Part shown: positions 1 to 53,156 of the stretch, one piece after another
Layout of the letters: each line of letters opens with the position of its first letter
Position numbering within the stretch: position 1 is the stretch's first letter
Source: a virus
Lineage: Duplodnaviria > Caudoviricetes
IMG/VR virus record: IMGVR_UViG_3300025789_000006
Location: 1 to 53,156 of that record
Strand: one strand, 5' to 3'
Length of the DNA: 53,156 nt
Position numbers and translations under genes: made by a program
Notes under the pieces: generated by a model
Told to the model about the DNA's origin: nothing
Database searches by the model: none
The model's input: the letters and a program-made list of their open reading frames with translations, nothing else

Positions 1-127
1 CCAACTTGCGATGGGTTGATGGTCTGTCCGGTATAGGGTGAGGAGTATGTAGTCATGATTAGCTATCCACAGCAACGGCTTGTCGGTCACCAACACGAGA
101 CACATCCTCATCTTTCAGCGACTTGAT
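1..127. repeat. Terminal direct repeat copy 1 (127-bp circular overlap)
   Basis: Identical to 53030-53156. The length matches a common assembler k-mer and the repeat falls inside coding sequence. Confidence 0.97.
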
Positions 128-703
128 GGCTTCGCTGTATTTTTGTTGGAAGATCACGCGTTGATCATTTTTGAGAAAAGGCATTGCCTGCAACAAAGTG
201 CCGTACAGCATCGCTGTTGGGGCATTCTGGGTCAGCCAATTGGTTTGGTTTGTCGAGCTCAATGGAGCGATGCGCTCGTAGTACAGCACCTCGAAGTTGT
301 AGGCCGCATCCGGCGTCGGGGCGATGTACCAGTGATCCCAGTCAGTATCTGCGTAGTAGAGCGGCTTTGCTACATTGGCGTTGTCGGGCCAATAGTTGGT
401 CAGATACTCGTACTTGCGAAGCAAAACAGGGGTGCGATTGCCTGCGCTGTCCGTGATGCTCATGGACACGGTTTTGCGCCACCGAGCAGGCTTGGCAATT
501 GTTGGTTGACCAATATTCATCACCGACTCAGCGACTTGCAATTGGCCCAAGGTTTTGATCTCTTGGGCAATCTCAAACTCAGCCAGAGTAATGAAGGTGG
601 GAATAGCGTTAATGGTGGCTTGGTCTGACCGTTCTAGGTACTGAAGTACATAGTAAGTCAGACTGTCATAAGTCATTACCCATGATGGTGTATTGGTGCT
701 CAT
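59..703 (-). CDS. Head-tail adaptor / tail tubular protein A-like
   Basis: 214 aa with adaptor-like motifs (FITLAE, PTPDAAY, LYGTL). Lies directly upstream of the 415-aa and nozzle genes across the circular junction. Confidence 0.65.
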   Translation of the reverse strand: MSTNTPSWVMTYDSLTYYVLQYLERSDQATINAIPTFITLAEFEIAQEIKTLGQLQVAESVMNIGQPTIAKPARWRKTVSMSITDSAGNRTPVLLRKYEYLTNYWPDNANVAKPLYYADTDWDHWYIAPTPDAAYNFEVLYYERIAPLSSTNQTNWLTQNAPTAMLYGTLLQAMPFLKNDQRVIFQQKYSEAIKSLKDEDVSRVGDRQAVAVDS

Positions 704-760
704 ATTTTCCCCATTGTTATGTCTATTTTCCCATCAGGTTAACAATCTCACAAGGTCACT

Positions 761-1231
761 TTATTTCAATAAAGATGCCTCTGCCATTCGTCTTTTTGTC
801 AGGCCCGGCAAAACCCTGCCGCATGCCTTGTTCCATTTCACAATCTCTTCGCAGGCCCCGCTCCAATCCTTGGCGTCAACCCGTTTTTTGAAGGTGGACA
901 CCCGGTAACTGCCAAGCCCCAAGTTGTAGGTGAAGCTGATCACCGCCGCCAAGCGACGATCCGGCTCGTTGGCGAGGCCGGGCGACAACTTGAGGGCGTT
1001 GCTCGCAAAATACAACAAATGCTGATCTAGGGCCTCTTGGGCCTTCTCTACAGGCCAAACAGTGTCAGGGCCAATGTCTGGCCCCGTACAACCCCATCCA
1101 ATCGTCCAAGGAGCCCCGTGTGAGCCCGGATCAGGGTAGGCTTGGCATCCACCGTCAGGCAAGCGCCTTGCGTAGCCTTCAAACGGCTTTACAAGGGATT
1201 CGCTCGCCAGTCTGATGGCGTCGCCGATCAT
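761..1231 (-). CDS. Endolysin, phage lysozyme (GH24-like)
   Basis: FEG...AYPDPG...PWTIGWG catalytic E/D/T pattern, SFTYNLG, and C-terminal LPGLTKRRMAE. Confidence 0.92.
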   Translation of the reverse strand: MIGDAIRLASESLVKPFEGYARRLPDGGCQAYPDPGSHGAPWTIGWGCTGPDIGPDTVWPVEKAQEALDQHLLYFASNALKLSPGLANEPDRRLAAVISFTYNLGLGSYRVSTFKKRVDAKDWSGACEEIVKWNKACGRVLPGLTKRRMAEASLLK

Positions 1232-1710
1232 TTTTGATACTTCTCAATCGCTCGACCCACAAACCAGAAGGTCAAGATCATGTTGAGCATGCCAAAGTCG
1301 TCTGCCGTCCAGTTGCCGACAATGATGTCGTGCCAATTAGCGCCGCTGTTGAAAGCGTAGACCATCACCGAAATCTTGAAGGCCACATACATGCCAAAGA
1401 GCACATAGGTGACCATGGGGCGCACAAGAGCAGACAGAGCCGCCACCCATGGGTAACTGGCCTTGGCCTCTTCGCCTTGTTCCTTGAACGCCTCTTGAAT
1501 TGCTTCCAGTTGAGCAGTGCTGTGCTCAACATATTTTTGTTCCATCGTGAACTGACCGCGCATCTTTTCCAGATCGGTCTGCAGGCCAAACATAGCCAGT
1601 TCGTGCTTGCGCTCGTCGTTCTTGTCGAGGTACTTCAGAATCTCAGGTGCCAAACGAAAAATGCCCCCTAAGAGGCTTCCAAAGACACCACCAGTTAGCC
1701 AGTCCAACAT
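1228..1710 (-). CDS. Holin-like membrane protein
   Basis: Hydrophobic N- and C-terminal segments (VRPMVTY, FWFVGR), adjacent to the lysozyme. Start moved to MLDWL at 1710. Confidence 0.55.
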   Translation of the reverse strand: MLDWLTGGVFGSLLGGIFRLAPEILKYLDKNDERKHELAMFGLQTDLEKMRGQFTMEQKYVEHSTAQLEAIQEAFKEQGEEAKASYPWVAALSALVRPMVTYVLFGMYVAFKISVMVYAFNSGANWHDIIVGNWTADDFGMLNMILTFWFVGRAIEKYQK

Positions 1711-2078
1711 TATTTGCTCCCAATATTTGATAGGGCCATGCACAATAAGCCGGCGCCAACACCAGTTGCAATTGCCTCAGTTGTCTCACCACCGAAGTGC
1801 GATGGATGAGAAATCAGGTCTGAAATTGCAGTTAAAAATCCAGTCAAGCCTGCCACAACAAATTTGTTGTCTTGCAGTTCTTTGCGACCAAAAAACGAAA
1901 TAAGGACAGCAAGACCGCCGGTCATTGCGCCCGTTTGAAGAGCCTTGATCCAATGAGGCAGTGTCAACGCGAGCACATTGCCTTGAACCATCATCATCAA
2001 GCAAGATGGCGTGGCCTCAGACAGCCTGCGAATAAAAATTTCAACTTTGACTTTTAACAATTCAAAAATTGGATTCAT
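1710..2078 (-). CDS. Small multi-pass membrane protein
   Basis: 122 aa with several hydrophobic Gly-rich helices, in the lysis cluster. Confidence 0.55.
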   Translation of the reverse strand: MNPIFELLKVKVEIFIRRLSEATPSCLMMMVQGNVLALTLPHWIKALQTGAMTGGLAVLISFFGRKELQDNKFVVAGLTGFLTAISDLISHPSHFGGETTEAIATGVGAGLLCMALSNIGSK

Positions 2079-2338
2079 TTTTTATTCCTTTCTTCAATGA
2101 GCCTTACCCTTACTTGGAGATCGTTGATTTCTCGCTCCAATTCGGACTTCAGTACATGTCTGCGCTCTGCCGAGATGGGGCTGTCAGTTGGTATGCCATC
2201 GGCAGTGATGAGCGCAGGCATCTTGCCTTCAATCTGCGTGAGACGGGTTTGAAACGAACTGACCTCACCCAAAAGCCACCCAATACAAACAACCAGTATG
2301 GGTAAAACCGCTTTCAAGATATCGGACAAATTCATCAT
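2075..2338 (-). CDS. Membrane-anchored coiled-coil protein (lysis cluster)
   Basis: N-terminal TM segment followed by a heptad-like helix. Confidence 0.55.
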   Translation of the reverse strand: MMNLSDILKAVLPILVVCIGWLLGEVSSFQTRLTQIEGKMPALITADGIPTDSPISAERRHVLKSELEREINDLQVRVRLIEERNKK

Positions 2339-2340
2339 GT

Positions 2341-2559
2341 TTACCCCAAAAATTTCTTAACGAACTCAGCCGCGAAACCGGGGCCGAGAAGCACAGCAAC
2401 GATCACCGCATAAAGCAGGTACTCGATCTTTGCCATGCGCTTTGAGCCGTCGTCAAATCGTTCTGTGACGCCACTAAAAGACTCTTCGATCTTCTTGTAG
2501 CGTTCTGCACAGACGGCTTCATGGACTGATAGGCGTGTATCCAAGGATTCCTCCGACAT
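2341..2559 (-). CDS. Small coiled-coil protein with C-terminal TM (holin/hemolysin-like)
   Basis: HEAVCAERY motif followed by a hydrophobic tail. Confidence 0.6.
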   Translation of the reverse strand: MSEESLDTRLSVHEAVCAERYKKIEESFSGVTERFDDGSKRMAKIEYLLYAVIVAVLLGPGFAAEFVKKFLG

Positions 2560-2733
2560 TTAGTCATATCCCCTTAGGGTCTTGGCGAGGCGAGCTCGTT
2601 GACCCTCTTTGCCGGGTTTCTTGGCGGCGGCGTTAAGCTTCTTCATCGGAATCTTCTTGCCTTCAGGAACATGGAGCTCCTTGTGCAAAGCGCCGGGATG
2701 CTTAATCGCTTTTTGAATCCACTTTTCAGCCAT
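2560..2733 (-). CDS. Small basic protein (57 aa, not in ORF track)
   Basis: Hand-translated MAEKWIQKAIKHPGALHKELHVPEGKKIPMKKLNAAAKKPGKEGQRARLAKTLRGYD, preceded by an AAAGG RBS. Confidence 0.75.
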   Translation of the reverse strand: MAEKWIQKAIKHPGALHKELHVPEGKKIPMKKLNAAAKKPGKEGQRARLAKTLRGYD

Positions 2734-2756
2734 GATCAGCCTTTCGTATTACTAAT

Positions 2757-3068
2757 TTAATTAGTAGTCGGTGCGTCGGTTGTAGGAACCTCAGCAGGCG
2801 CTTCAGTTGCTTCAGCAGGCGCCTCTGCGGCCTCCACAGGAGCTTCTTCAGCCACTGGGGCCTCTTCCACTGGTGCCTCAACAGCAGGCTCCTCTACGGG
2901 CGCTTGCACTGGTGCGGCAACAGGTTGAGAGGGAGGAGCCACCACTGCGTCTTTAGGTTGCATTGCCTCGTATTTGCCTTGCAAAAAGTCAATGAAACGG
3001 TGAATCTCTTCACTCACTTCAGAGTCAAATTCCTCAACATAAGTACGAATGTCGTTCAAAAATTGCAT
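2757..3068 (-). CDS. Hypothetical protein with acidic Ala/Pro/Glu tail
   Basis: AGGAG RBS; low-complexity EAP repeats. Confidence 0.7.
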   Translation of the reverse strand: MQFLNDIRTYVEEFDSEVSEEIHRFIDFLQGKYEAMQPKDAVVAPPSQPVAAPVQAPVEEPAVEAPVEEAPVAEEAPVEAAEAPAEATEAPAEVPTTDAPTTN

Positions 3069-3083
3069 GATGGCTCCTATGGT

Positions 3084-3260
3084 TTAGTTTGGTGATGCCT
3101 CTGCAGGTGCAGGGGCGGCTTCGGCGGCAGGCTGTGCGCCTTGTGCCTGTGCTTGTTTCTGTACTTCTTGGATGAGGCCCGCAACTTCAACAAAGGGTTT
3201 GGAACCCAAATATTGCATGATTGCGTTGACCAAGTCTGTTGTTAGTTTGATTTCGTTCAT
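3084..3260 (-). CDS. Small tail-fibre-associated protein
   Basis: Start MNEIK after a GGAG RBS; YLGSKPFVEVAGLI motif; downstream of the fibre genes. Confidence 0.65.
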   Translation of the reverse strand: MNEIKLTTDLVNAIMQYLGSKPFVEVAGLIQEVQKQAQAQGAQPAAEAAPAPAEASPN

Positions 3261-3314
3261 CTCACATCTCCGTGAAAATGCCACCAAAATGGGGTGGTGG
3301 CTTCCCCTTAAATA

Positions 3315-3671
3315 TTATGCCGCAGGTGTAGACCAAGGCAAAGGCAATTGAACTTGGGACGGGTTCTTTTGCGCTTGAACACTTGCAGTTACGCTTGCTT
3401 CAGACGCCCCTTGATCAACGCCATTCGCCCAACACCATCCAACAACTTGAGATTGAGTAAGTTGCGAATATGGCGTAAATGATCCACCTGATGCGGGCAC
3501 AGGGAAAGAACAAGTGCCATACACATTGCTTGTGTAAGTCACAGGAGGTGTGGCAGTGGTGGTATCAGTACCAGTGCAACGCCATCCGGCAGTTAAGACG
3601 ACTTGTGAGTAGCCGTCAATTGTTTGTGTGGATGTTTCCATCCAGTCGATTGTCCATGCGATAGTGGTCAT
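3315..3671 (-). CDS. Tail-fibre-associated (assembly/chaperone-like) protein
   Basis: 118 aa with FTPYSQLT and a terminal LPW, immediately after the fibre gene. Confidence 0.6.
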   Translation of the reverse strand: MTTIAWTIDWMETSTQTIDGYSQVVLTAGWRCTGTDTTTATPPVTYTSNVYGTCSFPVPASGGSFTPYSQLTQSQVVGWCWANGVDQGASEASVTASVQAQKNPSQVQLPLPWSTPAA

Positions 3672-3673
3672 GA

Positions 3674-5605
3674 TTAAGCTCCTAGTTTAGATTTCAATTG
3701 ATTAACTTCTGCTGTCAATGCTTGGATAGATGCAATCATCAAGGGAATAAGTTCTGTATAGCGAACACCCAAATACCCTTCTATTTCACCTTCTTTTTTA
3801 ACTACATCCATTGCTTCTGGAACAACATTTTGAACAGTTGTTGCATCAACACCAACTTGTGGTTTGTTTTCTGCATCATTTTTCCAAGTGAATTTGATTG
3901 TTTTAATTTGAGCAATGTCAGTCAATGGGTCGGTATATGTCCCTGTGATGTTTTTCAGTTTGGGGTCGGAATATGATGTCCATGAAGTTGAACCCCAATT
4001 AAGTTGAACACCTGCACTGTTGGTGTTGTAAATAGTAAATGGGGGTGATGATGTGCTTGAACTGTTTCCAAGACGCAAATCCCACCATTTGCCAGATGCC
4101 GTATTATTAAAACGGCATACTGAATCCCAACTTGCATTACTGTTGTTTACATAAAGAGAGACATTTTGACCAGAGCATTGAAAGTTTGCACAATCTGTAT
4201 TACTTAAAACTGAAAGTTGTTGAGAAGGTGAACTTGTCCCGATACCTAGATAGCCTGCGCTAGTAAAGCGACCATATTCAGTGCCATTTGCATAAAAAGT
4301 CAATGGCACAGCACCGATTCCATAGATACGGTTTTCGGTTGCGCCACGCATTACTAATGCGCCATATCCTGAACCAGTTTGAATGCCAATACCGTCACTG
4401 CCTGATGCAGAGTAGACATTGAACTGTTGGTATTGACTACCGCCCGCACCAACAAGAACTTGTTGGGCGTAATTGATATACATTGCCTGTAGCTGTCCGG
4501 CTCCATTATTAACATAGAACCCAAGTTCGCCACGGTTAACTTGACCAGAGCCGATGAAGGTTCGGATGGAAGAAACATCGTAGTTGGTGGCGGTGTTGTA
4601 CCATTGAATCCGAGTAAGTTCTGACCCACTTGAGACACTACCCCACTGGGCCATGTTTCCGCTTACAGCAAGTTTTCCGTAGGTAGAAGAACCAACAATA
4701 CCAATGCCGACATTACCTCCATTGGGGGAAATGCCAATGTTTTGATATGCGGAACTGCCGTAGTCATATGCCTCCAATCGACCGTAAGTCGTTTCCCAAG
4801 ACAAGAAAATTCCCTTGCCCGTATAGGGCTGTAAACTGCCTTGAGCAACAACACTTGCGCTCGCACTAACGCCACCCGCAGATTGAATGTAGTAATTATT
4901 GTTGGATGGAGTCAATCCAACACCAAATTGACCTGTGGTTATAAAGCGACCTGCTTCTGCGCCGTTTGGTCTAAAAATTAAAGGATATGCACCACTTGTT
5001 CCAATAGCTAGAGATTGAGTGCTAGAGCCAGTATCAATGTATGAAGTACCACCGCTTTGGTACAACCGCATAACATCATTTGTACCATCATTAACTTTGA
5101 TGAAACCTGTTCCTGTAAGCGTTAATGATGTACCATTAAAAGTCAAATTAGCACTTGATTGAAAAGCGCTTGTTCCATTACCGTAAGGAATTTGGTTTGC
5201 AGTCAGCGAAGTCAAACCTGTGCCACCCGAAGCTACTGGCAAAGTTCCGGTTGTTAAAGCCGAGGTTGAAGTGGCATAAACAGCGCCACCAGAAGTAAAC
5301 GCAGTAAGTCCTGTACCACCGTTTGTGGTTGCCAATGTGCCTGCAACAGTCACAGCGCCTGTGGTTGCAGTGTTGGGGGTCAGGCCGGTTGTGCCAAAGC
5401 TGATTGAGGATACATTGATGTTGCCTGCTTTGGAAGCCAACACCTGCACATTACCTGATGCATCTTTGTAAAAAAGCTTGCCATCAAAGTAGTTCAATGC
5501 CAATTCAGCGCCCGACGCACTGCTTGTCAAGTTGGATGCAGAAGGCGTGTTTCCAGTTGAGCCACTGGCGTAAATTAGTATGGGGGTGTATCCGCTTTGT
5601 GCCAT
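3674..5605 (-). CDS. Tail fibre with C-terminal intramolecular chaperone (peptidase S74-like)
   Basis: GELALN and NGGTG repeats, GNVGIG shaft repeats, SDPKLK autocleavage-type motif, YTELIPLMIASIQAL coiled end. Confidence 0.88.
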   Translation of the reverse strand: MAQSGYTPILIYASGSTGNTPSASNLTSSASGAELALNYFDGKLFYKDASGNVQVLASKAGNINVSSISFGTTGLTPNTATTGAVTVAGTLATTNGGTGLTAFTSGGAVYATSTSALTTGTLPVASGGTGLTSLTANQIPYGNGTSAFQSSANLTFNGTSLTLTGTGFIKVNDGTNDVMRLYQSGGTSYIDTGSSTQSLAIGTSGAYPLIFRPNGAEAGRFITTGQFGVGLTPSNNNYYIQSAGGVSASASVVAQGSLQPYTGKGIFLSWETTYGRLEAYDYGSSAYQNIGISPNGGNVGIGIVGSSTYGKLAVSGNMAQWGSVSSGSELTRIQWYNTATNYDVSSIRTFIGSGQVNRGELGFYVNNGAGQLQAMYINYAQQVLVGAGGSQYQQFNVYSASGSDGIGIQTGSGYGALVMRGATENRIYGIGAVPLTFYANGTEYGRFTSAGYLGIGTSSPSQQLSVLSNTDCANFQCSGQNVSLYVNNSNASWDSVCRFNNTASGKWWDLRLGNSSSTSSPPFTIYNTNSAGVQLNWGSTSWTSYSDPKLKNITGTYTDPLTDIAQIKTIKFTWKNDAENKPQVGVDATTVQNVVPEAMDVVKKEGEIEGYLGVRYTELIPLMIASIQALTAEVNQLKSKLGA

Positions 5606-5614
5606 GTTTTTTCC

Positions 5615-8482
5615 TTAGAATGCGCCGCCTGCAATGCCACCTGTGATTGTGCCATTTGCCGCGTTACAAGTTATTGACGAGTTTACCAATTGTGGCAAAT
5701 TGCCGCTAGTCGCCGTTACGAAAGTTAGATAGTTTGTCGCGCCCGTAGAAGCCGCAGTCACCGCCGTGTTGACCGTGTTTGTGGCTCCCAAGTTGGCAAC
5801 AGTCGTTGTGCTAGAAACAACAAAAGGTGCGGTTCCAGTCGCCACCGTATTGGTCAATTGACCAGACATGTTCAAGGTTGTCACGCCTTGGATGTAACTG
5901 CTTGCCATGTTCAGACCGGCACTACCCCATGTGAGCAATCCTGTTGTACTATTGCCGGGAGGTAACAAATAACCGGCCCAGTTACCTGTCGCCGCACTTG
6001 CTGATGTCGAATAAATCCAACCTGCACCACCGGGAACAGCAGTCGCCAACAAATTGCCTGCGCTGTCTTGAACGGTGATATTGCCTGTTGAATCGTTGTC
6101 GATCACATAAGCTGTACCTGCCAAAATTGTGTTTTCAGCAGGCAGTTTGACTGTTTGTGTGTTTGTGCCGCTGAAGTTTTGGTAGAAGGTCGCAGTATTT
6201 GTCAGCGTTGTTGTGCCGCCTGCTGTGGGCACATTGGTGTAACCCGGCGCAAAGTTGTTGAACGATGCGATGGTGCTGACGGTACTTGCTGATCCAGTGC
6301 CGCCATTGGCTGTTGCAAGCGTTCCTGCCACAGTAATTGCGCCTGAGGTCGCGGTGGACGGTGTCAAACCTGTAGTGCCAAAACTGAGTGTGGTCACAGC
6401 CACGCCAGACAGAGTTGACCACTGTGGTGCTGTAGCCCCTGAGTTGACAGTCAAGATTTGTCCTGCAGACCCGATTGCTAGAGTGCTGAATGCGCTTGTG
6501 CCTGCACCATAAACCAAAGAACCAGTCGCAAGTGTTGAAAGACCCGTACCGCCGTTTGTGACAGTCAAAGAGCCAGACACATTGGTATTGGCAGTGCCAA
6601 GAGCCAAATTGCCAAACGCAGGAGCTCCTGCGCCGCCAGAAATTAAGGCATTTCCTGATGTTCCTGCGGCAGAATAGGCATGTGCAGTACCTGTGCCATA
6701 CCCAACACCGCCTGCGGTAGGCGTTGCTGTGCTGTTTGTACCGCCGTTTGCGATTGGCACGATACCAATAAGGCTCAATGCCTGCGCAGTTGTGGCGTTG
6801 GTCACAGCACTTGTGCCGTTGGCGTACATGAAACCAGTCAAACCGGTCACTGTGATGCTGTTAAATGCCTCAGAAGAGCTTCCCAAGACCTTTTCCCACA
6901 CAGAGCCGTTGAACACAGCCCAATCACCAACAGACCACAAGCTGATGCCATTCAAAGTGGTTGTACCTGCAGTCGAAACCACATAGTAGTAACCGTTTGT
7001 ACCGACTGATGAGGTCAATGTTGGGGTATTTGTCGCCGCATTCCATGTGCCTTGATAGGTAGTCGCGCCCGAAGCATTGGTGGTGATGCTTGTGATTTGA
7101 CCTTGAGCGTTGACCGTAATCTGTGGAATAGCCAAAGCAGACCCGTAAGTGCCTGCAGAGACGCCCGTATTTGTGATGGATGGTGTAATCGTGCCCGATC
7201 CATTGGTAATGGTGATGCCGGTGCCTGCGGTCAGCGTAGACAGCGTGTAGCCCGTACCATTACCAATTAGTAATTGTCCATTTGTAGGCGTTGTATTGAG
7301 CCCTGTACCGCCATTCGCGACAGGGGTTGTGCCCAAAAGCGTCAACAATTGAGCTGTGGTTGCGGCTGTATAGGCTGAAGTGCCGTTGGCGTAAGCAAAA
7401 CCTGTGAGTGTTCCTGCCACACCGGTACCGCCAGAGCCTGCATTGAGCGTACCGCCCAATACCACCGCGCTCGATGTCGGTGTATTTGGTGTCAAGCCTG
7501 TTGAGCCTGCGCTAAAAGTCGCAACACCTGAACCAGAGATCACTGAGCCCCAACCGCCGGTTGTGTAGGCTTCCAAAGTGCCGGTGTCGGTGTTGTAGCG
7601 GAACGCACCTTGTGCAGGTGTACCGCGCTGTGCTGTCGTGCCTGATGGCAACTGAACAAAGTTGGTGCCGGGCAGGGTTGGATTCGATGCAAGGCCAATC
7701 ACAGGCACACTGGTGCCGTTGGTGACCACAATTTGGTTGACTGTGCCTTGCACATTGGTCACAGAGCCACTGCCGGTGCCGATTGTTTGCCATGTGCTAC
7801 TTGCGTAGAACTCCATGGTCTGGGTATCGGTGTTGTAGCGCATGACGCCGTTGTTTGCCAAACGCTGTGCAGTGCCACCAGAAGGCAATTGAACGCCACC
7901 AGTGCCCGGCAAAACAGGATTTGACACCAGACTAATGGTTGGCGAGCCACCCACAGCATTGCCAAAAGCCACATTGATCTGATTGGTCGTACCACCGATG
8001 GCTGTTTGACTGAATGTCGAGCCATTGATGGTCATCAAACCAGTACCAGATAGACTGGACAGGTTTTGAAGGTTGGTGCTGAGGCCAAATGTGGGGTTTC
8101 CTGCGATGCCATCTGCGTTGGCGATGGTCATGCCTGCACCAACAGCCAAAAGCCTGTTGATGACCGTACTGGCCCCGTTCTTGACAATGATTCCGGTGCT
8201 CGCGGCGTTCAAACTTGCCGCCGGGCCCGTCATATTGATCTGCAGGGTGCTTCCTGCACCATTGTCAGTCAATGAAAGGCCAGAGGTGGCGCTCAAATAA
8301 CGAGCCTGAGTCAGCCCTGCAGTCGATCCAACGGTCAGGAAAGGGTAATTCAGCGCGCCGGCGCCTGCAATTGCGCCCGTGGTGGTCTGCGCGGTAACAC
8401 CGTTTTGAACGACAGGAACGAGCTCGGAGCCAGTCAAGGCTCCTGCTGTTGGTAGTTGGGTAATGGTTACTTGTCCACTCAT
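5615..8482 (-). CDS. Long tail fibre / Gly-Thr-rich virion fibre
   Basis: 955 aa with many xxNGGTG repeats, a duplicated PSGTTAQR...RYNTDT unit and a YQGTWNA module. Confidence 0.85.
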   Translation of the reverse strand: MSGQVTITQLPTAGALTGSELVPVVQNGVTAQTTTGAIAGAGALNYPFLTVGSTAGLTQARYLSATSGLSLTDNGAGSTLQINMTGPAASLNAASTGIIVKNGASTVINRLLAVGAGMTIANADGIAGNPTFGLSTNLQNLSSLSGTGLMTINGSTFSQTAIGGTTNQINVAFGNAVGGSPTISLVSNPVLPGTGGVQLPSGGTAQRLANNGVMRYNTDTQTMEFYASSTWQTIGTGSGSVTNVQGTVNQIVVTNGTSVPVIGLASNPTLPGTNFVQLPSGTTAQRGTPAQGAFRYNTDTGTLEAYTTGGWGSVISGSGVATFSAGSTGLTPNTPTSSAVVLGGTLNAGSGGTGVAGTLTGFAYANGTSAYTAATTAQLLTLLGTTPVANGGTGLNTTPTNGQLLIGNGTGYTLSTLTAGTGITITNGSGTITPSITNTGVSAGTYGSALAIPQITVNAQGQITSITTNASGATTYQGTWNAATNTPTLTSSVGTNGYYYVVSTAGTTTLNGISLWSVGDWAVFNGSVWEKVLGSSSEAFNSITVTGLTGFMYANGTSAVTNATTAQALSLIGIVPIANGGTNSTATPTAGGVGYGTGTAHAYSAAGTSGNALISGGAGAPAFGNLALGTANTNVSGSLTVTNGGTGLSTLATGSLVYGAGTSAFSTLAIGSAGQILTVNSGATAPQWSTLSGVAVTTLSFGTTGLTPSTATSGAITVAGTLATANGGTGSASTVSTIASFNNFAPGYTNVPTAGGTTTLTNTATFYQNFSGTNTQTVKLPAENTILAGTAYVIDNDSTGNITVQDSAGNLLATAVPGGAGWIYSTSASAATGNWAGYLLPPGNSTTGLLTWGSAGLNMASSYIQGVTTLNMSGQLTNTVATGTAPFVVSSTTTVANLGATNTVNTAVTAASTGATNYLTFVTATSGNLPQLVNSSITCNAANGTITGGIAGGAF

Positions 8483-8483
8483 G

Positions 8484-8870
8484 TTATTCGCTCGTCGGTG
8501 TAGATGGGTTTGGAGTAATGATGTCGTTGTTGCCCGTCTGTGTTGGTGTTTGTGTGTTGCCTTCAGTACTGATGTACCACTCGCTTGGATCGCCGCCCGG
8601 AATCTCTGTTCCAGTTGGCGTCAACACCAAACCTTCATCATCTGCCGCAACGCTGACATCGGGGCGAGGGAACTGCAAAGTAATCCGTTCAGTCTTGCGC
8701 GCAGGCAAACGATACGGGTCTTTCTCATCTGCGCAACCACGCTGACACACTTTCAGACCCGGAAAGTTTGGGTCAGGCATGGCTTCAATAATAGGACGCT
8801 TCATCTTGCATCTGTCGCAGATGAAGATCGCTATTACTGCATTGCCGGTGGTGTCGAGGAAGCGTGGCAT
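8484..8870 (-). CDS. Small Zn-ribbon-like protein of the head-tail region
   Basis: CDRC...VCQRGC...D(P)YRLP...PRPD motifs. Confidence 0.65.
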   Translation of the reverse strand: MPRFLDTTGNAVIAIFICDRCKMKRPIIEAMPDPNFPGLKVCQRGCADEKDPYRLPARKTERITLQFPRPDVSVAADDEGLVLTPTGTEIPGGDPSEWYISTEGNTQTPTQTGNNDIITPNPSTPTSE

Positions 8871-8872
8871 GC

Positions 8873-9946
8873 TTACCTCGTGTAGACAGAAATATTCGGG
8901 GCGAAGTAGATCGGCGACTTATCGCGCTCTTCGTTCTCAGCCATGATGAAGTACTTCTCGGCTTGGCCTTCCAAGTAAGTGATGCGTCCTTGCTCGACAC
9001 CGGGCAGGATCATGCTCATCTGGTGGGCCAAGATGAATTGAATGGCCTGATTCCAACGCTGAGGAATCTCAAGCTGTCCATTCAGGTCGCCAACATCGTC
9101 AATCTGACGCGAGTACCACACAGTCATCTGCACAAATGGGTCAGATGGTGTGGGCCACAGCGTGATCTTTGCTTGAGGCAATTGACGATTGAACCAGAAC
9201 TGATACGGCTGATTGGCTGTGAAGTTCTTGTTGGGCAAATTCGTGTAGTCGTCGCGGTTCAAGCGCGCCATGGTGATCTCAGTCGAGTTGCAACCGAGAT
9301 ACCACTCATCCAAGGCCAAAGTTGTGCCACCAAACGCTTGGATGCGATAGTAGGCCACATTGGCGCCGGGATCGATGTCTTGATAAATCCACTGCCCGTT
9401 GGTCACGGTCACATTGGTGCCGGTGTACAGGGTCGTCCAGTTGGTTCCGTCGCTTGAACACTGCAGGTAGTAGTTCCATACCGCACTGCCATTGTTGGCA
9501 ATGTATGGCATGAAGCCAATTGACCCAATGTATTGGGTGTTCGACGCGCCGTAGTTGACCGTGAAGTTGCCGTTGGGCGATGTTTGTTGGCAGTAAGTGT
9601 TGATGTTGCCATCAGCGATGTTGCCCACCACGCCGCCTGCGCTCGATGTATACGACCCCACAGGGCGCGTCATAGTGCGATACAGGGCGTTTAAGACATC
9701 AACCCCACCCAGAGGTAGCAAGTACTCGTATTGATTGGGCTGAAGGCCGTATACGGTCTTGTTGATTGCCCAATAGTTGATGCCTTGGTTGATGAGGTTG
9801 CTGAGGGCAAAGAAAAGCGCCTGTTTAGAGGCTTGGACTTGTTCAACGGTGAGCTCTTCCGCAAGCTTACCCGATAGACGGGCACCTTGGTCAATGAACT
9901 GCTGTACGGTGACTACAGTTTGTCCGACAGTACCGCTGTAAGCCAT
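8873..9946 (-). CDS. Head-tail adaptor protein with inserted discoidin-like beta domain
   Basis: N- and C-terminal adaptor-like motifs (NQGINYW, LWPTP, IPQRW) flank an SSDGTNWT-type carbohydrate-binding-like insert. Confidence 0.6.
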   Translation of the reverse strand: MAYSGTVGQTVVTVQQFIDQGARLSGKLAEELTVEQVQASKQALFFALSNLINQGINYWAINKTVYGLQPNQYEYLLPLGGVDVLNALYRTMTRPVGSYTSSAGGVVGNIADGNINTYCQQTSPNGNFTVNYGASNTQYIGSIGFMPYIANNGSAVWNYYLQCSSDGTNWTTLYTGTNVTVTNGQWIYQDIDPGANVAYYRIQAFGGTTLALDEWYLGCNSTEITMARLNRDDYTNLPNKNFTANQPYQFWFNRQLPQAKITLWPTPSDPFVQMTVWYSRQIDDVGDLNGQLEIPQRWNQAIQFILAHQMSMILPGVEQGRITYLEGQAEKYFIMAENEERDKSPIYFAPNISVYTR

Positions 9947-9949
9947 AAA

Positions 9950-10186
9950 TTACCACCCTTTGTGCTTAGGATTTTTGTGTTCTGCGGTGCTGATCTTTCC
10001 ACCCTTGGCATAACGACCTTTCAACAAAGCATGAATTGCTTTTGCTTCAGATGCGCCGACTTTTGGTTTTGAGCGATTGATTTCTTTGTCAACTGCCTCC
10101 TTGTTGTAAGAAGGTGCAGGTGCATCAATCAGCTTTTGTCTTTCTTTGGGCGACATATTGATTTTTGCCCATGGGTTGTATTCCAT
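9950..10186 (-). CDS. Small basic late protein with YAKGG motif
   Basis: Start MEYNPW after an AGGAG RBS. Confidence 0.65.
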   Translation of the reverse strand: MEYNPWAKINMSPKERQKLIDAPAPSYNKEAVDKEINRSKPKVGASEAKAIHALLKGRYAKGGKISTAEHKNPKHKGW

Positions 10187-10197
10187 AATTTTCTCCT

Positions 10198-10716
10198 TTA
10201 CCAACCGGGGCATTTCCAACGCTTGAGTGATGCTTTTGCCCGTTCAGCATCGCCTTTTGAATGTTCAACCACTCCCGACATTCTCGCGCAAAAACTGTCT
10301 TTACGCGAGCCGCCTTTGGGCTGTGGAGCTTTAAGGTGAGAACCCGTTTCGCGGTTGTACTTGGCGCGACCTTTTTCAGTCAATCCTGCGCCTTTTGATA
10401 CCGGCAATTTTTCTTTGCGACCAACAGAAAGAGAAGGGCCACCTTCTTTTTTCTTTACTGTCTTAGCAGACTGCTTGAAAGCATCTGCAGTGGGTGCTCC
10501 TTTGCTACCGGGCTTGCGCATCTTCTCGCCAGACCCATGGGCTATCCGCTCCTGTTTAGCATGGATGTTGGCATACAAACCGCCCTTAGCGAACTTCTTG
10601 CCTTCATCAGCCTTCACAAATTCTTTGCCAACTTTTTGAGGCACACCACCTACACCACCTTTGGTGTGAGCGGCGGCTTCCATCAGTCGGTGTTGTGCAG
10701 GTGATTTGCTAGGCAT
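10198..10716 (-). CDS. Basic modular late protein (three small modules joined by FAKGG/KKEGG)
   Basis: Start MPSKSPAQ at 10716; C-terminal module contains SFCARM...LKRWKC. Confidence 0.75.
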   Translation of the reverse strand: MPSKSPAQHRLMEAAAHTKGGVGGVPQKVGKEFVKADEGKKFAKGGLYANIHAKQERIAHGSGEKMRKPGSKGAPTADAFKQSAKTVKKKEGGPSLSVGRKEKLPVSKGAGLTEKGRAKYNRETGSHLKAPQPKGGSRKDSFCARMSGVVEHSKGDAERAKASLKRWKCPGW

Positions 10717-10718
10717 GA

Positions 10719-11498
10719 TCAGGTACCTACGCCAGTTGTTGTGTTGGCATTCTGAATCAACTTGCCAGTCACAATAATGCCTGCCGCAATAGTTCCAGAG
10801 CTTGCCGACAACTGCCACTGAATATCAGTTTTCTGAGCATAACCAAATGGATCAGCCACGCGACTTGCCGTGTAGATAGACACAAAAGGCTGTTGCAACA
10901 CATTACGAGCCACGCCAGACACATTGTCTGCGGCTTGAACCTTATAGGTCACAGTCACAGTACCGGTGTAAGGGTTTGATGTGTTGGCTTCCACCCAATC
11001 CAAGAAGAAGGTGTAGCCTGCAGGCACAGTGTAAACAGTACTTTGTGAACGACCAATGCCGGGGTTAATCTGAGCCAAAGTATTGGTACTTTGTTTCAGC
11101 GTAATTGTGCCCACATTGGTTGTTTGACTGCTTCCTGCGGATGCCAAAGTCAAATTATTGATGCGGAAATAGCTGTTGACAGTCGTCACAGCAGTTGTAC
11201 CGTTCAAAAACAGGGTTTCCGAAATCGGATTGAAGTTAGCGTCAAGACCGCTGATCAAAACCGATGCCGAAGTGTTGTCTGATGCAGAGCTACTCACCAT
11301 TGTCAGCGTCGATGCTGAAGTTGGGTATGTGTAAGTGCTTGCGTTTTCCCAAACTGGGATAGATGTTGTGCCAACAGATGCTTGATAGCCAAAAATGCTG
11401 ACGGTGCTATGACCCAAAATTTGACCACGGGCTACTTGCAGATCAAATGGTTCAGTTTGACCACCACGGGTGATCGATGAAACGATTCCATTACTCAT
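10719..11498 (-). CDS. Virion structural beta-rich protein
   Basis: 259 aa, Ser/Thr-rich, FDLQVARGQI N-terminus, located in the head-tail region. Confidence 0.65.
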   Translation of the reverse strand: MSNGIVSSITRGGQTEPFDLQVARGQILGHSTVSIFGYQASVGTTSIPVWENASTYTYPTSASTLTMVSSSASDNTSASVLISGLDANFNPISETLFLNGTTAVTTVNSYFRINNLTLASAGSSQTTNVGTITLKQSTNTLAQINPGIGRSQSTVYTVPAGYTFFLDWVEANTSNPYTGTVTVTYKVQAADNVSGVARNVLQQPFVSIYTASRVADPFGYAQKTDIQWQLSASSGTIAAGIIVTGKLIQNANTTTGVGT

Positions 11499-11510
11499 AA
11501 TATGTCCTTT

Positions 11511-11537
11511 TAAAAGTGAGGGGCCGAAGCCCCTCGC
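11511..11537 (-). terminator. Intrinsic terminator with UUCG tetraloop
   Basis: Minus strand GAGGGGC-TTCG-GCCCCTC followed by ACTTTTA, just after the 601-aa gene. Confidence 0.7.
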
Positions 11538-11549
11538 TTACTTCACACA

Positions 11550-13355
11550 TTAGCCTCTGCGCTTTTTCACAGGAGACATGGTCACAGATGTGATTGTCTT
11601 CGTGACGCTACCTTTTGGCGGCTTGCCTTCCAGAGGGCCCATCATTTTTGGCATATCGGACATGATTTTCTTGCCCAATCCACCCAACAATGCGGCTTTT
11701 CCACCTTTGGCATAGCCCTTGTGAACTTGGCTCATGGCTGTATCGTGGGCATCTTCAGCATCATCGGTGTGATAGTCGCCTTCCGTGAGGTGTTTGCCCT
11801 CAGGGTTAAAGAATTTCACGCGATGCTCGCCCCAGTCACGATCCTTGTACACCTTGGCTACATGGCCCTTAGGGCCGGTGTGGGTCTTAATCAAACGCAG
11901 ATTAGGTTTTTCTTGACCCCCATCTGCGTGGTGATGGACTTCGCCGCCCTTCTTAAAGGTTCCAGATTGCAAGCTGTTTGCCACAGGTTGGCTAACGAAA
12001 TGCTTGGGCATAGCCACAGGCTTGCCCATAGCATTCACATTACCCCCTGTGGCGTAGGCTTTTTTTGAGGCATGCCCTCCATGCTTATAGCCACCACCAT
12101 TAGCAAGCTTTACATCACCAGTTTTGGTGTTGGTTTTGCCTTTTGGAGTGGTGTCAGCAGGACGGTTTTCCCAATTGCCGCCTTCAACGGTGTCGCGTGT
12201 CTCGTACTTGTCGATTGCGCCGCCGTCAGCTTTGTGGTGCATCTTGTGATGAGCTTTGCCACCATGCTTGAAGCCACCTGCATTGCTCATGCGAACGCCG
12301 CCAGTGGCTTTGGAGCCGCTGAACTTGTCTGCAGTGTGCATGTCGGTGTCTTCGTAGTAGTGCTCATTGCCTTCAATGGTGCCACCCAAGCTGATCTTGC
12401 CGGAGTTCATGCTCTTCTTGGAGTCACTAGGGATAGTGTTTCCAGTAGAACCGCCTTCAGCAAAATGATGCTTTTTGTGAGCGTGACCGCCATGCTTATA
12501 GCCTGCGGCCTTACCCAACTTGACATCACCAGTCTTGCCACTGGTGTGATCGTGGTGCTCACCGTCGTGGATGTTGTTGACAAAGCGTTTTGCGTTGCCT
12601 TCAATGGTGGTTTTGGTTTCGTCGCGATCAATTTCGCCACCAGATGCATAGCTACCGCCCATGCACATCTTTTTGTGGTGAGCAAGCATGCGCTTGGCGT
12701 GAGCAGAACCGCCATCAGCCTTGCACATCTTTTCATAGTGCTTGCACATGGCTTTGTGGTGCTCATGAGAGCCCTCAGGATGACCAGAAGTCTTATGAAC
12801 TTTGCCACCGTGAGCGTGGTGAGCCATGCCACCATGCTTTTTGTGGTGAGCATGTGCCATGTCCAAAGCTTCGTGGTGGTGAAGTTCTTTTTCGAGCTTC
12901 TCGATCATCTTATGATCTGCAGAACCGCCCTTCTTCATGCCGCCAAGAGCTTTCTTGACCATCATGGCGCGAGCCATGCGTTGCTGAGGAGTCATTTGAC
13001 CCAAAGCCGCTTGACCCATAGGCTTCATGCCACCTGCAGGAGCACCCATTGCGCCGGGCATAGCACCGGGCATAGCGCCTCCCAAAGCCTTGTGAGCAAC
13101 TTTGCCACCCTTCTTGTACATCTGGGGGTTCATTGCCTTCACACGAGCCATCATGGAAGGCTTCTTGGGGGCCTTACCGGCCTCAGAAGCAAAAGCCTGA
13201 TGCATACCACCCATGGCATGGTGTTGCATAGCCTTGTGACCATGCTCAGAATGCTCTTTGTGGTGCTTGGCTTTGACTTTGCCACCTTTTTTGAGCTTCA
13301 AGGACACTGAAGGCTCATCGGTGTACATCTTCACCATTGGTTTGAATTCAGACAT
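11550..13355 (-). CDS. His/Lys/Gly-rich modular late protein (putative polyprotein)
   Basis: 601 aa, about 58 His, about 18-20 x-[AK]-x-G-G motifs and three internal repeats; GGAGG RBS. Confidence 0.85.
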   Translation of the reverse strand: MSEFKPMVKMYTDEPSVSLKLKKGGKVKAKHHKEHSEHGHKAMQHHAMGGMHQAFASEAGKAPKKPSMMARVKAMNPQMYKKGGKVAHKALGGAMPGAMPGAMGAPAGGMKPMGQAALGQMTPQQRMARAMMVKKALGGMKKGGSADHKMIEKLEKELHHHEALDMAHAHHKKHGGMAHHAHGGKVHKTSGHPEGSHEHHKAMCKHYEKMCKADGGSAHAKRMLAHHKKMCMGGSYASGGEIDRDETKTTIEGNAKRFVNNIHDGEHHDHTSGKTGDVKLGKAAGYKHGGHAHKKHHFAEGGSTGNTIPSDSKKSMNSGKISLGGTIEGNEHYYEDTDMHTADKFSGSKATGGVRMSNAGGFKHGGKAHHKMHHKADGGAIDKYETRDTVEGGNWENRPADTTPKGKTNTKTGDVKLANGGGYKHGGHASKKAYATGGNVNAMGKPVAMPKHFVSQPVANSLQSGTFKKGGEVHHHADGGQEKPNLRLIKTHTGPKGHVAKVYKDRDWGEHRVKFFNPEGKHLTEGDYHTDDAEDAHDTAMSQVHKGYAKGGKAALLGGLGKKIMSDMPKMMGPLEGKPPKGSVTKTITSVTMSPVKKRRG

Positions 13356-13367
13356 GACAGCCTCCTA

Positions 13368-14345
13368 TTAAGCTTGAGTCACGCCAAGAGCACCAGTGCG
13401 AGTTGCATTGGGGCCTGCGGCGATACCGGGCAGTGCGATGACAACCACCAAACGCTTGATGCCGTTGGTGGCGCTAGATGGGATGTAGGTGCCACGAACA
13501 TCACCGGTGATCGAAGTTGCAGGGTTGGTCATGTCAGCAACTGCAAGCGTACCTGCGTCGTTGGCAAGGGTATTGTTCCAACCTGCGCGAACAATGTAGC
13601 CTGCATCAAACACACGCAATGGCAAACCGAGTTTGTCGGTAGTACCAACAGTCACTGCGGCGCCAGAGCCACCACCTGCACCAACCACAGAAGCGATCTG
13701 ATAGAAAGCTTTGTTGCCGGGTGTAGTTGCGTTGGCAACTGTGGTGATTTGCTCAGTCATTGGTTGACCGTAGTAGTCATAGCCCGACACGGTGTAGGTG
13801 CGAGGTGTACCACCTGATGTCAAGAAGATGGAAACAGCGCGAGGCGTATCCAACTGAATGACAGTTGTACCGTCGGTGCGCACCACAGACTTGGCAGAAG
13901 TACCTGCAGTCAATGTCAATGCGCCTGCGGCGGCAGGAGTTTGCGAAGCGGCAATGTTTGCGGCTTGCAGAGTTTGAGGGATTACATCCCAGACATACTC
14001 ACGACCCAATGGGCCCACGCCAACTTCCATTGGAGATGGATCGCCAAGGCCAGAATTACCTGAGGCATAAATTGTGATTGAGCCAGTTGCAGACGAAGAT
14101 TGGCTCAAGGTATAAGTACCAGTGCCACCTGCGCCAGTCAAAAAGGCAGAAATGTAAGAATTGGCGGTGATACCAGTGCCGGAAACATATTGTCCCAGTA
14201 CCAAAGTGTCACCAGAGAGCATCGATGTCACAGTCATCGTGGTGCCAGTTACGGAACCAGTAATAACGGCTTCAGCGTTCGTGTTGTTTGTACCGATATA
14301 GCCTTGGGCAGTACCCAAGAACAAGTCATCACTAAATTGAGGCAT
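13368..14345 (-). CDS. Virion structural protein (capsid decoration-like)
   Basis: 325 aa, beta-rich, immediately downstream of the major capsid gene; AAGGAG RBS. Confidence 0.65.
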
Positions 14346-14380
14346 TTTTTTCTCCTTGTGGCTTGAACCACTCAGGTTTC

Positions 14381-14408
14381 AAAAAAGGGTGGGTTTTTAG
14401 GCCCACCC
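14381..14408 (-). terminator. Intrinsic terminator after the major capsid gene
   Basis: GGGTGGG/CCCACCC stem followed by a T6 tract on the minus strand. Confidence 0.7.
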
Positions 14409-14416
14409 CACATTTT

Positions 14417-15331
14417 TTACATACCGGGCGTACCGTATGCACAGCGTGGGTCAGTAAAGCCCACAGCGTAGCGCTCAGTAGCCTTGTAACGCATAGTGTC
14501 AGTTTCGAAGTCGCCTTCCATGGTTTTCTCCAAACGACGACGCATCAAGAGCTTGAAGCCCTCAGGAGCGTCGGTTTGAACCCACCATGCAGTAGCGGAA
14601 GTCAAACGAGACAGAACAGCGGCACCTTCGTCAAGCAAACCGATAGATTTGATTGGGTTGATGTCGTTGTTTGCGTTACCAGTACGCAGAACAGATTTCA
14701 ACAACACTTCAGCTTGGAAGATATTGCCGGGAGCCACGATCAATTGACGGGGCACCAAGCGAATACGCTTGCCGTTGTTGTCCACTGCTTGACGGATTTG
14801 AATCAACATCTGTTCGAGAGATGTTTGAGACAACACGGCGGCAGTAGCCAATTGGTTGCTGAAGGTACCGTTGACGATTGGGTGTGCAGTGTTGATCAAA
14901 GACACACCGTCGCCGCCGGGATAGGCGCTGTTGAAGGCCGTATTGAGAATGTTCGCAGACAACAATTCTTTGGTTTCCACCAAGGATTGTGCCAAGTGAC
15001 GAGCATAAACTTGACCGATACGGATGTGGTCGCCGTCTTCAACGAGAACCTTGGTCAAAGCGAAGGCCAAGCCATACACTTTGTAGAGGTAACGCTGTAA
15101 GAACAACACGCCACCTTGCTGATAGGTCACTGGAGTACCGTCAGGCAATTGTGGAGCGGCGCCGAATCCATACAGGACAGGCTCTTCGTGGTAGTTACGA
15201 GGAATACCATCTTCCTCACGGAAAACGCGTGACCATTCGTCAGCGCGTTGATCATAGACTCCGTCGAAACATTCGTTGAGAATTGGTTCAACAATCGAAC
15301 GGAAATCCGTACTTCGCATTGGTGCGGCCAT
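14417..15331 (-). CDS. Major capsid protein
   Basis: 304 aa downstream of scaffold and decoration genes, with GFGAAP, GGDGVSL and DFETDTMRYKATERY...DPR motifs. Strong RBS and a following terminator. Confidence 0.85.
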   Translation of the reverse strand: MAAPMRSTDFRSIVEPILNECFDGVYDQRADEWSRVFREEDGIPRNYHEEPVLYGFGAAPQLPDGTPVTYQQGGVLFLQRYLYKVYGLAFALTKVLVEDGDHIRIGQVYARHLAQSLVETKELLSANILNTAFNSAYPGGDGVSLINTAHPIVNGTFSNQLATAAVLSQTSLEQMLIQIRQAVDNNGKRIRLVPRQLIVAPGNIFQAEVLLKSVLRTGNANNDINPIKSIGLLDEGAAVLSRLTSATAWWVQTDAPEGFKLLMRRRLEKTMEGDFETDTMRYKATERYAVGFTDPRCAYGTPGM

Positions 15332-15344
15332 GATTTAGCTCCTT

Positions 15345-15944
15345 TTAAGCAATAGCAGTTACAGCACCGAAGAACTGTGACTGTGCGTTAACGACACGAA
15401 CGATGGTGTAGGCATCGCCCCACGCATTGTCCACATAGGGGGCCAAATCAACGACACGCATTTGACCTTGGACGGTATTACCGGCGGCAGTAGCAGAGCC
15501 CAAAGTGGCTTGCGACAGACCTGTGGTAGTAGAGCCTGCGGTCACATTGGTGAAGTTGTACTCGTTACCGATGGTAGTCTGAGCCATTGAGCCGTCAGCT
15601 TGGATTTCGTACACGATGTTTTGGTCGTTGTAGAAATAAGCAACGCAGGAACCGGTGGTGTACGCGGTGCTTGCAGGCCAATAGTTAGAGATACGACGGC
15701 GACCAGTTGTATCAGTCCACTCAACGCCTGCAAAGGCGCCAGACCAAGCCACGGCAGAGCCGGAAGCAGGGTTGGTTGTCAAGGGGATGATGACACCGGC
15801 TGATGCTGAATAAGCAACAGGTTGGCCTTTCAAAATGTTGTTTGAATAGCCAGAGGTAATTCCATTAGCAAGCGCTTGGGCGCGATCCAGACCAGAAGGG
15901 TGGAACGCAGGGCGCAAACCAAATGGAGCTGATGTACTAGACAT
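15345..15944 (-). CDS. Minor capsid / head decoration protein
   Basis: 199 aa with APFGLRP N-terminus, directly before the major capsid gene. Confidence 0.65.
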   Translation of the reverse strand: MSSTSAPFGLRPAFHPSGLDRAQALANGITSGYSNNILKGQPVAYSASAGVIIPLTTNPASGSAVAWSGAFAGVEWTDTTGRRRISNYWPASTAYTTGSCVAYFYNDQNIVYEIQADGSMAQTTIGNEYNFTNVTAGSTTTGLSQATLGSATAAGNTVQGQMRVVDLAPYVDNAWGDAYTIVRVVNAQSQFFGAVTAIA

Positions 15945-15961
15945 ATGTTTCTCCTAAGAAG

Positions 15962-16504
15962 TTAACCCGAAAAGACGGGCATTTTGTTTGGTTGCTGATC
16001 AAAAGAGCCCATACCTTCGCCTTCAACTTGTACCAATGGACGACCTGAGCTGTCACGCCCCTGCAGGCTTTCCATTTGAATCTTGACTTTCTCTGCTTCT
16101 TCACGAGGTTTGTCGTGATGCATGAGGGTCATGACCTCTTGGAAGAGCTCCATAGGAAGCTTGAACAGCAACATTTCGTTGCATGATATGTAGCCAACAT
16201 GCTCACCTGACTTCACTCGATAATCTTCATAACCGGGCAACTCTTCCGACTTAACGGGTACATAGCCGAGGCGAATTCGCTTATCAATGCTGTCATAGCT
16301 GTTGGTTGTTGAAAGCCAGCAAAGGTGCCACCCGTCCATTTCGGGTAACTTAGGCAATGCTGATTGCGTCCACTCCTCACTCCACATCTTTCGGCGTTCC
16401 TGTGTCGAAGCGAACTTTTCTTGAGGCGCTACGCGTCCTGCTTCCCCGTTTTCACGGTCTTGGCGTCCGTTAGCGTTCAAAGATTTTTTGAGTCTAGATT
16501 CCAT
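15962..16504 (-). CDS. Conserved head-region hypothetical protein
   Basis: 180 aa between scaffold and decoration genes; GGGG RBS. Confidence 0.7.
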   Translation of the reverse strand: MESRLKKSLNANGRQDRENGEAGRVAPQEKFASTQERRKMWSEEWTQSALPKLPEMDGWHLCWLSTTNSYDSIDKRIRLGYVPVKSEELPGYEDYRVKSGEHVGYISCNEMLLFKLPMELFQEVMTLMHHDKPREEAEKVKIQMESLQGRDSSGRPLVQVEGEGMGSFDQQPNKMPVFSG

Positions 16505-16521
16505 AATGTTTTCCCCTTAGA

Positions 16522-17487
16522 TTAGTTGTTACGGTTTGCGCGATCAAACGCAATAAAGTTTTTGATCATGCGAGCTTTTCGCTCAGGGTTGTCCCAAGCA
16601 CCCGCGTCCTTCATAGCTCTCACCCTTTCAGGTGAAAGTACAAATTGGGAGCGGTTAGAGCCCCCATATGCCGCTGATGCTTCTCGTCCTGAGCTAGTCA
16701 CAACATTCCTTGGTCGTCTGACATTACGATTTCCGTCGTCATTGTTTCCATTGTACCTATGAGGCAATTCTTTTTGCAAACGGCTATCAAATTCTTCCCA
16801 ATATTCGGGATCAGCCGGATTCCAACCTTGATTTGCCATGATCTCATCGACCTTTTTGGCAATCTTGCTGTCAGAGTCATTGTTGGCAGGGTTGTACCAA
16901 CGGTTCTTGTTCATCCAGTCCTTTGCAAGGCGCTGAACTTGTGGGTTTGCAGGGGGCGCGTCATTGGGTTGCTTCAAATTGCGCTCTGCTTGGTTCTTCA
17001 ACTGACGCAAATGCTTGACTTCCTCTTGAGCATTCATCATCAGCGTCTGAGCCGCCACCATAGCCTGTCCATCGCCGGCCTGTGTGGCCTCTGCGATCTT
17101 CATTTTGGCGTATTCAAGGCGCGTCATCGCGTCGTCAGCCGCTTTATCGATCTTGACGACCTGTTCGGCCTTGGTATTGCGCTCTAACTGGTTCAAGCGG
17201 CGCTTGAATTCCTCGTTTTCACGCTGTAATTGTTGAAGACGGACATCTTTTTCCTGATTTGTCTTGCGAATCAGGTCTTTTTTTGCCCGGCGACGGTTGC
17301 GTTTTGCGTCACGCACCTCTGCGCTGTCATTTGGGTTGTCTGCATCCGCGTCATTGGCCTCTTTTGCACGATCAAACCCGTTTTGTTCTTCAACAACTTC
17401 AGGTTCGAGCATTTTTTCAGGCACTTCGACGGTTGCAGAGCCGTCATTTAGCTCTTCAACTTCGATATTCTCTTTAGCTTCTGCCAT
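16522..17487 (-). CDS. Capsid scaffolding protein
   Basis: Acidic N-terminus and long coiled coil, positioned between portal and major capsid. Confidence 0.75.
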   Translation of the reverse strand: MAEAKENIEVEELNDGSATVEVPEKMLEPEVVEEQNGFDRAKEANDADADNPNDSAEVRDAKRNRRRAKKDLIRKTNQEKDVRLQQLQRENEEFKRRLNQLERNTKAEQVVKIDKAADDAMTRLEYAKMKIAEATQAGDGQAMVAAQTLMMNAQEEVKHLRQLKNQAERNLKQPNDAPPANPQVQRLAKDWMNKNRWYNPANNDSDSKIAKKVDEIMANQGWNPADPEYWEEFDSRLQKELPHRYNGNNDDGNRNVRRPRNVVTSSGREASAAYGGSNRSQFVLSPERVRAMKDAGAWDNPERKARMIKNFIAFDRANRNN

Positions 17488-17498
17488 GTTTTTTCTCC

Positions 17499-17960
17499 TT
17501 ACACATAGGCTTTGAACGAAAGCGGGTCATCAGTGACCTTAGCAATCAGTTCGTGGTCGTTAATCGTCATGAATAACACGGGTTCTTGAAACTCTTGGTC
17601 GGCTTCCGATGGGACATTGCGCTCCCAACGATCACCACCCCACTTTGGAACCCGTACAAAGTCACCAATCTCAGCCCATGAGCCCTCAGGCCATGGTTGC
17701 ATGGTGTCCCTGTTCTTGAAAGCAAGCGGCCCAATTGCCACGACCTTGCCGATCATGTTGTTCCACTTTTCGTTTTCTTTGGTTTCATCGACGATGATGA
17801 TGCGGCCTGCCTTCTTTTTGATTCGACGCAGTTGCACAATCACACGACCACCGTAAGGAGCTTGTCCTGCCGGTACATCAGGGAACGCCCATGCCATTTC
17901 TTCGGCGTTAGGCGCTCCTGATTGTCCCTCGATGGTAGGGATGTCTTTAATGTCACTCAT
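17499..17960 (-). CDS. GroES-like co-chaperonin
   Basis: PYGGRVIV, GKVVAIGP, EIGDFV and INDHELIA match the GroES fold. Start at MSDIK. Confidence 0.8.
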   Translation of the reverse strand: MSDIKDIPTIEGQSGAPNAEEMAWAFPDVPAGQAPYGGRVIVQLRRIKKKAGRIIIVDETKENEKWNNMIGKVVAIGPLAFKNRDTMQPWPEGSWAEIGDFVRVPKWGGDRWERNVPSEADQEFQEPVLFMTINDHELIAKVTDDPLSFKAYV

Positions 17961-18017
17961 TTTTAAATCTCCATCACCATATTTCAGGTGCATAAGCGCG
18001 CTTAATCAGCGCATTGG

Positions 18018-18197
18018 TTAAAGTTTGCCTTCTTCTTCTTCCAAGATGTTGTCAATAATGTCTAAGGTTGCTTGCAACCCTTGATGCTCACCGACTAATC
18101 GTTGGTACGACTCCCAATTGATTGGCGCCCCTACGGATAGAGCCACCTTCAACTCGTCTTGTCGTAATTTGATCCTATGGATCAGTTGCTCAATCAT
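18018..18197 (-). CDS. Small head-region protein (59 aa, not in ORF track)
   Basis: MIEQLIHRIK...WESYQRLVGEHQGL...; ATGA-coupled to the upstream ORF. Confidence 0.7.
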   Translation of the reverse strand: MIEQLIHRIKLRQDELKVALSVGAPINWESYQRLVGEHQGLQATLDIIDNILEEEEGKL

Positions 18198-18367
18198 TTA
18201 TTCTTTTTGGTCACAGCATGTGCCAGACCGCCAGATTTTTTACCTTCAGAGGAAGATTGACTTCCACCCTTAGGTTGCATTGAAGTGCCGTCAAGTTTTT
18301 CGCCTTGAGCGATACGCTTGTGTTGCGGCACATCAATGGTTCTCTGTTCGTAATCAGATGTTGCCAT
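18194..18367 (-). CDS. Small basic protein (57 aa, not in ORF track)
   Basis: MATSDYEQRTIDVPQHKRIAQGE...KKSGGLAH...; AAGGAG RBS inside the end of the portal gene. Confidence 0.65.
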   Translation of the reverse strand: MATSDYEQRTIDVPQHKRIAQGEKLDGTSMQPKGGSQSSSEGKKSGGLAHAVTKKNK

Positions 18368-20831
18368 TTGGAGCTCCTTGTGGTTGAGGTTGTGGCCCTT
18401 GTGGGGCCGGTGGTGTCACAGGCATTTGAGGTACCTGTGCTTGAGCTTGAGCCGCTTGTCGAATCGTCTCATGCGTCATCTTGGCGTTCTCAATGGCAAT
18501 CTTAGTCTGATTGTCCATCTGAGCTTTTTGTTGATCCAGAGCCAAACGAGCCTGAGCCAGTTGAGCGTCTTGCTGATCTTTCTGGGTCTTGCGCTGTGTC
18601 TCAGCCATGCTTGTCTGCTGTACCACTTGTGCATCAGGTGGTATTGGAGGTGGCTTGGGTTGACTGCGCTCTTGAGCCATTTGAATGATCTTCTGGAACG
18701 ACGGCATCAAGTCACCAAACACATCATTGACATCCAACATCACATGGGCGCCAATGGTCGTGAAGACCTTGTCGATGGTCGGTGTGAGGTTCGGATTATC
18801 GTAGTCGTCAATTGGCTTGCCGGTCATCTCTTGCACATAGCCATTCGAGCGGTTCAAGTACCACAAGGTCATGTGCTGTTTCAAATGCTCGATCAAGTTG
18901 TTGAGGTATGCCGGGTCTGCAAATGGGTTTTGGCCCAAGAACGGATTCATAGCAAACTGCAAGTGGTCTTGAATGTGAGCAATGTGATCTTGTTGGATGT
19001 ACGCATAGGCTGACTGGCCCACGAGCATTGCCGCATTCTCATCTGCTGAGGTGCGTTGCTCAGGTGCAGGCACATCATTCATGATGTCGTTGATGTTGGG
19101 CACTTTCATTTGCTTGAGCATGCGAGCAATCACTGGCCCAATCTTGAACTGATCAGGGAACTGCTGTGCCAACTGCAACACTGCCTGAGACTGCGCCATG
19201 CGCTGAGTCTCAGAAAAAATGTTGGGATCAGACACCGGCTGTACATCGGTGTTCTTGGAGAAGTCTTCGCGCGTGATCTCAAGGTCAGACACGATGTCTG
19301 CTTTTTGCATGTCGTCAAAGTACCAACGGTTCAGGCGGCACAGAATCTTCAACACACGAGCTTGTGATGCATGCAGGCGCGCATGGATTGATGAGTAGAC
19401 TTGAGAGCCTTGCTCGATCAATGCTTGCGTGGTGCCCACAGGCGACTGTGCATTCACATCGGCAATCTTCTCTTCAGCCGTCGTGACCACAGAACTCGTG
19501 GCTTTGTCCAAGAAGCCAAGCAGTTGGAAGAGCACATCGCTTGGTGGGTTGAAGGGCATCGGCATAGCGATCTGCCGGATGTCTTGCACACCGGGCGCGC
19601 CTTCAATCTCAATGATCTGGGTTACATCGACCTGCTGAGACTGCCCACTAATCTTCGCGCCCTTGAGCTTAAGCATAGTAGCGGCGTTGTTAATGTGAGC
19701 ACTGTCCAGTAGAGCGCGGAGAGAGCCAGTAAGAGCGGCAGACAGACCGCCAATGAGATGAGGTAGGCCAATAGCGTAAGCACCGCGCCATGGAATGAAT
19801 TTGAACTCCACGACCCAGTCAAGTTTGGTGAGCGTCTCATCTGCTTCCTCCCAGTTGCGGTACAAACCAACGACCTCGTTGTCGAGCACATCAATCATCA
19901 AGATGTAAGGCGCGTTTTTGCCCTTGCTGTGCTTGTCTTCTTCGAGCTCAAGCCATGTGTAGATGTGATAGACGGTGCGAATGCCGTCCTTGTTCTCTTC
20001 GAACTGCTTGCCTTCAATCTTGTTGTTGGCCTTGGCTACCTTGCCTTCATCAATCGTGCCGGATGCCTGCACATAGTTGATGTCGCGGTACATGCCCGAC
20101 TTGATGCGGCGCTCGAACTCGAATTGGGTGATCTCGTGAATCTCAGCGGCGCGCTGTGCCGTGTAAAAGTTGGTTGCCGCAAAGGGCAGGATCACACGGT
20201 CAATCGGCAGGAACTCGATGCATGGACGCTTCTTGTCTTCGTCGTACCACAGTTTCATGTACTGTGAGCCGCCGAGTGGCAGTTGGGTCAGCAGTTGTTC
20301 TTGTTCGTCGCGGAACTCTTCGATCTGCTCAGTGATCTGCCAGTTGAGGTACTCGACCTTGCGATCTGCCACCGCCGTCTTGAGATCGTCAACCTTACCA
20401 ATGATCTTCGACTTGACCGGGCCATCTGGTGGAAAGAGCTCTTTGATTGCGCGAGCGGCAAAGTCAACGCAACCCTCAGCCATGGCAGGATGCACGACCT
20501 TAGAGGCTCCCATAAAGGTTGCACCTCCGGGGGCATCATTGCCCATACCAGTCCGTTTAATACCCTCTTCATATTGTTTGTCGCGCAGTTCTCGTGCCTG
20601 CTTATCGCTCTCAAGTAAGTCTAAGTAATTGAAGACGATGTCCGACAAAACACCGGGATCAACAGAGTCTGCTAGGTTGTCATAGAACTCTGGGTTGAAT
20701 TCTGGGCCATCGTCAATGTCAACAATGGCTGAACCGTCTGGCAATTCGTCAGTGTCGAATGCAGGCATGTCCATCACAGCGGAGCCGTCTTCTTGCTCTT
20801 GAATGTTTAGGTCGTCGTCTTTTTCAGCCAT
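18354..20831 (-). CDS. Portal protein
   Basis: 825 aa downstream of terL with a long Gln-rich C-terminal barrel-like helix, as in podoviral portals. Confidence 0.88.
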   Translation of the reverse strand: MAEKDDDLNIQEQEDGSAVMDMPAFDTDELPDGSAIVDIDDGPEFNPEFYDNLADSVDPGVLSDIVFNYLDLLESDKQARELRDKQYEEGIKRTGMGNDAPGGATFMGASKVVHPAMAEGCVDFAARAIKELFPPDGPVKSKIIGKVDDLKTAVADRKVEYLNWQITEQIEEFRDEQEQLLTQLPLGGSQYMKLWYDEDKKRPCIEFLPIDRVILPFAATNFYTAQRAAEIHEITQFEFERRIKSGMYRDINYVQASGTIDEGKVAKANNKIEGKQFEENKDGIRTVYHIYTWLELEEDKHSKGKNAPYILMIDVLDNEVVGLYRNWEEADETLTKLDWVVEFKFIPWRGAYAIGLPHLIGGLSAALTGSLRALLDSAHINNAATMLKLKGAKISGQSQQVDVTQIIEIEGAPGVQDIRQIAMPMPFNPPSDVLFQLLGFLDKATSSVVTTAEEKIADVNAQSPVGTTQALIEQGSQVYSSIHARLHASQARVLKILCRLNRWYFDDMQKADIVSDLEITREDFSKNTDVQPVSDPNIFSETQRMAQSQAVLQLAQQFPDQFKIGPVIARMLKQMKVPNINDIMNDVPAPEQRTSADENAAMLVGQSAYAYIQQDHIAHIQDHLQFAMNPFLGQNPFADPAYLNNLIEHLKQHMTLWYLNRSNGYVQEMTGKPIDDYDNPNLTPTIDKVFTTIGAHVMLDVNDVFGDLMPSFQKIIQMAQERSQPKPPPIPPDAQVVQQTSMAETQRKTQKDQQDAQLAQARLALDQQKAQMDNQTKIAIENAKMTHETIRQAAQAQAQVPQMPVTPPAPQGPQPQPQGAPNGNI

Positions 20832-20833
20832 GA

Positions 20834-21025
20834 TTATCCTTTATTGCCTGAGTGCTTGTGCTTGGCTCGTGCAAGACTTTTTAAATTTAAGCCTTTGTGT
20901 GCCTTATGCGCATCAGGGCTGTGCAAGTGATGCTTGTGCTTGACATGGTCTTCAGGGTCATTGTGGTGCTCCAGTCCATGGAACTGGGCATAAAAATGAT
21001 GTGAGTCTAGTTTCTTCTTGCTCAT
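20834..21025 (-). CDS. Small His-rich protein
   Basis: 63 aa with 14 His, ATGA-coupled to the upstream gene. Confidence 0.6.
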   Translation of the reverse strand: MSKKKLDSHHFYAQFHGLEHHNDPEDHVKHKHHLHSPDAHKAHKGLNLKSLARAKHKHSGNKG

Positions 21026-22779
21026 ACTTCCCATCCTTCGTCATTTGATTTTTCTCTAGGCGCAGGCTCTTGTGGTTGGATATGCACCGTTCTGTTCTGC
21101 GGTATTGTCTCACCCAACTTAGGCTTGCCAGTCTTTGCCGATATCTCAGTGGTCGGCACACGGGCATACCTGCCGTCTTCTTTCTTCATCAACTGTGGAT
21201 CGTACTTCACAAAGAATCCGTTAGAGTCAATGTGAGCGTTGCCTTTCTCACCGATGGCCTTCTTGTTCTTAAGGCCCACGATCACGCCATGCTCGCCCTC
21301 AGGCTGAATGTCCAGTGGTCGGAAGTCATGGCTGTCACCGTTGATGACCTTGAACACTTTGCCAGTCTCATGATCAACGATCTGGTGGGGCAGATGCTCA
21401 TTGTGTGTGAAGGCCATCGCCACATTGTCGCCACCCTCCAACCGACGGCGCATCTGCTTCCAGTTGCTGTGTGGATTGTGGACATCTTGATCGCTCACAC
21501 CAGTGCTTGAGTAAGTGTAGTGGTGGTTGGGCGCGATGGGGTTGGTGTTGTTCTTGGTGTAGTCATAGAAGGTCACATCAGGGTGACCGTTGATGATGGC
21601 CTTGTGGACTCGTGGATTGATGTCCGACAGCACATTGAGGCGCACACCTAAGTGGTTGTTGTTCTGTGCCGCAATCGCTTTGGCGTCCTGAATCTCATCG
21701 TACAGCTTGACAGCAAACGAGTGAGGGTCGTTGATCATCGCCAAGGTCTTGTTGAGACTGTTCAGGCGTGGGCCCTTAAACTCTTCAAGGTTGGTACCGC
21801 CACCCAGTTTGAAGTAGTTGCCTGAGGTCTTGCCTAAGCACTCTTCCTTACACGATGCTGAGTTGGGGCAGGTGTTGAACTTGCCTTGACCAAACGCAGG
21901 AGCCAATGCCAGACCAGTCGTCTCGACACCGCGCCCATCGGGAAGCTTGATGGCCTCCTCGCCGCCCTTCTCAGACTTGATGAGCTTGGCGTTCTTGCCA
22001 AGCAAGTCCTTGGGCTTGTTGTCGCTTGTGCGGCCTACATGGTTGGACACCATCTCAGCGGCTCTCACGCTGTTCATCATGCGGTGATGTGCAGGCAGTG
22101 CCAAGTGATGAGCAATCGCCTCATCGAAGGCGCGAGCCAGACTGGCGATGCTTGGGCTACCGGCGTCATAGGGTGTGAAGCCATTGGGGGTCTTCACTGC
22201 ACCTTGAGTCGCAGGCATGATATTGAATACACGGCGCTTTGGTGGCTGACCACCATCACCCATGTGAGGAAAAGCATCACGGGCTTTCTTCTTCAGGAGC
22301 TCAAGTCGCATTGCACCACCTGAGGCCATGCCGGGCGCGGCTCCAGTGGCAGGTGCAGGAGGTGGGGCCATAGCCGCCAGAGCTTGGCCTTGAGGCGTCA
22401 TTTGAAGCATGTTGCCCATCTGTGCAGGAGCTCCACCGCTTGGGCCAGTGGGCGCGCCACCGGGAGCAGGAGGAGTGCCGGGCGTCGCACCGGGAGCACC
22501 GGGCTGACCGGGCTGAGGTTGACCGGGCACAGGTGCAGGGATTGGATTGAGTTGTTGACCGGGCTGTTGGGAGTTGGTGTCCACGCCACCGATTGGCATG
22601 CCTTTGTTGGTCGCTACGCCACCGATTGATGGGATGCCACCAATTGCTTTGGGGTTGGGGTTGACGAACATCTTGGGCTCCATGTCCAGAGCTTCATTCA
22701 CGCCGATGCTGTCCATGAGGTCGGGGTTTCTGTGCTGTGCCAGATTGACGCGCATCTGCGCTAGTGATGGGGTGTCCAT
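21022..22779 (-). CDS. Gp88-like (radical-SAM-related) protein with Pro/Gly-rich N-terminal leader
   Basis: CPNSASCKEEC (Cx5Cx3C), VRLNVLSDI, FYDYTK, YTYS, INGDSHDFRPLD and IVGLK motifs. Confidence 0.75.
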   Translation of the reverse strand: MDTPSLAQMRVNLAQHRNPDLMDSIGVNEALDMEPKMFVNPNPKAIGGIPSIGGVATNKGMPIGGVDTNSQQPGQQLNPIPAPVPGQPQPGQPGAPGATPGTPPAPGGAPTGPSGGAPAQMGNMLQMTPQGQALAAMAPPPAPATGAAPGMASGGAMRLELLKKKARDAFPHMGDGGQPPKRRVFNIMPATQGAVKTPNGFTPYDAGSPSIASLARAFDEAIAHHLALPAHHRMMNSVRAAEMVSNHVGRTSDNKPKDLLGKNAKLIKSEKGGEEAIKLPDGRGVETTGLALAPAFGQGKFNTCPNSASCKEECLGKTSGNYFKLGGGTNLEEFKGPRLNSLNKTLAMINDPHSFAVKLYDEIQDAKAIAAQNNNHLGVRLNVLSDINPRVHKAIINGHPDVTFYDYTKNNTNPIAPNHHYTYSSTGVSDQDVHNPHSNWKQMRRRLEGGDNVAMAFTHNEHLPHQIVDHETGKVFKVINGDSHDFRPLDIQPEGEHGVIVGLKNKKAIGEKGNAHIDSNGFFVKYDPQLMKKEDGRYARVPTTEISAKTGKPKLGETIPQNRTVHIQPQEPAPREKSNDEGWEV

Positions 22780-22809
22780 TATTCCTCCGATGATTTTCTA
22801 TCAATTATC

Positions 22810-23079
22810 CTATGCGGATTGCTTGCCGTCCACCGGCAATTGGGGCACCGGTTGTCCCCCTGACAGACTCCGAGACTCTCGCAACTCCTCTTGCTCTTTG
22901 CGCCACTTGATCCACTCACGCAGTTGTTGGACGGCGAGTTGCTCCCAGATTTCTGTGCGGTCTTGGACGCTGATCTCGAACCGGTTTTCGCAGACCGTGG
23001 TGCGCACTCCATCGAGGTGCATGACGCGTTTGTAGGTGCCATCTCGTTGTTCATAGTACAAGTAGTCTTCATCTGCCAT
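22810..23079 (-). CDS. Hypothetical protein
   Basis: 89 aa with AGGAG RBS, between terL and the Gp88-like gene. Confidence 0.65.
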   Translation of the reverse strand: MADEDYLYYEQRDGTYKRVMHLDGVRTTVCENRFEISVQDRTEIWEQLAVQQLREWIKWRKEQEELRESRSLSGGQPVPQLPVDGKQSA

Positions 23080-23149
23080 GCTGTCTCCTCTCTGGTTGAT
23101 ACTAATTAAATTAGTAGGTAGAAACCCTTACTAATTAAATTAGTAGTGG

Positions 23150-24583
23150 TCATTGCGAATAAGGGTTTTGACGCCCCTTCATGTTGTAAATCTCTGCGTC
23201 ACTGATGTCATCGGGTTCGAGCTCCTCACGGGGGCCGGGATCAATGCTGATCCACCCGGCGTCCCTCAAGTACCGCAGGGCCTGACTGATGCAGTCCACG
23301 AACTCATCATGGATTGTGCCCTCAGGGAATGAACAGATTTGTGACACCATGCCCTCGGCCCAGTCACGCACGAAGCCGGGGGTCTTGGAGCTCTCAGGCA
23401 CCCAGACGCGCCCTGCCTTGATGATGTTGGCGACGATGGACAGGCGCTGTATCTTGTCGGCCCGTCCGGGGTTGTAGGGCATGACCGGCAGGTGGGCGCG
23501 CTGTAAGTCTTGGATCAGGGAGATGCCTGCGCTCTTGTCTTCGATCAGGATCAGGTCAACGAGCTTGCGGGTCTTGCCTTCACCGTAGACCACCTCGAAC
23601 TCGCTCATGATCTTGGGGCGCAGGTCAGGGTACTGCAGGTGCTCTTGCCAACAGTCGATGATAAGCACCGACATGGCTCCGTCCTCTGGGCGATAGACGC
23701 CAAGGGTCATGTGGCCCGTGGGGTCGTTGTGGGTTTTGTCCGAGGTAGCGCAGTCCACCGACTGGATGATGTACTCGAACTTGGGGAAGGGCTTGTCTTT
23801 GGGCCAGAGCCTAAACCACTCACGGCGAACGATGCCGCCTTCCTCAGGGTCAATGATCTCAGCGTGAATCTCCTGCCTGCCGAGGTTGGTGCCCTCGTAC
23901 TGCAAAATCTGCTTCTGGAAGGAGGGCGCAAGGTTGTCCTTGTTGATGTAGGTCGATGCCTTGGTGATCACCACATCGTCGTTCTCACGGCTCAAGAGCT
24001 CCATGATCAGGGGTTTGGGCTTGGGCGTCGTGGTGGCGATGATGCGGGTTCGTTGGCCCAGACGCACCGCGAATTGAATCTGATCCCATGCGGCCTGCAG
24101 GTCATCGTAGGCGGCGAGCTCATCGAGCCATGCGCCATGCCACTGACCACCACGGAAACGCTCCGGCTCCGATGCCGGGATGCCCTTGATGAATGAGCCA
24201 TTGATGAGCCTGAGCTCGTGCAGGGCTTTGTTGTAGTCCTCGATCAGGGAAGGTGGGCACACATTGAGCAGGCCAGAGTCACCTTCGAAGCAGGTGCCAC
24301 GGATGTCGCCTGATGTGGGCGCGGAGACGAGCCATCGACTGCCGGGCATATCCCATGCCCACTCAAGTAGCGTCTCAGTGGCGGCGCGGGTCTTGCCGGC
24401 TCCACGGCCTGCGAGCATGAGCCAGATGTTCCACCATTCGCCTGCAGGCTCAATCTGGTGCTTGTGGGCGCCCTTCATCCACTTCATGCGCCAATTGATC
24501 ACCGTCTGGGCAATATTCGTCCGTTGGGCGTAATCCTCTTTGAGGGTGTCTTCGTCGTCAAGGATAAGGTCTACAACACTCAT
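23150..24583 (-). CDS. terL: Terminase large subunit
   Basis: Walker A GRGAGKT, Walker B WLDE, coupling motif TTTP, nuclease IEDKSAG and HDEFVD. Confidence 0.95.
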   Translation of the reverse strand: MSVVDLILDDEDTLKEDYAQRTNIAQTVINWRMKWMKGAHKHQIEPAGEWWNIWLMLAGRGAGKTRAATETLLEWAWDMPGSRWLVSAPTSGDIRGTCFEGDSGLLNVCPPSLIEDYNKALHELRLINGSFIKGIPASEPERFRGGQWHGAWLDELAAYDDLQAAWDQIQFAVRLGQRTRIIATTTPKPKPLIMELLSRENDDVVITKASTYINKDNLAPSFQKQILQYEGTNLGRQEIHAEIIDPEEGGIVRREWFRLWPKDKPFPKFEYIIQSVDCATSDKTHNDPTGHMTLGVYRPEDGAMSVLIIDCWQEHLQYPDLRPKIMSEFEVVYGEGKTRKLVDLILIEDKSAGISLIQDLQRAHLPVMPYNPGRADKIQRLSIVANIIKAGRVWVPESSKTPGFVRDWAEGMVSQICSFPEGTIHDEFVDCISQALRYLRDAGWISIDPGPREELEPDDISDAEIYNMKGRQNPYSQ

Positions 24584-24900
24584 ACGGGCTTGATGATGGC
24601 GTAGGGTTCATTGGTGCGCTTCTGGGCGTCCTCGATGGCGTGGAGGTCTTCCAGAATCTCTCTGTTGACCACAATCAGGTCACGATCAAATAGCCAACTC
24701 TCGATCACATTGGTCGAGTCCTTGCCCCACATGAATACGGGCCAGAGGTACAGGCGAATGCGAAAACGCCAAGAGATGAGCATGTGGGTGTGAGTGTGAT
24801 ACCAGACCCACCGGAAGGTCACATAGGGCTTGCGCCATGTGCCAAGCGTGATATTGAGGCCAACACGGGCTATGCGGCCCTCAGGTGTGTACTTAATCAT
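24580..24900 (-). CDS. Hypothetical protein between terS and terL
   Basis: 106 aa, ATGA-coupled on both sides. Confidence 0.6.
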   Translation of the reverse strand: MIKYTPEGRIARVGLNITLGTWRKPYVTFRWVWYHTHTHMLISWRFRIRLYLWPVFMWGKDSTNVIESWLFDRDLIVVNREILEDLHAIEDAQKRTNEPYAIIKPV

Positions 24901-25397
24901 TCTGCTTGCCTTTGCATCTTGATGGCCTTCAAGAGCTCGCCAAACACGCCGAGGTTGTGTTCATGCACCACTGGGCTCTCGTCGTCTCCTGAGTGAATTG
25001 TGCGGTCACCATACTTCTTGGGCTTGAGCTTCATGGCTGTCCACTTCCGGGCCTCAATGCGTTGCTTCTGGTAGGCCACATAGCCGGAGTCGATCTTCAG
25101 GTCGATGACATTGCCGTCCTTGTCCTTGATCTCAAGCATCTCAGGCTTTTCGTCAGCGATGGCGACGATTTCGTCAGCGTGGGTGTCAGCCTGCTCCTCC
25201 CGCGCGCGTGTGTAGTTCTCCGCAAACTCCTTGTGGCGCAACAACCATTCGTACACTGTGGACTGCACAGGATATCCCTCCTCCATGCATATCCGTCTCA
25301 GAGACTCCCCCATAGATAGCCTCTGGCATATCTTGTTGGCTATCTCTTCACTGTATGTGGATGGAGCTCCCACCTTGTTCTTTGTCTTGGTCGTCAT
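24897..25397 (-). CDS. terS: Terminase small subunit
   Basis: GAPSTYSEEIANKIC...GESLRRIC HTH and RIEARKW...PKKYGD, typical of Sf6-like TerS. Confidence 0.9.
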   Translation of the reverse strand: MTTKTKNKVGAPSTYSEEIANKICQRLSMGESLRRICMEEGYPVQSTVYEWLLRHKEFAENYTRAREEQADTHADEIVAIADEKPEMLEIKDKDGNVIDLKIDSGYVAYQKQRIEARKWTAMKLKPKKYGDRTIHSGDDESPVVHEHNLGVFGELLKAIKMQRQAE

Positions 25398-25440
25398 ACT
25401 CTTCCTTTTTGGCGCGCAATCTTTTCAGCGCATAGGCATA

Positions 25441-25470
25441 AGTGTAACTCTTAGTTCGTTTTTGCGTAAA
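25441..25470 (-). promoter_or_regulatory. Putative promoter for the packaging/late operon
   Basis: Minus strand TTTACG-N18-TACACT upstream of terS, overlapped by a degenerate TGTAAC-N5-GTTCGT operator copy. Confidence 0.4.
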
Positions 25471-25476
25471 TAGGCC

Positions 25477-25506
25477 AAAAAAAAGGGAAGGCTTTTACAC
25501 CTTCCC
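25477..25506 (-). terminator. Intrinsic terminator ending the early-left operon
   Basis: GGGAAGG/CCTTCCC stem followed by T8 on the minus strand. Confidence 0.8.
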
Positions 25507-25541
25507 AAAATTGCCCCTCGTGGGCAGGGCAACTGCAATCT

Positions 25542-25949
25542 TCAGAATCCGTTCTTAATCTTCAGCTTGGCTTCGGTTCGCTTCATCAATTCCCAGTCTG
25601 AATCCGTGCTTTCCCAAAGCTGATTGGCCTCCTCATCCGTCAGCCCAATCCATTCACGCTGTGGTTGTGGTGTGGTGTAGAGGGGTTCATTCAAACAACC
25701 TTCTCCACCAATACTTTCTGCAAACCAGAAACCAAATTCAGGTTCGTTTGGATACGAAACTCGCCACGCCACAGGCTCTTGCTTCTCTGCTTGCTCTATG
25801 GCTTGGCGTAGGGATGTGGCCTGTACTGTCGCAAAACATTTTGCTTCGTACATACTATTTGCTAGCGATCCAACACTTCTGTCGTGGTCGTACCAACTTG
25901 CGATGTCTTCAAACGCCTCCAGCGCCTGTTTCATTGCTTCTATGCTCAT
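25542..25949 (-). CDS. Early hypothetical protein
   Basis: Start MSIEAMKQ; QEPVAW...PLYTTPQPQREWIGLTDEE module typical of phage accessory ORFs. Confidence 0.7.
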   Translation of the reverse strand: MSIEAMKQALEAFEDIASWYDHDRSVGSLANSMYEAKCFATVQATSLRQAIEQAEKQEPVAWRVSYPNEPEFGFWFAESIGGEGCLNEPLYTTPQPQREWIGLTDEEANQLWESTDSDWELMKRTEAKLKIKNGF

Positions 25950-26197
25950 GAATTCCTCTCTTTGAGCATTTCCTGCATGCGCAGGAGCATGAGCTCTGGC
26001 CTTCCCTGCCATCTGTCATCACACAGGATTTCTGCGATCTCCTTGTGCTTGAGGTCTTTCCACTCTCTTGGATGATCGTACAGGGGTTTCTCGTTCCAGT
26101 AGGGATACCGCTCATGCCAGTCTTTGCGGGTTTCGGTCAGCACTGGGTGCTCTTCGTCGTCGTCGATGTAGTAGTGGTAAGCAACTGGTTTTGACAT
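25946..26197 (-). CDS. Early hypothetical protein
   Basis: 83 aa, coupled ORF with a PVA...PLY...REW module similar to its neighbour. Confidence 0.65.
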   Translation of the reverse strand: MSKPVAYHYYIDDDEEHPVLTETRKDWHERYPYWNEKPLYDHPREWKDLKHKEIAEILCDDRWQGRPELMLLRMQEMLKERNS

Positions 26198-26198
26198 G

Positions 26199-26597
26199 TC
26201 AGCCCTCTATGCGCGCCCGGATGATGTCTTGGAACTGTCCGATCAAGTCCCATCGACCTTGGATGTAGTCACTGTTGGCGGCGATGCCGTTCTTAAGTTT
26301 CAACAGCTCCTCTTCGAGCTCTTTGCGCTCTTTGTTGCGCTCTTCCTTTAGTCGCCCAGAGAATGCCTGCGCGATCCACATCATGAAGGATTTGGCGCTC
26401 TCTTCCATGTCGCCCTCAAACTTGAGCTCCGGGCCGTTGAAGTCGAGCCGCCCAACCACTTTGGCATTCATGCCATCAATGACATTATGAAAAATAATGT
26501 TGTAATTCTGCTTGAGGTTGATCTTAAGTTCGGTTGGCACGATAAAGGCTTCTTCCACCTCATCACCCCATGGATACTTATCCAAGGGCTCAGTCAT
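26199..26597 (-). CDS. Early hypothetical protein
   Basis: Tightly packed ORF in the minus-strand operon. Confidence 0.6.
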   Translation of the reverse strand: MTEPLDKYPWGDEVEEAFIVPTELKINLKQNYNIIFHNVIDGMNAKVVGRLDFNGPELKFEGDMEESAKSFMMWIAQAFSGRLKEERNKERKELEEELLKLKNGIAANSDYIQGRWDLIGQFQDIIRARIEG

Positions 26598-26835
26598 GGT
26601 GCTCACTCCGAGTCAGGCGGCTTGATGCCCACGACTTGTACGCCTTGAGCTCCTTGTTCTCCTCCTTCAGGCGCTCGATCTCGCCTCTCTGGTGGTTCAT
26701 GATGCTGTGAGCTCGCTCAATCCAGTCCTTGACCTCTTGAGGCATGCCGAAGGTGGGCTCCTTTGAGATCGCGGTGGTTTTCTTTGCCGGCGCCTTCTTT
26801 GCCGGGACTTTCTTTGCGACGGTCTTAGTTGCCAT
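26590..26835 (-). CDS. Small basic protein with PAKK repeats and coiled coil
   Basis: Start MATKTVAKKVPAKKAPAKK. Confidence 0.65.
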   Translation of the reverse strand: MATKTVAKKVPAKKAPAKKTTAISKEPTFGMPQEVKDWIERAHSIMNHQRGEIERLKEENKELKAYKSWASSRLTRSEHHD

Positions 26836-27031
26836 TGTTTTGCTTTCTGCAGGCTTCACGCACTGCTTTAGGGAAGTCAGGGGAAATCTCTGCAATGCGG
26901 CAATCGTACTTGGCCTCATGCTGTACGGGCACCAGATCAGGCATGAAGGCCATGCCAACGATGAATGCCACGAAGAGGGTGCCGATGATGATTTTGTCGA
27001 GGAGGGATTCCTCTTGCTGTTGGTAGTTCAT
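26825..27031 (-). CDS. Small membrane protein
   Basis: TM segment then YDCRIAEISPDFP...EACR; GGAGG RBS. Confidence 0.65.
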   Translation of the reverse strand: MNYQQQEESLLDKIIIGTLFVAFIVGMAFMPDLVPVQHEAKYDCRIAEISPDFPKAVREACRKQNNGN

Positions 27032-27035
27032 GATC

Positions 27036-27302
27036 TTACGCTTCCTCCACAGTGATTTTGTATTTCTTGCCAAGGTATTCTGCCTCGATGGTTTTCTTGG
27101 TGGTGAGCAGGTAGCCGCCCTCTGGGTGAAGGTCAGACTTTACTGTGCTTGTAGCCACGCCAGTCACTGGCAGGGCATGCTTGATGCTGTTGGCGATGTA
27201 GTCGCAGTAGGCCATTATGCTTGTGGCCTTGCCTGCGGTGTCGAGGGCAATTTCTACCACTTTGTTGGTGGACATCTTGATCATTGGTTTGAAGTCTTCC
27301 AT
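27036..27302 (-). CDS. Early hypothetical protein (N-terminus matches the 601-aa late protein)
   Basis: AAGGAG RBS; start MEDFKPMIKMST. Confidence 0.7.
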   Translation of the reverse strand: MEDFKPMIKMSTNKVVEIALDTAGKATSIMAYCDYIANSIKHALPVTGVATSTVKSDLHPEGGYLLTTKKTIEAEYLGKKYKITVEEA

Positions 27303-27312
27303 GTCATTCTCC

Positions 27313-27561
27313 TTAGTTGAAATATTCAGCAATCTCTGACTCAATCTCTTGGGTCATCTTGTCGTCAAGCTTGCGCTCAAGCCATGCGGCTTTGCGACCA
27401 CGACGGTCAAGCACTTCGAACTCACACTCGGTGTAGCCATGGTAGTCCCAGTCACTGGCGGCGTGGTAGCTGTAAGAGCCCTTCACGCACTCGTAGTGGG
27501 TCACGCCAATGATGCATGGGATGCCTGCGACACGGCTTTCAATTTCTGCGATGTATGACAT
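27313..27561 (-). CDS. Early hypothetical protein
   Basis: 82 aa, AAGGAG RBS, first gene after the 27.6-kb promoter. Confidence 0.75.
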   Translation of the reverse strand: MSYIAEIESRVAGIPCIIGVTHYECVKGSYSYHAASDWDYHGYTECEFEVLDRRGRKAAWLERKLDDKMTQEIESEIAEYFN

Positions 27562-27603
27562 ATCTAACTCCTTGTTTGAACCTGCTTCGTTGCAGTGATT
27601 AGA

Positions 27604-27634
27604 ATTCTAACACAAAGTTAGATTGTGTCGTCAA
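27604..27634 (-). promoter_or_regulatory. Sigma70-like promoter with 19-bp spacer and operator
   Basis: TTGACG-N19-TAGAAT; perfect TCTAAC-N5-GTTAGA at 27606-27622 and ACACAA-N7-TTGTGT at 27610-27628. Confidence 0.65.
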
Positions 27635-27658
27635 CATTTATTTTTGTAGGTACTTTCC

Positions 27659-28003
27659 CTAATGTTTGGTCGGCGGTGGCCTGCAGGTGTTCCAGTCGCC
27701 AAACTGGCCCAGATTCATGACCTTGTCGAGCAAGTCCTGCGTTGCCTGCGATGCATGGGCATTGTCGAACTTGTGTTTGACCTCCTTCATCATGATGTGC
27801 ATGAAGGGGTCTATTTCGCCCCCACGGCGCTCCACGATGAGGATGGATAGGGTCATGAGGGTGGTGCTGATATTTGCCGCCACAGACAGGCATACATCGT
27901 GTCCATGCTTATCCATGATCTGGTGGAAGTACCGTTGAATGAGCGGGTCAACCCTTTTCAGAAGCTCCCCGACCTTTTCGATGTCTTTTTCGATACTCAT
28001 CAC
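27659..28003 (-). CDS. Early hypothetical protein
   Basis: 114 aa, coupled ORF. Confidence 0.6.
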   Translation of the reverse strand: MMSIEKDIEKVGELLKRVDPLIQRYFHQIMDKHGHDVCLSVAANISTTLMTLSILIVERRGGEIDPFMHIMMKEVKHKFDNAHASQATQDLLDKVMNLGQFGDWNTCRPPPTKH

Positions 28004-28254
28004 TGCACCATTTGGCTAGGGATGCGATTGCGAATCTTCTCGGCGATCTCATCTTGGCCTGCCTCTTTGGCGATGTCTGCGCAGGCTTGGCGCTCGATGA
28101 AGATGGCCTGCTTGGTCGTCTCAATTGCCACCTGCATGATCTCAGCCTTGGCAAGCACCAAAGCCTCGTCGAATTCAATTTGAGTGAAGAACTTCATGGT
28201 TCCTGCGTTTCCCAACAATTGGCGAGCCAATGGGCTCAATTCTTTCTTTTCCAT
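28000..28254 (-). CDS. Early hypothetical protein
   Basis: 84 aa with ERQACADIA motif; GAGG RBS. Confidence 0.65.
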   Translation of the reverse strand: MEKKELSPLARQLLGNAGTMKFFTQIEFDEALVLAKAEIMQVAIETTKQAIFIERQACADIAKEAGQDEIAEKIRNRIPSQMVQ

Positions 28255-28365
28255 TTAATACCTCTCGTTTTTTTGTAACCACCACAACATGCCAAGCGCC
28301 ACCAAAATAATTACCACGATGGTAAGGCCGGCAATCAAAAGAAAATTTAGGATGGTCGTGATCAT
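28255..28365 (-). CDS. Small single-TM peptide (36 aa, not in ORF track)
   Basis: MITTILNFLLIAGLTIVVIILVALGMLWWLQKNERY exactly fills the gap between flanking ORFs. Confidence 0.55.
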   Translation of the reverse strand: MITTILNFLLIAGLTIVVIILVALGMLWWLQKNERY

Positions 28366-28574
28366 TTAATTCGTGCCACCTTCGCGCGCTTCATCACCAA
28401 CTCGTACTCGGCCTTGGCCTTGTCGTCGAGCTTACGCAATGGAAGTCCCTGATAGAACTTCCATTTGGCTTGAAACTCAGGCAACTCACTTGCAGGCACC
28501 CAACCCATCTGGCGCCACCTCACGGTGATGTCGGTGCCTGTTGGTGTCCAGACATGTTCGTTATCTTGATTCAT
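28362..28574 (-). CDS. Early hypothetical protein
   Basis: Start MNQDN after an AAGGAGG RBS. Confidence 0.65.
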   Translation of the reverse strand: MNQDNEHVWTPTGTDITVRWRQMGWVPASELPEFQAKWKFYQGLPLRKLDDKAKAEYELVMKRAKVARIK

Positions 28575-29020
28575 GCTACCTCCTTTGTGTTGATGCCCAG
28601 ATGACTGAGCCCTTCGGGTGTGATCCTCCAAACGACTGCTTTACGCTTGGAGACAGTTTGACGCCGGTGGCCTGAATCTTCAACCAGTCCTGCGTCCATC
28701 AGAGTGACCCTACAAGGCCGGTATGAGTTGCCCGGCATGTTGAGGGCCTGCTGACCTTCTTCGTCGGTGATAGGCCGCTTTGCGATAGCCACCAACACCG
28801 AGCGTCGCACATCACTGAACTTCTCAGATGCCTTCAGGGCCGAGGCGATGCTCGTGTCACTATGGCGTTGATGTGGTGGGAGCTCGCCGAGTGACTTGCG
28901 CTTCTTGCGCGACATCTTGGCGATCTCCGTTTTCACAGCTTGGATTGCCGCACCAGTGTCTGCGTGTGTCCAGTCACTGGTGAGGACTTCCAAGATCAAT
29001 TGAAGGTCTTGGAGTGTCAT
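28571..29020 (-). CDS. Winged-helix DNA-binding protein
   Basis: Start MTLQD; TDEE...NSYRPCRVTLMDAGLVEDSGHRRQTVSKRKAVVW wHTH-like C-terminus. Confidence 0.6.
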   Translation of the reverse strand: MTLQDLQLILEVLTSDWTHADTGAAIQAVKTEIAKMSRKKRKSLGELPPHQRHSDTSIASALKASEKFSDVRRSVLVAIAKRPITDEEGQQALNMPGNSYRPCRVTLMDAGLVEDSGHRRQTVSKRKAVVWRITPEGLSHLGINTKEVA

Positions 29021-29021
29021 A

Positions 29022-29327
29022 TCAAAAGTTGTAATCGTAAAACTTCTGTGGTGAATTCGATAGCCCAAACCGGCGCCCATGCTTGTCCTTCCATGTGCCC
29101 GACTTATGCAGGCGAATGCGGATGATTGGGTTCTGAGGATTGCTCTTGATGTGCCATGCCTGCGCGTTGTCGCTCACCGCGCTGAAGCCGCCGGGCACGA
29201 AGGTGGTCTTGACGCTCTCGTCCTTCTCTGCATCCATCTCTCGCACTTCAAGAGTCCTGTCGCTGACCTTCTTCACGACCTCGTAGGGATTGACATCTGA
29301 CCAACCGTAGTGATTTGCGTAGTTCAT
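29022..29327 (-). CDS. Early hypothetical protein
   Basis: 101 aa with AAGGAG RBS. Confidence 0.7.
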   Translation of the reverse strand: MNYANHYGWSDVNPYEVVKKVSDRTLEVREMDAEKDESVKTTFVPGGFSAVSDNAQAWHIKSNPQNPIIRIRLHKSGTWKDKHGRRFGLSNSPQKFYDYNF

Positions 29328-29330
29328 GAT

Positions 29331-29525
29331 TTACTCCTTGGAAATTGCGCGTTGCAGGGCCTCGATGAGGGCTTCGGTTTCTTCGCGGGACATAGCCACT
29401 GATGCGTGACCGCCGGGGAAGAAGATAGACATGTGTGAACCGTCGTCAAAGTCGCTGACCATGATCTTGCGGTCAGACTCGACGATCTTGATGGAGGTGT
29501 CTTTGTTTTCGATTGTTACGCTCAT
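29331..29525 (-). CDS. Early hypothetical protein
   Basis: 64 aa with AGGAG RBS. Confidence 0.65.
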   Translation of the reverse strand: MSVTIENKDTSIKIVESDRKIMVSDFDDGSHMSIFFPGGHASVAMSREETEALIEALQRAISKE

Positions 29526-29557
29526 GGTGATCTCCTAAGGGGCCGAGGCCCCGTTGA

Positions 29558-29878
29558 TTATTTGACTGGGGTTACTCGGATGTCGGCGCGGCCTTCTTTG
29601 CGGAAGGTGTCGAGCACATCATCTTGGATGCCGTAGGAGACGCAGAGCTTGCCGTAATCAACGGTGCCCTTAACTTGCACGAGCTTGATGTCAACGCTGT
29701 GCAACTCACCTTGGTGTTTGCCTTCGCCGTACTTGTTGGCGATGGCCTCTTTCATGGCCTTGACTTGTTCTGCCAGAGCTTTGGCTTGTTGGTCGAGCAC
29801 AAAGAGTGCATCGATGTCAGATACGAGAGACTCGACAGTTGCGAGGGCTTGAATGTTTGCTTGAACTTCTGTGATCAT
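29558..29878 (-). CDS. Early hypothetical coiled-coil protein
   Basis: 106 aa with AAGGAG RBS, first gene after the 29.9-kb promoter. Confidence 0.7.
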   Translation of the reverse strand: MITEVQANIQALATVESLVSDIDALFVLDQQAKALAEQVKAMKEAIANKYGEGKHQGELHSVDIKLVQVKGTVDYGKLCVSYGIQDDVLDTFRKEGRADIRVTPVK

Positions 29879-29920
29879 TTCGATCTCCTTGATTAAACCT
29901 GCGACAGTGCAGTGATGAGA

Positions 29921-29949
29921 AGTATAACTCTAAGTTAGAGTCTTGCAAG
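29921..29949 (-). promoter_or_regulatory. Sigma70-like promoter with operator
   Basis: TTGCAA-N16-TATACT; operator copy TATAAC-N5-GTTAGA at 29923-29939. Confidence 0.6.
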
Positions 29950-30005
29950 CACTTTTTAAAAATATTTTCTAAGGAAAACCCTAATGTTGCTTTTACGCTA
30001 CTAAT

Positions 30006-30278
30006 TTAATTAGTAGTCAGGAACTTAAACACATGCCGGATGGTCACATTCAGGGCATCGAGCTGATCCATCTTGGCAATAGCCCACGCGCGCTTGTTCC
30101 CATGCCATCCCATGTTCGAGCCTTGGTGGCAGGACTTGCAGAGGGCCACCACCGTAAAGTGCTCACCTTGCTCGATGTGGTGTGCATCACTGGGCCCCGG
30201 CTGTCCACAGACTGAGCAGGGCTGTTCTTTGACGAGCCCCACCCACTTCTTTTCAAGCGTGTCGTAACTGCCGTTCAT
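30006..30278 (-). CDS. HNH-like Zn-binding nuclease (Ref/DUF968-like)
   Basis: CSVC...DAHHI...VALCKSCHQG. Confidence 0.75.
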   Translation of the reverse strand: MNGSYDTLEKKWVGLVKEQPCSVCGQPGPSDAHHIEQGEHFTVVALCKSCHQGSNMGWHGNKRAWAIAKMDQLDALNVTIRHVFKFLTTN

Positions 30279-30568
30279 AGGCCAACGATCTCATTCGGGA
30301 ATTTGAAATAAGGAGTTGAGTTGCCGTCGGGTGTGTAAGGTGCGGCGGCGCCGGTTTCGTTGAATGCCGCGAACGAATGCCCCTGCAATTGCTCAAGCAG
30401 GCCAACACACATGTTGTAGGACAAAGGCGCCTTCACAAGCTCTTTGTGCCGCTCCATGAGTTGACCAACCATGTCGATCTGCTGACGAATCATCATCATG
30501 ACGGCGAGCCGGTGGTCGCGCGCAAGCTTCTCTTTTTGCCAGACTTCGGTTTCTTTTAAGTGCTTCAT
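30275..30568 (-). CDS. Hypothetical protein
   Basis: 97 aa with AAGGAG RBS. Confidence 0.65.
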   Translation of the reverse strand: MKHLKETEVWQKEKLARDHRLAVMMMIRQQIDMVGQLMERHKELVKAPLSYNMCVGLLEQLQGHSFAAFNETGAAAPYTPDGNSTPYFKFPNEIVGL

Positions 30569-30578
30569 GTTTTCTCCT

Positions 30579-30917
30579 TCACATTACTGATTTATCCATC
30601 ACCCTGTTGGAGGCTTCAGTTGAGCGCCAAACCTCGATTCGAGCCTGCGCTGATACCAATCCCCATCTGAGTGTCTCTTCGGCCTCCACGGCCCCCTCTA
30701 GGCCCTTGAGCAGTTCCACATACGATGGGTCTGCATAGGCTTCGATCTCTGCCGCCGCCACGGTCTTGATGCCGCGCGACAATGCGGCCTTCATCAGCAT
30801 GGCTTTTTGGCTCTTGCGGTACTCTTCCAAGTAGGTGCGGTGAGCCTTGGCCTCGGCGTATTTGCGACCATGCGTGTAGAGGTAGTCCACCGCGTCGTTA
30901 ATGTCCTTTTGGTTCAT
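30579..30917 (-). CDS. Conserved helical phage protein
   Basis: 112 aa, all-helical, ending ARIEVWRSTEASNR. Confidence 0.7.
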   Translation of the reverse strand: MNQKDINDAVDYLYTHGRKYAEAKAHRTYLEEYRKSQKAMLMKAALSRGIKTVAAAEIEAYADPSYVELLKGLEGAVEAEETLRWGLVSAQARIEVWRSTEASNRVMDKSVM

Positions 30918-31062
30918 TCCAATACTCCTCTACCCAGTGTTCATAAAAGCCCCAACAAATCAGCCAATCCCACATCAACTTTTGCGCCATTGGATTGCGT
31001 GAGTCGGAATAGAACTTTGCCATCTGCAGGCAAGTTTCTTTTGGTGGTGCTTTGCTACTCAT
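30898..31062 (-). CDS. Small hypothetical protein (54 aa, not in ORF track)
   Basis: MSSKAPPKETCLQMAKFY...; ATGA-coupled to the RuvC-like gene. Confidence 0.45.
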   Translation of the reverse strand: MSSKAPPKETCLQMAKFYSDSRNPMAQKLMWDWLICWGFYEHWVEEYWNEPKGH

Positions 31063-31508
31063 ACCCCAAACCTCGCAATCAGTGCCGCGTCAGCCAGTGC
31101 TTGGCCTTGGCCTTTCTTGTCCAAGCATTGCCACTTGGGCCACATCTGAATGGCCTTCACGCGCGCCGCGTCTTTGTCGCTTCCAATGAGCCCTGCGGCC
31201 TTTTTCCACTTCTGTGGTGTCACCAGTTCATAGGGCGTCATGACCGCGCCCAGAATGCCCTCTATGACGCCGCAGGAGTGCCCAAAGTTGAACGACGAGC
31301 TCACGCCTTGCTTTGGCATTGAATGCACGAATTCGACATACACCTTGAGGGCGCCTGAATCGAAGATGAATCGGGCCAGTGAAGCCGCGTTCACCTTGGT
31401 GGTCGAGCCAACCTTCATGGTGGGCATCAACAGCCATTCGATGGGCTCGCCATCCTCAAGCAGAACAATCGCGCCCGATGCGCCGGGATCAATTCCAATC
31501 ACTCTCAT
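31059..31508 (-). CDS. RuvC-like Holliday junction resolvase
   Basis: MRVIGIDPG, VYVE, SSFNFG, TPQKWKK and ADAALIA motifs. Start moved to 31508. Confidence 0.85.
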   Translation of the reverse strand: MRVIGIDPGASGAIVLLEDGEPIEWLLMPTMKVGSTTKVNAASLARFIFDSGALKVYVEFVHSMPKQGVSSSFNFGHSCGVIEGILGAVMTPYELVTPQKWKKAAGLIGSDKDAARVKAIQMWPKWQCLDKKGQGQALADAALIARFGV

Positions 31509-31755
31509 GTACTGACCTTTCACTGTTGACCATGTGTTGATGCATCTCTTCCAATGCGTTGAGCTCGTCCTCGAATCGGCGCTTGAGCTCGTTGAGAGCC
31601 TTGGAGGCCAGATCATCTGCGCCGTGGTACATGATGCTGATCAGATCAGCCTCAGGCATGCGGTTTAAGATGTCTTTGACGGTCTTGATTTGGTTGGGCA
31701 ATATGCCGGGCTTTCCTTGAACAGACAGCCAGTAGGCGAAGTCATCGGACACCAT
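31489..31755 (-). CDS. Hypothetical protein
   Basis: 88 aa in a contiguous operon. Confidence 0.6.
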   Translation of the reverse strand: MVSDDFAYWLSVQGKPGILPNQIKTVKDILNRMPEADLISIMYHGADDLASKALNELKRRFEDELNALEEMHQHMVNSERSVHESDWN

Positions 31756-32047
31756 GTTTTGTCTCCCTCAGTTTGAACCACTCACAGCGTTGCAAGATGA
31801 ATCGCAGTGGGGTTTGTGGTTGGCGCTTGTGGTCAACAATCTTTGAACAGGTCTTCCTGTTGTCGTTGTAGTTTTGACACTCGAAACACAAACGCCGGTC
31901 ATCGGTACCGTCTTTGTCTCGCTCCCAGAGTTTGTCTGCGAGCTCCCATGCTTCGTCAGGAGATAAGCCTTCCGTCTCGAAGCGTTGCCGGCGGCGTTCG
32001 TGTCGTTTGACATAGATGTCGATCTCTTCTGGCTTAAGTAGCCTCAT
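31742..32047 (-). CDS. Hypothetical protein with Zn-binding motif
   Basis: DDRRLCFEC...C...LQRCEWF. Confidence 0.65.
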   Translation of the reverse strand: MRLLKPEEIDIYVKRHERRRQRFETEGLSPDEAWELADKLWERDKDGTDDRRLCFECQNYNDNRKTCSKIVDHKRQPQTPLRFILQRCEWFKLRETKHGVR

Positions 32048-32064
32048 GTTGACCCTCCAATAAA

Positions 32065-32106
32065 ATCACAATATTGTGATGTTAGAGAGTCTAACACAGA
32101 ATTAGA
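32065..32106. promoter_or_regulatory. Operator cluster
   Basis: Perfect 16-bp palindrome ATCACAATATTGTGAT (32065-32080), then GTTAGA-GAG-TCTAAC-ACAGA-ATTAGA. Confidence 0.6.
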
Positions 32107-32329
32107 CAATGACAACAGTTGAAGTCTCTCGTTCAACTATCAACTTTCCTTCTGTGACGAAGTTCCAATCCACACCGTTTGGATCCATCTCTGTCCATGC
32201 TACGGATTGAATCTTCACCCCTTTACAGATGATCTCTTTGTTGTTCTCATCGAACACGCGCCACTTGTGATCAACGGTGCCGCGCCCCGGTTGGCCTGCG
32301 GTTTTGTTGTAGCGAATGCGGTATTTCAT
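32102..32329 (-). CDS. Hypothetical protein
   Basis: 75 aa, KYRIRYNK...GRGTVDHKWRVF, coupled to the oxygenase gene. Confidence 0.7.
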   Translation of the reverse strand: MKYRIRYNKTAGQPGRGTVDHKWRVFDENNKEIICKGVKIQSVAWTEMDPNGVDWNFVTEGKLIVERETSTVVIV

Positions 32330-32970
32330 ATCACCTCCACTTTAGGGTCAGCCGCCGCCTCCTGTGGTGCTTGCGTGACGCCAAGATTCATGTGGACGAA
32401 CTTCACCGATTGCTCGCGGTTAAGGTTGCGGCTGAACTGGTGAGGCAACCATGCCGGTGTGAAGATGAGTGTGCCCTCTTCAGGCGTGAAGACCACCTGC
32501 GTCGATGCAGGCGCGACTTTCTTGTTGTCCTTAACCGGCAAATTGGTGATGACTTTGCCGGGGCGTGGATCGTGAATCACCATCTTCATGGCGTTCTTTG
32601 GCATGTTGAGGAAGTAGAACGCGCTGATCGCCGCGCCGTTGCCGTGGACATGAGTCTCCATGGCAGATTGGAAGTTGTGCTCTTGAGTCCACATCTCTTG
32701 AAAGAAGGTGACCAAGTTGTCCATGTTGTAGCCCTGAGCCGCGAAGATGTTCCATGCGGTTTGGGAGACATACTGCGCAAACTCTGCGGCATCCGGCTCG
32801 TGCGAGAAGCTTGCAGTCATCACGGTCATGGGGTTCTTTTTGTTCTTGTGCCGCGCCCTTGACTTGGCAAGGTATTGATTCGAAATCTTGCGAATGGGTT
32901 CCAAAAACTGTGGCAACTTCACCGCGTAGATCGGGGTGGTGAAGTAGTGGAACTCTTCAAGTTTGTCCAT
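32326..32970 (-). CDS. 2OG-Fe(II) oxygenase-like protein (TIGR02466-type)
   Basis: HxH (HVH), ISAFYFL, DPRP and PEEGTLIFTPAWLPH. Confidence 0.8.
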   Translation of the reverse strand: MDKLEEFHYFTTPIYAVKLPQFLEPIRKISNQYLAKSRARHKNKKNPMTVMTASFSHEPDAAEFAQYVSQTAWNIFAAQGYNMDNLVTFFQEMWTQEHNFQSAMETHVHGNGAAISAFYFLNMPKNAMKMVIHDPRPGKVITNLPVKDNKKVAPASTQVVFTPEEGTLIFTPAWLPHQFSRNLNREQSVKFVHMNLGVTQAPQEAAADPKVEVI

Positions 32971-33302
32971 GTTTTTCTCCTGATTGAACTATCAAAAGTC
33001 TAACACGGAATTAGAACTTTGCGTAGGGAAAATGGAAGGTCTTTTGACCTTAATCAAAATTACCCTTTCTTTATTTCTACCTTACTGTCTCTTTCCTGAT
33101 ACCCAGAGGTGGACAGACTCAGCCCTCCCAAGAGAGGATGAGCCTTCACAGATACCCGTCGGAGTTTCTGACCCGTCAGTCGTTCGATGTAAGGGCACTC
33201 ACTTCGCCACCCTTTGCTCTATCTCAACATCTTTCCCGTAGTAGAGCTGTCCCTGATCGCTACCGCCAGTGCGCGTCCGATTCAGCGACAAAGTATGAGA
33301 TC

Positions 33303-33417
33303 AAAAAAAAGCCGTTAAGACAAACCCCGGTGAGAACACATCCTTCTTTTGGAAGGACGGCACCCCATTCGGGGTCGGAGTTTGACTTAACGGCTTTCGC
33401 TTGCACAGGTTCTCACG
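33303..33417 (-). promoter_or_regulatory. Leader/attenuator-like structure with terminal U tract
   Basis: 12-bp perfect stem AAAGCCGTTAAG/CTTAACGGCTTT ending in T8 on the minus strand, internal hairpins, and alternative GTGAGAAC/GTTCTCAC pairing. Confidence 0.6.
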
Positions 33418-33429
33418 CCTTGCAAGTGA

Positions 33430-33460
33430 ATTATAACCACAAGCAAATTTTGCTTGTCAA
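33430..33460 (-). promoter_or_regulatory. Consensus sigma70 promoter with 19-bp spacer and 9-1-9 dyad
   Basis: TTGACA-N19-TATAAT; ACAAGCAAA-T-TTTGCTTGT at 33439-33457. Confidence 0.7.
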
Positions 33461-33469
33461 GTCTTTTTT

Positions 33470-33543
33470 TGGGGTGAAGGGGAGAATCGAACTCTCGCTG
33501 ACAGATTCACAGGCTGTCGTGCTACCACTACACTACCGACACC
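33470..33543 (-). tRNA. tRNA-His(GTG), structurally degenerate
   Basis: G-1/C73, CT-GTG-AA loop, GTTCGA, encoded CCA. Has two acceptor-stem mismatches, a C31-U39 mismatch and an irregular T arm. Confidence 0.75.
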
Positions 33544-33549
33544 ATAAAG

Positions 33550-33627
33550 TGGCTGTGGTATTTGGAATCGAACCAAACTCATTCTCGGTTAACAGCCGAG
33601 CGCATACACCTTGCTTGCTCTACCACA
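33550..33627 (-). tRNA. tRNA-Asn(GTT)
   Basis: Perfect TGTGGTA/TACCACA acceptor stem, CTCGG-CTGTTAA-CCGAG, TTTGG-TTCGATT-CCAAA, G73, CCA. Confidence 0.92.
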
Positions 33628-33655
33628 ATGGGATAGGGTCAATTTCGATGATGAT

Positions 33656-33730
33656 TGGTCTGTGCGGTAGGGATCGAACCTACGACCTCGTGTGCCCAAG
33701 ACACGCGCGCTACCACTGCGCTACGCACAG
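33656..33730 (-). tRNA. tRNA-Pro(TGG)
   Basis: CTGTGCG/CGCACAG acceptor stem, CGTGT-CTTGGGC-ACACG, GTAGG-TTCGATC-CCTAC, C1-G72, A73, CCA. Confidence 0.94.
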
Positions 33731-33819
33731 AGATAGGGGGTCGTGGGAGAGATGTGTTCATGATTGGATGAATTATATACATGAGATGGCTGTCATGTAC
33801 ATTTTTTTGAGTTTTGTAA

Positions 33820-34067
33820 ACATGACCCTTCTGTTTCTTGGTGGGTCATACCTCAGACGGGTCAGATTAACCGTCGAGCCTTCGGCTTATGCAAGTTGTT
33901 GGTGGCCGCAAATGGGGAACTGTGGACTGAACCACTCGCCCGATCACCGCATCTGCCACCAACACAACTGGAGACTGAAAGGCAGTTGGCGACGCGCAGT
34001 GAAGCACCAAGTCGTTTCCCACGCCAATCCCCATGTGTGTTGGCGCTGATGTTTACAGTCCATCAGC
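33820..34067 (-). ncRNA. Candidate structured ncRNA upstream of the tRNA cluster
   Basis: Several perfect inverted repeats of 7-10 bp in about 250 nt of intergenic sequence. Confidence 0.45.
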
Positions 34068-34083
34068 ACGACTTTCTAGAGAG

Positions 34084-34950
34084 TCAGGAGTATACCGCTG
34101 ATCTTCTACATTCGATGATTTTTTCCACCACCTTAAAAACGCTCTCCTTGGTATGTAGATCATTCGCATCCCATCCGACGGTGTCAGCCATCGTCCAAGG
34201 CAATCCGGTGGCCTCTGCGGCCTTCCTGCCCGTCTCTGAGGCATCGTTGTCGGCAAAGATGAACCGGTTGCCGGGTATCTGGTCAGCCACCGCAATCATG
34301 TTCGATGCTGAGAAGCACACTATCACCGAGGCCATCACGCCACAGCTCCTAAGGGCTTGATGCACCGACAGGCCGGTGGCATACCCTTCAACCAACCACG
34401 CCTCAGGCAGGCTCCTGTTGCCGATGTAAAAAACCGCATGCTTGGCCCTCATGCCGTGGAGCATCTTCTTTTCGTATTGTCGCGCGTCGTAGTCGTAGTA
34501 AATCTGCTGATAGCCCTGCAAAGCCATCGTGCTGACATTGCGCATGGGCACCAACAGCTTGTTGTCCAACACGAGCCCCAACTCATTTTTAAAACCCTTG
34601 AACTGCAGGTAGGCGTGGTTCTCTTTCTTAGCTGACCTGAGCGTGATGTCAGCCTGCAGGGCCACCCGTTGGTAGCCTGCCTCCTTGTCGGACTGCTGTA
34701 CGCGCCGTTTATCGGCCCATGCGCGCTTTTCTGCGTCAGTCCATGGTTTGGCATGAGGGTCTTCGTACCAAACGACTCTGGCCTCTCCTGACCAATCCAT
34801 GACCCATCCGCGCTGACCATCCCAGAAGTAGGCGCCATTGTCTGACTTGGGCTTGCTGACCGTACCAGTTCGCTTGATGCGCTCAGAAGGGTACAGCTTG
34901 TCGTGGTCGATCTCTACCCCGTGAGCTCGTGCAAAGTCGATGAAGCTCAT
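34084..34950 (-). CDS. TOPRIM-domain DNA primase
   Basis: LVEGYATG, FADND and DAND motifs; start MSFIDFARAHG at 34950. Confidence 0.88.
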   Translation of the reverse strand: MSFIDFARAHGVEIDHDKLYPSERIKRTGTVSKPKSDNGAYFWDGQRGWVMDWSGEARVVWYEDPHAKPWTDAEKRAWADKRRVQQSDKEAGYQRVALQADITLRSAKKENHAYLQFKGFKNELGLVLDNKLLVPMRNVSTMALQGYQQIYYDYDARQYEKKMLHGMRAKHAVFYIGNRSLPEAWLVEGYATGLSVHQALRSCGVMASVIVCFSASNMIAVADQIPGNRFIFADNDASETGRKAAEATGLPWTMADTVGWDANDLHTKESVFKVVEKIIECRRSAVYS

Positions 34951-35144
34951 GATGCACTCACTGGGTAAAAGGTCACAACACCACTGGGCCAATGAATAGT
35001 GACACTGCAACCCAACTTTTTGGATGTGCTTGAAATCCAATGCTTGATTGCAGGCTCATACATCAATTTTTCAAGCAAACGCAAACTGATAGTCGCATCT
35101 TCGCCGCGATTCACCCTCTCGGCAATCCATGCTTCGATATTCAT
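34947..35144 (-). CDS. Hypothetical protein
   Basis: 65 aa, ATGA-coupled, AGGAGG RBS. Confidence 0.6.
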   Translation of the reverse strand: MNIEAWIAERVNRGEDATISLRLLEKLMYEPAIKHWISSTSKKLGCSVTIHWPSGVVTFYPVSAS

Positions 35145-35350
35145 AGATCACCCCTCCTTATGGCCCTCAAAACTCGATCTGCGGTATCTTTCAAAGTGCC
35201 AAGAAGTGCAACACTTGCTCTGATAGAGCATGCATCACGCTCATGCTGTGCTACCAGTTTGGCAAAGCGTTTAAGTGCTTTTGGATGCGTTGCTAAACAA
35301 CTTGGTAAGTTTGCCTCTCTAGCCATCTCAATAATTTGTTCGTCAGTCAT
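35141..35350 (-). CDS. Hypothetical protein
   Basis: MTDEQIIEMAREA...RFAKLVAQHERDAC, a common phage accessory module. Confidence 0.65.
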   Translation of the reverse strand: MTDEQIIEMAREANLPSCLATHPKALKRFAKLVAQHERDACSIRASVALLGTLKDTADRVLRAIRRGDL

Positions 35351-35535
35351 TCTCCGCTACCTCCGTATGACTGGTAGGTGTAGGTGGTCTGCTTCAGCAT
35401 CAACTTGAGATTTTTCTTGAACAGTCGAAGCTCGGCAAGTCTGATCTTGTCCTTGAGCTCGTGGTGAAGCTTGATTCTGGTTAAGAGTGCCGCCTCACGG
35501 TTGGCAATCAATGCGTCAATGGTTTTTGCTTTCAT
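35347..35535 (-). CDS. Hypothetical protein
   Basis: 62 aa, ATGA-coupled. Confidence 0.55.
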   Translation of the reverse strand: MKAKTIDALIANREAALLTRIKLHHELKDKIRLAELRLFKKNLKLMLKQTTYTYQSYGGSGE

Positions 35536-35810
35536 TTCAAGTACTCCTCTTCAATCTCTAAAGCTCGTTTGAGAACAATGTCTAATGTCGATCCACACAC
35601 CTTGTGAAAACCAACAGGTGTATCTGGATACCACTGCAACTCCCACAGTTCATCGGTGTCGATGCACTTTTGTTTGTCCTCAGGCGAAACCCAATAATGC
35701 TCATCATCAACAGATGGGTGATATCCGACTCTTTCTGCCACCGTCTCGTAGTAGTCCTTGTGCTCGTTGTGAGTCAAGTACAGGCCCGCTTTGTGTTTTG
35801 GAAAAATCAT
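35532..35810 (-). CDS. Hypothetical protein
   Basis: Start MIFPKHK, ATGA-coupled to the helicase; LTHNEHK and WELQWYPDTPVG motifs. Confidence 0.7.
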   Translation of the reverse strand: MIFPKHKAGLYLTHNEHKDYYETVAERVGYHPSVDDEHYWVSPEDKQKCIDTDELWELQWYPDTPVGFHKVCGSTLDIVLKRALEIEEEYLK

Positions 35811-37333
35811 CGTCCTGCTCCTTTTTTCCATGCAATGTTCATCTGTTGAATCTTGTTGTACACATTCCTGTTGATCTCGACCATCGGGGCATTACTGAAT
35901 GCCCACTTCGATTCTTGGCCTGTGATCTGCCGGTATAAGTGCCATGCCCTGCCTGACTGCGCGTCTGCCTTGCTGTGAATCCGCGCATACGAACACAGTT
36001 GATGCCACAAGTGTTCGGCGTTGTCTGCGAGTTTCTTTTTGTTCTTGCCTTCACCGATGAAGATTTCCTTCATGTGGCCCGGCACCGCGTCGCTGATCTC
36101 ACGGCTCACGCGCTCGTAACCGCAAGCCATGCACCGCTTGTGGAAAGGTGTGTAGCCACACTTCGGACAGCCCTTGGTATCGAACTCCTCCTTCGTGCGC
36201 ACTGTCTTGTCGAGCTTCTCGCCATCGTCGAGCTTCTCCAACCCGTTGAAGTAGATGTCGTTGAAGTCTTCAAAGAACCGGATGATGTTGCCGCTGAAGT
36301 CGAGCAGGTGGCAATCCTTCTTGCCTGTCTCAGGCGAGCTCCGCAGGCCACGGCCCCACATCTGAATCGCAGTCGAGAGTGACTTGCGCAATGGGCGCGC
36401 ATCGCAGATACAGCCAACATCAGGCACATCAAAGCCCTTTGCGAGGGCCTCCACGCTGATCAACACGCGCAGGTAGGTGTCAGGCTTGCGGTACTCCTTC
36501 AAGAGTTCCTCGCGCTCGCGCTCCTTCGTCTCAGAGGTGAACATCGCCGCCATGATGCCTTGGGCAATGAACTGCCTGCAGAGCTCTTCACAGTGGGCGA
36601 TGGTGGCCCCAAACACGATGGTCTTACGGTTGTCGCCGAACTTGATCCAGTCGTTGACCACATCACCTACGATCTTGAGCTCGCGCTCCTCAGCCGCCTT
36701 GTCTGTCCACTCGCCACCTTTGACCTCTGCGCCGGTCATATCGGGCTTTTGGCACGAGAAAATCCGCATGGGCACCAGAGTACCCTCCTGCGTGAGATCG
36801 TTCATCGTGGTTGCATTTACCAAGTTGGTAAAGATTTTTCCAAGGCCCGGCGTGAAGGGCGTGGCAGACAGGCCAATGACCGTTGCGTTTGTTGCTTTTG
36901 CAAACTCAGTCCATGCCTTGTATGTGGTGTGCGCTTCATCGACCACCAACACATCCATTTGAGGCCAGAACGCGCGCTTGGCGACGGTCTGCACACTGGC
37001 AATTTGGAAGAGCTCACTTGGCCTGCGGCGCCAATGGTTGGCTTGAATGACGCCATGGTTGTACATGCCGTAGCGGTCAGCCACCGCAGAGGTTTGGTTG
37101 ATCAGCGTGGTGCGGTCACACAGGAACACAGCGCGCTTGCCCTTTTGGATTGCTTCATTACAAATTCGTAATCCAAGGTAAGTCTTACCGGCCCCTGTGG
37201 GCGCCATGATCAACTGGTTTTTATGTCCCTCACGAAACCCTTGGCGCAGGGCTTCATGGGCATCAATTTGGAATTGACGAGGGGTTGGGAATCCATCATC
37301 ACGCCCACTTGGCGCTAGGAGTTTTGAGGTCAT
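35807..37333 (-). CDS. Superfamily 2 (DExH) helicase with C-terminal Zn ribbon
   Basis: APTGAGKT, DEAH, SATP, GFDVPD, QMWGRGLR and CPKC...CMAC. Confidence 0.93.
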   Translation of the reverse strand: MTSKLLAPSGRDDGFPTPRQFQIDAHEALRQGFREGHKNQLIMAPTGAGKTYLGLRICNEAIQKGKRAVFLCDRTTLINQTSAVADRYGMYNHGVIQANHWRRRPSELFQIASVQTVAKRAFWPQMDVLVVDEAHTTYKAWTEFAKATNATVIGLSATPFTPGLGKIFTNLVNATTMNDLTQEGTLVPMRIFSCQKPDMTGAEVKGGEWTDKAAEERELKIVGDVVNDWIKFGDNRKTIVFGATIAHCEELCRQFIAQGIMAAMFTSETKEREREELLKEYRKPDTYLRVLISVEALAKGFDVPDVGCICDARPLRKSLSTAIQMWGRGLRSSPETGKKDCHLLDFSGNIIRFFEDFNDIYFNGLEKLDDGEKLDKTVRTKEEFDTKGCPKCGYTPFHKRCMACGYERVSREISDAVPGHMKEIFIGEGKNKKKLADNAEHLWHQLCSYARIHSKADAQSGRAWHLYRQITGQESKWAFSNAPMVEINRNVYNKIQQMNIAWKKGAGR

Positions 37334-38133
37334 TTTTTGGCTTTCAGTTTGTCATTTTCTTTTTGAAGTTTCTTGACCATTTTCACGGCCTCGTTGCGCT
37401 CATTCATGAGTCCATGAAGGCGTGTCTCTAGTTGAGCATTCAAGTAGTTCAGGCGCTTGATTTCTTCGTGTGCTGTCGCCAGTGCATCGTCTGAGTCCAA
37501 GAGCTTGTACATGGCCTCTTGGTCAGCAATCAGCGCCAACTCTGCCGCCTTGATTTCCTCGTCTGAGGGCGCCTCACCGGCGTAGGGATTTTCCCTATCT
37601 GTTGGTTTTTCACTACTAATTAAATTAGTATTTTGTTTCTCTTGAATCTTCTTCTCGAAGTGCTTCTTGACGCTCTCTGCCTGCTTCTTTTTGCGCTCTG
37701 GGTCACGCACTGAAGCCACAAAGGGCTGAGATACCACGCAGATTTTGGCGATCTCGTAGTTGCTCTTGTCCTTGAGCAGTGGGTTGTTAATGGCGTTCTC
37801 AACACTGCGCTCTTTGTCGGCCCGTGTGCGAGCTCTACCGTGTTTGCCGTTGGCGCCGTATGAGTCCACTTGGGCATCAAACTGCGAGCCGGGCAAATAG
37901 TTGACATTGATTTCCTTCACGCCAAGTTGCTTGTACGCAAGGTAGCGATGGAAGCCATCTGATAGCCAGTGGTGCGAACCGTCAAAGCGTGTCTCAATCG
38001 GGTCGTACTCCATGTCATTCTTCAGATCGTCAACGATCTTCTGAATCCAGTTGGCGTCCATCTCTACTCTTGATTGGGTGTCTCCATCGATCCTCACGGT
38101 GTTGATGGGTACCAATTTCAGCGTTCTTTTCAT
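37330..38133 (-). CDS. ParB-like N-terminal domain protein with HTH and coiled coil
   Basis: LSDGFHRYLA ParB/Srx motif, NGKHG, and SNYEIAKICVVSQPFV HTH. Confidence 0.8.
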   Translation of the reverse strand: MKRTLKLVPINTVRIDGDTQSRVEMDANWIQKIVDDLKNDMEYDPIETRFDGSHHWLSDGFHRYLAYKQLGVKEINVNYLPGSQFDAQVDSYGANGKHGRARTRADKERSVENAINNPLLKDKSNYEIAKICVVSQPFVASVRDPERKKKQAESVKKHFEKKIQEKQNTNLISSEKPTDRENPYAGEAPSDEEIKAAELALIADQEAMYKLLDSDDALATAHEEIKRLNYLNAQLETRLHGLMNERNEAVKMVKKLQKENDKLKAKK

Positions 38134-38152
38134 TCACATCTCCTGTTAAATT

Positions 38153-38353
38153 TCAGTCAAATAAATCGGGGCGTAGTTCTTTTGCTGTGACCAGTCCTTG
38201 CGTTGCCTTCTCGATCTTCTTTGCCAACTCTGCTGAAGGTCGGCGAGCTTTCCTCAATAACAATCCCAACCATGTTGGGGTGATGCCGAGGTACTCAGCC
38301 ATCTCTTTCTTGGCCCCGTAGGGCTCTTCCTCGAAATATTTTTTTAGGTTCAT
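38153..38353 (-). CDS. Cro/YdaS-like HTH regulator
   Basis: MAEYLGITPTWL...IEKATQGLVTAKELRPD; first gene of the leftward operon. Confidence 0.8.
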   Translation of the reverse strand: MNLKKYFEEEPYGAKKEMAEYLGITPTWLGLLLRKARRPSAELAKKIEKATQGLVTAKELRPDLFD

Positions 38354-38371
38354 AGAACTCCTTTCTGAAAC

Positions 38372-38413
38372 TCTAACAAATAGTCTAACACAAAATTAGA
38401 TTTGTGGTATAGT
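38372..38413. promoter_or_regulatory. Divergent control region
   Basis: TCTAAC half-site, TCTAAC-ACAAA-ATTAGA at 38384-38400, and a plus-strand extended -10 TGGTATAGT. Confidence 0.65.
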
Positions 38414-38472
38414 CTTTTCACGGCACAGTCGCCGGGTAAAGGTCAGTAAGACCGTTTTTCAAGGAGTAAGAG

Positions 38473-39132
38473 ATGAGCTTTTATGTAGAAGACAAGGGTG
38501 GGAATTTCGAGCGAAGCCCTCCCGGTATGCACTTAGCAAGGTGCTACCGAATCGTGGACTTGGGCACACAAAAGTCCGAGTATATGGGTCAAACCAAGTA
38601 CCTCCACAAGATCATGATCGGGTGGGAACTTCACGGTGTAGACGACAGTGGCAAACCCCTCAAGATGATAGACGGGCGCCCCTTTGCAATCTTCAAAAAC
38701 TATACGCTTAGTTGGTCTGAGAAAGCAAATCTTCGCCTTGATCTACAGTCATGGCGCGGTAAGCCCTTCAGCCAAGAAGAGATGCGCAAGTTTGACCTAA
38801 AGAATGTTTTGGGTGCATGGTGCATGCTCAATGTGATCGAGCGCCAAGGTCAGAATGGCAACACCTACTCCAATGTGGACAGCGTGTCGCCAGTGCCCAC
38901 CATCATCAAGCAAAACGGCCTGCCAAATCCGGTCAACAAGAACGAGATGTTCAATCTGCAGGAGCCTGACTGGGTTCTGTTTGAAACATTCAGCGACAAC
39001 CTGAAACAAAAGATCATCAACTCGCCAGAGTTTGAAAAGGTCAAGAAGGCCGCTGACTACCAGAAGGACGCAAACGCTGAGGCCAACTCACCGAAGCCTG
39101 CGTTCGACGAAGACGACGACATCCCTTTCTGA
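38473..39132 (+). CDS. Single-stranded DNA-binding protein (phage type)
   Basis: ARCYRIVDLGTQ OB-like N-terminus and acidic DEDDDIPF tail. Confidence 0.8.
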   Translation: MSFYVEDKGGNFERSPPGMHLARCYRIVDLGTQKSEYMGQTKYLHKIMIGWELHGVDDSGKPLKMIDGRPFAIFKNYTLSWSEKANLRLDLQSWRGKPFSQEEMRKFDLKNVLGAWCMLNVIERQGQNGNTYSNVDSVSPVPTIIKQNGLPNPVNKNEMFNLQEPDWVLFETFSDNLKQKIINSPEFEKVKKAADYQKDANAEANSPKPAFDEDDDIPF

Positions 39133-39134
39133 TC

Positions 39135-40331
39135 ATGAAACAAGTCATTCAAGAAGAGGGCTCGCGCCCAATCAAAATTTGGACTGACGATGTAGAAGGA
39201 GAGGCGCTAACTCAACTTAAGAATTTGGCGCGTCTACCTTTTATCAACCATCATGGCGTGGTTTGCATGCCTGATGTTCATGCAGGAAAAGGCTCTACCG
39301 TGGGCACTGTTATTGCCACCGAGAAAGCCATCATTCCTGCGGCTGTAGGTGTTGACATTGGTTGTGGCATGAATGCTGTCAGAACCTCATTAAAAGCTTC
39401 CGACTTGCCCGAATCCTTGAAAGATATTCGCGCCCAAATTGAGCGCGACATCCCGCTGGGTGCAGGTGGTCGTTTACAGCGAGATGAAGAGGTCAACAAT
39501 CGGTTAGGTCGCCTTCCTAAAACATCATTCAATCTTTGCGAAAACCTCAACGAGATTGCCGGTGATTACTGGAAAAAAGCCGCGCCCCAACTTGGCACAC
39601 TTGGATCAGGCAATCATTTCATTGAACTTTGCATTGATGAGAATCAAGATGTGTGGGTCATGCTTCACTCTGGCTCTCGTGGCATTGGCAACATGATTGG
39701 GTCGCACTACATCGAAAAAGCCAAGCGTCAAATGGAAAAATTCTTTATCAGCTTGCCTGATTCAGACTTGGCCTATTTGCCTGAGGACACTGAAGATTTC
39801 AATGACTACATGGAAGCCGTTCAGTGGGCGCAAGACTATGCTTTGGAAAATCGAAAGTTGATGATGGAAGTTGTTTTGGTAGCGCTCAAAAAGCATATTC
39901 CAAAAGAATTCACGATTACCCAAGAGGCGATCAATTGCCATCACAACTATGTCGAAAAGGAGCATCACTTTGGACGAAATCTCTGGGTTACCCGTAAAGG
40001 AGCTATTCGTGCGAGATCAGGAGACTTGGGAATTATTCCGGGTTCTATGGGTCAAAAATCGTATATTGTCCGTGGAAAAGGTGAGCTTCAATCCTATTGT
40101 TCTTGTTCGCATGGGGCAGGACGCAGTATGTCCAGAGCTGAGGCTAAAAGGCGTTTCAGCATTGATGACCTCATCAAGCAAACCGAAGGTGTCGAGTGCC
40201 GCAAAGATGCGTCAGTTATTGACGAAATTCCTAGTAGCTACAAAGACATTGATCAAGTCATGGCGAACCAAACAGACTTAGTCGAAGTGGTTCATATTCT
40301 CAAACAAGTCATGTGCGTCAAAGGAGCATAA
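39135..40331 (+). CDS. rtcB: RtcB RNA 3'-phosphate/5'-OH ligase
   Basis: MPDVHAGKG, VGVDIGCG, GTLGSGNHFIE, HSGSRG, CHHN, RKGA, IPGSMG and SCSHGAGR all present. Confidence 0.96.
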   Translation: MKQVIQEEGSRPIKIWTDDVEGEALTQLKNLARLPFINHHGVVCMPDVHAGKGSTVGTVIATEKAIIPAAVGVDIGCGMNAVRTSLKASDLPESLKDIRAQIERDIPLGAGGRLQRDEEVNNRLGRLPKTSFNLCENLNEIAGDYWKKAAPQLGTLGSGNHFIELCIDENQDVWVMLHSGSRGIGNMIGSHYIEKAKRQMEKFFISLPDSDLAYLPEDTEDFNDYMEAVQWAQDYALENRKLMMEVVLVALKKHIPKEFTITQEAINCHHNYVEKEHHFGRNLWVTRKGAIRARSGDLGIIPGSMGQKSYIVRGKGELQSYCSCSHGAGRSMSRAEAKRRFSIDDLIKQTEGVECRKDASVIDEIPSSYKDIDQVMANQTDLVEVVHILKQVMCVKGA

Positions 40332-41126
40332 ATGACAACAATCATCGCAAGATCAGCAGAGAGTGTTCACTGGTACAAAGCCGAAGACGGCGCACCACAG
40401 TACACCGTAAAAGCAAAGGATGGCTCAGACCGTCCCACGACCCTCAGGGACGCGCGAAAGATGAACTTGGTACCTTCGGTCACCACCGTTCTGAAAATCG
40501 CCGCAAAGCCCGGTTTGGAGGTCTGGAAGCAGGAGCAAATGCTTCTCGCCGCCCTTACCCTGCCGCGCAAACCTGAAGAGTCTGAGAAGGACTTCATCGC
40601 CCGTATCGTTGCCGACTCAAAAGAGACAGGCAAGCAAGCGGCTGAACTGGGCACACGCATCCATGAATCCATCGAGGCATGGTACGAGGGTGTGCGTGGT
40701 GACATCTTTCACCGTGAGATTGCTGAGGCGTTTGAAGAAAAAGTCTTCATCCACTTTGGCACTCACCCACACCAACCATGGCTCACAGAGCGGTCTTTTG
40801 CAAGCCCTCTGGGGTATGGCGGCAAGATCGACTTGTACTGCAAGCCGGATCAGCATGCGCCCACCGGCATCGTACTTGACGCCAAGTCAAAAGACTTTGA
40901 TGAGGACGACAAGGTCGAGGCATACGATGAGCACCTGCTACAGCTTGCGGCCTACCGCCATGGTTTGGGACTGCCTCACGCTCGTTGCGCCAATGTCTTC
41001 GCATCACGCACTAAACCCGGTCTGATCAAGATCGTGGAATGGTCTGAGGAAGACTTGACGCGCGGGTGGGAAATGTTCAAGTGCCTGTTGCAATACTGGC
41101 AACTCAAAAATCAATTTGGAGTATGA
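40332..41126 (+). CDS. PD-(D/E)XK exonuclease (RecB/Cas4-like)
   Basis: PSVTTVL, GTRIH, E...GKID...DAKS and QLAAY. Confidence 0.85.
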   Translation: MTTIIARSAESVHWYKAEDGAPQYTVKAKDGSDRPTTLRDARKMNLVPSVTTVLKIAAKPGLEVWKQEQMLLAALTLPRKPEESEKDFIARIVADSKETGKQAAELGTRIHESIEAWYEGVRGDIFHREIAEAFEEKVFIHFGTHPHQPWLTERSFASPLGYGGKIDLYCKPDQHAPTGIVLDAKSKDFDEDDKVEAYDEHLLQLAAYRHGLGLPHARCANVFASRTKPGLIKIVEWSEEDLTRGWEMFKCLLQYWQLKNQFGV

Positions 41127-41350
41127 AAATGAAGGAAAGAATCTATCTCGTCACCGGCAACAACCAAACCGCTTTGGTCAATGCACCAAGCCGTCAAAGT
41201 GCCGTTGCGTTTATTGCGAATAGCCAATTCACCGCTGAGGTTGCATCTCAGATGGACTTGGTCAAATTGCTGACCGCCGGTATGAAAGTGCAACAGGCGC
41301 GTCAGGCCAACCAAGAACTCGACTTTGAAGGGGAAGAAGATGCTAAGTAA
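41123..41350 (+). CDS. Hypothetical protein
   Basis: ATGA-coupled to the exonuclease. Confidence 0.65.
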   Translation: MKMKERIYLVTGNNQTALVNAPSRQSAVAFIANSQFTAEVASQMDLVKLLTAGMKVQQARQANQELDFEGEEDAK

Positions 41351-41588
41351 AAAAGAGGTCAACAAGATATTCCACGAGGTTCAACTTGAGGACAACTACA
41401 ACTTCCTCGAAGACGACCTGCATAAGCTTGCAAACGCCTTTGTGCGCGCCGCTCGCCCTGCCATCATGAAGGAAGAGCTCGCGACCTGCGCAGAAATCGT
41501 GGGCCACTTAAACCCCAATGTGGGCGCCAAGCTCCTTGAGGTGCGTGTGCCTGTAATCAAAGGTTTGGAGGCCAACCCATGCGCATGA
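41340..41588 (+). CDS. Hypothetical protein
   Basis: Start MLSKKEV, overlapping the previous stop region. Confidence 0.6.
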   Translation: MLSKKEVNKIFHEVQLEDNYNFLEDDLHKLANAFVRAARPAIMKEELATCAEIVGHLNPNVGAKLLEVRVPVIKGLEANPCA

Positions 41589-41654
41589 TCTTCAACTTCA
41601 TTTTTGTGATGGGTTTGATCGTCCTATTCGCCAATTACTTCGTCTGGTTTAAGT

Positions 41655-41685
41655 AAAAAACGCCCCCCACTGAAGGGGGGCAAAA
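41655..41685. terminator. Terminator between convergent operons
   Basis: GCCCCCC-ACTGAA-GGGGGGC stem flanked by A tracts. Confidence 0.7.
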
Positions 41686-41716
41686 CACTGAGGGAGATGA
41701 TCTCAGCGTGAAGGAA

Positions 41717-43036
41717 CTACTTAGTCCAAGAGTCTGGTAAATGGCTCGCGCCCCACTTCTTGATTTCGGGCCAATTCTCATAAACATCATGCGCAAGGAC
41801 ACCGGCACCGGCTAACCCACCGGCAACGGCTGTCCCTGCCGCAATCTCAGGTGCCATAAGACCTGCCGCCGCAACCATAGGAGCGGCTTGTGCAAGACCG
41901 CCAAGCCCACTTACAGCGTGTTTGATGGCTCCAGTGGTGTCACCACCATGCCAAGCATCAGCGGCTTGTCCAAACTCATATGGAGCCGCTAGAGCCGCCG
42001 CAGGGCCACCATACTTCCTGATCAAGCGTCCACCGCTTTCCACGATGTCGCCAAGCATGGAACCCTTCGTCGCAATATTCTCAAGTCTTTGAGCGTTTGC
42101 AGGATTCATCTCTGCCGTGTTGGCGTTAAGGTTGCCCGTCTGTTGGGCTGACTTGCCAGTCAATCGGCTGACTTCTTTGCCTGTTGCTTGTGCGTTAGCT
42201 TTGGCGGCTTCCAACCGTTGAGTTGCGGCGTCACGCTGAGGCTGAATCTTGATCTCGGCCTTTGCCTTGGCGTCAGCCACCTTTTGCTCATAGGCAAGTT
42301 TGTCAGCCTCGGCTTTGTCCAATGCGGCTTGTTTGCGCTCCATCTGAGCCTTTTGCGCCGCAGGGTCAAGGGCCAACCCAGTCTCTTTCTCTATCGCTGT
42401 GCCGGGGGCAATTTCCTGAGTACGCAAAGAAGCCGCTTCATTCGCAGGAATGACGACTTTTTGTGTGTGCGACATGCTTGGAGAAGTTTTGTCAAATTCG
42501 TTTGGAACAAACTTGCCTTCATAGTTTTCTACTCCGGGGCCACCCTCGTGGCTGAATTCCAATTTGACCGGCTCCTTGGGTGGAGGCTCAGGCAGATCGG
42601 CAGGATCAATGTTCTTGTTCAGAGCTTCTTCGCTGTGCCAAAACTTGTGACCCAGTTCAGCTTCTGCCAATTCAGCCTCATTGGGCGCATGGTTCAAGAT
42701 AGCTTGATCAAGCGCTTTGTTGGTGTTGCGCACATTGATTGCATTGTTGCGAGCCGCATCAGGAATCATCGTTGCCTGATTGATTTTGTGAGCGGCATAG
42801 CCTGCGGCGCCACCACCCAAAACCTCACCAATGCCGGGGCCACCGCTAGGCGCCTGTTGATCTACTTTGATGGTGCCATAGTTCATCTCAGGCAAGCCTT
42901 TATAGCCTGCATCTGCGTTTCCTTGAGGCTCTTTGCGCACAACCTCTTCATTAGGCGCTAAGGCTTTTTTTTCCTCGCCATCTGCAGGAGTTTCTGCTCC
43001 ATAAATATCATTTAAGCCTGAAGAATACTTACCCAT
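41717..43036 (-). CDS. Internal virion (ejection) protein
   Basis: 439 aa, Ala-rich helical, Cys-free, with Gly/Ala hydrophobic segments; last gene of the late operon. Confidence 0.6.
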   Translation of the reverse strand: MGKYSSGLNDIYGAETPADGEEKKALAPNEEVVRKEPQGNADAGYKGLPEMNYGTIKVDQQAPSGGPGIGEVLGGGAAGYAAHKINQATMIPDAARNNAINVRNTNKALDQAILNHAPNEAELAEAELGHKFWHSEEALNKNIDPADLPEPPPKEPVKLEFSHEGGPGVENYEGKFVPNEFDKTSPSMSHTQKVVIPANEAASLRTQEIAPGTAIEKETGLALDPAAQKAQMERKQAALDKAEADKLAYEQKVADAKAKAEIKIQPQRDAATQRLEAAKANAQATGKEVSRLTGKSAQQTGNLNANTAEMNPANAQRLENIATKGSMLGDIVESGGRLIRKYGGPAAALAAPYEFGQAADAWHGGDTTGAIKHAVSGLGGLAQAAPMVAAAGLMAPEIAAGTAVAGGLAGAGVLAHDVYENWPEIKKWGASHLPDSWTK

Positions 43037-44999
43037 TGTTTGCCCCCTTCTTCTTAGCGGCAGTTTGTTCTCTAAATTTCTTTACTTCGTTTTCAAGAGC
43101 TTGGTTATAGTCATCAATGATGGACTGTTGGCTTTTGGCGCGTGATGCGTCATACAAAGGCACAGGTGATTTGGAATCCAATACAAAATCAGGGTGAGTG
43201 TTGGTAATCAATTTTTGATGATCCAAATACAAATCACGGTTCATGCGTTGAGCCAGATTTGATTGACGAATATACAAACGCGCGGCGGCAGGTGAAGTCT
43301 CAGGATGAGCACTTGCATCAGCCAAAATACCTAGTTCAGCATTGCGAGCGGTGCTTGGGCTTACACCTGCTGATTTTTGATTGTTTAATGCCATCTGCGC
43401 TAAATTGCGATATACCTCTTGCGCAAAAGGAACTACCTCAGCAGGCAAAGAAGCTTGAGCAATTTTTTGCAAATTAACGCCGACTTGAGCATTGAAGTCT
43501 GCCAAATTCACATTCACGCCACCTTGAACCAATTGAGCCAAGCCAGACAATAATCCCTTACCGCCAAAAATACCCATGACTTGATCAAAGCGCGGGTCTT
43601 GTGCTTCAGACTCTAAGTTACTGATAGGGCGCATTACATTGGCATGCACTTGATTGCTTCCAGTAGCATTCAGGCCATCAGCATATGTTTTGCCTTGACC
43701 ATTCAAATAAGCTTGCGTTTCTTTAATACCGGCTTCTTGATTAGTGTAAGGATTGATGGGCGATGCATCACGCCAATTGGAAACAATCACCTCGCGCTTG
43801 CTTGGCTGTTTGGTGGTGTCTTCAGGCTTCTTGACTTGAGCAGTTTGTGCAGGAGCCTGAGCACCAGTTGTGTCGCGCTCCCAATGGTTGGGGTCGTACT
43901 GTGAGCTCTTGGGGTTTGTAGCCCATGCAGGCTGATGCCAACCCTTGTCGTCCAAAAGTTTTTTCTGATCGTCTGTAAGCTTTTTAGTGTCGATGTCCAT
44001 TGCATCGCCAGACAAGTGTTTGCCACCATTTGCGGCAACAGGCAAACCTTGCTTGGTGTACCAATTGCCATTTGCATCTTGGTGATCTTTCAGCGCATCT
44101 TGCTCTTCTTGAGTGCGGATGTTGCTGATGATTGGAACGCCTGCCTTGTGCAATGCATAGACATCTTCGCTTGCGCGCGCGCCGTTGGGCAACACATAAA
44201 TGTTCTTTGTTTGTGGCTGTGCTTGAGGGGCAGGAGCCGCAGGAGGTACAGCAGAAGGCAATGTGCGACCTGCGTTGTCACCGCCAATGTTGGCCTCAAT
44301 GCCGCCCTTATTGGGAACAACTGCACCTTGACCTTCTTGTGCATTGACAGTCGGGCCTTTATCGCCACCGGCAACATTGTCAGGAATAACGCCAGAGCCG
44401 CCACCGCCTGCACCGCCACCGGTGCCACTATTTGCACCAGTTGGGTATTTCCCTGTGTCTGGCAGGCCCATCTCATTGAGCGGAGGCATGGGCTCTCCAC
44501 GCGCTTGGTAGTTTTGCTTAGTGATTGCGATGTTGTTTGCAACTTCAGCGGCTCTGCCTGACTGGGATTTCAAGAGCATCTCACCGCGCTTGGGTGACAA
44601 GTTTGTAATCTCTTGAATTTCAGCAGGCGTGAGTTGACGGTTCTCTGTCTTTGCTTTGGTGACAATGTCTGCCGCTTTGGCTTCGTTGCCCAACAGCATG
44701 TTGGTCTGAGCTTTTGTGAGCTCCAGTTGGCTGACAGGAATTTGGTTTTGACGCTTCTCTTCAACCCAATCACCCAAGGCATCAGATGCACTACCCAAGG
44801 AGGCCACAAAACCGCCTAATTGGGGCTTGGCAAAGCCTGCCGCTACCTTGAACCAGTTTGGATGGTCATAGCGGTGCTGTAGGGCTTCTATGGCCTTGGA
44901 TTGGGCATCTCTGAGCTCCTGCAGGCGATCAGTATCCGCACCATACAAGTTGGTGTTTGACAAATCCATTGCCTTGGCTAAACCGCCGATATCTGCCAT
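43029..44999 (-). CDS. Internal virion (ejection) protein with M15-like peptidase domain
   Basis: Start MADIGGL; SNIRTQEEQDAL...KHLSGDAMD...DPNHWE. Confidence 0.7.
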   Translation of the reverse strand: MADIGGLAKAMDLSNTNLYGADTDRLQELRDAQSKAIEALQHRYDHPNWFKVAAGFAKPQLGGFVASLGSASDALGDWVEEKRQNQIPVSQLELTKAQTNMLLGNEAKAADIVTKAKTENRQLTPAEIQEITNLSPKRGEMLLKSQSGRAAEVANNIAITKQNYQARGEPMPPLNEMGLPDTGKYPTGANSGTGGGAGGGGSGVIPDNVAGGDKGPTVNAQEGQGAVVPNKGGIEANIGGDNAGRTLPSAVPPAAPAPQAQPQTKNIYVLPNGARASEDVYALHKAGVPIISNIRTQEEQDALKDHQDANGNWYTKQGLPVAANGGKHLSGDAMDIDTKKLTDDQKKLLDDKGWHQPAWATNPKSSQYDPNHWERDTTGAQAPAQTAQVKKPEDTTKQPSKREVIVSNWRDASPINPYTNQEAGIKETQAYLNGQGKTYADGLNATGSNQVHANVMRPISNLESEAQDPRFDQVMGIFGGKGLLSGLAQLVQGGVNVNLADFNAQVGVNLQKIAQASLPAEVVPFAQEVYRNLAQMALNNQKSAGVSPSTARNAELGILADASAHPETSPAAARLYIRQSNLAQRMNRDLYLDHQKLITNTHPDFVLDSKSPVPLYDASRAKSQQSIIDDYNQALENEVKKFREQTAAKKKGANNG

Positions 45000-46621
45000 T
45001 ATTTTCTCCCACCGGGCAAGCCGCCAAGATGACGAGTTGACCTGCATCCAATACTGCCACCGCCTTTAGCGCTTACTAAACCACCTTCAGCGCAACCTTT
45101 GAACCAACATTTGACATCGCACAAAAGGTTAGAACAGCATGCAATACCTTTAATGAGTCCGGCACCTGCCGCCAATCCAGACAGAGGTGACATGCACATC
45201 GTTGTCTTGACACTGGTAGGAATCTGCGCGCCCTGCAACAAGCTTGAAAGCTTGGACAAGGTCGTGAATGGATAGCATTGTTGGTTTTGCTTGATGGTCT
45301 GGCATTGAGCACCCAGAGTCGCCAAAGCGTTGATACAAGCCAGATTCTGACCTGCCGCTTGTACGCCAAGAGAACCCATGCCTTGACCTGCCGCTGTGAG
45401 CGCGCGAGCCTGTTCTGCCGCCATCGTTCCGGCTGTTTGGCCTGCCTGCAGATTGGCTGTGTTGAAGCCCTGTTGAGCATTTGCCGCAGTAGAGCCCAAG
45501 TTTGCCGCAATTTGATTTGCCGCAGTTTGCTGTTGGCCCAAAGTGCCACCGGCGTTGATCAAGTTTTGCATCTGAGATGCAGTCAATTGACCTGTAGTGC
45601 CACCCAAAGTACCCAACAAGTTTTGTTGTTGTTGAGCCAATGAACCTGCAGTTTGACCTGCTTGCAACGCTGTAGATGCGCACTTTGCCGCCAAGCAACC
45701 AGTGGTGCCTGCCAAGCCTGCAAGCAAGCTTTGTTGCTGTTCGCCCAATGTACCGGCAGTCTGACCAAGCCCTGCGCAAATCTGTTGTTTCTGGCCTGCG
45801 GCAGTAAGAGCTTGACCGTAGCCTTGGTTTTCCATGTTGGCGATCTGACTGTTCAAGCATTGCATTGCGTTGGCCTCAACTTGGCCCAACACTTGAGCAC
45901 CACGCTGAGAACCAAATTGACCTGAGCCAACAGCCGCCGCAGTGGCTTGAGGAGCCAAATTCTGCTGAATGTTGCGGTTAGCAATGTCTGACATGTTTTG
46001 CACAGCAGACTGCAAATAAGGGCTCATGTAAGACTGAGCCAACTGAGCAGTGCAAGTGCCTGATACTTTGTTCAAGTAAGGCTGTGCCGCGCATAAACCG
46101 CCTCTTGAAGCGGCCTTGCAAATCAATCCTTGTGCTGTGCCTAAAATGTTTGTACCAAGAGCTTTGCTCAAATCAGGTTGAGCCGCGCATAGACCACCTT
46201 TAGCCGCCGCTTGTTGAATGTATGGGCTCGCCGCACCTGCCGCACACAATGCTGTGCCTTTGGCAATGTCAGGAGTTGCCGCCTGCACACCAGTGGTAGC
46301 CATGGCCTGATTGGCATATGGCTGAAGGGTTGACAGTGGGTTGGTGCTCGTGCCTGCGGTCAGGAAAGGAGCCGCAGAACCGGTGATGTTCTGTTTAGCC
46401 GCGCATCCCAACAAATTTTGAGCAGTTGCAAAGTTGCCCTGTTGGGCTCCAAAGTTTGTCGCGGCCTTACAAAAAGCCTCTTGTTGCAGGGGTTGAGCCC
46501 CTACGAACTGTGCGCCACACTGTGCCTGCTGACCTTTGGTTGCTAGGTTTTGAAGGTAGTTCGTGTAATACGACGGCGCACAGGTCGATTTATTTTGTGA
46601 GGACTGTAGTAAGTTTGCCAT
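44999..46621 (-). CDS. Gln/Ala/Gly-rich internal virion (ejection) protein, Cys-substituted
   Basis: 540 aa with YMSPY and GQFGSQRG DNA-transfer-like motifs, 23 scattered Cys and a terminal CAEGG. Confidence 0.7.
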   Translation of the reverse strand: MANLLQSSQNKSTCAPSYYTNYLQNLATKGQQAQCGAQFVGAQPLQQEAFCKAATNFGAQQGNFATAQNLLGCAAKQNITGSAAPFLTAGTSTNPLSTLQPYANQAMATTGVQAATPDIAKGTALCAAGAASPYIQQAAAKGGLCAAQPDLSKALGTNILGTAQGLICKAASRGGLCAAQPYLNKVSGTCTAQLAQSYMSPYLQSAVQNMSDIANRNIQQNLAPQATAAAVGSGQFGSQRGAQVLGQVEANAMQCLNSQIANMENQGYGQALTAAGQKQQICAGLGQTAGTLGEQQQSLLAGLAGTTGCLAAKCASTALQAGQTAGSLAQQQQNLLGTLGGTTGQLTASQMQNLINAGGTLGQQQTAANQIAANLGSTAANAQQGFNTANLQAGQTAGTMAAEQARALTAAGQGMGSLGVQAAGQNLACINALATLGAQCQTIKQNQQCYPFTTLSKLSSLLQGAQIPTSVKTTMCMSPLSGLAAGAGLIKGIACCSNLLCDVKCWFKGCAEGGLVSAKGGGSIGCRSTRHLGGLPGGRK

Positions 46622-46624
46622 GAT

Positions 46625-49207
46625 TTACTTCGTTCCCTTTTTTATGTAATCAAGGGGAGACTTAGCCTTCGGTGGAATCTTAGACAGAGGAGCGTTGCGC
46701 TTATGAGCTCGCAACTTTTCACGCATGCCGTCCAAAATTTCTGCCCCTCGCTTATTATCTCCTTGTCCAAGCGCCGTGACAAACGCCGCAGGGAAGACAT
46801 ACTCGCCGTCAGCAATCTTGGCAGGCACAGGATTGGCTCCTGCAACGCCACCATCTGCATGACGATGTACGCGGTGAGGCACCTTGGTTCTAAAGCCATC
46901 AAGCACCTGCTTACCGGCCTTGCTTGAACCGTCGCCCAGTGCAGATACTGTCTCAGCATCCATCACATAGTCGCCGTCGTGAAGCATGGCAGGAATGTCG
47001 TCAGACTGTCCAGTACCACCACCGCAAGCGTAATACCCGGTCACACCAGTGATGAACTCAGGGTGGTGACCTTTGGGTGTTGCGCTATGGTAAGCCGCAG
47101 GCAATCCACCGCCTTCAGCATGGCCTGTGATGCCTTGATAAATGTGAGACAAGGGCGCATTGGTAAAATGTTGGCCTGAACCGCGATTCACCAAAATCTC
47201 AGGTTGACTGCATGCGAACTTTGGTTCGTATTTTGAAATGTCAAAAGCGTCATTTTTGGATTTTGTAGCCTCAGCAGTGGCGTCTTTAATGGCTTGAATC
47301 TTTTTGCAGATGCAAGTTTCTTCAGAGTCTTCAGTGCCACCACCAGAGAAATGATGGACTTGACCACCAGAGGCCAGACAGCCATATCCCAAACCTTTAT
47401 CAGGAGAGATTTGGCAGGCCATCACGCGCTGATTGACAGTGCCCAAAAGATTGCTTGAATCGCCAACTGCATTGGTAGTCAACTTAGCCAAGTTAGCAAT
47501 TTTGGCCTTACCACCACTTGCGGCATGGAACAAACCACCCTCGGCAAGGCAACCGTAGCCAAGACCTTTGCAAGGTGAAATTTGACATGCGGCAACTTTG
47601 CCGCTTGCGTTGCTCAAGCCACCAATGTTTTCACCGATGTTGCCAGTACCAAGCTTGGCAAGTTCAAGCGCTTTCTTAGCGCCACCGGCCTTCAATAGGT
47701 TGGCAACACCGCATAAGGCTGATGGGCCACCTTGACCTTTAGCAGAACCTTGAGCAGGCTTCTTGACAGGCTTGTGTTTTGCAGGCTTTTTGCCTGTTGG
47801 GCCTTTTGATTTCTTAGGCTTGCACTTGTCTGTACAGCAACATTGATCGCAACAGCAAGTGTCACAGCAACAAGTGTCGCAACAGCACATGTCGCAACAG
47901 CAGGTGTCGCAACAGCACATATCACAGCAACACATATCACAGCAACATGTATCGCAACAGCAAGTATCGCAACAGCAGGTATCACAGCATGCACAGCAAT
48001 CTGTACAGCAGGTATCACAGCAAGCTGTACAGCAATCTGTACAACAAGTCGTGCAATCGCATCCACAGCATGAAACACAGCAACCTACACAGCAACCCTC
48101 AGGGGTGCAGTCAGAAGAACATGGAGTTTCACAGCTTGGGGTGCAACCGCAAGGCAAGCAAGGTTCGCATGGTGTGCAGGTATTGCATGGAGCGCAGGGA
48201 TCAACACAGCATGGCAAGCATGTACAAGTAGTGCAAGTTGGGATGCAAGATGCACAGGTACAGCAGAAGCAAGGCACACAGCAGAATGGCGAGCAAACGC
48301 CGCATGCTAGGCCACCACTGCAGAATGTTGGGGTGCAGAAATTAGTTGTGCAAACACCGGGTGTGCAGGCGCCGGGTGTGCAAAGGCTTGGCATACAGCC
48401 TGTTGGAAGGCAAGTCGTGCCGGGCTGTGTGATGCAAGTTTGACCGGGGTTATAGCCTTTGTCACAGCAAATTGGTTGACAAACATCACATCCGGTTTGT
48501 GCGCATGGGCCAGAAATACAAGAGGTGTTGGGTTGGGTTATACATTGCTGACCGGGGCCATAACCCTTATCACAGCAACATACGCCGCATGTGCAAGGCA
48601 AACATCCGCATGCAGGCCCTTCAATACATGTTGTAGGTGTACACATGGGGGTGCAGGCGCATGCCATGCAAACACCACAAGGCTGACCAATGCATGTGCC
48701 GGGGTTACCTATGCAAGTGCCGGGATTGTATGGATTGTGACCGCAGTCAAAACTGCATCCAGAGGTGCAAACGCATGAACAGCATTCCATGCAACCTGCA
48801 CAGCACAAACCGCTTTGGTTTGTTGATCCAATGCATTGTTCACAGCCGCCGTAACAAGTATTGCAGGTATTGGCACATTCTCCAGTACCGCAATTATCTC
48901 CAACACAAGAAATACAAGATTCACATCCTACAGCGCAAGCGACGCATCCTGCCGAGCACAGGAAACAGGCAACACTGTCTACCGCGCATACTGCGCAAGC
49001 CGCATCACCTAAAACGCACAAGAAGCTTGTTGCGCCACCCGTGGCGACATCCAAGGCCAAGCTTGCAAGGGCTCCAATACCGCCGCCACCACCATAATGA
49101 TGAGCGACTTGACCGCAATTCAGAATGTCATCTGCTTGAGGTTGTGGGTCGTGTAATTGCGCGCCCTGATTGCGATTGCTATAACCGCCAAAAATTATTT
49201 TGCTCAT
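46625..49207 (-). CDS. Ultra-Cys-rich internal virion protein with C-terminal GD/GE-Y-V domain pair
   Basis: 860 aa with about 140 Cys; C-terminal GTGQSDDIPAMLHDGDYVM and IADGEYVFPA; coupled to both neighbours. Confidence 0.8.
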   Translation of the reverse strand: MSKIIFGGYSNRNQGAQLHDPQPQADDILNCGQVAHHYGGGGGIGALASLALDVATGGATSFLCVLGDAACAVCAVDSVACFLCSAGCVACAVGCESCISCVGDNCGTGECANTCNTCYGGCEQCIGSTNQSGLCCAGCMECCSCVCTSGCSFDCGHNPYNPGTCIGNPGTCIGQPCGVCMACACTPMCTPTTCIEGPACGCLPCTCGVCCCDKGYGPGQQCITQPNTSCISGPCAQTGCDVCQPICCDKGYNPGQTCITQPGTTCLPTGCMPSLCTPGACTPGVCTTNFCTPTFCSGGLACGVCSPFCCVPCFCCTCASCIPTCTTCTCLPCCVDPCAPCNTCTPCEPCLPCGCTPSCETPCSSDCTPEGCCVGCCVSCCGCDCTTCCTDCCTACCDTCCTDCCACCDTCCCDTCCCDTCCCDMCCCDMCCCDTCCCDMCCCDTCCCDTCCCDQCCCTDKCKPKKSKGPTGKKPAKHKPVKKPAQGSAKGQGGPSALCGVANLLKAGGAKKALELAKLGTGNIGENIGGLSNASGKVAACQISPCKGLGYGCLAEGGLFHAASGGKAKIANLAKLTTNAVGDSSNLLGTVNQRVMACQISPDKGLGYGCLASGGQVHHFSGGGTEDSEETCICKKIQAIKDATAEATKSKNDAFDISKYEPKFACSQPEILVNRGSGQHFTNAPLSHIYQGITGHAEGGGLPAAYHSATPKGHHPEFITGVTGYYACGGGTGQSDDIPAMLHDGDYVMDAETVSALGDGSSKAGKQVLDGFRTKVPHRVHRHADGGVAGANPVPAKIADGEYVFPAAFVTALGQGDNKRGAEILDGMREKLRAHKRNAPLSKIPPKAKSPLDYIKKGTK
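47834..47983 (-). repeat. Ten 15-bp tandem repeats encoding D-[TMQ]-C-C-C
   Basis: Direct reading; synonymous TGT/TGC and GAT/GAC variation between copies. Confidence 0.92.
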
Positions 49208-49575
49208 AATTTAATCATCCAGTTATAACCTGCGCGATCAGATTCCTTTACAGGAACATTTATCTGTCTACCAAGTCGTCTAAGTAAATTGATAATCCCG
49301 CCGTTGTCGGCTTTGCCGTACAAACGATGGATGCCGCGTCGCTCGATATTTCTAAAGAATCGAACCAATGTTCGAGCCAGAACGACGGGTGGGTCTTGTG
49401 TGAAAAGGTGGGCAGAAAATTCGCCGGGTGCGATCTTTTCCAAGAGAAGCGAGGTCTTGCCGCCGTGTAAAAGAATGCCGCCATCTTTGACGGTTTTGGC
49501 AACCGCGCCCATGACGAGATTGTGATCCAAGCCCCTTTGCTTGGAGTCGTGTGTTATGACTTCTGACGGTTTCAT
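49204..49575 (-). CDS. Small tail/ejection-region protein (possible GNAT-like fold)
   Basis: Start MKPSEVI; same position as T7 gp13/P22 gp14-type genes. The fold call rests on position only. Confidence 0.45.
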   Translation of the reverse strand: MKPSEVITHDSKQRGLDHNLVMGAVAKTVKDGGILLHGGKTSLLLEKIAPGEFSAHLFTQDPPVVLARTLVRFFRNIERRGIHRLYGKADNGGIINLLRRLGRQINVPVKESDRAGYNWMIKL

Positions 49576-49823
49576 TAAAAGTTCTCCTGTACTGGTGTGA
49601 CAGACATGATCCCTGTCATAGCCATTGCCCATTCTTGCCAGTTCGCATAACTTCTATGGTCTGGCACCCCAGACTGGACAAAATATCCAATCCCATTTAA
49701 TCCATCTACCCACTGCCTCCAGTTTTCTTCGGGCACATGGCCCAACTGGTTTGACGCAAACAGCTCTTCCATCAGTTTGTTGTACTGATCCCAAGTCATT
49801 CCTCGTGGGTCATAACTTATCAT
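49575..49823 (-). CDS. Small Trp-rich tail-region protein
   Basis: YDPRGMTWDQY...WQEWA, coupled to the nozzle gene. Confidence 0.7.
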   Translation of the reverse strand: MISYDPRGMTWDQYNKLMEELFASNQLGHVPEENWRQWVDGLNGIGYFVQSGVPDHRSYANWQEWAMAMTGIMSVTPVQENF

Positions 49824-51838
49824 GGGTTTCCTGTTCCGCGAACATCGCCAGTTTCCACATTCAGCACAACACGGCCTAAGAAATAGTTACCGTTTTGGGT
49901 GTTTGACTCAAACCGCAACCGCATTTCACGGCGTTGTTCTTTTAAATCTATTTTAAGGGTAGACGGCTCAAAAGTGTAGGGCTCAGAGGCGATGTCAGTG
50001 TCGTCTGCATAGCCCTTACCCGTGACAATCATGTCCATCTGCCCAACTTGTTGAAAGTCAGGTTCTACGCGCTCCAAACGCGTCCATAAGTTGTCGCCAC
50101 CCTGAGGTGAACCCACCAAACCGGCAGAGGTGCCCAAGACATTTGTCTCAAAGGCAGAATAGATGGCATTGACATGGTTCAAATACACTTCATCGGTGCC
50201 TTGTTCATGCACCCACAAGTCGTATTGACCGGTGTCGTTTTGATTGTTTGCCGCCCAAATAGGCTTCTTGTACACCTCCGAGAAGGTGCCTGCAGAGCGT
50301 CGAGCGCCCGGTGCAGAGCCTGCGTCATACCAAATCTTGTCGCGCACATTGAAGACAATCGCGTCGGTGCATTCTGTGGCGTCGCCGCGTGGATAGAACC
50401 ACCAGATTTCACCCCAACGAGGCACTTTGCTCACCCACACTTTTTGACGCTGTGCGGTGTTGACATTGTCAAAGAACCAGTTCAGGTTTTGACTGTTGGG
50501 AACTTCTTGAACAACACCGTTGTACATCAAGAATCGGTCAGTGCCCACCCAGTAGTAAACGCCGTCGTATTCAATCACGCACGAGCTCGACATGATCGAA
50601 GACTGTTGGGTGATCAAGTCATAGCGCCAGTAGAGCGTCGATGTGCCCACATTCTGAGGCGCATAGGTCACGCGCACCACTGAGTCAAGTGTCCAGAAAA
50701 GCCCAGAGGGGGAGGTTGTGCCTCCCCGTAGAGGCAAACCTTTAATGACCTTGGTAGAGGCCACATTGTTGGCATTCGAGTCAGCAGATGTCCAGTCGTT
50801 GAAGTTGCCTGCGGCGCAGTTCTGAATCAGGCCGTTGTTGCCGTACACAAAGAGGTACGGATACAGCATCACAACACCACCAGACACGCTGATGTTGTTG
50901 TCAAAAGTCAAGGTAACAGTGGCTGATGCGGTAGCCGCGTTGTTCAAGACTACCGTCCACACGCCTGCGACCAATGAGGCAGACACGATCACCGTGTTGG
51001 CAGGGATGCCTGCACCAGTCACAGACACGCCGGGCCCCATGGCGACATTGGTCGTCGTAAAGGTCACATTCTTGGACATGTTGGTGGTGGTACCCGTCTG
51101 TGAAAAGACGCCTACAGGCGTCATTGTTGTGCCGGTAAAGGGGCCAATCAAAGGTCGGGTGTTGGTCGTGTTGTCGATGTGCTCAAGGTTCAAACCCGGA
51201 TGCGCAATCACATTGTTGTTGCCGGTGCCGTAGGGGTCGTATCCGGTGTCAAACTGCCACAAATTGAGGTCATTGGGGGTGAAGGCTGAGTTGGCAGTAA
51301 TAACGCCTGCAAAGCCCGATCCTGAGCCGCCAATGCTTGCGTTGCTGATCGTGAAGCTCTCGCCATACGGGTATGTGGCTGTGCCGCCGTTGGTGATGGC
51401 AACTGAGAACACTTGGTTGCTCGACACGACCACAGTCGCCAAAGCACCGGTGCCCGTCGTAGTAACAAGTGGCACATTGGTATAGGTGCCGTTCACATAG
51501 CCAGTGCCTTGTGTGACGATGCTCACTCCAGTCACAGAGCCAACAGGATTGATGGCAGTTGGGCCAGAGCCCACAGCATCATCGTTGTCGATTGTCCACT
51601 GCTGAATGCTGTCGCTGAACCCTGAGATCACCCATGTGTGACCATCTTGGGACTGCAAGATCATGCCTCGGCTGATGCCGGGCGCGTTCACGAAGGACGC
51701 AGTGTAGCCACCCATCTTGCGTGGGCGCCCGTATTGGAAGCGACACCATTCACCGTCGATGTAGCAAGGGGCCGCAAAGAGCGTACCGTCGCGCTGTATG
51801 CCGGGTGGTATTGCAAGGATGGCGACTTTTGCAGTCAT
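49820..51838 (-). CDS. Tail nozzle / tubular protein B (P22 gp10-like)
   Basis: 672 aa, beta-rich, with PRKMGGY and WGEIWWFYP motifs; precedes the ejection genes. Confidence 0.75.
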   Translation of the reverse strand: MTAKVAILAIPPGIQRDGTLFAAPCYIDGEWCRFQYGRPRKMGGYTASFVNAPGISRGMILQSQDGHTWVISGFSDSIQQWTIDNDDAVGSGPTAINPVGSVTGVSIVTQGTGYVNGTYTNVPLVTTTGTGALATVVVSSNQVFSVAITNGGTATYPYGESFTISNASIGGSGSGFAGVITANSAFTPNDLNLWQFDTGYDPYGTGNNNVIAHPGLNLEHIDNTTNTRPLIGPFTGTTMTPVGVFSQTGTTTNMSKNVTFTTTNVAMGPGVSVTGAGIPANTVIVSASLVAGVWTVVLNNAATASATVTLTFDNNISVSGGVVMLYPYLFVYGNNGLIQNCAAGNFNDWTSADSNANNVASTKVIKGLPLRGGTTSPSGLFWTLDSVVRVTYAPQNVGTSTLYWRYDLITQQSSIMSSSCVIEYDGVYYWVGTDRFLMYNGVVQEVPNSQNLNWFFDNVNTAQRQKVWVSKVPRWGEIWWFYPRGDATECTDAIVFNVRDKIWYDAGSAPGARRSAGTFSEVYKKPIWAANNQNDTGQYDLWVHEQGTDEVYLNHVNAIYSAFETNVLGTSAGLVGSPQGGDNLWTRLERVEPDFQQVGQMDMIVTGKGYADDTDIASEPYTFEPSTLKIDLKEQRREMRLRFESNTQNGNYFLGRVVLNVETGDVRGTGNP

Positions 51839-53085
51839 TAGAACGCTCCACCGTTGATGCCAACAGGCAACAAGAGGCCAGTGGCAGTCAATTGACCTGC
51901 CGCAAGCCCAGAAATTGCAAAACCAATTTGGCCCGATGCCGCTAAGTACAAGCCGGTTGATGGGTTGCTTTGGAAAGCCAACGAAGGCGCGGCGGCTGAA
52001 CCGTTACCAATCTTCAAGTTTTGGATAAAGCTTGAGGTCGATGTCTGAGCGTTGTAGACATTCGTTCCATCGCAAATCGCAATGATCGTTTGACCCTGAG
52101 GCAAAGTAATGGTCGTGCCGCCAACAACGCCGGTTGAGAATGTCAGCGAGAATGAGCCAGAGGTGTTGTTTTGGAGTGAGTAAAACTGCACCGTTGGAGG
52201 CAAAATGATCGTGCAATTTGATGTCAGTGTGCCGGTGTATTCCTGAATGATGCTCGATGCCTGCACAGAGGTCAGCGTTACAGTGCCACCGGTGACCGGC
52301 AAACTTAACAAAGTAAAAAAGAACTGTGCAGACTGACCATAGGCATAGGTGTACCAGTTCGTGCCGTCGGTGGTGACGACAAACGATTCTCCCAACTGCA
52401 ACTGCGCAGATGTACTGGTGAAGTCAATCGTGCTTGTGCCTTGCGCAACAACATTCAAGATGCCTGTGCCGTCGTTCTTGAGCACCGCATACCAACTTGC
52501 GCCAACAGTTGCGGCCTGAGGCAAAGTGACTGTGCCTGCGCCACCAGTCCACACATACAGCGACGATTGGTCTTGCGAATTGAGTGTGTAATTCGAGGCA
52601 AATTGATTGACCGCAAGCACCGTGTTGAGGGTGTTGTTGATGGCCTCCAAGCCATAGCCTGCAAGCGCACTTGCGCTGTAGGCCGAGGTGCCAATACCCA
52701 AAGCAATCGTTGACCATGAGCCATTGATTGTGGTGTTGTCAGTCAGGTAGATGTAGTAGGTGTTGACTGTCGAGGTCGTCGGTGCAACAGGGATTGTCTG
52801 AATCGTGCCGCCGGAGTTGTTGGCGACAGTGAACGAATACTGCGAGCCATTCCCAATGTTGCGAACGATGAATGCTTGACCAACAGAGACTTCCAAAGCA
52901 GGCGGCAAAATCAACTGCAAACCATTGGCTGTTGCGATCACATCGATGATGTTAGCAACTACATTCGAGCTGTTGCTGTTGATGGGCCACTGCAGAGTTG
53001 TGTTGGTGCTGATTGTCAGCGCCTCATACCCAACTTGCGATGGGTTGATGGTCTGTCCGGTATAGGGTGAGGAGTATGTAGTCAT
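51838..53085 (-). CDS. Virion tail structural protein
   Basis: 415 aa with three repeated beta modules (TLP...DGTNW) and a GSAAAPSLAF motif. Confidence 0.7.
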   Translation of the reverse strand: MTTYSSPYTGQTINPSQVGYEALTISTNTTLQWPINSNSSNVVANIIDVIATANGLQLILPPALEVSVGQAFIVRNIGNGSQYSFTVANNSGGTIQTIPVAPTTSTVNTYYIYLTDNTTINGSWSTIALGIGTSAYSASALAGYGLEAINNTLNTVLAVNQFASNYTLNSQDQSSLYVWTGGAGTVTLPQAATVGASWYAVLKNDGTGILNVVAQGTSTIDFTSTSAQLQLGESFVVTTDGTNWYTYAYGQSAQFFFTLLSLPVTGGTVTLTSVQASSIIQEYTGTLTSNCTIILPPTVQFYSLQNNTSGSFSLTFSTGVVGGTTITLPQGQTIIAICDGTNVYNAQTSTSSFIQNLKIGNGSAAAPSLAFQSNPSTGLYLAASGQIGFAISGLAAGQLTATGLLLPVGINGGAF

Positions 53086-53156
53086 GATTAGCTATCCACA
53101 GCAACGGCTTGTCGGTCACCAACACGAGACACATCCTCATCTTTCAGCGACTTGAT
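53030..53156. repeat. Terminal direct repeat copy 2 (127-bp circular overlap)
   Basis: Identical to 1-127, indicating a complete 53,029-bp circular assembly. Confidence 0.97.

Follow-up and report, generated by a model that had tools for sequence, protein, structure and literature searches.

The stretch of DNA analysed here (53,156 nucleotides; hereinafter the window) is a complete phage genome of 53 kb; the phage is an uncultured one from fresh water, probably a podovirus judging from its adaptor match. A simple greedy ORF call gave 75 ORFs, and the genes given below with their coordinates lie on the minus strand. The head-gene module contains a 601-aa 'beads-on-a-string' protein (P0001; 11550..13355) with 21 copies of an x[AK]xGG motif, including LKKGG (13281-13295), YKKGG (13104-13118), YASGG (12636-12650), YKHGG (12486-12500), FKKGG (11943-11957), HADGG (11916-11930), and YAKGG (11700-11714). 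The protein is basic (net charge about +41) and rich in His, Lys, Gly, and Met (K 84, H 58, G 89, M 40, R 14, D 27, E 30; Gly 14.8%, Ala+Lys 24%). Because paralogous repeats occur within it, its motif copies do not represent 21 independent events. In its AF2 model, 380 of the 601 residues (~63%) have pLDDT <50, i.e., are predicted to be disordered; the confidently folded segments span residues 108-169, 185-233, and 481-549, of which the second, as modelled, is a His/Cys helical hairpin resembling a metal site. Pfam profile searches (E<=0.01) with the 601-aa protein recovered no family, the KGG-repeat family included, while phrog_7884 matches residues 491-544. The protein belongs to a large metagenomic family without a named member: 3693 homologues were recovered at E<=0.001 among 8000 candidates scored (at least 3693 members at 90% clustering), and 574 clusters (50% identity) match at E<=1e-3, part of these via a shared mini-domain only. 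The homologues keep the N-terminus MSEFKPMVKM.TDEPSV.LKLKKGG. The phage group is widespread and uncultured; searches for an isolate, a cultured member, or a proteome of it found none.

Smaller proteins with the motif are made of comparable units. The small basic protein of 172 aa (10198..10716), with joints at FAKGG (10579-10593) and KKEGG (10438-10452) and the C-terminus ...KCPGW, comprises three mini-modules: an N-terminal one that we take to be DUF3008-like, a module typified by 'GLYANIHAK', and a DUF6321 domain (PF19846; residues 108-167, E=8e-17, 62.1 bits against a curated cut-off of 28.5). Its residues 1-41, 43-90, and 97-169 each match a different PHROG family. In the small basic protein of 78 aa (9950..10186), YAKGG (9998-10012) precedes a 15-aa basic tail, KISTAEHKNPKHKGW, and the module of this protein is found within the large protein in the homologues P0072 and P0116; its start codon is uncertain, an in-frame ATG upstream giving 'MPRLVKEKIM...'. 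A 57-aa post-portal protein (18194..18367) has KKSGG, and its family keeps the GG and a basic C-terminal tail of 7-9 aa (..GGLSQAKKK), the residues preceding the GG not being kept. Separate small proteins end in a short basic tail, usually closed by Trp (85/168 ORFs there vs 2/563 elsewhere), as in GG-KVKSCW and GG-NVSTHHENSKHKGCW. In the small proteins the last residues of these tails are Cys-Trp or Gly-Trp, whereas the large protein often has a final Cys; the tails beyond the last GG are conserved too.

A sequence-only reading of the window had listed about 18-20 copies of the motif in the 601-aa protein and further instances in other late proteins, each of which is indeed present. We counted a loose (x[AK]xGG), a strict ([FYLMH][AK]xGG), and a narrow ([FY][AK]xGG) form against 2000 composition-preserving shuffles, a null that preserves composition alone. 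The 601-aa protein has 28 GG dipeptides, and its 21 loose motifs compare with a shuffle mean of 3.11 (>=21 in 0/2000 shuffles), its strict and narrow ones with 0.71 (15 observed) and 0.12 (9 observed). The counts in the 860-aa protein (loose 8 vs 2.04, strict 6 vs 0.24) were likewise each reached in 0/2000 shuffles, so in both proteins the excess exceeds that expected from composition. The Gp88-like protein has four loose motifs vs 1.12 expected (p=0.02), the 78-aa ORF a single copy (strict p=0.014), and the 172-aa ORF two (p=0.24). CAEGG of the 540-aa protein, counted among the instances by that reading, exists, but the protein's total is within chance (loose 4 vs 1.87, p=0.12; strict 0). As for the proteins in which the motif had been called not evident, capsid and terminase have none, the portal a single loose match (DAPGG), and the early/replication ORFs (n=36) no loose match vs 2.8 expected (p=0.054, non-significant alone). 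The predicted late-gene enrichment is seen in the late ORFs taken together (n=39; strict 25 vs 3.4 expected) but not in late proteins generally: without the 601-, 860-, 172-, and 78-aa proteins the strict count is 2 vs 2.4, and the excess in the window is therefore confined to those four. The codons of the motif differ synonymously (GGT/GGC/GGA/GGG), with copies sharing a mean of 8.2/15 nucleotides, which points to conservation at the protein level. The GG positions are invariant in 102 homologues of the 601-aa protein whose identity to it otherwise goes down to 60% over aligned positions, and the residues after the GG are biased to K (25%), then V/A/I ('KKGGKV').

The motif is thus real and conserved as peptide sequence, and it marks module borders and the points at which genes split or fuse, in keeping with the boundary position proposed for it earlier. 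In the 601-aa protein, five of the six edges of AF2-folded segments fall within 4 residues of a motif; KALGG (135-139), MKKGG (140-144), and KADGG (212-216) lie inside confident helical regions. Among the nine populated indel blocks of >=15 columns in one alignment (A2), seven end in or beside a motif and three start at one, the other starts being 2-5 residues off (chance ~0.21 per edge); a stricter first indel test (edge <=3 aa from the motif end) showed no enrichment (9/117 ends and 29/117 starts vs 0.19 expected). The position of the His/Cys hairpin module varies among homologues, and its end is YA[SKE]GG in every case. In relatives, the same mini-modules are found fused or split immediately past the GG. 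For instance, 25 of 44 occurrences of the 'GLYANIHAK' module are joined to the DUF6321 module immediately past the GG (20 detected by regex and 5 by eye), and in 17 others the ORF ends <=25 aa past a GG; one of the remaining cases is joined to another module and one ends without GG. Fused DUF6321 forms read 'GG-PSLAVGRGEKL', and 12 of the 17 ORFs with the DUF6321 module alone (by regex) begin 'MAKNPSLAVGRGEKL' or a close variant. Stand-alone module homologues are found in a T7-like pelagiphage and phage DSL-LC05, there within the head module, and also in cyanophage P-GSP1; these are free of the motif, as are stand-alone copies of the 481-549 mini-domain; hence, the motif tracks concatenation and not module function.

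Beyond these basic proteins, the motif recurs in larger ones. The 860-aa protein (46625..49207), whose N-terminal part is rich in Cys (141 Cys), is tape-measure-like or of the ejection type. Its C-terminal part bears LAEGG, LASGG, HAEGG, YACGG, and HADGG, the last three standing before or between 'IPAxLxDGEYV' repeats. Here, positions 46625-47030 encode a tandem repeat of a ~45-aa 'GG...IPAxLxDGEYV...LDG' element, kept in 78 orthologues and belonging to a tape-measure-like C-terminal element (phrog_6090, E=2.8e-5; phrog_24, E=0.002; 44.8% identity, with 71% of the query covered, to what is annotated as 'tail length tape measure protein' in Caulobacter phage GB2A). Two copies of this tape-measure element ('GG...IPAxLSxGEYV') stand at the C-terminus, each preceded by [H/Y]AxGG. 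The element is also seen in a tape-measure-like protein of Caulobacter phage KcrB (MARGG in gp066c), a phage that has no 601-aa homologue; it predates the 601-aa family and occurs more widely. The 585-aa pre-portal variable protein (21022..22779), with a GP88 domain, has four loose and two strict motifs (MASGG, FKLGG). At least one motif is present in 19/21 of its relatives (550-976 aa), often ~25-70 aa from the C-terminus and preceding a conserved tail that the copy in the window lacks. A further modular family, whose termini differ, shows an excess of this joint as well. In giant post-portal proteins of a sister lineage, the motif stands directly before an ART domain (Pfam ART-PolyVal, E=1.7e-18 and 4e-17) and motifs flank a ParB-like insert (ParB_N, weak, E=0.0012); motif counts in giant ART-PolyVal proteins are 6 vs 0.41, 4 vs 0.46, and 6 vs 0.42. 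The notion that unrelated peptides and enzymes share the motif is accordingly sustained for unrelated late proteins and, in relatives, for ART-PolyVal and ParB-like domains, but not for the modules of the 601-aa protein and small ORFs, which are tiny basic domains of 10-70 aa and non-enzymatic.

Searches for peptidase families gave no match in the 49 of 75 window ORFs scanned against Pfam (all but 26 short ones) or in the 20 scanned against PHROGs, and the sister-lineage giants gave none either. The same ORF sets yielded no recognizable prohead protease gene of the T4 type, and Pfam no clan CE protease in the window ORFs scanned. One match alone bore a peptidase name, the Peptidase_S74 chaperone domain of a tail fibre, and it scored below threshold.

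The motif resembles a signal for cutting or joining that is not known from tailed phages. The head-gene module encodes lineage-specific, basic, and largely disordered proteins (601, 172, and 78 aa) assembled from small mobile modules, with hydrophobic/aromatic-[A/K]-x-G-G at each module-module joint; this joint recurs in the tape-measure-like protein and delimits domains in the pre-portal variable protein and in the giant ADP-ribosyltransferase 'polyvalent' proteins of the sister lineage. We favor, with a probability of about 0.4, the reading that polyproteins packaged in the particle are proteolytically processed at the motif. On this reading, the joint would be an endoproteolytic maturation site, presumably cut past the second Gly, with concatenated precursors being loaded into the head and then freed as separate small basic proteins or domains. 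The short basic C-terminal tails may be a per-polypeptide signal, docking element, or cofactor, and the protease perhaps an unrecognized phage protein or a host enzyme. Support comes from the enrichment far above composition, the invariant GG with varied codons, the coincidence with folded-segment and indel edges, gene fission and fusion at the GG, motif-free stand-alone modules, and the sharing of the joint by unrelated proteins. It also comes from precedent: some packaged polyvalent proteins of phages or of conjugative elements, such as P1 DdrB, undergo processing, known or predicted (Iyer et al., 2017; PMC5512222). The processing reading is weakened by the negative peptidase searches in the ORFs scanned, by the three motifs inside confidently modelled helical regions, by the unenriched stricter indel test, by the conservation of the tails past the last GG, and by the occurrence of the 860-aa motif element in KcrB. 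Moreover, neighbouring motifs are often just 5-13 residues apart, so that cutting everywhere would yield very short peptides, and the post-GG bias would suit binding no less than cleavage.

The main rival, which we consider a tentative but serious possibility, is that the motif stays uncut and works as a linker or 'sticker' in DNA- and/or metal-binding disordered internal head proteins, the aromatic-Lys-x-Gly-Gly units acting like RGG/YGG-type interaction motifs or as hinges between mini-domains. The predicted disorder (380/601 residues), the charge of about +41, the 58 His and 40 Met, the metal-site-like hairpin modelled at 185-233, and the bias on both flanks of the GG ('KKGGKV') would all suit such a role, as would the negative protease search and the homologous modules elsewhere, which other phages encode in their head modules as separate small proteins of strongly basic character. 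However, those modules manage without the motif, genes split exactly past the GG, which a linker would not require, and the joint also occurs in acidic or neutral contexts (YADGGMPDDE before ART domains; YACGGGTGQSDD in the 860-aa protein), where DNA binding is unlikely.

It is improbable that the motif is a recombination joint, merely travelling along as modules shuffle via homologous linkers and having no biochemical role of its own. Modules are extensively shuffled, duplicated, and relocated and recur in different proteins and lineages, but five codons, synonymously diverse at that, offer little DNA homology, and the invariance of the GG among otherwise divergent homologues indicates purifying selection on the peptide. 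Still less credence attaches to the proposal that 46625-47030, the C-terminal domain of the 860-aa protein, encodes the enzyme cutting the GG sites. Its one recommendation is its position in a motif-rich protein; it matches no Pfam family, its PHROG matches are tape-measure proteins, its repeat is shared with the orthologues and KcrB, and inspection of its sequence and conservation line by eye revealed no candidate catalytic pattern. The proposal is not supported: the region is a tape-measure-like repeat with no sign of an enzyme. A compositional artefact of Gly/Lys/Ala-rich low-complexity sequence is the most far-fetched: the composition of the 601-aa protein and the chance-level loose matches in Gly-rich tail fibres (5 vs 2.96) would accord with it, but the shuffle test and the invariance in 102 homologues contradict it.

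The T4 internal proteins IPI-III and Alt carry a capsid-targeting sequence, N-terminal and ending in L/I-x-E, which is cut by the gp21 prohead protease. Under the processing reading, the proteins described here would likewise be small basic head cargo with a short shared signal removed after assembly; unlike in T4, it is G-G that ends the signal, which lies internally or at the C-terminus. The conserved N-terminus of the 601-aa protein likewise ends in G-G and is no T4-type targeting peptide, and no gp21-like protease was detected in the ORFs scanned. The paper on polyvalent proteins (PMC5512222) mentions the packaging of Alt and describes multi-module proteins of variable domain content, encoded beside portal, terminase, and head genes and predicted to be packaged and injected, in all of which they resemble those studied here. 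The ART-PolyVal domain of the motif-bearing sister-lineage giants adds to this likeness. Unlike polyvalent proteins, the 601-aa protein and small ORFs have no recognized effector or peptidase domain, and several effector domains in one polypeptide occur only in those giants. A term search of the same paper found neither a fixed junction motif nor Trp-terminal tails ('glycine' and 'linker' with 0 occurrences). In adenovirus, AVP cuts basic core precursors at (M/I/L)XGG↓X or (M/I/L)XGX↓G and has the cofactor pVIc, GVQSLKRRRCF (PMC4246237). There, as putatively here, a hydrophobic-x-x-GG type site lies in basic DNA-associated particle proteins with very short basic products, and a short basic C-terminal peptide with a Cys-aromatic end comes directly past the site (here GG-KVKSCW). 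The adenain-type consensus itself differs, the hydrophobic residue here being one position further from the GG, in a tailed phage in which no clan CE protease was detected among the ORFs scanned; the resemblance would be a functional analogy only. African swine fever virus similarly splits its particle-core polyproteins pp220 and pp62 at Gly-Gly-X (PMC10308890). That virus, however, infects eukaryotes and is known to have a cysteine protease dedicated to the task, and its polyproteins bear no sequence relationship to the present proteins.

Internal or injected phage proteins govern early infection and counter-defence, and the loading and release of such cargo are known for few model phages. 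The simple syntax module-GG joint-module-tail spans unrelated proteins, including ADP-ribosyltransferase polyvalent proteins, and, cleaved or not, the motif offers a practical rule to parse modules and predict mature products. If it is a cleavage site, this would be the first GG-directed polyprotein maturation in tailed phages, as far as our searches show, and a functional parallel to adenovirus and asfarvirus. A bolder and, in our view, unlikely extension by analogy is that a freshwater tailed-phage clade matures its head contents in adenovirus style. Small basic DNA-associated proteins and injected enzymes (e.g., ADP-ribosyltransferases) would be made as cargo polyproteins joined by hydrophobic-[A/K]-x-G-G and cut past the GG within the DNA-filled head by a protease of unrecognized fold, and the freed basic Cys-Trp-ended peptides would act in the manner of pVIc, as cofactors or DNA 'sleds'. 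One candidate protease would be a conserved 180-aa head protein with His60, Asp71, and Cys108. These three residues are invariant, save for Val in place of C108 in KcrB, a phage without the GG system. The AF2 model of this protein has a mean pLDDT of 64.7 and found no structural match, with a best Foldseek E of 2.3 and a best VIA-align Z of 3.8 (rmsd 4.3, 60 aligned).

Every instance of the x[AK]xGG motif named in the sequence-only reading was confirmed in the sequence. In the 601-aa protein with its beads-on-a-string organization (11550-13355, minus strand), which contains 28 GG pairs, this loose motif occurs 21 times against 3.11 expected from shuffles, and the strict form, [FYLMH][AK]xGG, 15 times against 0.71, neither count being matched in 2000 shuffles. 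The 860-aa tape-measure-like protein (46625-49207, minus strand) likewise has eight loose (2.04 expected) and six strict motifs (0.24 expected), and the Gp88-like protein encoded ahead of the portal (21022-22779) displays a marginal excess (4 vs 1.12 expected, p=0.02). The 540-aa protein, also proposed as a carrier, has a count within chance (p=0.12). In the early genes the motif is absent (2.8 expected, p=0.054). Late genes other than those for the 601-, 860-, 172- and 78-aa proteins contain two strict motifs against 2.4 expected, and in this genome the excess is thus a property of these four proteins and not of the late class.

The further proposal that the motif marks module boundaries is borne out by the agreement of fold edges, indels and gene fission or fusion. 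The AF2 model of the 601-aa protein (102 sequences) has a mean pLDDT of 54.8, with 380 of the 601 residues below 50; its confident pieces are helices at residues 108-169, a helical His/Cys hairpin at 185-233 and, at 481-549, a mini-domain of four strands and a helix, and at five of the six edges of these three segments a motif lies within four residues. Among the homologues, inserted modules carry their own terminal motif: for example, one insert of 62 aa ends in HGYANGG, and another, homologous to the separate 78-aa ORF of the window (9950-10186), ends in KGR[YH]A[DK]GG. The His/Cys hairpin itself occupies two different places among them. Counted per indel block, under a definition that tolerates the ambiguous alignment of repeated motifs and was adopted after the result of a stricter test was known, the motif lies in or adjoins seven of nine ends and three of nine starts (chance ~0.21), with the remainder 2-5 residues off. 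The stricter test accepted only edges no more than 3 aa from a motif end and gave no enrichment (9/117 ends and 29/117 starts vs 0.19), the inserted segments in these indel counts being non-independent events.

Fission and fusion are seen in the relatives, where a variable set of small ORFs lies between the gene for the large protein and the adaptor-position gene, which codes for a 357-aa protein (8873-9946 in the window; annotated 'tail adaptor' in one relative). These small ORFs are made up of four recurring mini-modules, namely 'MPSKSPAQH..', 'MPLIKSKS..AVAIAY', 'GLYANIHAK..' and DUF6321. The 'GLYANIHAK' module (n=44) is fused to DUF6321 immediately after the GG in 25 cases (20 found by regular expression and 5 by eye); 17 others end at most 25 aa past the GG, one is fused to another module and one ends without a GG. 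ORFs in which the regular expressions detected DUF6321 alone start with 'MAKNPSLAVGRGEKL' or a close variant in 12 of 17 cases, the fused counterpart being 'GG-PSLAVGRGEKL'.

No Pfam family matches the 601-aa protein, and its residues 491-544 match one PHROG of unknown function. Searches with it as query recovered a large unnamed family, comprising 3693 proteins at E<=0.001 among the 8000 candidates scored. The 50%-identity clusters that match it number 574 at E<=1e-3, 217 at 1e-10 and 70 at 1e-30, part of the weaker ones sharing a mini-domain only. This family has neither a Pfam entry nor a name in the source. Its members have 11-21 loose motifs each (mean 14.5, n=120), and in an alignment of 102 homologues the GG pairs show little or no variation. 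Also conserved are the two ends, that is, the first 27 and the last ~20 residues (SVTKTEKSVTV.P.KKRGG plus 2-5 basic residues), and 47 of 120 homologues have a C-terminal Cys. In 18 related contigs the gene is always placed after the capsid gene (14417-15331 in the window) and one or two further ORFs. Apparently 'shorter' homologues were considered as natural splits and excluded, as those inspected on long contigs resemble frameshifted or truncated gene calls; no 'longer' homologues were found, which is weak evidence. A fold search with the model returned nothing at E<=0.001, and the top ESM Atlas score of 0.79 is under the useful range. The hairpin (window 12657-12803) has paired HHKxMC motifs and a confident helical model, and is possibly a metal site.

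The small modular ORFs display a distinctive C-terminus, with 86 of 92 distinct ORFs ending in Trp (GW in 53 and CW in 24). Across 48 loci (among L002-L081), Trp-ending ORFs account for 85 of 168 in the interval from the large protein to the adaptor-position gene against 2 of 563 elsewhere; among the 83 ORFs of that interval without a final Trp, the 60 inspected are mostly beta-rich structural proteins. The window's own ORFs ending in W are the 78-aa and 172-aa ones only (9950-10716). The stretch following the last motif is at most 25 aa long in 57 of the 69 small ORFs with a motif ahead of the C-terminus, and these tails fall into related length classes of 3-9, 14-16 and 21-23 aa, all basic and most with a Cys beside the final Trp. 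A GG with a short basic tail behind it also closes the 57-aa post-portal protein (..GGLSQAKKK), the pre-portal proteins of relatives (..[YK]KKGG-KVKLHxDMDTMxLELTxxKKAK) and giant proteins of a sister lineage (..FKKGG-KVRSALMIAKGLKKS). The family of the 57-aa ORF (18194-18367) keeps a 'PQHKR.A.GEKLDG' segment along with the C-terminal GG and basic tail; its counterpart in the Caulobacter phage KcrB is 42 aa long and ends in ..GPKGKC, without the GG tail. The Gp88-like relatives range from 550 to 976 aa; they differ in their middle domains and share a conserved tail (..DTMxLELTxxKKAK). This tail is absent from the Gp88-like protein of the window (20834-22779 region), after which comes a His-rich 66-aa ORF (20834-21034).

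The same joints extend to further proteins. A second modular family, of 450-660 aa, combines other conserved termini with the same modules and joints; its genes occur on contigs of 55-61 kb that share ~28% identity with the window in the portal and ~33% in the capsid. There these genes lie directly downstream of a gene for a giant protein of 1639-1941 aa. These giant post-portal proteins of the sister lineage (contigs L173, 4016-8935; L183, 3538-8934; L196, 3078-8903) have a Pfam ART-PolyVal domain, in one case together with a weak ParB_N match, and contain 6, 4 and 6 strict motifs against ~0.4 expected; a Y-A-x-G-G stands immediately ahead of the ART domain, and motifs flank the ParB-like insert. 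In the 860-aa protein, 'A.GGLP' and 'YYACGGGTGQSDDIPAMLHDGDYV' are conserved across 78 orthologues, with HADGG falling within a poorly conserved insert; the element that follows the motif matches tape-measure families and is also found, with MARGG ahead of it, in KcrB gp066c.

The mini-modules are common to 243 phage records, chiefly T7-like cyanophages and pelagiphages. In the three loci examined they are separate small basic ORFs, flanked by the scaffold and capsid genes in pelagiphage HTVC168P, situated between the terminase and GroES/portal genes in DSL-LC05, and beside genes that are all unannotated in cyanophage P-GSP1. The motif and the final Trp are both missing from the separate ORFs of these three phages, and stand-alone copies of the 481-549 mini-domain lack the motif as well; judged by these sequence comparisons, the motif goes with concatenation. 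KcrB, which with RW, RLK and GB2A is among the nearest isolates (Caulobacter phages of the proposed genus Riverwalkvirus; PMC11053796, in part; portal identity 45.6%), has the head gene order of the window but lacks both a homologue of the 601-aa protein and small ORFs of this kind. Taken together, these observations show a lineage-specific syntax of module, hydrophobic-[A/K]-x-G-G, module and, at the end, a basic tail. It is under selection, is common to several unrelated particle-module proteins, and is missing where the same modules stand alone.

A shared trans-acting factor is inferred to read the joint, and the reading that would cover most of the facts is that a protease cuts after the GG: fused and split genes would then yield identical mature products, and a tail would be required on every chain translated by itself, to dock or to act as a cofactor. 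Processing has precedent among packaged polyvalent proteins (sections of PMC5512222), and adenovirus provides an established case in which basic core proteins mature at GG sites with the help of a cofactor, a basic C-terminal peptide of Cys-aromatic type (PMC4246237). Against this, the scans gave no protease, the joints are spaced very closely, some motifs fall within modelled helices, the sequence is biased on both sides of the GG, and the tails are conserved; on these grounds we place the probability that the joint is a proteolytic processing site at about 0.42. The joint might instead be an uncleaved linker or a binding motif within a DNA- or metal-binding disordered protein, a reading that we regard as somewhat less probable; beside it are to be set the composition of the 601-aa protein (K 84, R 14, H 58, D 27, E 30, G 89, M 40) and its largely low-confidence model, which favour it, and the gene splits directly after the GG, which count against it. 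A pure recombination joint, to which one might assign the modules inserted with their own motif, is unlikely; the codons of the motif copies differ synonymously, and the repeat is thus kept at the peptide level. A frameshift or 2A-like recoding at the motif was dropped, as the codons vary and form no recurring slippery pattern.

The nearest concept to this syntax is that of the polyvalent proteins, from which it is set apart by three new features: a fixed joint, very small modules and Trp-ending tails. Full-text literature searches (supplements aside) found no mention of DUF6321 or DUF3008 and no phage GG-cleaved virion polyprotein; as far as such searches show, the GG-joint system is not in print.

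No protease was recovered by any scan made (49 of the 75 window ORFs with Pfam, 20 with PHROGs). The domain at 46625-47030, put forward earlier as the enzyme for the GG sites, is in fact a tandem repeat of the tape-measure-like element, without an enzyme signature. The 180-aa head protein (15962-16504) has H60, D71 and C108 invariant in 47 sequences, with Val replacing the Cys in the KcrB homologue. Its AF2 model, of modest confidence, consists of two strands and a long helix without a protease-like or known-fold match; as a candidate His-Asp-Cys protease it is only a lead. A complex prediction of this protein with residues 94-172 of the 172-aa protein (10198-10716) counts neither way (score 0.23, mark 0.32), and comparison of the 199-, 180-, 321- and 585-aa proteins with PDB chain sequences gave nothing below E=0.09. 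The late genes that accompany the system and are absent from KcrB (the 325-, 259-, 97-, 106-, 59- and 57-aa ORFs, TerS and part of the Gp88-like gene) include no enzyme-like candidate for a lineage-specific protease. The sole peptidase-named match of the genome, a sub-threshold Peptidase_S74 (endosialidase chaperone; residues 546-599, E=2.6e-4) in a tail-fibre-like 643-aa protein (3674-5605), was not deemed a candidate for the GG sites.

At 53,156 bp and bounded by direct terminal repeats, the window spans an entire virus record, rated 100% complete, and nearly all its genes are on the minus strand. Besides the 357-aa and major capsid proteins, family scans identified an SU10-type adaptor (59-703), a lysozyme (761-1231), tail fibres (3674-8482), a GroES-like protein (17499-17993), the portal (18354-20831), the GP88-domain protein (21022-22779), the large (23150-24583) and small (24897-25397) terminase subunits, an early/replication block coding for a helicase, a Toprim protein, a 2OG-Fe(II) oxygenase and RtcB (about 25.5-41.6 kb), and large late proteins including the 860-aa one (41717-53085). 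Only one public genome is close to it, MW202545.1 of a spring virome, and the region has no similarity to known phages at the DNA level. The GroES-like gene, inside the head module (portal to adaptor, 8873-20831), matches a PHROG co-chaperonin (E=9e-6) and, slightly short of the cut-off, Pfam Cpn10 (E=4.4e-4); it is kept in KcrB, under the annotation GroES, and the sister lineage has it too, with a Cpn10 match at E=2.7e-10. The RtcB RNA ligase (39135-40331, plus strand) is full-length (Pfam E=2.1e-131), and tblastn gave no counterpart of it in either MW202545.1 or KcrB. Of the 141 Cys of the 860-aa protein, 131 fall within residues 30-470, in runs such as CCCDTCCCDTCCCDMCCCD; the underlying DNA is a tandem array with a 15-nt unit (47846-47983; 9.2 copies, 80% matches), and the Cys content of the orthologues ranges from 0 to 22% (first 40 of 78).

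What the first reader, a model, noticed from the sequence alone, without database searches (positions are those of the whole stretch)
21022..22779. Gp88-like radical-SAM-related enzyme fused to a GG-motif leader inside the packaging operon
Seen: a disordered Pro/Gly/Gln leader, then MASGG and HMGDGG, then a domain with Cx5Cx3C, RLNVLSD and FYDYTK, encoded between terL and portal. Known: Gp88-type proteins are predicted Fe-S/radical-SAM-related enzymes of unknown substrate. Inference: this is a packaged, injected enzyme (DNA/RNA modification or anti-defence). A weaker alternative is that it modifies the Cys-rich proteins, as thioether-forming RiPP radical-SAM enzymes do.
Basis: partly seen in the sequence, partly recalled or inferred. 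Interest (0 to 1): 0.72.

Follow-up and report, generated by a model that had tools for sequence, protein, structure and literature searches.

The report
Minimal GP88 enzyme in polyvalent-protein slot
A phage gene between the DNA-packaging motor and the head portal encodes the stripped-down form of a highly variable multi-module protein that is probably carried in the virus particle. Its constant part is an unstudied cysteine-cluster enzyme whose predicted fold looks like radical-SAM enzymes.

Summary
ORF 21022..22779 (-) encodes 585 aa with a disordered P/Q/G region, MASGG (151-155), HMGDGG (172-177), Cx5Cx3C (C304/C310/C314), RLNVLSD and FYDYTK, and it lies between terL and portal. It matches Pfam GP88 (E 1.1e-19).

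The gene sits in a hypervariable slot. In 35 of 35 loci with a portal at least 76% identical, the slot holds a 585-1843 aa protein with the same about 75-aa junction motif and P/Q linker. Most end in a GP88-like domain. N-terminal modules vary (ART-PolyVal, ASCH, PcfJ), and some proteins carry PBECR5 instead of GP88. The window holds the minimal form: relatives about 93% identical in DNA carry 789-nt and about 1-kb module insertions.

GP88-like domains also occur inside 2000-4008 aa proteins with LPD38, InPase and ART-PolyVal. This is the published "polyvalent protein" pattern, so virion packaging is inferred, not shown.

The radical-SAM link rests on fold only. The top 23 of 23 structural matches are radical-SAM enzymes, but Z is at most 6.1, and there is no sequence match and no CX3CX2C motif.

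A module delimiter, A-x-G-G, is sevenfold enriched (148 observed against 21 expected). The RiPP reading has no support.

The parts
21022..22779 (-). Whole ORF of 585 aa: the minimal slot protein (junction + linker + tail remnant + GP88 domain)
22555..22779 (-). Junction motif, residues 1-75 (MDTPSLAQMR...NPDLMDSIGVNEA...GMPIGGVD...QQPGQQL). It is conserved in all near relatives, where it is usually internal.
   Evidence: H25/MW202545 shows 53% identity over residues 4-69.
22330..22554 (-). P/Q/G-rich disordered linker, residues 76-150
   Evidence: pLDDT below 50; alignment A1
22249..22329 (-). MASGG delimiter, then AMRLELLKKKA (resembles the C-terminal tail ...TMRLALTKKKAK of other slot proteins), then HMGDGG delimiter; residues 151-177. 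A relative carries an insertion of about 1 kb (about 340 aa) just upstream of this segment.
21055..22194 (-). Folded C-terminal enzyme domain, residues 196-575 (helical N-extension plus beta/alpha core); model pLDDT 92.7, pTM 0.90
21259..21996 (-). Pfam GP88 (PF17338) match, residues 262-507
21838..21870 (-). Cys triad C304-x5-C310-x3-C314. In the model it lies in the loop after beta-strand 1. It is invariant across the family.
20834..21034 (-). His-rich small ORF (66 aa; likely 63 aa from the ATG that overlaps the upstream TGA as ATGA). Its motif HHFYAQFHGLEHH is fused in frame to the C-terminus of GP88 domains in other homologs.
22810..23079 (-). Conserved 89-aa gene between terL and the slot gene. 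It is present in 34 of 35 near loci. The overlapping Cys-rich 97-aa frame (22779..23072) is an alternative frame.
23150..24583 (-). Large terminase
18354..20831 (-). Portal protein (825 aa)

Best explanation
The gene is the minimal allele of a hypervariable 'polyvalent protein' slot that this phage lineage keeps between terL and portal. The protein has four parts: (i) an about 75-aa junction motif; (ii) a disordered P/Q/G linker, which together with the junction acts as a lineage-specific adaptor; (iii) a short remnant bounded by two A-x-G-G delimiters; and (iv) a C-terminal GP88-family enzyme domain. That domain binds a metal cluster through three invariant cysteines on the loop after beta-strand 1 of a radical-SAM-like beta/alpha core. 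It is followed by a translationally coupled His-rich tail protein. I infer that the protein is made late with the head genes, is built into the capsid through the adaptor, and leaves with the DNA, so the enzyme is present in the host from the first moment of infection. I infer that its substrate is nucleic acid, most likely the incoming phage DNA (lesion reversal or protective modification in the manner of spore photoproduct lyase), and that it uses Fe-S/SAM radical chemistry. Shown here: the architecture, the slot, the module variability, family membership, the invariant residues and the fold resemblance. Inferred: packaging and ejection, Fe-S/SAM chemistry and the substrate.
For: Family membership. 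Pfam GP88 matches at E 1.1e-19. C304, C310, C314, R380, N382, Y407, K409, T422 and S424 are invariant across distant members.

Fold. The domain model has pLDDT 92.7 and pTM 0.90. With VIA-align against 48,161 chains, rows 1-23 for the domain model and rows 1-16 for the full model are all radical-SAM enzymes (ChlB, PFL-AE, spore photoproduct lyase, NifB, viperin, QueE and others), at Z 4.5-6.1, rmsd 4.2-5.9 over 158-211 residues. The Cys triad lies between beta1 (284-290) and the first long helices, which is where radical-SAM enzymes bind their cluster.

Slot. In 35 of 35 loci with a portal 76-100% identical, a junction-bearing protein of 585-1843 aa lies between terL/orf89 and the portal. Of 28 unique proteins, 5 carry the window-type GP88 domain, 22 a divergent GP88-like domain and 1 PBECR5.

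Polyvalent hallmarks in relatives. These include ART-PolyVal, ASCH, PcfJ, LPD23, LPD38, InPase and HATPase. GP88-like domains occur inside proteins of up to 4008 aa. Iyer et al. 2017 (PMC5512222; passages read) predict that such phage proteins in portal-terminase contexts are packaged and injected.

Minimal allele. Relatives about 93% identical in DNA over terL-orf89 differ only by clean module insertions of 789 nt and about 1 kb. P0001 is 98% identical but has a further 178-aa N-terminal ART-like module.

Needed early. Stand-alone GP88 is gene 2-3 at the left end of Autographiviridae genomes. In phage Sansa it lies beside two methyltransferases and a helicase.
Against: There is no direct evidence of packaging. 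No virion proteome exists for any relative found, and the only named relative is an uncultured genome. No prohead protease or known capsid-targeting element was found.

The radical-SAM link is weak. All Z values are below the tool's caution line of 8. Foldseek against the PDB gave no hit at E 0.001 or better; the best was a GH89 TIM barrel at E 0.019. HMMER found no radical-SAM or DUF5131 match among 48 members at E up to 5, none in NCBIfam, and no radical-SAM enzyme among PDB sequences at E up to 10 (only a nanobody VHH, a portal protein and one uncharacterised protein).

The motif is Cx5Cx3C, not CX3CX2C. It lacks the usual aromatic residue before the third Cys, and the divergent subtype has an insert of about 13 residues before the third Cys. 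No GGE-type SAM motif is recognisable, so a structural Zn site is equally compatible.

An oxygen-labile cluster would have to survive in free virions. The window protein itself has only one recognised catalytic domain, so strictly it is not 'polyvalent'.
Confidence: 0.55

Rival explanations
1. The enzyme is late and cytoplasmic and is not packaged. It is expressed with terminase and portal and modifies or repairs phage DNA just before or during packaging. The junction and linker would tether it to the packaging machinery and would not load it into the capsid.
For: The gene lies between terL and portal in one operon. In other phages GP88 lies beside methyltransferases and a helicase.
Against: Relatives fuse the same adaptor and GP88 to ART-PolyVal, PBECR5, ASCH and PcfJ. 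The GP88 domain also occurs with InPase and LPD38 in Tunturi_5 gp272 and in giant proteins that lack the junction. These are modules described for delivered polyvalent proteins (PMC5512222). Stand-alone GP88 genes are earliest genes in T7-like phages, not late genes.
Confidence: 0.2
2. The protein is a structural minor head or portal-accessory protein, analogous to MuF, with a Zn-binding cysteine knuckle. The GP88-like domain would be the constant anchor and the N-terminal modules the effectors.
For: 27 of 28 unique slot proteins keep a GP88-like domain while the N-terminal modules vary. The Tunturi_5 homolog is annotated 'minor head protein'. No SAM motifs are recognisable.
Against: GP88 exists as a stand-alone early protein in podoviruses and inside giant proteins that lack the junction (0 of 34 proteins of 2000 aa or more have it). 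L031 and 10 of 24 long junction-bearing proteins lack GP88 altogether. Polar residues at the C-terminal ends of the beta-strands (R380, N382, Y407, K409, T422, S424) are invariant across the family, with D406, D485 and R487 nearly so, and this pattern looks catalytic. The Tunturi annotation has no stated basis, and the protein's other domain is InPase.
Confidence: 0.12
3. A RiPP-like radical-SAM maturase that modifies a peptide or protein of the phage. Candidates are the His-rich tail encoded downstream and the Cys-rich 860-aa protein.
For: RiPP maturases (ChlB, SuiB, CteB, SkfB, TigE) are among the structural matches. A small His-rich ORF is coupled to the gene and is fused to it in other homologs. 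The phage encodes a protein with 141 Cys. A-x-G-G motifs recur in those proteins.
Against: The RiPP enzymes tie with many non-RiPP radical-SAM enzymes at Z 4.5-6. No RRE, SPASM/twitch or C39 peptidase match was found. Stand-alone GP88 genes in other phages have no such partner genes. The GG motifs delimit large folded modules. The Cys-rich gene is 24 kb away.
Confidence: 0.05

Closest known systems
Pfam GP88 (PF17338) / PHROG 1617, an uncharacterised phage family
   Same: The match is above the curated cut-off. The Cys triad, the R-x-N motif, the Y-T-K motif and the T-x-S motif are shared with stand-alone members at 27-33% identity.
   Different: Typical members are stand-alone proteins of about 230-270 aa encoded among early or DNA-metabolism genes. 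Here the domain has a helical N-extension of about 65 aa and a C-extension of about 70 aa. It is fused to an adaptor and is encoded in the head-assembly operon.
Polyvalent proteins of phages and conjugative elements (Iyer, Burroughs, Anand, de Souza & Aravind 2017, PMC5512222)
   Same: The context is a portal-terminase phage. Close relatives carry ART-PolyVal, PBECR5, ASCH, PcfJ and LPD23, and more distant GP88-bearing proteins carry InPase and LPD38. Module shuffling is extreme between near-identical phages.
   Different: The GP88 domain is not named in that paper's main text (0 occurrences of Gp88, radical SAM, Gp37 or DUF5131). Its supplementary files could not be read. The window allele has a single catalytic domain. 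The junction motif and the A-x-G-G delimiters are not described there (0 occurrences of 'linker' or 'glycine').
MuF-effector fusions (Mu F/gp30, SPP1 gp7) and T4 Alt or internal proteins with a capsid-targeting sequence
   Same: The proposed logic is the same: a constant head-association element joined to variable enzymatic cargo that is released into the host with the DNA (passages of PMC5512222 read).
   Different: There is no MuF match. The adaptor lies upstream of the cargo and is intrinsically disordered. The gene lies before the portal gene, not after it. No maturation protease was found.
Radical-SAM superfamily, especially spore photoproduct lyase and DUF5131 (Gp37/Gp68)
   Same: The predicted beta/alpha core superposes on SPL (4fhc, Z 5.9-6.1), PFL-AE, ChlB and others. 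Three Cys lie on the loop after beta1. RadicalSAM.org lists DUF5131 in megacluster 5-2 and SPL in megacluster 5-3 of the superfamily (PMC9477430, passage read). One GP88 homolog is annotated 'Gp37/Gp68-like'.
   Different: The motif is Cx5Cx3C instead of CX3CX2C. No sequence-level match exists and no SAM-binding motif is recognisable. That DUF5131 has a similar C-x6-7-C-x2-C motif is my recollection and comes from no call.
Virion polyprotein processing at Gly-Gly-X sites (adenovirus protease, ASFV pS273R); recalled, not checked in a paper here
   Same: Short G-G motifs preceded by a small or hydrophobic residue mark boundaries between modules of virion proteins.
   Different: No protease of any kind was identified in this genome, and cleavage is untested. 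The resemblance is only a lead.

Membership tests
Pfam GP88 (PF17338) | HMM score above the gathering cut-off (24.4 bits) | tested here: met
   71.6 bits, E 1.1e-19, residues 262-507 on profile positions 5-219 of 230; 73.9 bits.
Pfam GP88 (PF17338) | Conserved Cys triad and core motifs shared with stand-alone members | tested here: met
   C304, C310, C314, R380, N382, Y407, K409, T422 and S424 are invariant in 11 sequences, including proteins from pelagiphage, Mesorhizobium, Xanthomonas, Limnohabitans and Caulobacter phages.
Radical-SAM superfamily | CX3CX2C (or an accepted variant) binding a [4Fe-4S] cluster on the loop after beta1 | tested here: inconclusive
   The canonical spacing is absent. 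The spacing here is Cx5Cx3C, and the divergent subtype has about 17 residues before the third Cys. The position after beta1 fits. Cluster binding cannot be tested with these tools.
Radical-SAM superfamily | Sequence-profile match (Pfam Radical_SAM PF04055, DUF5131 PF07505, or NCBIfam rSAM models) | tested here: not met
   0 of 48 members match at E up to 5. NCBIfam gave only a chance-level HpnR hit at E 0.079 for 1 of 10 proteins. A PDB profile search found no rSAM enzyme at E up to 10.
Radical-SAM superfamily | Partial (beta/alpha)6 TIM-barrel core | tested here: inconclusive
   Rows 1-23 (domain model) and rows 1-16 (full model) are all rSAM enzymes, but Z is only 4.5-6.1 with rmsd 4.2-5.9 over 158-211 residues. 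Foldseek found nothing at E 0.001 or better.
Radical-SAM superfamily | SAM-binding motifs (GGE, ribose motif, GxIxGxxE) | tested here: inconclusive
   None is recognisable by eye in alignments A1 and A3. No residue-level structural alignment was available.
Polyvalent proteins (Iyer et al. 2017) | Two to fifteen disparate effector domains in one polypeptide | tested here: not met
   The window protein has one recognised domain. Its relatives meet the criterion: ART-PolyVal+GP88, ART-PolyVal+ASCH+GP88, PcfJ+GP88, InPase+GP88, and LPD38+HATPase+ART+GP88.
Polyvalent proteins (Iyer et al. 2017) | Encoded in a portal-terminase phage next to virion genes | tested here: met
   The gene lies between terL and portal on the same strand. 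The same slot is used in 35 of 35 near loci.
Polyvalent proteins (Iyer et al. 2017) | Delivered into the host with the DNA | not testable with these tools
   This needs virion proteomics or an ejection assay.
RiPP radical-SAM maturases | RRE leader-binding domain and/or SPASM/twitch auxiliary-cluster domain, with an adjacent precursor peptide and a leader peptidase | tested here: not met
   No such Pfam match was found in the window protein or in 48 relatives. The downstream His-rich ORF is fused to the enzyme in other homologs, which is unlike a precursor peptide.
MuF-type minor head proteins | Phage_Mu_F domain | tested here: not met
   No MuF match was found in any of the slot proteins scanned.

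The most novel reading that the evidence does not exclude
This lineage loads a radical-SAM-type Fe-S enzyme into its capsid and co-injects it with the genome. The enzyme is part of a polyprotein-like cassette system in which every module is bounded by an A-x-G-G delimiter followed by a '(P)S-L-A-Q-M-R' helix. The delimiters would be proteolytic release sites, comparable to Gly-Gly-X processing of eukaryotic virus core polyproteins, and the junction and helix motifs would be capsid-targeting tags. The enzyme would then repair or protectively modify the entering DNA before any phage gene is expressed.
Probability: 0.15. Interest if true: 0.85.

Novelty: new variant of a known kind. Interest (0 to 1): 0.6.

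Why it matters
GP88 is a widespread phage family with no known function. The scan has flagged it in at least 141 other genomes. The literature searches for PF17338, 'gene product 88', 'GP88 domain' and DUF7227 found no paper containing any of these terms.

Placing GP88 as the near-constant cargo of a hypervariable slot gives a concrete hypothesis that can be tested: the enzyme is needed at the moment of DNA entry. The slot also carries ADP-ribosyltransferase, RNase and other counter-defence modules. The placement also adds a new domain to the catalogue of polyvalent proteins.

The lineage-specific adaptor and the A-x-G-G delimiters offer a way to study how cargo is loaded into capsids. The delimiters coincide with gene boundaries and with indel breakpoints between near-identical phages. 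They also bear on whether such proteins are processed like polyproteins. If Fe-S/SAM chemistry were confirmed, I know of no earlier example of a virion-delivered radical-SAM enzyme; that statement is from recall, supported only by the search.

Tried and rejected
1. Junction-portal binding. Complex prediction with the portal (alignment A4) and residues 1-140 of the slot protein returned 'no answer' (score 0.01, mark 0.32). This is no evidence either way.

2. Sequence links to solved structures. phmmer and a profile search against PDB sequences gave only chance hits: a VHH, a portal low-complexity tail, and 3v68 at E 2.3.

3. Foldseek against the PDB found nothing at E 0.001 or better. Foldseek against BFVD returned only GP88 and DUF7227 phage proteins.

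4. The ESM Atlas feature search, with PF17338 excluded, gave scores of 0.88-0.89, below the 0.9 line. The nearest clusters were unnamed viral clusters and DUF7227.

5. NCBIfam gave no match.

7. Are the A-x-G-G delimiters conserved DNA recombination sequences? I rejected this. The codons at the sites are mixed synonymous codons (Ala GCC 0.39, GCT 0.29, GCA 0.27; Gly1 GGT 0.58, GGC 0.29, GGA 0.12; Gly2 GGA 0.34, GGC 0.33, GGT 0.28), so selection acts on the protein.

8. Is the delimiter a general feature of GP88-bearing giant proteins? Only weakly: 139 observed against 104 +/- 10 expected in 62 proteins.

9. A programmed frameshift joining the GP88 ORF to the His-rich ORF is not needed. The ATG overlaps the TGA as ATGA with an AAGGA upstream, which is ordinary translational coupling.

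10. A prohead protease that could cut at G-G was not found. Ten structural-module ORFs searched in PHROGs and ten further ORFs searched in Pfam gave none.

11. The Cys-rich 97-aa ORF 22779..23072 is an alternative frame of the conserved 89-aa gene, which is found in 34 of 35 near loci.

12. Literature. There were 0 papers for PF17338. The only DUF5131 paper is RadicalSAM.org. The mixed search found 0 occurrences of 'gp37 gp68', 'gene product 88', 'gp88 domain' or 'duf7227'. The 'polyvalent protein' + 'radical SAM' search listed 2 papers that I did not open. The 'Gp88' + 'mycobacteriophage L5' search listed 6 papers that I did not open.
Full report
OBSERVATION. The window is a complete 53,156-bp virus genome with direct terminal repeats. 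ORF 21022..22779 on the minus strand encodes 585 aa and has a strong ribosome-binding site (GGAGGAATA-ATG). It lies in one co-oriented block:
- small terminase, 24897..25397 (Sf6-type)
- large terminase, 23150..24583
- a conserved 89-aa gene, 22810..23079
- this ORF
- a His-rich 66-aa ORF, 20834..21034
- the portal, 18354..20831
- a GroES-like gene and a scaffold-like gene

The region is rich in P, G and Q and is predicted disordered (pLDDT below 50 for residues 14-124, 139-155 and 171-192). MASGG is residues 151-155 and HMGDGG is 172-177. The cysteine motif is C304-x5-C310-x3-C314. RLNVLSD is 380-386 and FYDYTK is 404-409. Pfam GP88 (PF17338) matches residues 262-507 at E 1.1e-19, and PHROG 1617 (unknown function) matches at 6.2e-32.

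THE GP88 DOMAIN. A 48-sequence alignment (A1) shows 17 invariant positions, among them R380, N382, S385, D386, F404, D406, Y407, K409, N418, H419, T422 and S424. The three Cys are at least 90% conserved. I then aligned the domain with stand-alone GP88 proteins of about 250 aa from named phages: pelagiphage HTVC120P, Mesorhizobium Lo5R7ANS, Xanthomonas Xoo-sp13, Limnohabitans DC31, Caulobacter Sansa and Tunturi_5. The three Cys, R380, N382, Y407, K409, T422 and S424 remain invariant at 27-33% identity. The family therefore has a metal-binding triad and a polar, catalytic-looking constellation.

AlphaFold2 models residues 196-585 with pLDDT 92.7 and pTM 0.90. Two long N-terminal helices precede a beta/alpha core in which the Cys triad sits on the loop after strand 1 (284-290). 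The invariant polar residues sit at the C-terminal ends of the following strands.

Foldseek against the PDB found nothing at E 0.001 or better. An exhaustive VIA-align pass over 48,161 chains gave only moderate scores (best Z 6.1), but the ranking is one-sided. Rows 1-16 for the full model and rows 1-23 for the domain model are all radical-SAM enzymes: spore photoproduct lyase, PFL-activating enzyme, ChlB, NifB, viperin, QueE, LipA, MoaA, Cfr, anSME and others. Unrelated TIM barrels appear only below them.

No sequence method supports the link. Pfam scans of 48 members at E up to 5, NCBIfam, and PDB sequence and profile searches all failed to connect GP88 to radical SAM. The canonical CX3CX2C motif is absent. 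'Radical-SAM-like' is therefore a fold-level lead, and I put the chance of genuine Fe-S/SAM chemistry at roughly 40%. DUF5131 (Gp37/Gp68) is listed inside the radical-SAM superfamily, in megacluster 5-2, with spore photoproduct lyase in 5-3 (PMC9477430, passage read). One GP88 homolog is annotated Gp37/Gp68-like. I could not test that relationship.

THE SLOT AND ITS RELATIVES. A word-indexed search found 574 homologs, with the best 120 ranging from 342 to 1018 aa, and all 120 carrying PF17338. The longer ones add N-terminal ART-PolyVal, PcfJ or other modules. P0001 is 98% identical to the window protein but has an extra 178-aa ART-like N-terminus.

An exhaustive search with residues 240-585 found 1122 representatives at E 0.001 or better. 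Of the 259 GP88-positive proteins retrieved are 1200 aa or longer and the longest has 4008 aa. In these giants the domain lies mid-protein with LPD38, ART-PolyVal, HATPase, InPase or PcfJ. These are marker domains of the 'polyvalent proteins' of Iyer et al. 2017 (PMC5512222). That paper predicts such proteins are packaged in portal-terminase phages and delivered with the DNA (passages read). Its main text does not mention GP88, and its supplements could not be read.

I fetched 80 viral loci through the portal and analysed them with scripts.
- In L003-L037 (35 loci, portal 76-100% identical), every locus has a 585-1843 aa protein between terL/orf89 and the portal. Each carries the junction motif MDTPSLAQMR...NPDLMDSIGVNEA...GMPIGGVD...QQPGQQL and a P/Q linker.
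- Of 28 unique proteins, 5 have the window-type GP88 domain. Another 22 have a divergent GP88-like domain: Pfam matches only profile positions 27-106 (E 2.3e-6 to 4.8e-3), and hhalign to the window type gives E 0.003 over 222 columns with the same motif order. One (L031) has a PBECR5 nuclease instead.
- A further search with the junction alone found 24 proteins of 1043-1941 aa. Two are window-type, 12 are divergent-type and 10 have neither. Among those 10, the precomputed Pfam lists show PBECR5, PcfJ, ART-PolyVal or PF26151.
- The only named relative, uncultured genome MW202545, has the same synteny.
- In the 44 more distant loci L039-L082 (portal about 61-67% identical), the slot holds one or two ORFs of 500-2000 aa with no detectable junction or GP88. 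In the samples scanned they carry PcfJ, ART-PolyVal or LPD23.

The terL-portal interval is thus a dedicated slot for polyvalent proteins in this group.

THE WINDOW ALLELE IS THE MINIMAL ONE. DNA comparison shows 93% identity with L004 and L035 through terL and orf89. L004 and L035 then carry 789 nt (the ART-like module) that the window lacks, ending 9 nt upstream of the window's start codon. L035 has a second insertion of about 1 kb, between residues 137 and 150 of the window protein. The segment AMRLELLKKKA after MASGG resembles the C-terminal tail (...TMRLALTKKKAK) of other slot proteins. This suggests the GP88 module was appended to a once-complete frame.

THE GG MOTIFS. A-x-G-G, with consensus [K/M/F/L/Y]-A-x-G-G-x-V, occurs 148 times in 32 slot proteins (33,135 residues). 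Shuffles give 21.2 +/- 4.4, with a maximum of 33 in 200 shuffles. In the 22 unique proteins where modules precede the junction, a G-G lies 0-10 residues upstream. It is A-x-G-G in 21 and S-K-G-G in one.

The same kind of delimiter (x-x-G-G, as A-x-G-G in only some of them) precedes the His-rich tail motif where that tail is fused (P0130, P0145, P0189, P0205, P0216 and P0121). In the window, the corresponding boundaries are gene boundaries: the ORF start, and the ATGA overlap with the His-rich ORF. The indel breakpoints also fall next to delimiters. Codons at the sites are mixed, so the constraint acts on the protein and not on the DNA. The N-terminal part of the junction ('S-L-A-Q-M-R') recurs as partial matches at protein N-termini, after other delimiters and near C-termini.

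The motif is much less enriched in the giant GP88 proteins (139 against 104). It recurs in other unassigned proteins of this phage, notably 13 times in the 601-aa His/Lys/Gly-rich ORF 11550..13355. My best guess, at about 35%, is that these are release or cleavage sites of a polyprotein-like system. No protease was found.

HOW IT MOST LIKELY WORKS. Shown here: family membership, the invariant Cys triad and polar residues, the fold resemblance, the slot, the adaptor, the module variability and the delimiters.

Inferred: the protein is made with the head proteins and incorporated into the capsid through the junction and linker. It leaves with the DNA, possibly after cleavage at A-x-G-G. It then acts at once in the host.

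The timing argument has some independent support. In T7-like podoviruses, stand-alone GP88 is gene 2 or 3 at the leading end of the genome. That is the other way to have an enzyme present first.

The substrate is unknown. Three observations point to nucleic acid:
- The neighbours in Sansa are two methyltransferases and a helicase.
- Earlier scan notes, which I did not test, report repeated pairing with Ogg2-type glycosylases and a fusion to a GcrA-type HTH.
- Spore photoproduct lyase is among the top structural matches.

I commit to lesion reversal or protective modification of the incoming phage DNA as the most likely role, with low confidence.

RIVALS. The alternatives are a late cytoplasmic enzyme that is not packaged (0.2), a structural Zn-binding head accessory (0.12) and a RiPP-type maturase (0.05). 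Their evidence is set out in the Rival explanations section.

VERDICT. The finding is a new variant of a known kind: a polyvalent-protein slot with an uncharacterised, possibly radical-SAM-like, constant domain and a previously undescribed adaptor and delimiter syntax. Interest is 0.6.

Noticed in passing
window 46625-49207 (-): An 860-aa protein has 141 cysteines. The N-terminal ~480 aa are almost pure Cys-rich repeats, including runs of CCCDTCCCDMCCCD. A Lys-rich stretch follows, then a C-terminal part with two DG(D/E)YV...ALG(D/Q)G repeats and seven A-x-G-G motifs. It has no Pfam match.
   Followed up: partly
window 11550-13355 (-): A 601-aa His/Lys/Gly/Met-rich low-complexity protein lies in the structural module. 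It has 13 A-x-G-G motifs (HHAMGG, HKADGG, HFAEGG and others) and repeated KHGG/KKGG. It has no Pfam match; PHROGs matches only residues 491-544.
   Followed up: partly
window 20834-21034 (-): A His-rich 66-aa ORF is translationally coupled (ATGA) to the GP88 ORF. It is present downstream in all 6 loci with the window-type GP88 domain and in none of the other 29 near loci as a separate gene. Its motif (HHFYAQFHGLEHH) is fused to the C-terminus of GP88 domains in other homologs and in the divergent type.
   Followed up: partly
window 2750-2766, 23100-23116, 23129-23145, 29999-30015, 37614-37630: A 17-bp palindrome, TACTAATTTAATTAGTA, occurs at five sites against 0 expected in shuffles. Two copies lie in the terL-orf89 intergenic region, just upstream of the slot operon. 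It is a candidate operator, promoter or terminator element.
   Followed up: partly
window 17499-17993 (-): A GroES/Cpn10-like 164-aa gene lies between portal and scaffold (Pfam E 4.4e-4, just under the cut-off; phrog_3188). phmmer with it matched an ORF downstream of the portal in most of the 80 portal-related loci.
   Followed up: no
L031:3373-8001: A relative's 1542-aa slot protein has the junction at 1076-1143, followed by a PBECR5 nuclease instead of GP88. P0278 and P0279 are similar. Several non-GP88 slot proteins end in a conserved ...TMRLALTKKKAK tail.
   Followed up: partly
L083 (Tunturiibacter phage Tunturi_5, gp272-gp273): A jumbo-phage InPase+GP88 fusion of 445 aa, annotated 'minor head protein', lies next to a 1489-aa NUDIX + ART-PolyVal + GNAT protein.
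   Followed up: partly
window 41717-53085 (-): A run of seven large ORFs (142-860 aa) has no Pfam match at all. It includes a 540-aa Q/A/G-rich protein at 44999-46621.
   Followed up: no

What the first reader, a model, noticed from the sequence alone, without database searches (positions are those of the whole stretch)
47815..49120. Ultra-cysteine-rich, metallothionein/keratin-associated-like region in a phage ejection-protein slot
Seen: about 130 Cys in the first ~465 aa (about 28%). Density rises along the chain from CxxC to CC to ten perfect D-x-C-C-C repeats, followed by a Lys/Pro linker. Synonymous variation within the repeats and coupled start/stop codons argue for a real gene. Known: podoviral ejection proteins are usually Cys-poor because they unfold during exit. 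Possible roles (inference): a Zn/Cd/Cu/Fe sink inside the head, a redox-switched disulfide matrix, a thiol buffer protecting packaged DNA, or a scaffold for thiol modification.
Basis: partly seen in the sequence, partly recalled or inferred. Interest (0 to 1): 0.87.

Follow-up and report, generated by a model that had tools for sequence, protein, structure and literature searches.

The report
Cysteine-packed phage ejection-slot protein family
A freshwater phage gene in the slot for proteins injected with the DNA encodes a chain that is nearly one-third cysteine over 415 residues, a selection-maintained trait shared by many uncultured relatives whose chemistry (disulfide rivets or metal clusters) is still untested.

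Summary
The minus-strand ORF 46625-49207 (860 aa) has 131 Cys in its first 465 residues. Cys density rises to 54% in aa 372-465. Ten D-x-C-C-C units are followed by a Lys/Pro linker. The sequence is reproduced in contigs of other runs, so it is not an assembly artefact. The Cys are under purifying selection (dN/dS about 0.08 in the CC/CCC tract).

The protein is not unique. Its C-terminal domain defines a family of at least 2512 proteins of uncultured phages. These phages are related to Riverwalk-type Caulobacter phages and, distantly, to HTVC023P-type podoviruses. The central region of family members ranges from 0% to about 30% Cys.

The gene is the first of a coupled block downstream of the tail genes, the ejection-protein position. 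The next gene's Cys content follows it, and the third gene is Cys-free almost everywhere. Neighbouring genes stay at about 0.6% Cys.

No fold, Pfam family or outside homologue was found for the Cys part.

Best reading (about 0.4): a thiol cross-linking module that staples proteins 1 and 2 in the internal core. Main rival: metallothionein-like metal clusters. I rate it a new variant of a known kind, of moderately high interest.

The parts
46625..49207 (-). Whole gene ('protein 1'): 860 aa with 141 Cys
   Evidence: ORF list. Composition. The C-terminal part has at least 2512 homologues.
49028..49207 (-). N-terminal segment aa 1-60, conserved among the Cys-rich orthologues and ending in a Gly run
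   Evidence: Alignment A2 of 22 orthologues. dN/dS is 0.17-0.20 against L004 and L005.
47813..49057 (-). Cys-rich region aa 51-465: 130 Cys (31%), 33 D+E against 5 K+R, no Trp, 1 His
   Evidence: AF2 pLDDT is about 33-40 with no secondary structure. No Pfam family at E<=1.
48362..48577 (-). Two copies of a roughly 36-aa unit that begins C-C-D-K-G-Y (aa 211-282)
   Evidence: Self-comparison. The unit also recurs in L004 and L005.
47813..48094 (-). CC/CCC tract aa 372-465: 51 Cys in 94 residues (54%) with D/T spacers
   Evidence: dN/dS is 0.08-0.09 with dS about 0.9-1.0 against L004 and L005.
47834..47983 (-). Ten D-x-C-C-C units (aa 409-458)
   Evidence: TRF gives period 15, 9.2 copies and 80% matches.
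47693..47833 (-). Basic Lys/Pro linker aa 459-505
   Evidence: A comparable basic stretch follows the poly-Cys tract in P0001, P0006, P0010, P0021 and P0024.
47108..47692 (-). Middle part aa 506-700, moderately conserved. It has a twice-repeated motif G-C-L-A-x-G-G that also ends protein 2
   Evidence: Sequence. C-termini of protein 2 orthologues. AF2 confidence here is low.
46628..47107 (-). Highly conserved C-terminal domain aa ~701-860: two copies of a beta-hairpin plus helices carrying a G-T-G-x-S-D ... D-G-[DE]-Y-V motif
   Evidence: Alignment A1 has 61 invariant columns in 46 sequences. AF2 pLDDT is 80-90 over aa ~709-839. No PDB fold match. There is a weak motif match to the tape measure protein of mycobacteriophage Douge.
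49204..49632 (-). Upstream coupled gene (142-aa ORF; relatives are mostly 120-124 aa, so the start is probably at nt 49575). Family of unknown function
   Evidence: It is present in 23 of 25 assessable Cys-rich loci and 10 of 42 Cys-poor loci. This association is confounded by phylogeny.
44999..46621 (-). 'Protein 2': 540 aa with 23 Cys (4.3%). Orthologues carry a poly-Cys cluster near the C-terminus
   Evidence: Its Cys% follows that of protein 1.
43029..45047 (-). 'Protein 3': 672-aa ORF with 0 Cys
   Evidence: Orthologues have 0 Cys in 61 of 65 loci.
41717..43036 (-). 'Protein 4': 439 aa with 0 Cys. It is not homologous to the transglycosylase at the same position in MW202545
49820..53085 (-). 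Upstream tail genes: a 672-aa virion structural protein and a 415-aa tail fibre protein
   Evidence: PHROG hits phrog_3287 (E 2e-24) and phrog_12796 (E 9e-12).

Best explanation
SHOWN
- The gene is real and encodes a selection-maintained protein of a complete 53-kb freshwater phage.
- It has four parts: a conserved N-terminus; a hypervariable central region, here 415 residues at 31% Cys and polarised towards a terminal CC/CCC tract; a basic Lys/Pro linker; and a very conserved C-terminal domain.
- Cys-richness is a recurrent lineage trait of this protein and of the next gene's product. It does not extend to the rest of the proteome.

INFERRED, position: the protein is the first of three or four internal virion (ejection) proteins, packed on the portal axis inside the head.

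INFERRED, mechanism
- The conserved C-terminal domain brings the copies into register.
- The adjacent poly-Cys tracts of protein 1 and protein 2 then cross-link through thiol chemistry.
- The cross-links are most likely inter-chain disulfides that form once the virion leaves the reducing cytoplasm for oxic water. A metal-thiolate intermediate is possible.
- This would rivet the internal core or plug into a stiff, protease-resistant body.
- The basic linker next to the tract contacts packaged DNA.
- Co-packaged proteins 3 and 4 carry no Cys, so they would stay free of the network.
- How the cross-linked module is handled at infection (ejected as compact beads, reduced on reaching the cytoplasm, or left behind) is not known.
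For: Real gene under selection
- In the CC/CCC tract dN/dS is 0.08-0.09 at dS about 0.9-1.0.
- 88 of 106 and 97 of 114 aligned window Cys are Cys in L004 and L005. Only 90 of 221 and 101 of 235 non-Cys positions are identical.

Family trait
- Among 82 loci, protein 1 has at least 7% Cys in 26, at least 15% in 8, and 0 Cys in 19.
- The architecture is conserved: rising Cys density, a terminal CC/CCC tract, then a basic linker.

Coupling with protein 2
- Spearman rho is 0.89 over 79 loci, while the neighbouring genes stay at 0.6-0.7% Cys (rho -0.18).
- On a tree of the neighbouring structural gene (62 loci) the rich state changes at least 8 times. Protein 2 follows in 6.7 of 8 independent pairs and never goes the opposite way (median sign-test p 0.016).
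- Protein 2 carries its own poly-Cys cluster just before a conserved C-terminal motif that also occurs in protein 1.

All-or-nothing pattern
- Proteins 1 and 2 both have 0 Cys in 17 loci. One example is a 2003-aa protein 1 without a single Cys.
- Protein 3 has 0 Cys in 61 of 65 loci.
- This suggests that stray thiols are harmful in the compartment these proteins share.

Position
- The synteny is tail fibre, 672-aa virion protein, small genes, then proteins 1-4, with overlapping stop and start codons.
- The fourth gene of MW202545 matches lytic transglycosylase models.
- Relatives by portal include HTVC023P and HTVC027P, which resemble podoviruses in morphology.

Precedent
- In cyanopodophage A4 the cryo-EM pre-ejectosome shows a disulfide between two ejection proteins (gp27 Cys1715 and gp26 Cys5). 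Arg/Lys residues of these proteins line a circle of packaged DNA (PMC12002296, passages read).
Against: - No virion proteomics or structure exists for any member, so presence in the head rests on gene order alone.
- No homology to T7, P22 or A4 ejection proteins was detected.
- No peptidoglycan hydrolase domain was found in the window's own block.
- Adjacent Cys (CCC) cannot bond with each other easily. A heavily disulfide-bonded mass is hard to reconcile with passage through a narrow tail channel.
- The Asp-rich spacers would raise thiol pKa and slow oxidation (established chemistry, my inference).
- The composition fits metal-thiolate proteins as well as it fits disulfide proteins.
- The co-variation of proteins 1 and 2 could come from joint transfer of two adjacent genes rather than from functional coupling (a caveat).
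- AF2 gives no structure for the Cys region, so nothing structural supports in-register pairing.
Confidence: 0.4

Rival explanations
1. Metallothionein-like metal-thiolate domain. The Cys region is disordered when metal-free and folds around Zn(II), Cu(I), Cd(II) or Fe clusters. It would carry tens of metal ions per chain inside the head, for compaction, for stabilisation, or as cargo delivered to the host.
For: - The region is 31% Cys, dominated by C-x-x-C, C-C and C-x-C spacings.
- It has 11 aromatic residues and 1 His in 415 residues.
- AF2 predicts no fold without a ligand, as expected for a metal-free thionein (recalled knowledge).
- Small metal-thiolate beads could pass a tail channel without full unfolding (inference).
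Against: - No sequence match to any metallothionein Pfam family (0 families at E<=1).
- The spacers are Asp/Thr, not the Lys/Ser typical of metallothioneins (recalled). Extra negative charge next to anionic clusters is unfavourable.
- Metal binding gives no obvious reason for the all-or-nothing Cys pattern, for the Cys-free proteins 3 and 4, or for the co-variation with protein 2.
- No metal chaperone or transporter was recognised in the phage, but only part of its ORFs were scanned.
Confidence: 0.25
2. Tolerated low-complexity expansion. The central region is a length spacer whose composition drifts by replication slippage, and Cys-richness has no chemical function of its own.
For: - The central region is hypervariable in length (protein 1 ranges from about 400 to 2003 aa) and in composition: Gly/Ala, Pro/Thr, acidic T-S-D-L-D repeats, or Cys.
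- The DNA of the tract is a period-15 repeat.
Against: - dN/dS is 0.08-0.09 with many synonymous changes, and Cys is kept far better than other residues.
- The DNA repeat is only 80% identical while the peptide repeat is nearly perfect.
- A conserved polar architecture recurs across distant members.
- Cys content is coupled with protein 2.
Confidence: 0.07
3. Sacrificial thiol buffer. The thiols act as an antioxidant reservoir inside the head that protects DNA or proteins from oxidants in sunlit fresh water.
For: - One protein holds a very high number of thiols: 141 of the 324 Cys in the whole proteome.
- The runs that hold the sequence are freshwater metagenomes.
Against: - A buffer needs no conserved architecture, no polarity and no partner protein.
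- A one-shot reservoir is a weak defence.
- Many related freshwater phages, such as Caulobacter phage GB2A, have 0 Cys.
Confidence: 0.05
4. Lipid anchor in the manner of cysteine-string proteins. The poly-Cys tract next to a polybasic stretch is S-acylated or otherwise lipid-modified and drives membrane insertion of the ejected protein.
For: - A poly-Cys tract directly followed by a Lys-rich stretch resembles eukaryotic membrane-targeting strings (recalled, not tested).
- Some relatives carry a 371-aa gene, annotated as 3-oxoacyl-ACP synthase in MW202545, two genes upstream.
Against: - The window has no such gene and no HlyC-type acyltransferase.
- No bacterial S-palmitoylation machinery is known (recalled).
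- The acyl-synthase-like gene occurs in Cys-poor loci too, for example L045 and L057-L059.
Confidence: 0.04
5. Artefact: mis-assembly of a simple repeat, or a non-coding stretch that reads open by chance.
For: - The repeated TGY codons create long shadow ORFs on the other strand, for example 47859-48443 on the plus strand.
Against: - Contigs of other runs are identical across the tract.
- The frame runs uninterrupted into a domain with at least 2512 homologues.
- Orthologues share the same architecture.
- Purifying selection acts in this frame.
Confidence: 0.01

Closest known systems
Podovirus ejection / internal virion proteins (pre-ejectosome), e.g. cyanopodophage A4 gp26-gp29, T7 gp14-16, P22 gp7/20/16
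   Same: - The gene position is the same: a coupled block of three or four large genes after the tail genes.
- A relative has a lytic transglycosylase in the block.
- A4 shows an inter-protein disulfide and basic residues holding DNA in the pre-ejectosome (PMC12002296).
   Different: - No detectable sequence or fold homology.
- A4 uses one disulfide per pair, whereas this protein has 130 Cys in 415 residues.
- Virion location was not shown for this family.
- The gene orders of T7 and P22 are recalled, not taken from a call.
Metallothioneins
   Same: About 30% Cys, with C-C, C-x-C and C-x-x-C spacings, almost no aromatic residues or His, and no predicted fold without a ligand.
   Different: - It is a 415-residue module inside an 860-aa structural protein, not a small free protein.
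- The spacers are Asp/Thr.
- The tract reaches 54% Cys.
- No Pfam metallothionein match.
- Metal binding is untested.
Ultra-high-sulfur keratin-associated proteins
   Same: More than 30% Cys arranged in pentapeptide repeats containing CC. The presumed role is as an inter-chain disulfide cross-linker of a partner protein (the properties of these proteins are recalled).
   Different: No homology. The origin is viral, not animal. The repeat is D-x-C-C-C rather than C-C-x-P-x. Cross-linking is untested.
Tail tape measure proteins (annotation given to the Caulobacter phage GB2A orthologue)
   Same: - The two share a roughly 35-residue motif. It occurs twice in the C-terminal domain and twice in gp16 of mycobacteriophage Douge.
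- There are weak PHROG hits to tape-measure families.
- Both have a long, variable, low-complexity body.
   Different: - The hits are weak and cover the motif only.
- Related cultured phages resemble podoviruses.
- No tail tube or sheath gene was recognised among the ORFs scanned.
- In Douge the motif region is not resolved in the structure; only residues 1658-1699 are.

Membership tests
Metallothionein | Very high Cys content with C-C, C-x-C and C-x-x-C motifs | tested here: met
   130 Cys in 415 residues. Gaps between successive Cys are 0 (37 times), 1 (12 times) and 2 (41 times).
Metallothionein | Few or no aromatic residues and His | tested here: met
   7 Phe, 4 Tyr, 0 Trp and 1 His in 415 residues.
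Metallothionein | Small, free-standing protein | tested here: not met
   It is a 415-residue region of an 860-aa protein with a conserved non-Cys C-terminal domain.
Metallothionein | Sequence membership of a curated metallothionein family | tested here: not met
   hmmscan of aa 51-465 against Pfam-A found 0 families at E<=1. HMMER's filters drop many weak or biased matches.
Metallothionein | Binds metal ions in thiolate clusters | not testable with these tools
   Needs ICP-MS or spectroscopy on virions or on recombinant protein.
Keratin-associated (ultra-high-sulfur) proteins | More than 30% Cys in short CC-containing repeats | tested here: met
   31% overall and 54% in aa 372-465, with ten D-x-C-C-C units. 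The family definition is recalled.
Keratin-associated (ultra-high-sulfur) proteins | Sequence homology to the family | tested here: not met
   No Pfam family at E<=1. The profile of the Cys part found only 4 proteins among 1.84 billion representatives, none of them named.
Podovirus ejection / internal virion proteins | Encoded in a block of large genes after the tail genes, together with a cell-wall hydrolase | tested here: inconclusive
   The gene order fits. A transglycosylase is present in the block of MW202545. No M15 or SLT hit was found in the window itself.
Podovirus ejection / internal virion proteins | Present inside the mature head and released at infection | not testable with these tools
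   No proteomics or structure for any member was found in the papers read. Supplements were not opened.
Podovirus ejection / internal virion proteins | Sequence or fold homology to characterised ejection proteins | tested here: inconclusive
   No PDB sequence hit. Foldseek's best E-value was 1.2. VIA-align's best Z was 2.8. BFVD returned only uncharacterised phage proteins.
Tail tape measure protein | Homology beyond a short motif | tested here: not met
   phrog_6090 gives E 2.8e-5 over aa 716-773 only. The hit to Douge gp16 has E 8.5e-4 over 37 residues.
Tail tape measure protein | Long-tailed phage with tail tube genes | tested here: inconclusive
   No tail tube or sheath hit among the 20 large ORFs scanned. 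Distant cultured relatives resemble podoviruses. The morphology of this phage is unknown.

The most novel reading that the evidence does not exclude
The poly-Cys modules of proteins 1 and 2 form a redox- or metal-switched lock of the phage's internal core. The thiols are reduced, or zinc-loaded, at assembly. They oxidise into an inter-chain cystine network in oxic fresh water and clamp the genome end through the basic linker. The lock opens only when the leading end meets the host's reducing cytoplasm. This would be a thiol-gated genome release mechanism not described for any phage. It would have evolved repeatedly in an abundant uncultured podovirus group, while sister lineages purge every Cys from the same proteins.
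Probability: 0.15. Interest if true: 0.85.

Novelty: new variant of a known kind. Interest (0 to 1): 0.62.

Why it matters
Proteins that leave the head through the tail channel are expected to avoid cysteine, and this family shows both extremes. Some lineages have not one Cys in up to 2003 residues. Others have up to about 30% Cys, kept by strong purifying selection and matched in the neighbouring protein. This points to thiol chemistry inside the virion or in the periplasm as a selectable property of the DNA-delivery machinery.

Five full-text literature searches found no description of such a property beyond a single disulfide in cyanophage A4.

The phages belong to a large uncultured freshwater group related to some of the most abundant marine phages. 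If the module is a cross-linker or a metal store, it bears on virion stability, decay in oxic water and trace-metal or sulfur budgets. It also offers a natural poly-Cys scaffold for materials work.

The claim can be tested directly with recombinant fragments and, once a host is found, with virions.

Tried and rejected
Family and fold searches that gave nothing for the Cys region
- Pfam at E<=0.01 and at E<=1, and NCBIfam.
- PHROGs, which hit only a C-terminal motif.
- ESM Atlas: no usable feature hit, its own model has pLDDT 0.38, and structure rows have TM<=0.32.
- AF2 on aa 1-520 with 22 orthologues: mean pLDDT 38.8.

C-terminal domain
- Its AF2 model is good over aa ~709-839.
- Foldseek against the PDB found nothing at E<=0.001.
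- VIA-align wide gave a best Z of 2.8.
- BFVD returned only uncharacterised phage proteins.

Searches for the Cys tract elsewhere
- A word-based search with aa 300-465 returned only P0004 and P0005, out of 56 candidates in the length range 473-1505 aa.
- The profile of the Cys part against 1.84 billion representatives gave 4 hits. Two are family members and two are unrelated Cys-repeat proteins.

Helper or modification enzymes in the window
- HMMs for HlyC, DUF2824, peptidase M15_4, M15_3, SLT, thioredoxin, glutaredoxin, DsbA and radical SAM all gave no match.
- By eye, protein 3 has a stretch that reminded me of LAS/M15 peptidases. The HMMs did not support this, so I dropped it.

The upstream 142-aa gene
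- It has no Pfam, PHROG or PDB relative. The Atlas's nearest named cluster (DUF2824, score 0.92) is a lead only.
- Its association with Cys-rich loci may be phylogenetic, because it also occurs in loci with 0 Cys (L076, L079).
- Complex prediction of this protein with aa 1-120 of protein 1 returned no verdict.

Other dead ends
- Expression: no RNA holder was listed among the 24 runs.
- PDB sequence searches with proteins 3 and 4 gave no hit.
- megablast of 12 kb of the window against the phage collection gave no match.
- Literature: searches returned 0 papers. Searches returned nothing relevant by title or abstract. led to the A4 paper.
- Supplements of papers were not opened. Virion proteomics tables, if any exist for HTVC023P, CRP-901 or the Riverwalk phages, could bear on the virion-location claim.
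- Habitat comparison of Cys-rich and Cys-free lineages was not attempted, because the records are unnamed samples.

Rows dropped before counts
- One search uses 79 of 82 loci, those where both proteins were found as separate ORFs.
- One search uses 62 loci with near-full-length genes.
- One search sets aside 7 loci with less than 600 bases upstream of protein 1.


Full report
**1. The observation**

The window is a complete virus record of 53156 bases with direct terminal repeats. The minus-strand ORF 46625-49207 encodes 860 residues. It has 141 Cys, of which 131 lie in the first 465 residues (28.2%) and 130 in aa 51-465 (31.3%).

Cys density rises along the chain: 23%, 21%, 34% and 54% in aa 51-200, 201-300, 301-371 and 372-465. 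Ten D-x-C-C-C units occupy aa 409-458. Their codons differ, and the DNA repeat is only 80% self-identical (period 15, 9.2 copies). A basic linker follows, with 12 K/R and 6 P in 47 residues.

The remaining ORFs of the phage hold 183 Cys in 15875 residues (1.15%), so chance is excluded (binomial tail about 1e-137).

The start codon overlaps the stop codon of the upstream ORF. The whole chain of seven genes, from the 672-aa virion protein to the 439-aa ORF, is joined by overlaps or gaps of a few bases, if the internal Met starts suggested by homologue lengths are used.

Contigs assembled from other runs reproduce the tract without a difference. X20 has 1259 bases across 47818-49076. The runs are all freshwater metagenomes of 2017, and X1 may be the source sample.

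**2. Which phage and which slot**

PHROG scans identify the large terminase, portal and a major head protein. They also identify tail fibre proteins and a 672-aa virion structural protein just upstream of the gene.

The portal is 77% identical to that of the uncultured phage MW202545 and 46% identical to the Riverwalk-type Caulobacter phages RW, RLK, KcrB and GB2A. It is 34% identical to Roseobacter phages CRP-901 and CRP-902, and 31% identical to Pelagibacter phages HTVC027P and HTVC023P. The last two are said to resemble podoviruses in morphology (preprint 10.1101/2019.12.14.876532, passages).

The gene order in 82 related loci is conserved:
- tail fibre;
- a roughly 672-aa virion protein;
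- a roughly 80-aa gene;
- an optional roughly 143-aa gene;
- protein 1 (this gene), protein 2 and protein 3.

In MW202545 the fourth gene matches lytic transglycosylase models (E 4e-13). In the window's own block I could recognise no hydrolase.

The ejection-protein slot is therefore a reasonable inference from position. It is not demonstrated. The GB2A orthologue is annotated as a tape measure protein. That label rests on a short motif shared with siphophage tape measure proteins.

**3. The family**

A search with aa 520-860 found at least 2512 proteins. The last roughly 160 residues are extremely conserved, with 61 invariant columns in 46 sequences. They fold with good confidence into two copies of a beta-hairpin plus helices. 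This fold has no relative in the PDB.

The part upstream of this domain is hypervariable. In 82 loci, protein 1 ranges up to 2003 residues. It may be Gly/Ala-rich, Pro/Thr-rich, built of acidic repeats, or Cys-rich.

Protein 1 has at least 7% Cys in 26 loci and at least 15% in 8 loci. The extremes are 148 Cys in 665 aa (L027) and 130 in 602 (L026). It has no Cys at all in 19 loci.

The Cys-rich members share an architecture: a conserved N-terminus, rising Cys density, a terminal CC/CCC tract, then a basic linker. The window's protein is thus a typical, not the most extreme, member of a widespread trait.

Outside the family nothing similar was found by words or by profile.

**4. Selection**

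I compared the window with its closest relatives L004 and L005, whose C-terminal parts are 93% identical. The CC/CCC tract has dN/dS of 0.08-0.09 at dS about 0.9-1.0. This is as constrained as the C-terminal domain (0.095).

Of the window's aligned Cys, 83-85% are Cys in the relatives. Identity at other positions of the region is 41-43%. dS in the more divergent part of the region is saturated and the alignment there is uncertain, so only the tract figure is firm.

**5. Coupling with the neighbours**

Protein 2 (window 44999-46621; 23 Cys, 4.3%) tracks protein 1. Spearman rho is 0.89 over 79 loci. The other genes of the same loci stay at 0.6-0.7% Cys whatever protein 1 does (rho -0.18).

In 17 loci both proteins have no Cys at all. 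Protein 3 has none in 61 of 65 loci, and proteins 3 and 4 of the window have none.

In the Cys-bearing lineages protein 2 ends with its own poly-Cys cluster. One example is a run of C-S-C-C-C units in MW202545. The cluster comes just before a conserved C-terminal motif that also occurs twice in the middle of protein 1.

I built a tree of the neighbouring structural gene for 62 loci. On it the Cys-rich state of protein 1 changes at least 8 times. In 8 independent pairs protein 2 goes the same way in 6.7 on average and never the other way (median p 0.016). The two genes are adjacent, so joint transfer as a cassette could produce this result without functional coupling.

**6. What it most likely does**

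Three things need explaining together:
- strong selection for Cys in a polar, low-complexity module next to an oligomerising domain;
- the matching cluster in the next protein;
- the all-or-nothing distribution, with complete avoidance of Cys in the co-packaged proteins.

I think this points to thiol cross-linking between copies of proteins 1 and 2 in the internal core. Disulfides would form after release into oxic water.

A structural precedent exists on a small scale. The pre-ejectosome of the freshwater cyanopodophage A4 has a disulfide between two ejection proteins, and basic residues that hold a circle of DNA (PMC12002296, passages). The Lys/Pro linker here could play the DNA-binding part.

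I put this reading at about 0.4. The metallothionein-like reading (about 0.25) fits the composition equally well and eases the problem of passing a narrow channel. It explains the family-wide pattern less well. Both chemistries may operate in sequence.

The neutral-spacer, antioxidant, lipid-anchor and artefact readings are less likely, for the reasons given under the rival explanations.

**7. Comparison with known systems and novelty**

By composition the region meets the descriptive criteria of metallothioneins and of ultra-high-sulfur keratin-associated proteins. It fails their size and homology criteria. By position it behaves like a podovirus ejection protein, but without detectable homology.

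Five full-text searches found no description of Cys-rich ejection or internal virion proteins. The papers on the cultured relatives do not mention cysteine in the text I searched. Their supplements were not opened.

I classify it as a new variant of a known kind: an internal virion protein carrying an undescribed poly-Cys module. Interest is moderately high because the trait is real, selected, recurrent and directly testable. Its mechanism remains inferred.

**8. Limits**

- No structure prediction supports any arrangement of the Cys region.
- The complex prediction gave no verdict.
- No RNA run was listed.
- ORFs in related loci were called by my own simple script, and a few are truncated by contig ends.
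- Loci are not phylogenetically independent. Only 73 of the 82 protein 1 sequences are distinct.

Noticed in passing
window 49204-49632 (-): The roughly 123-142-aa gene coupled to the start of the Cys-rich gene belongs to a family of unknown function. Two subfamilies are linked by hhalign at 94% probability. The gene is present in 23 of 25 assessable Cys-rich loci, 5 of 8 intermediate loci and 10 of 42 Cys-poor loci. It could be an assembly helper, or the pattern could be only a phylogenetic marker.
   Followed up: partly
L001 6299-7243 (+) and the same position in L029, L030, L032, L045-L047, L049, L050, L052, L057-L059: A roughly 371-aa gene, annotated as 3-oxoacyl-ACP synthase in MW202545, and a roughly 110-aa gene sit inside the structural operon just upstream of the 143-aa gene. 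This is an odd place for a fatty-acid-type enzyme. The window lacks it.
   Followed up: no
L001 9610-10848 (+), and C-termini of protein 2 in L046, L047, L050, L052, L055, L011, L015: Protein 2 orthologues carry their own poly-Cys runs near the C-terminus, with up to 5-7 consecutive Cys. The runs come directly before a conserved terminal motif.
   Followed up: partly
window 39135-40331 (+): The phage encodes a full-length RtcB RNA ligase (Pfam PF01139, E 2e-131). It lies on the strand opposite to most genes, next to two unassigned ORFs.
   Followed up: no
window 22779-23072 (-): A 97-aa ORF next to the large terminase has 8 Cys (8.2%) and no Pfam match at E<=1. It may be a small zinc-binding protein or the small terminase.
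   Followed up: no
window 47859-48443 (+) and 47692-48078 (-): Long shadow ORFs over the Cys tract, such as a Gln/Ser/Val-rich 194-aa frame on the plus strand, are by-products of the repeated TGY codons. They should not be annotated as genes.
   Followed up: partly
protein P0176 (1255 aa): An unrelated large protein, possibly a phage tail protein judging by its look, ends in about 35 tandem four-residue units of the form C-x-x-x. This is another Cys-periodic tail on a large metagenomic protein.
   Followed up: no
L082 2514-8525 (+), L064, L051: Protein 1 varies about five-fold in length among relatives, up to 2003 aa with no Cys. This is as expected if the central region is a length-setting or space-filling element.
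   Followed up: no
window 47606-47889 and 49075-49232, run X22: One run holds contigs of a second, about 90-95% similar strain beside the identical one. Differences cluster in the linker and the N-terminal flank of the gene.
   Followed up: no
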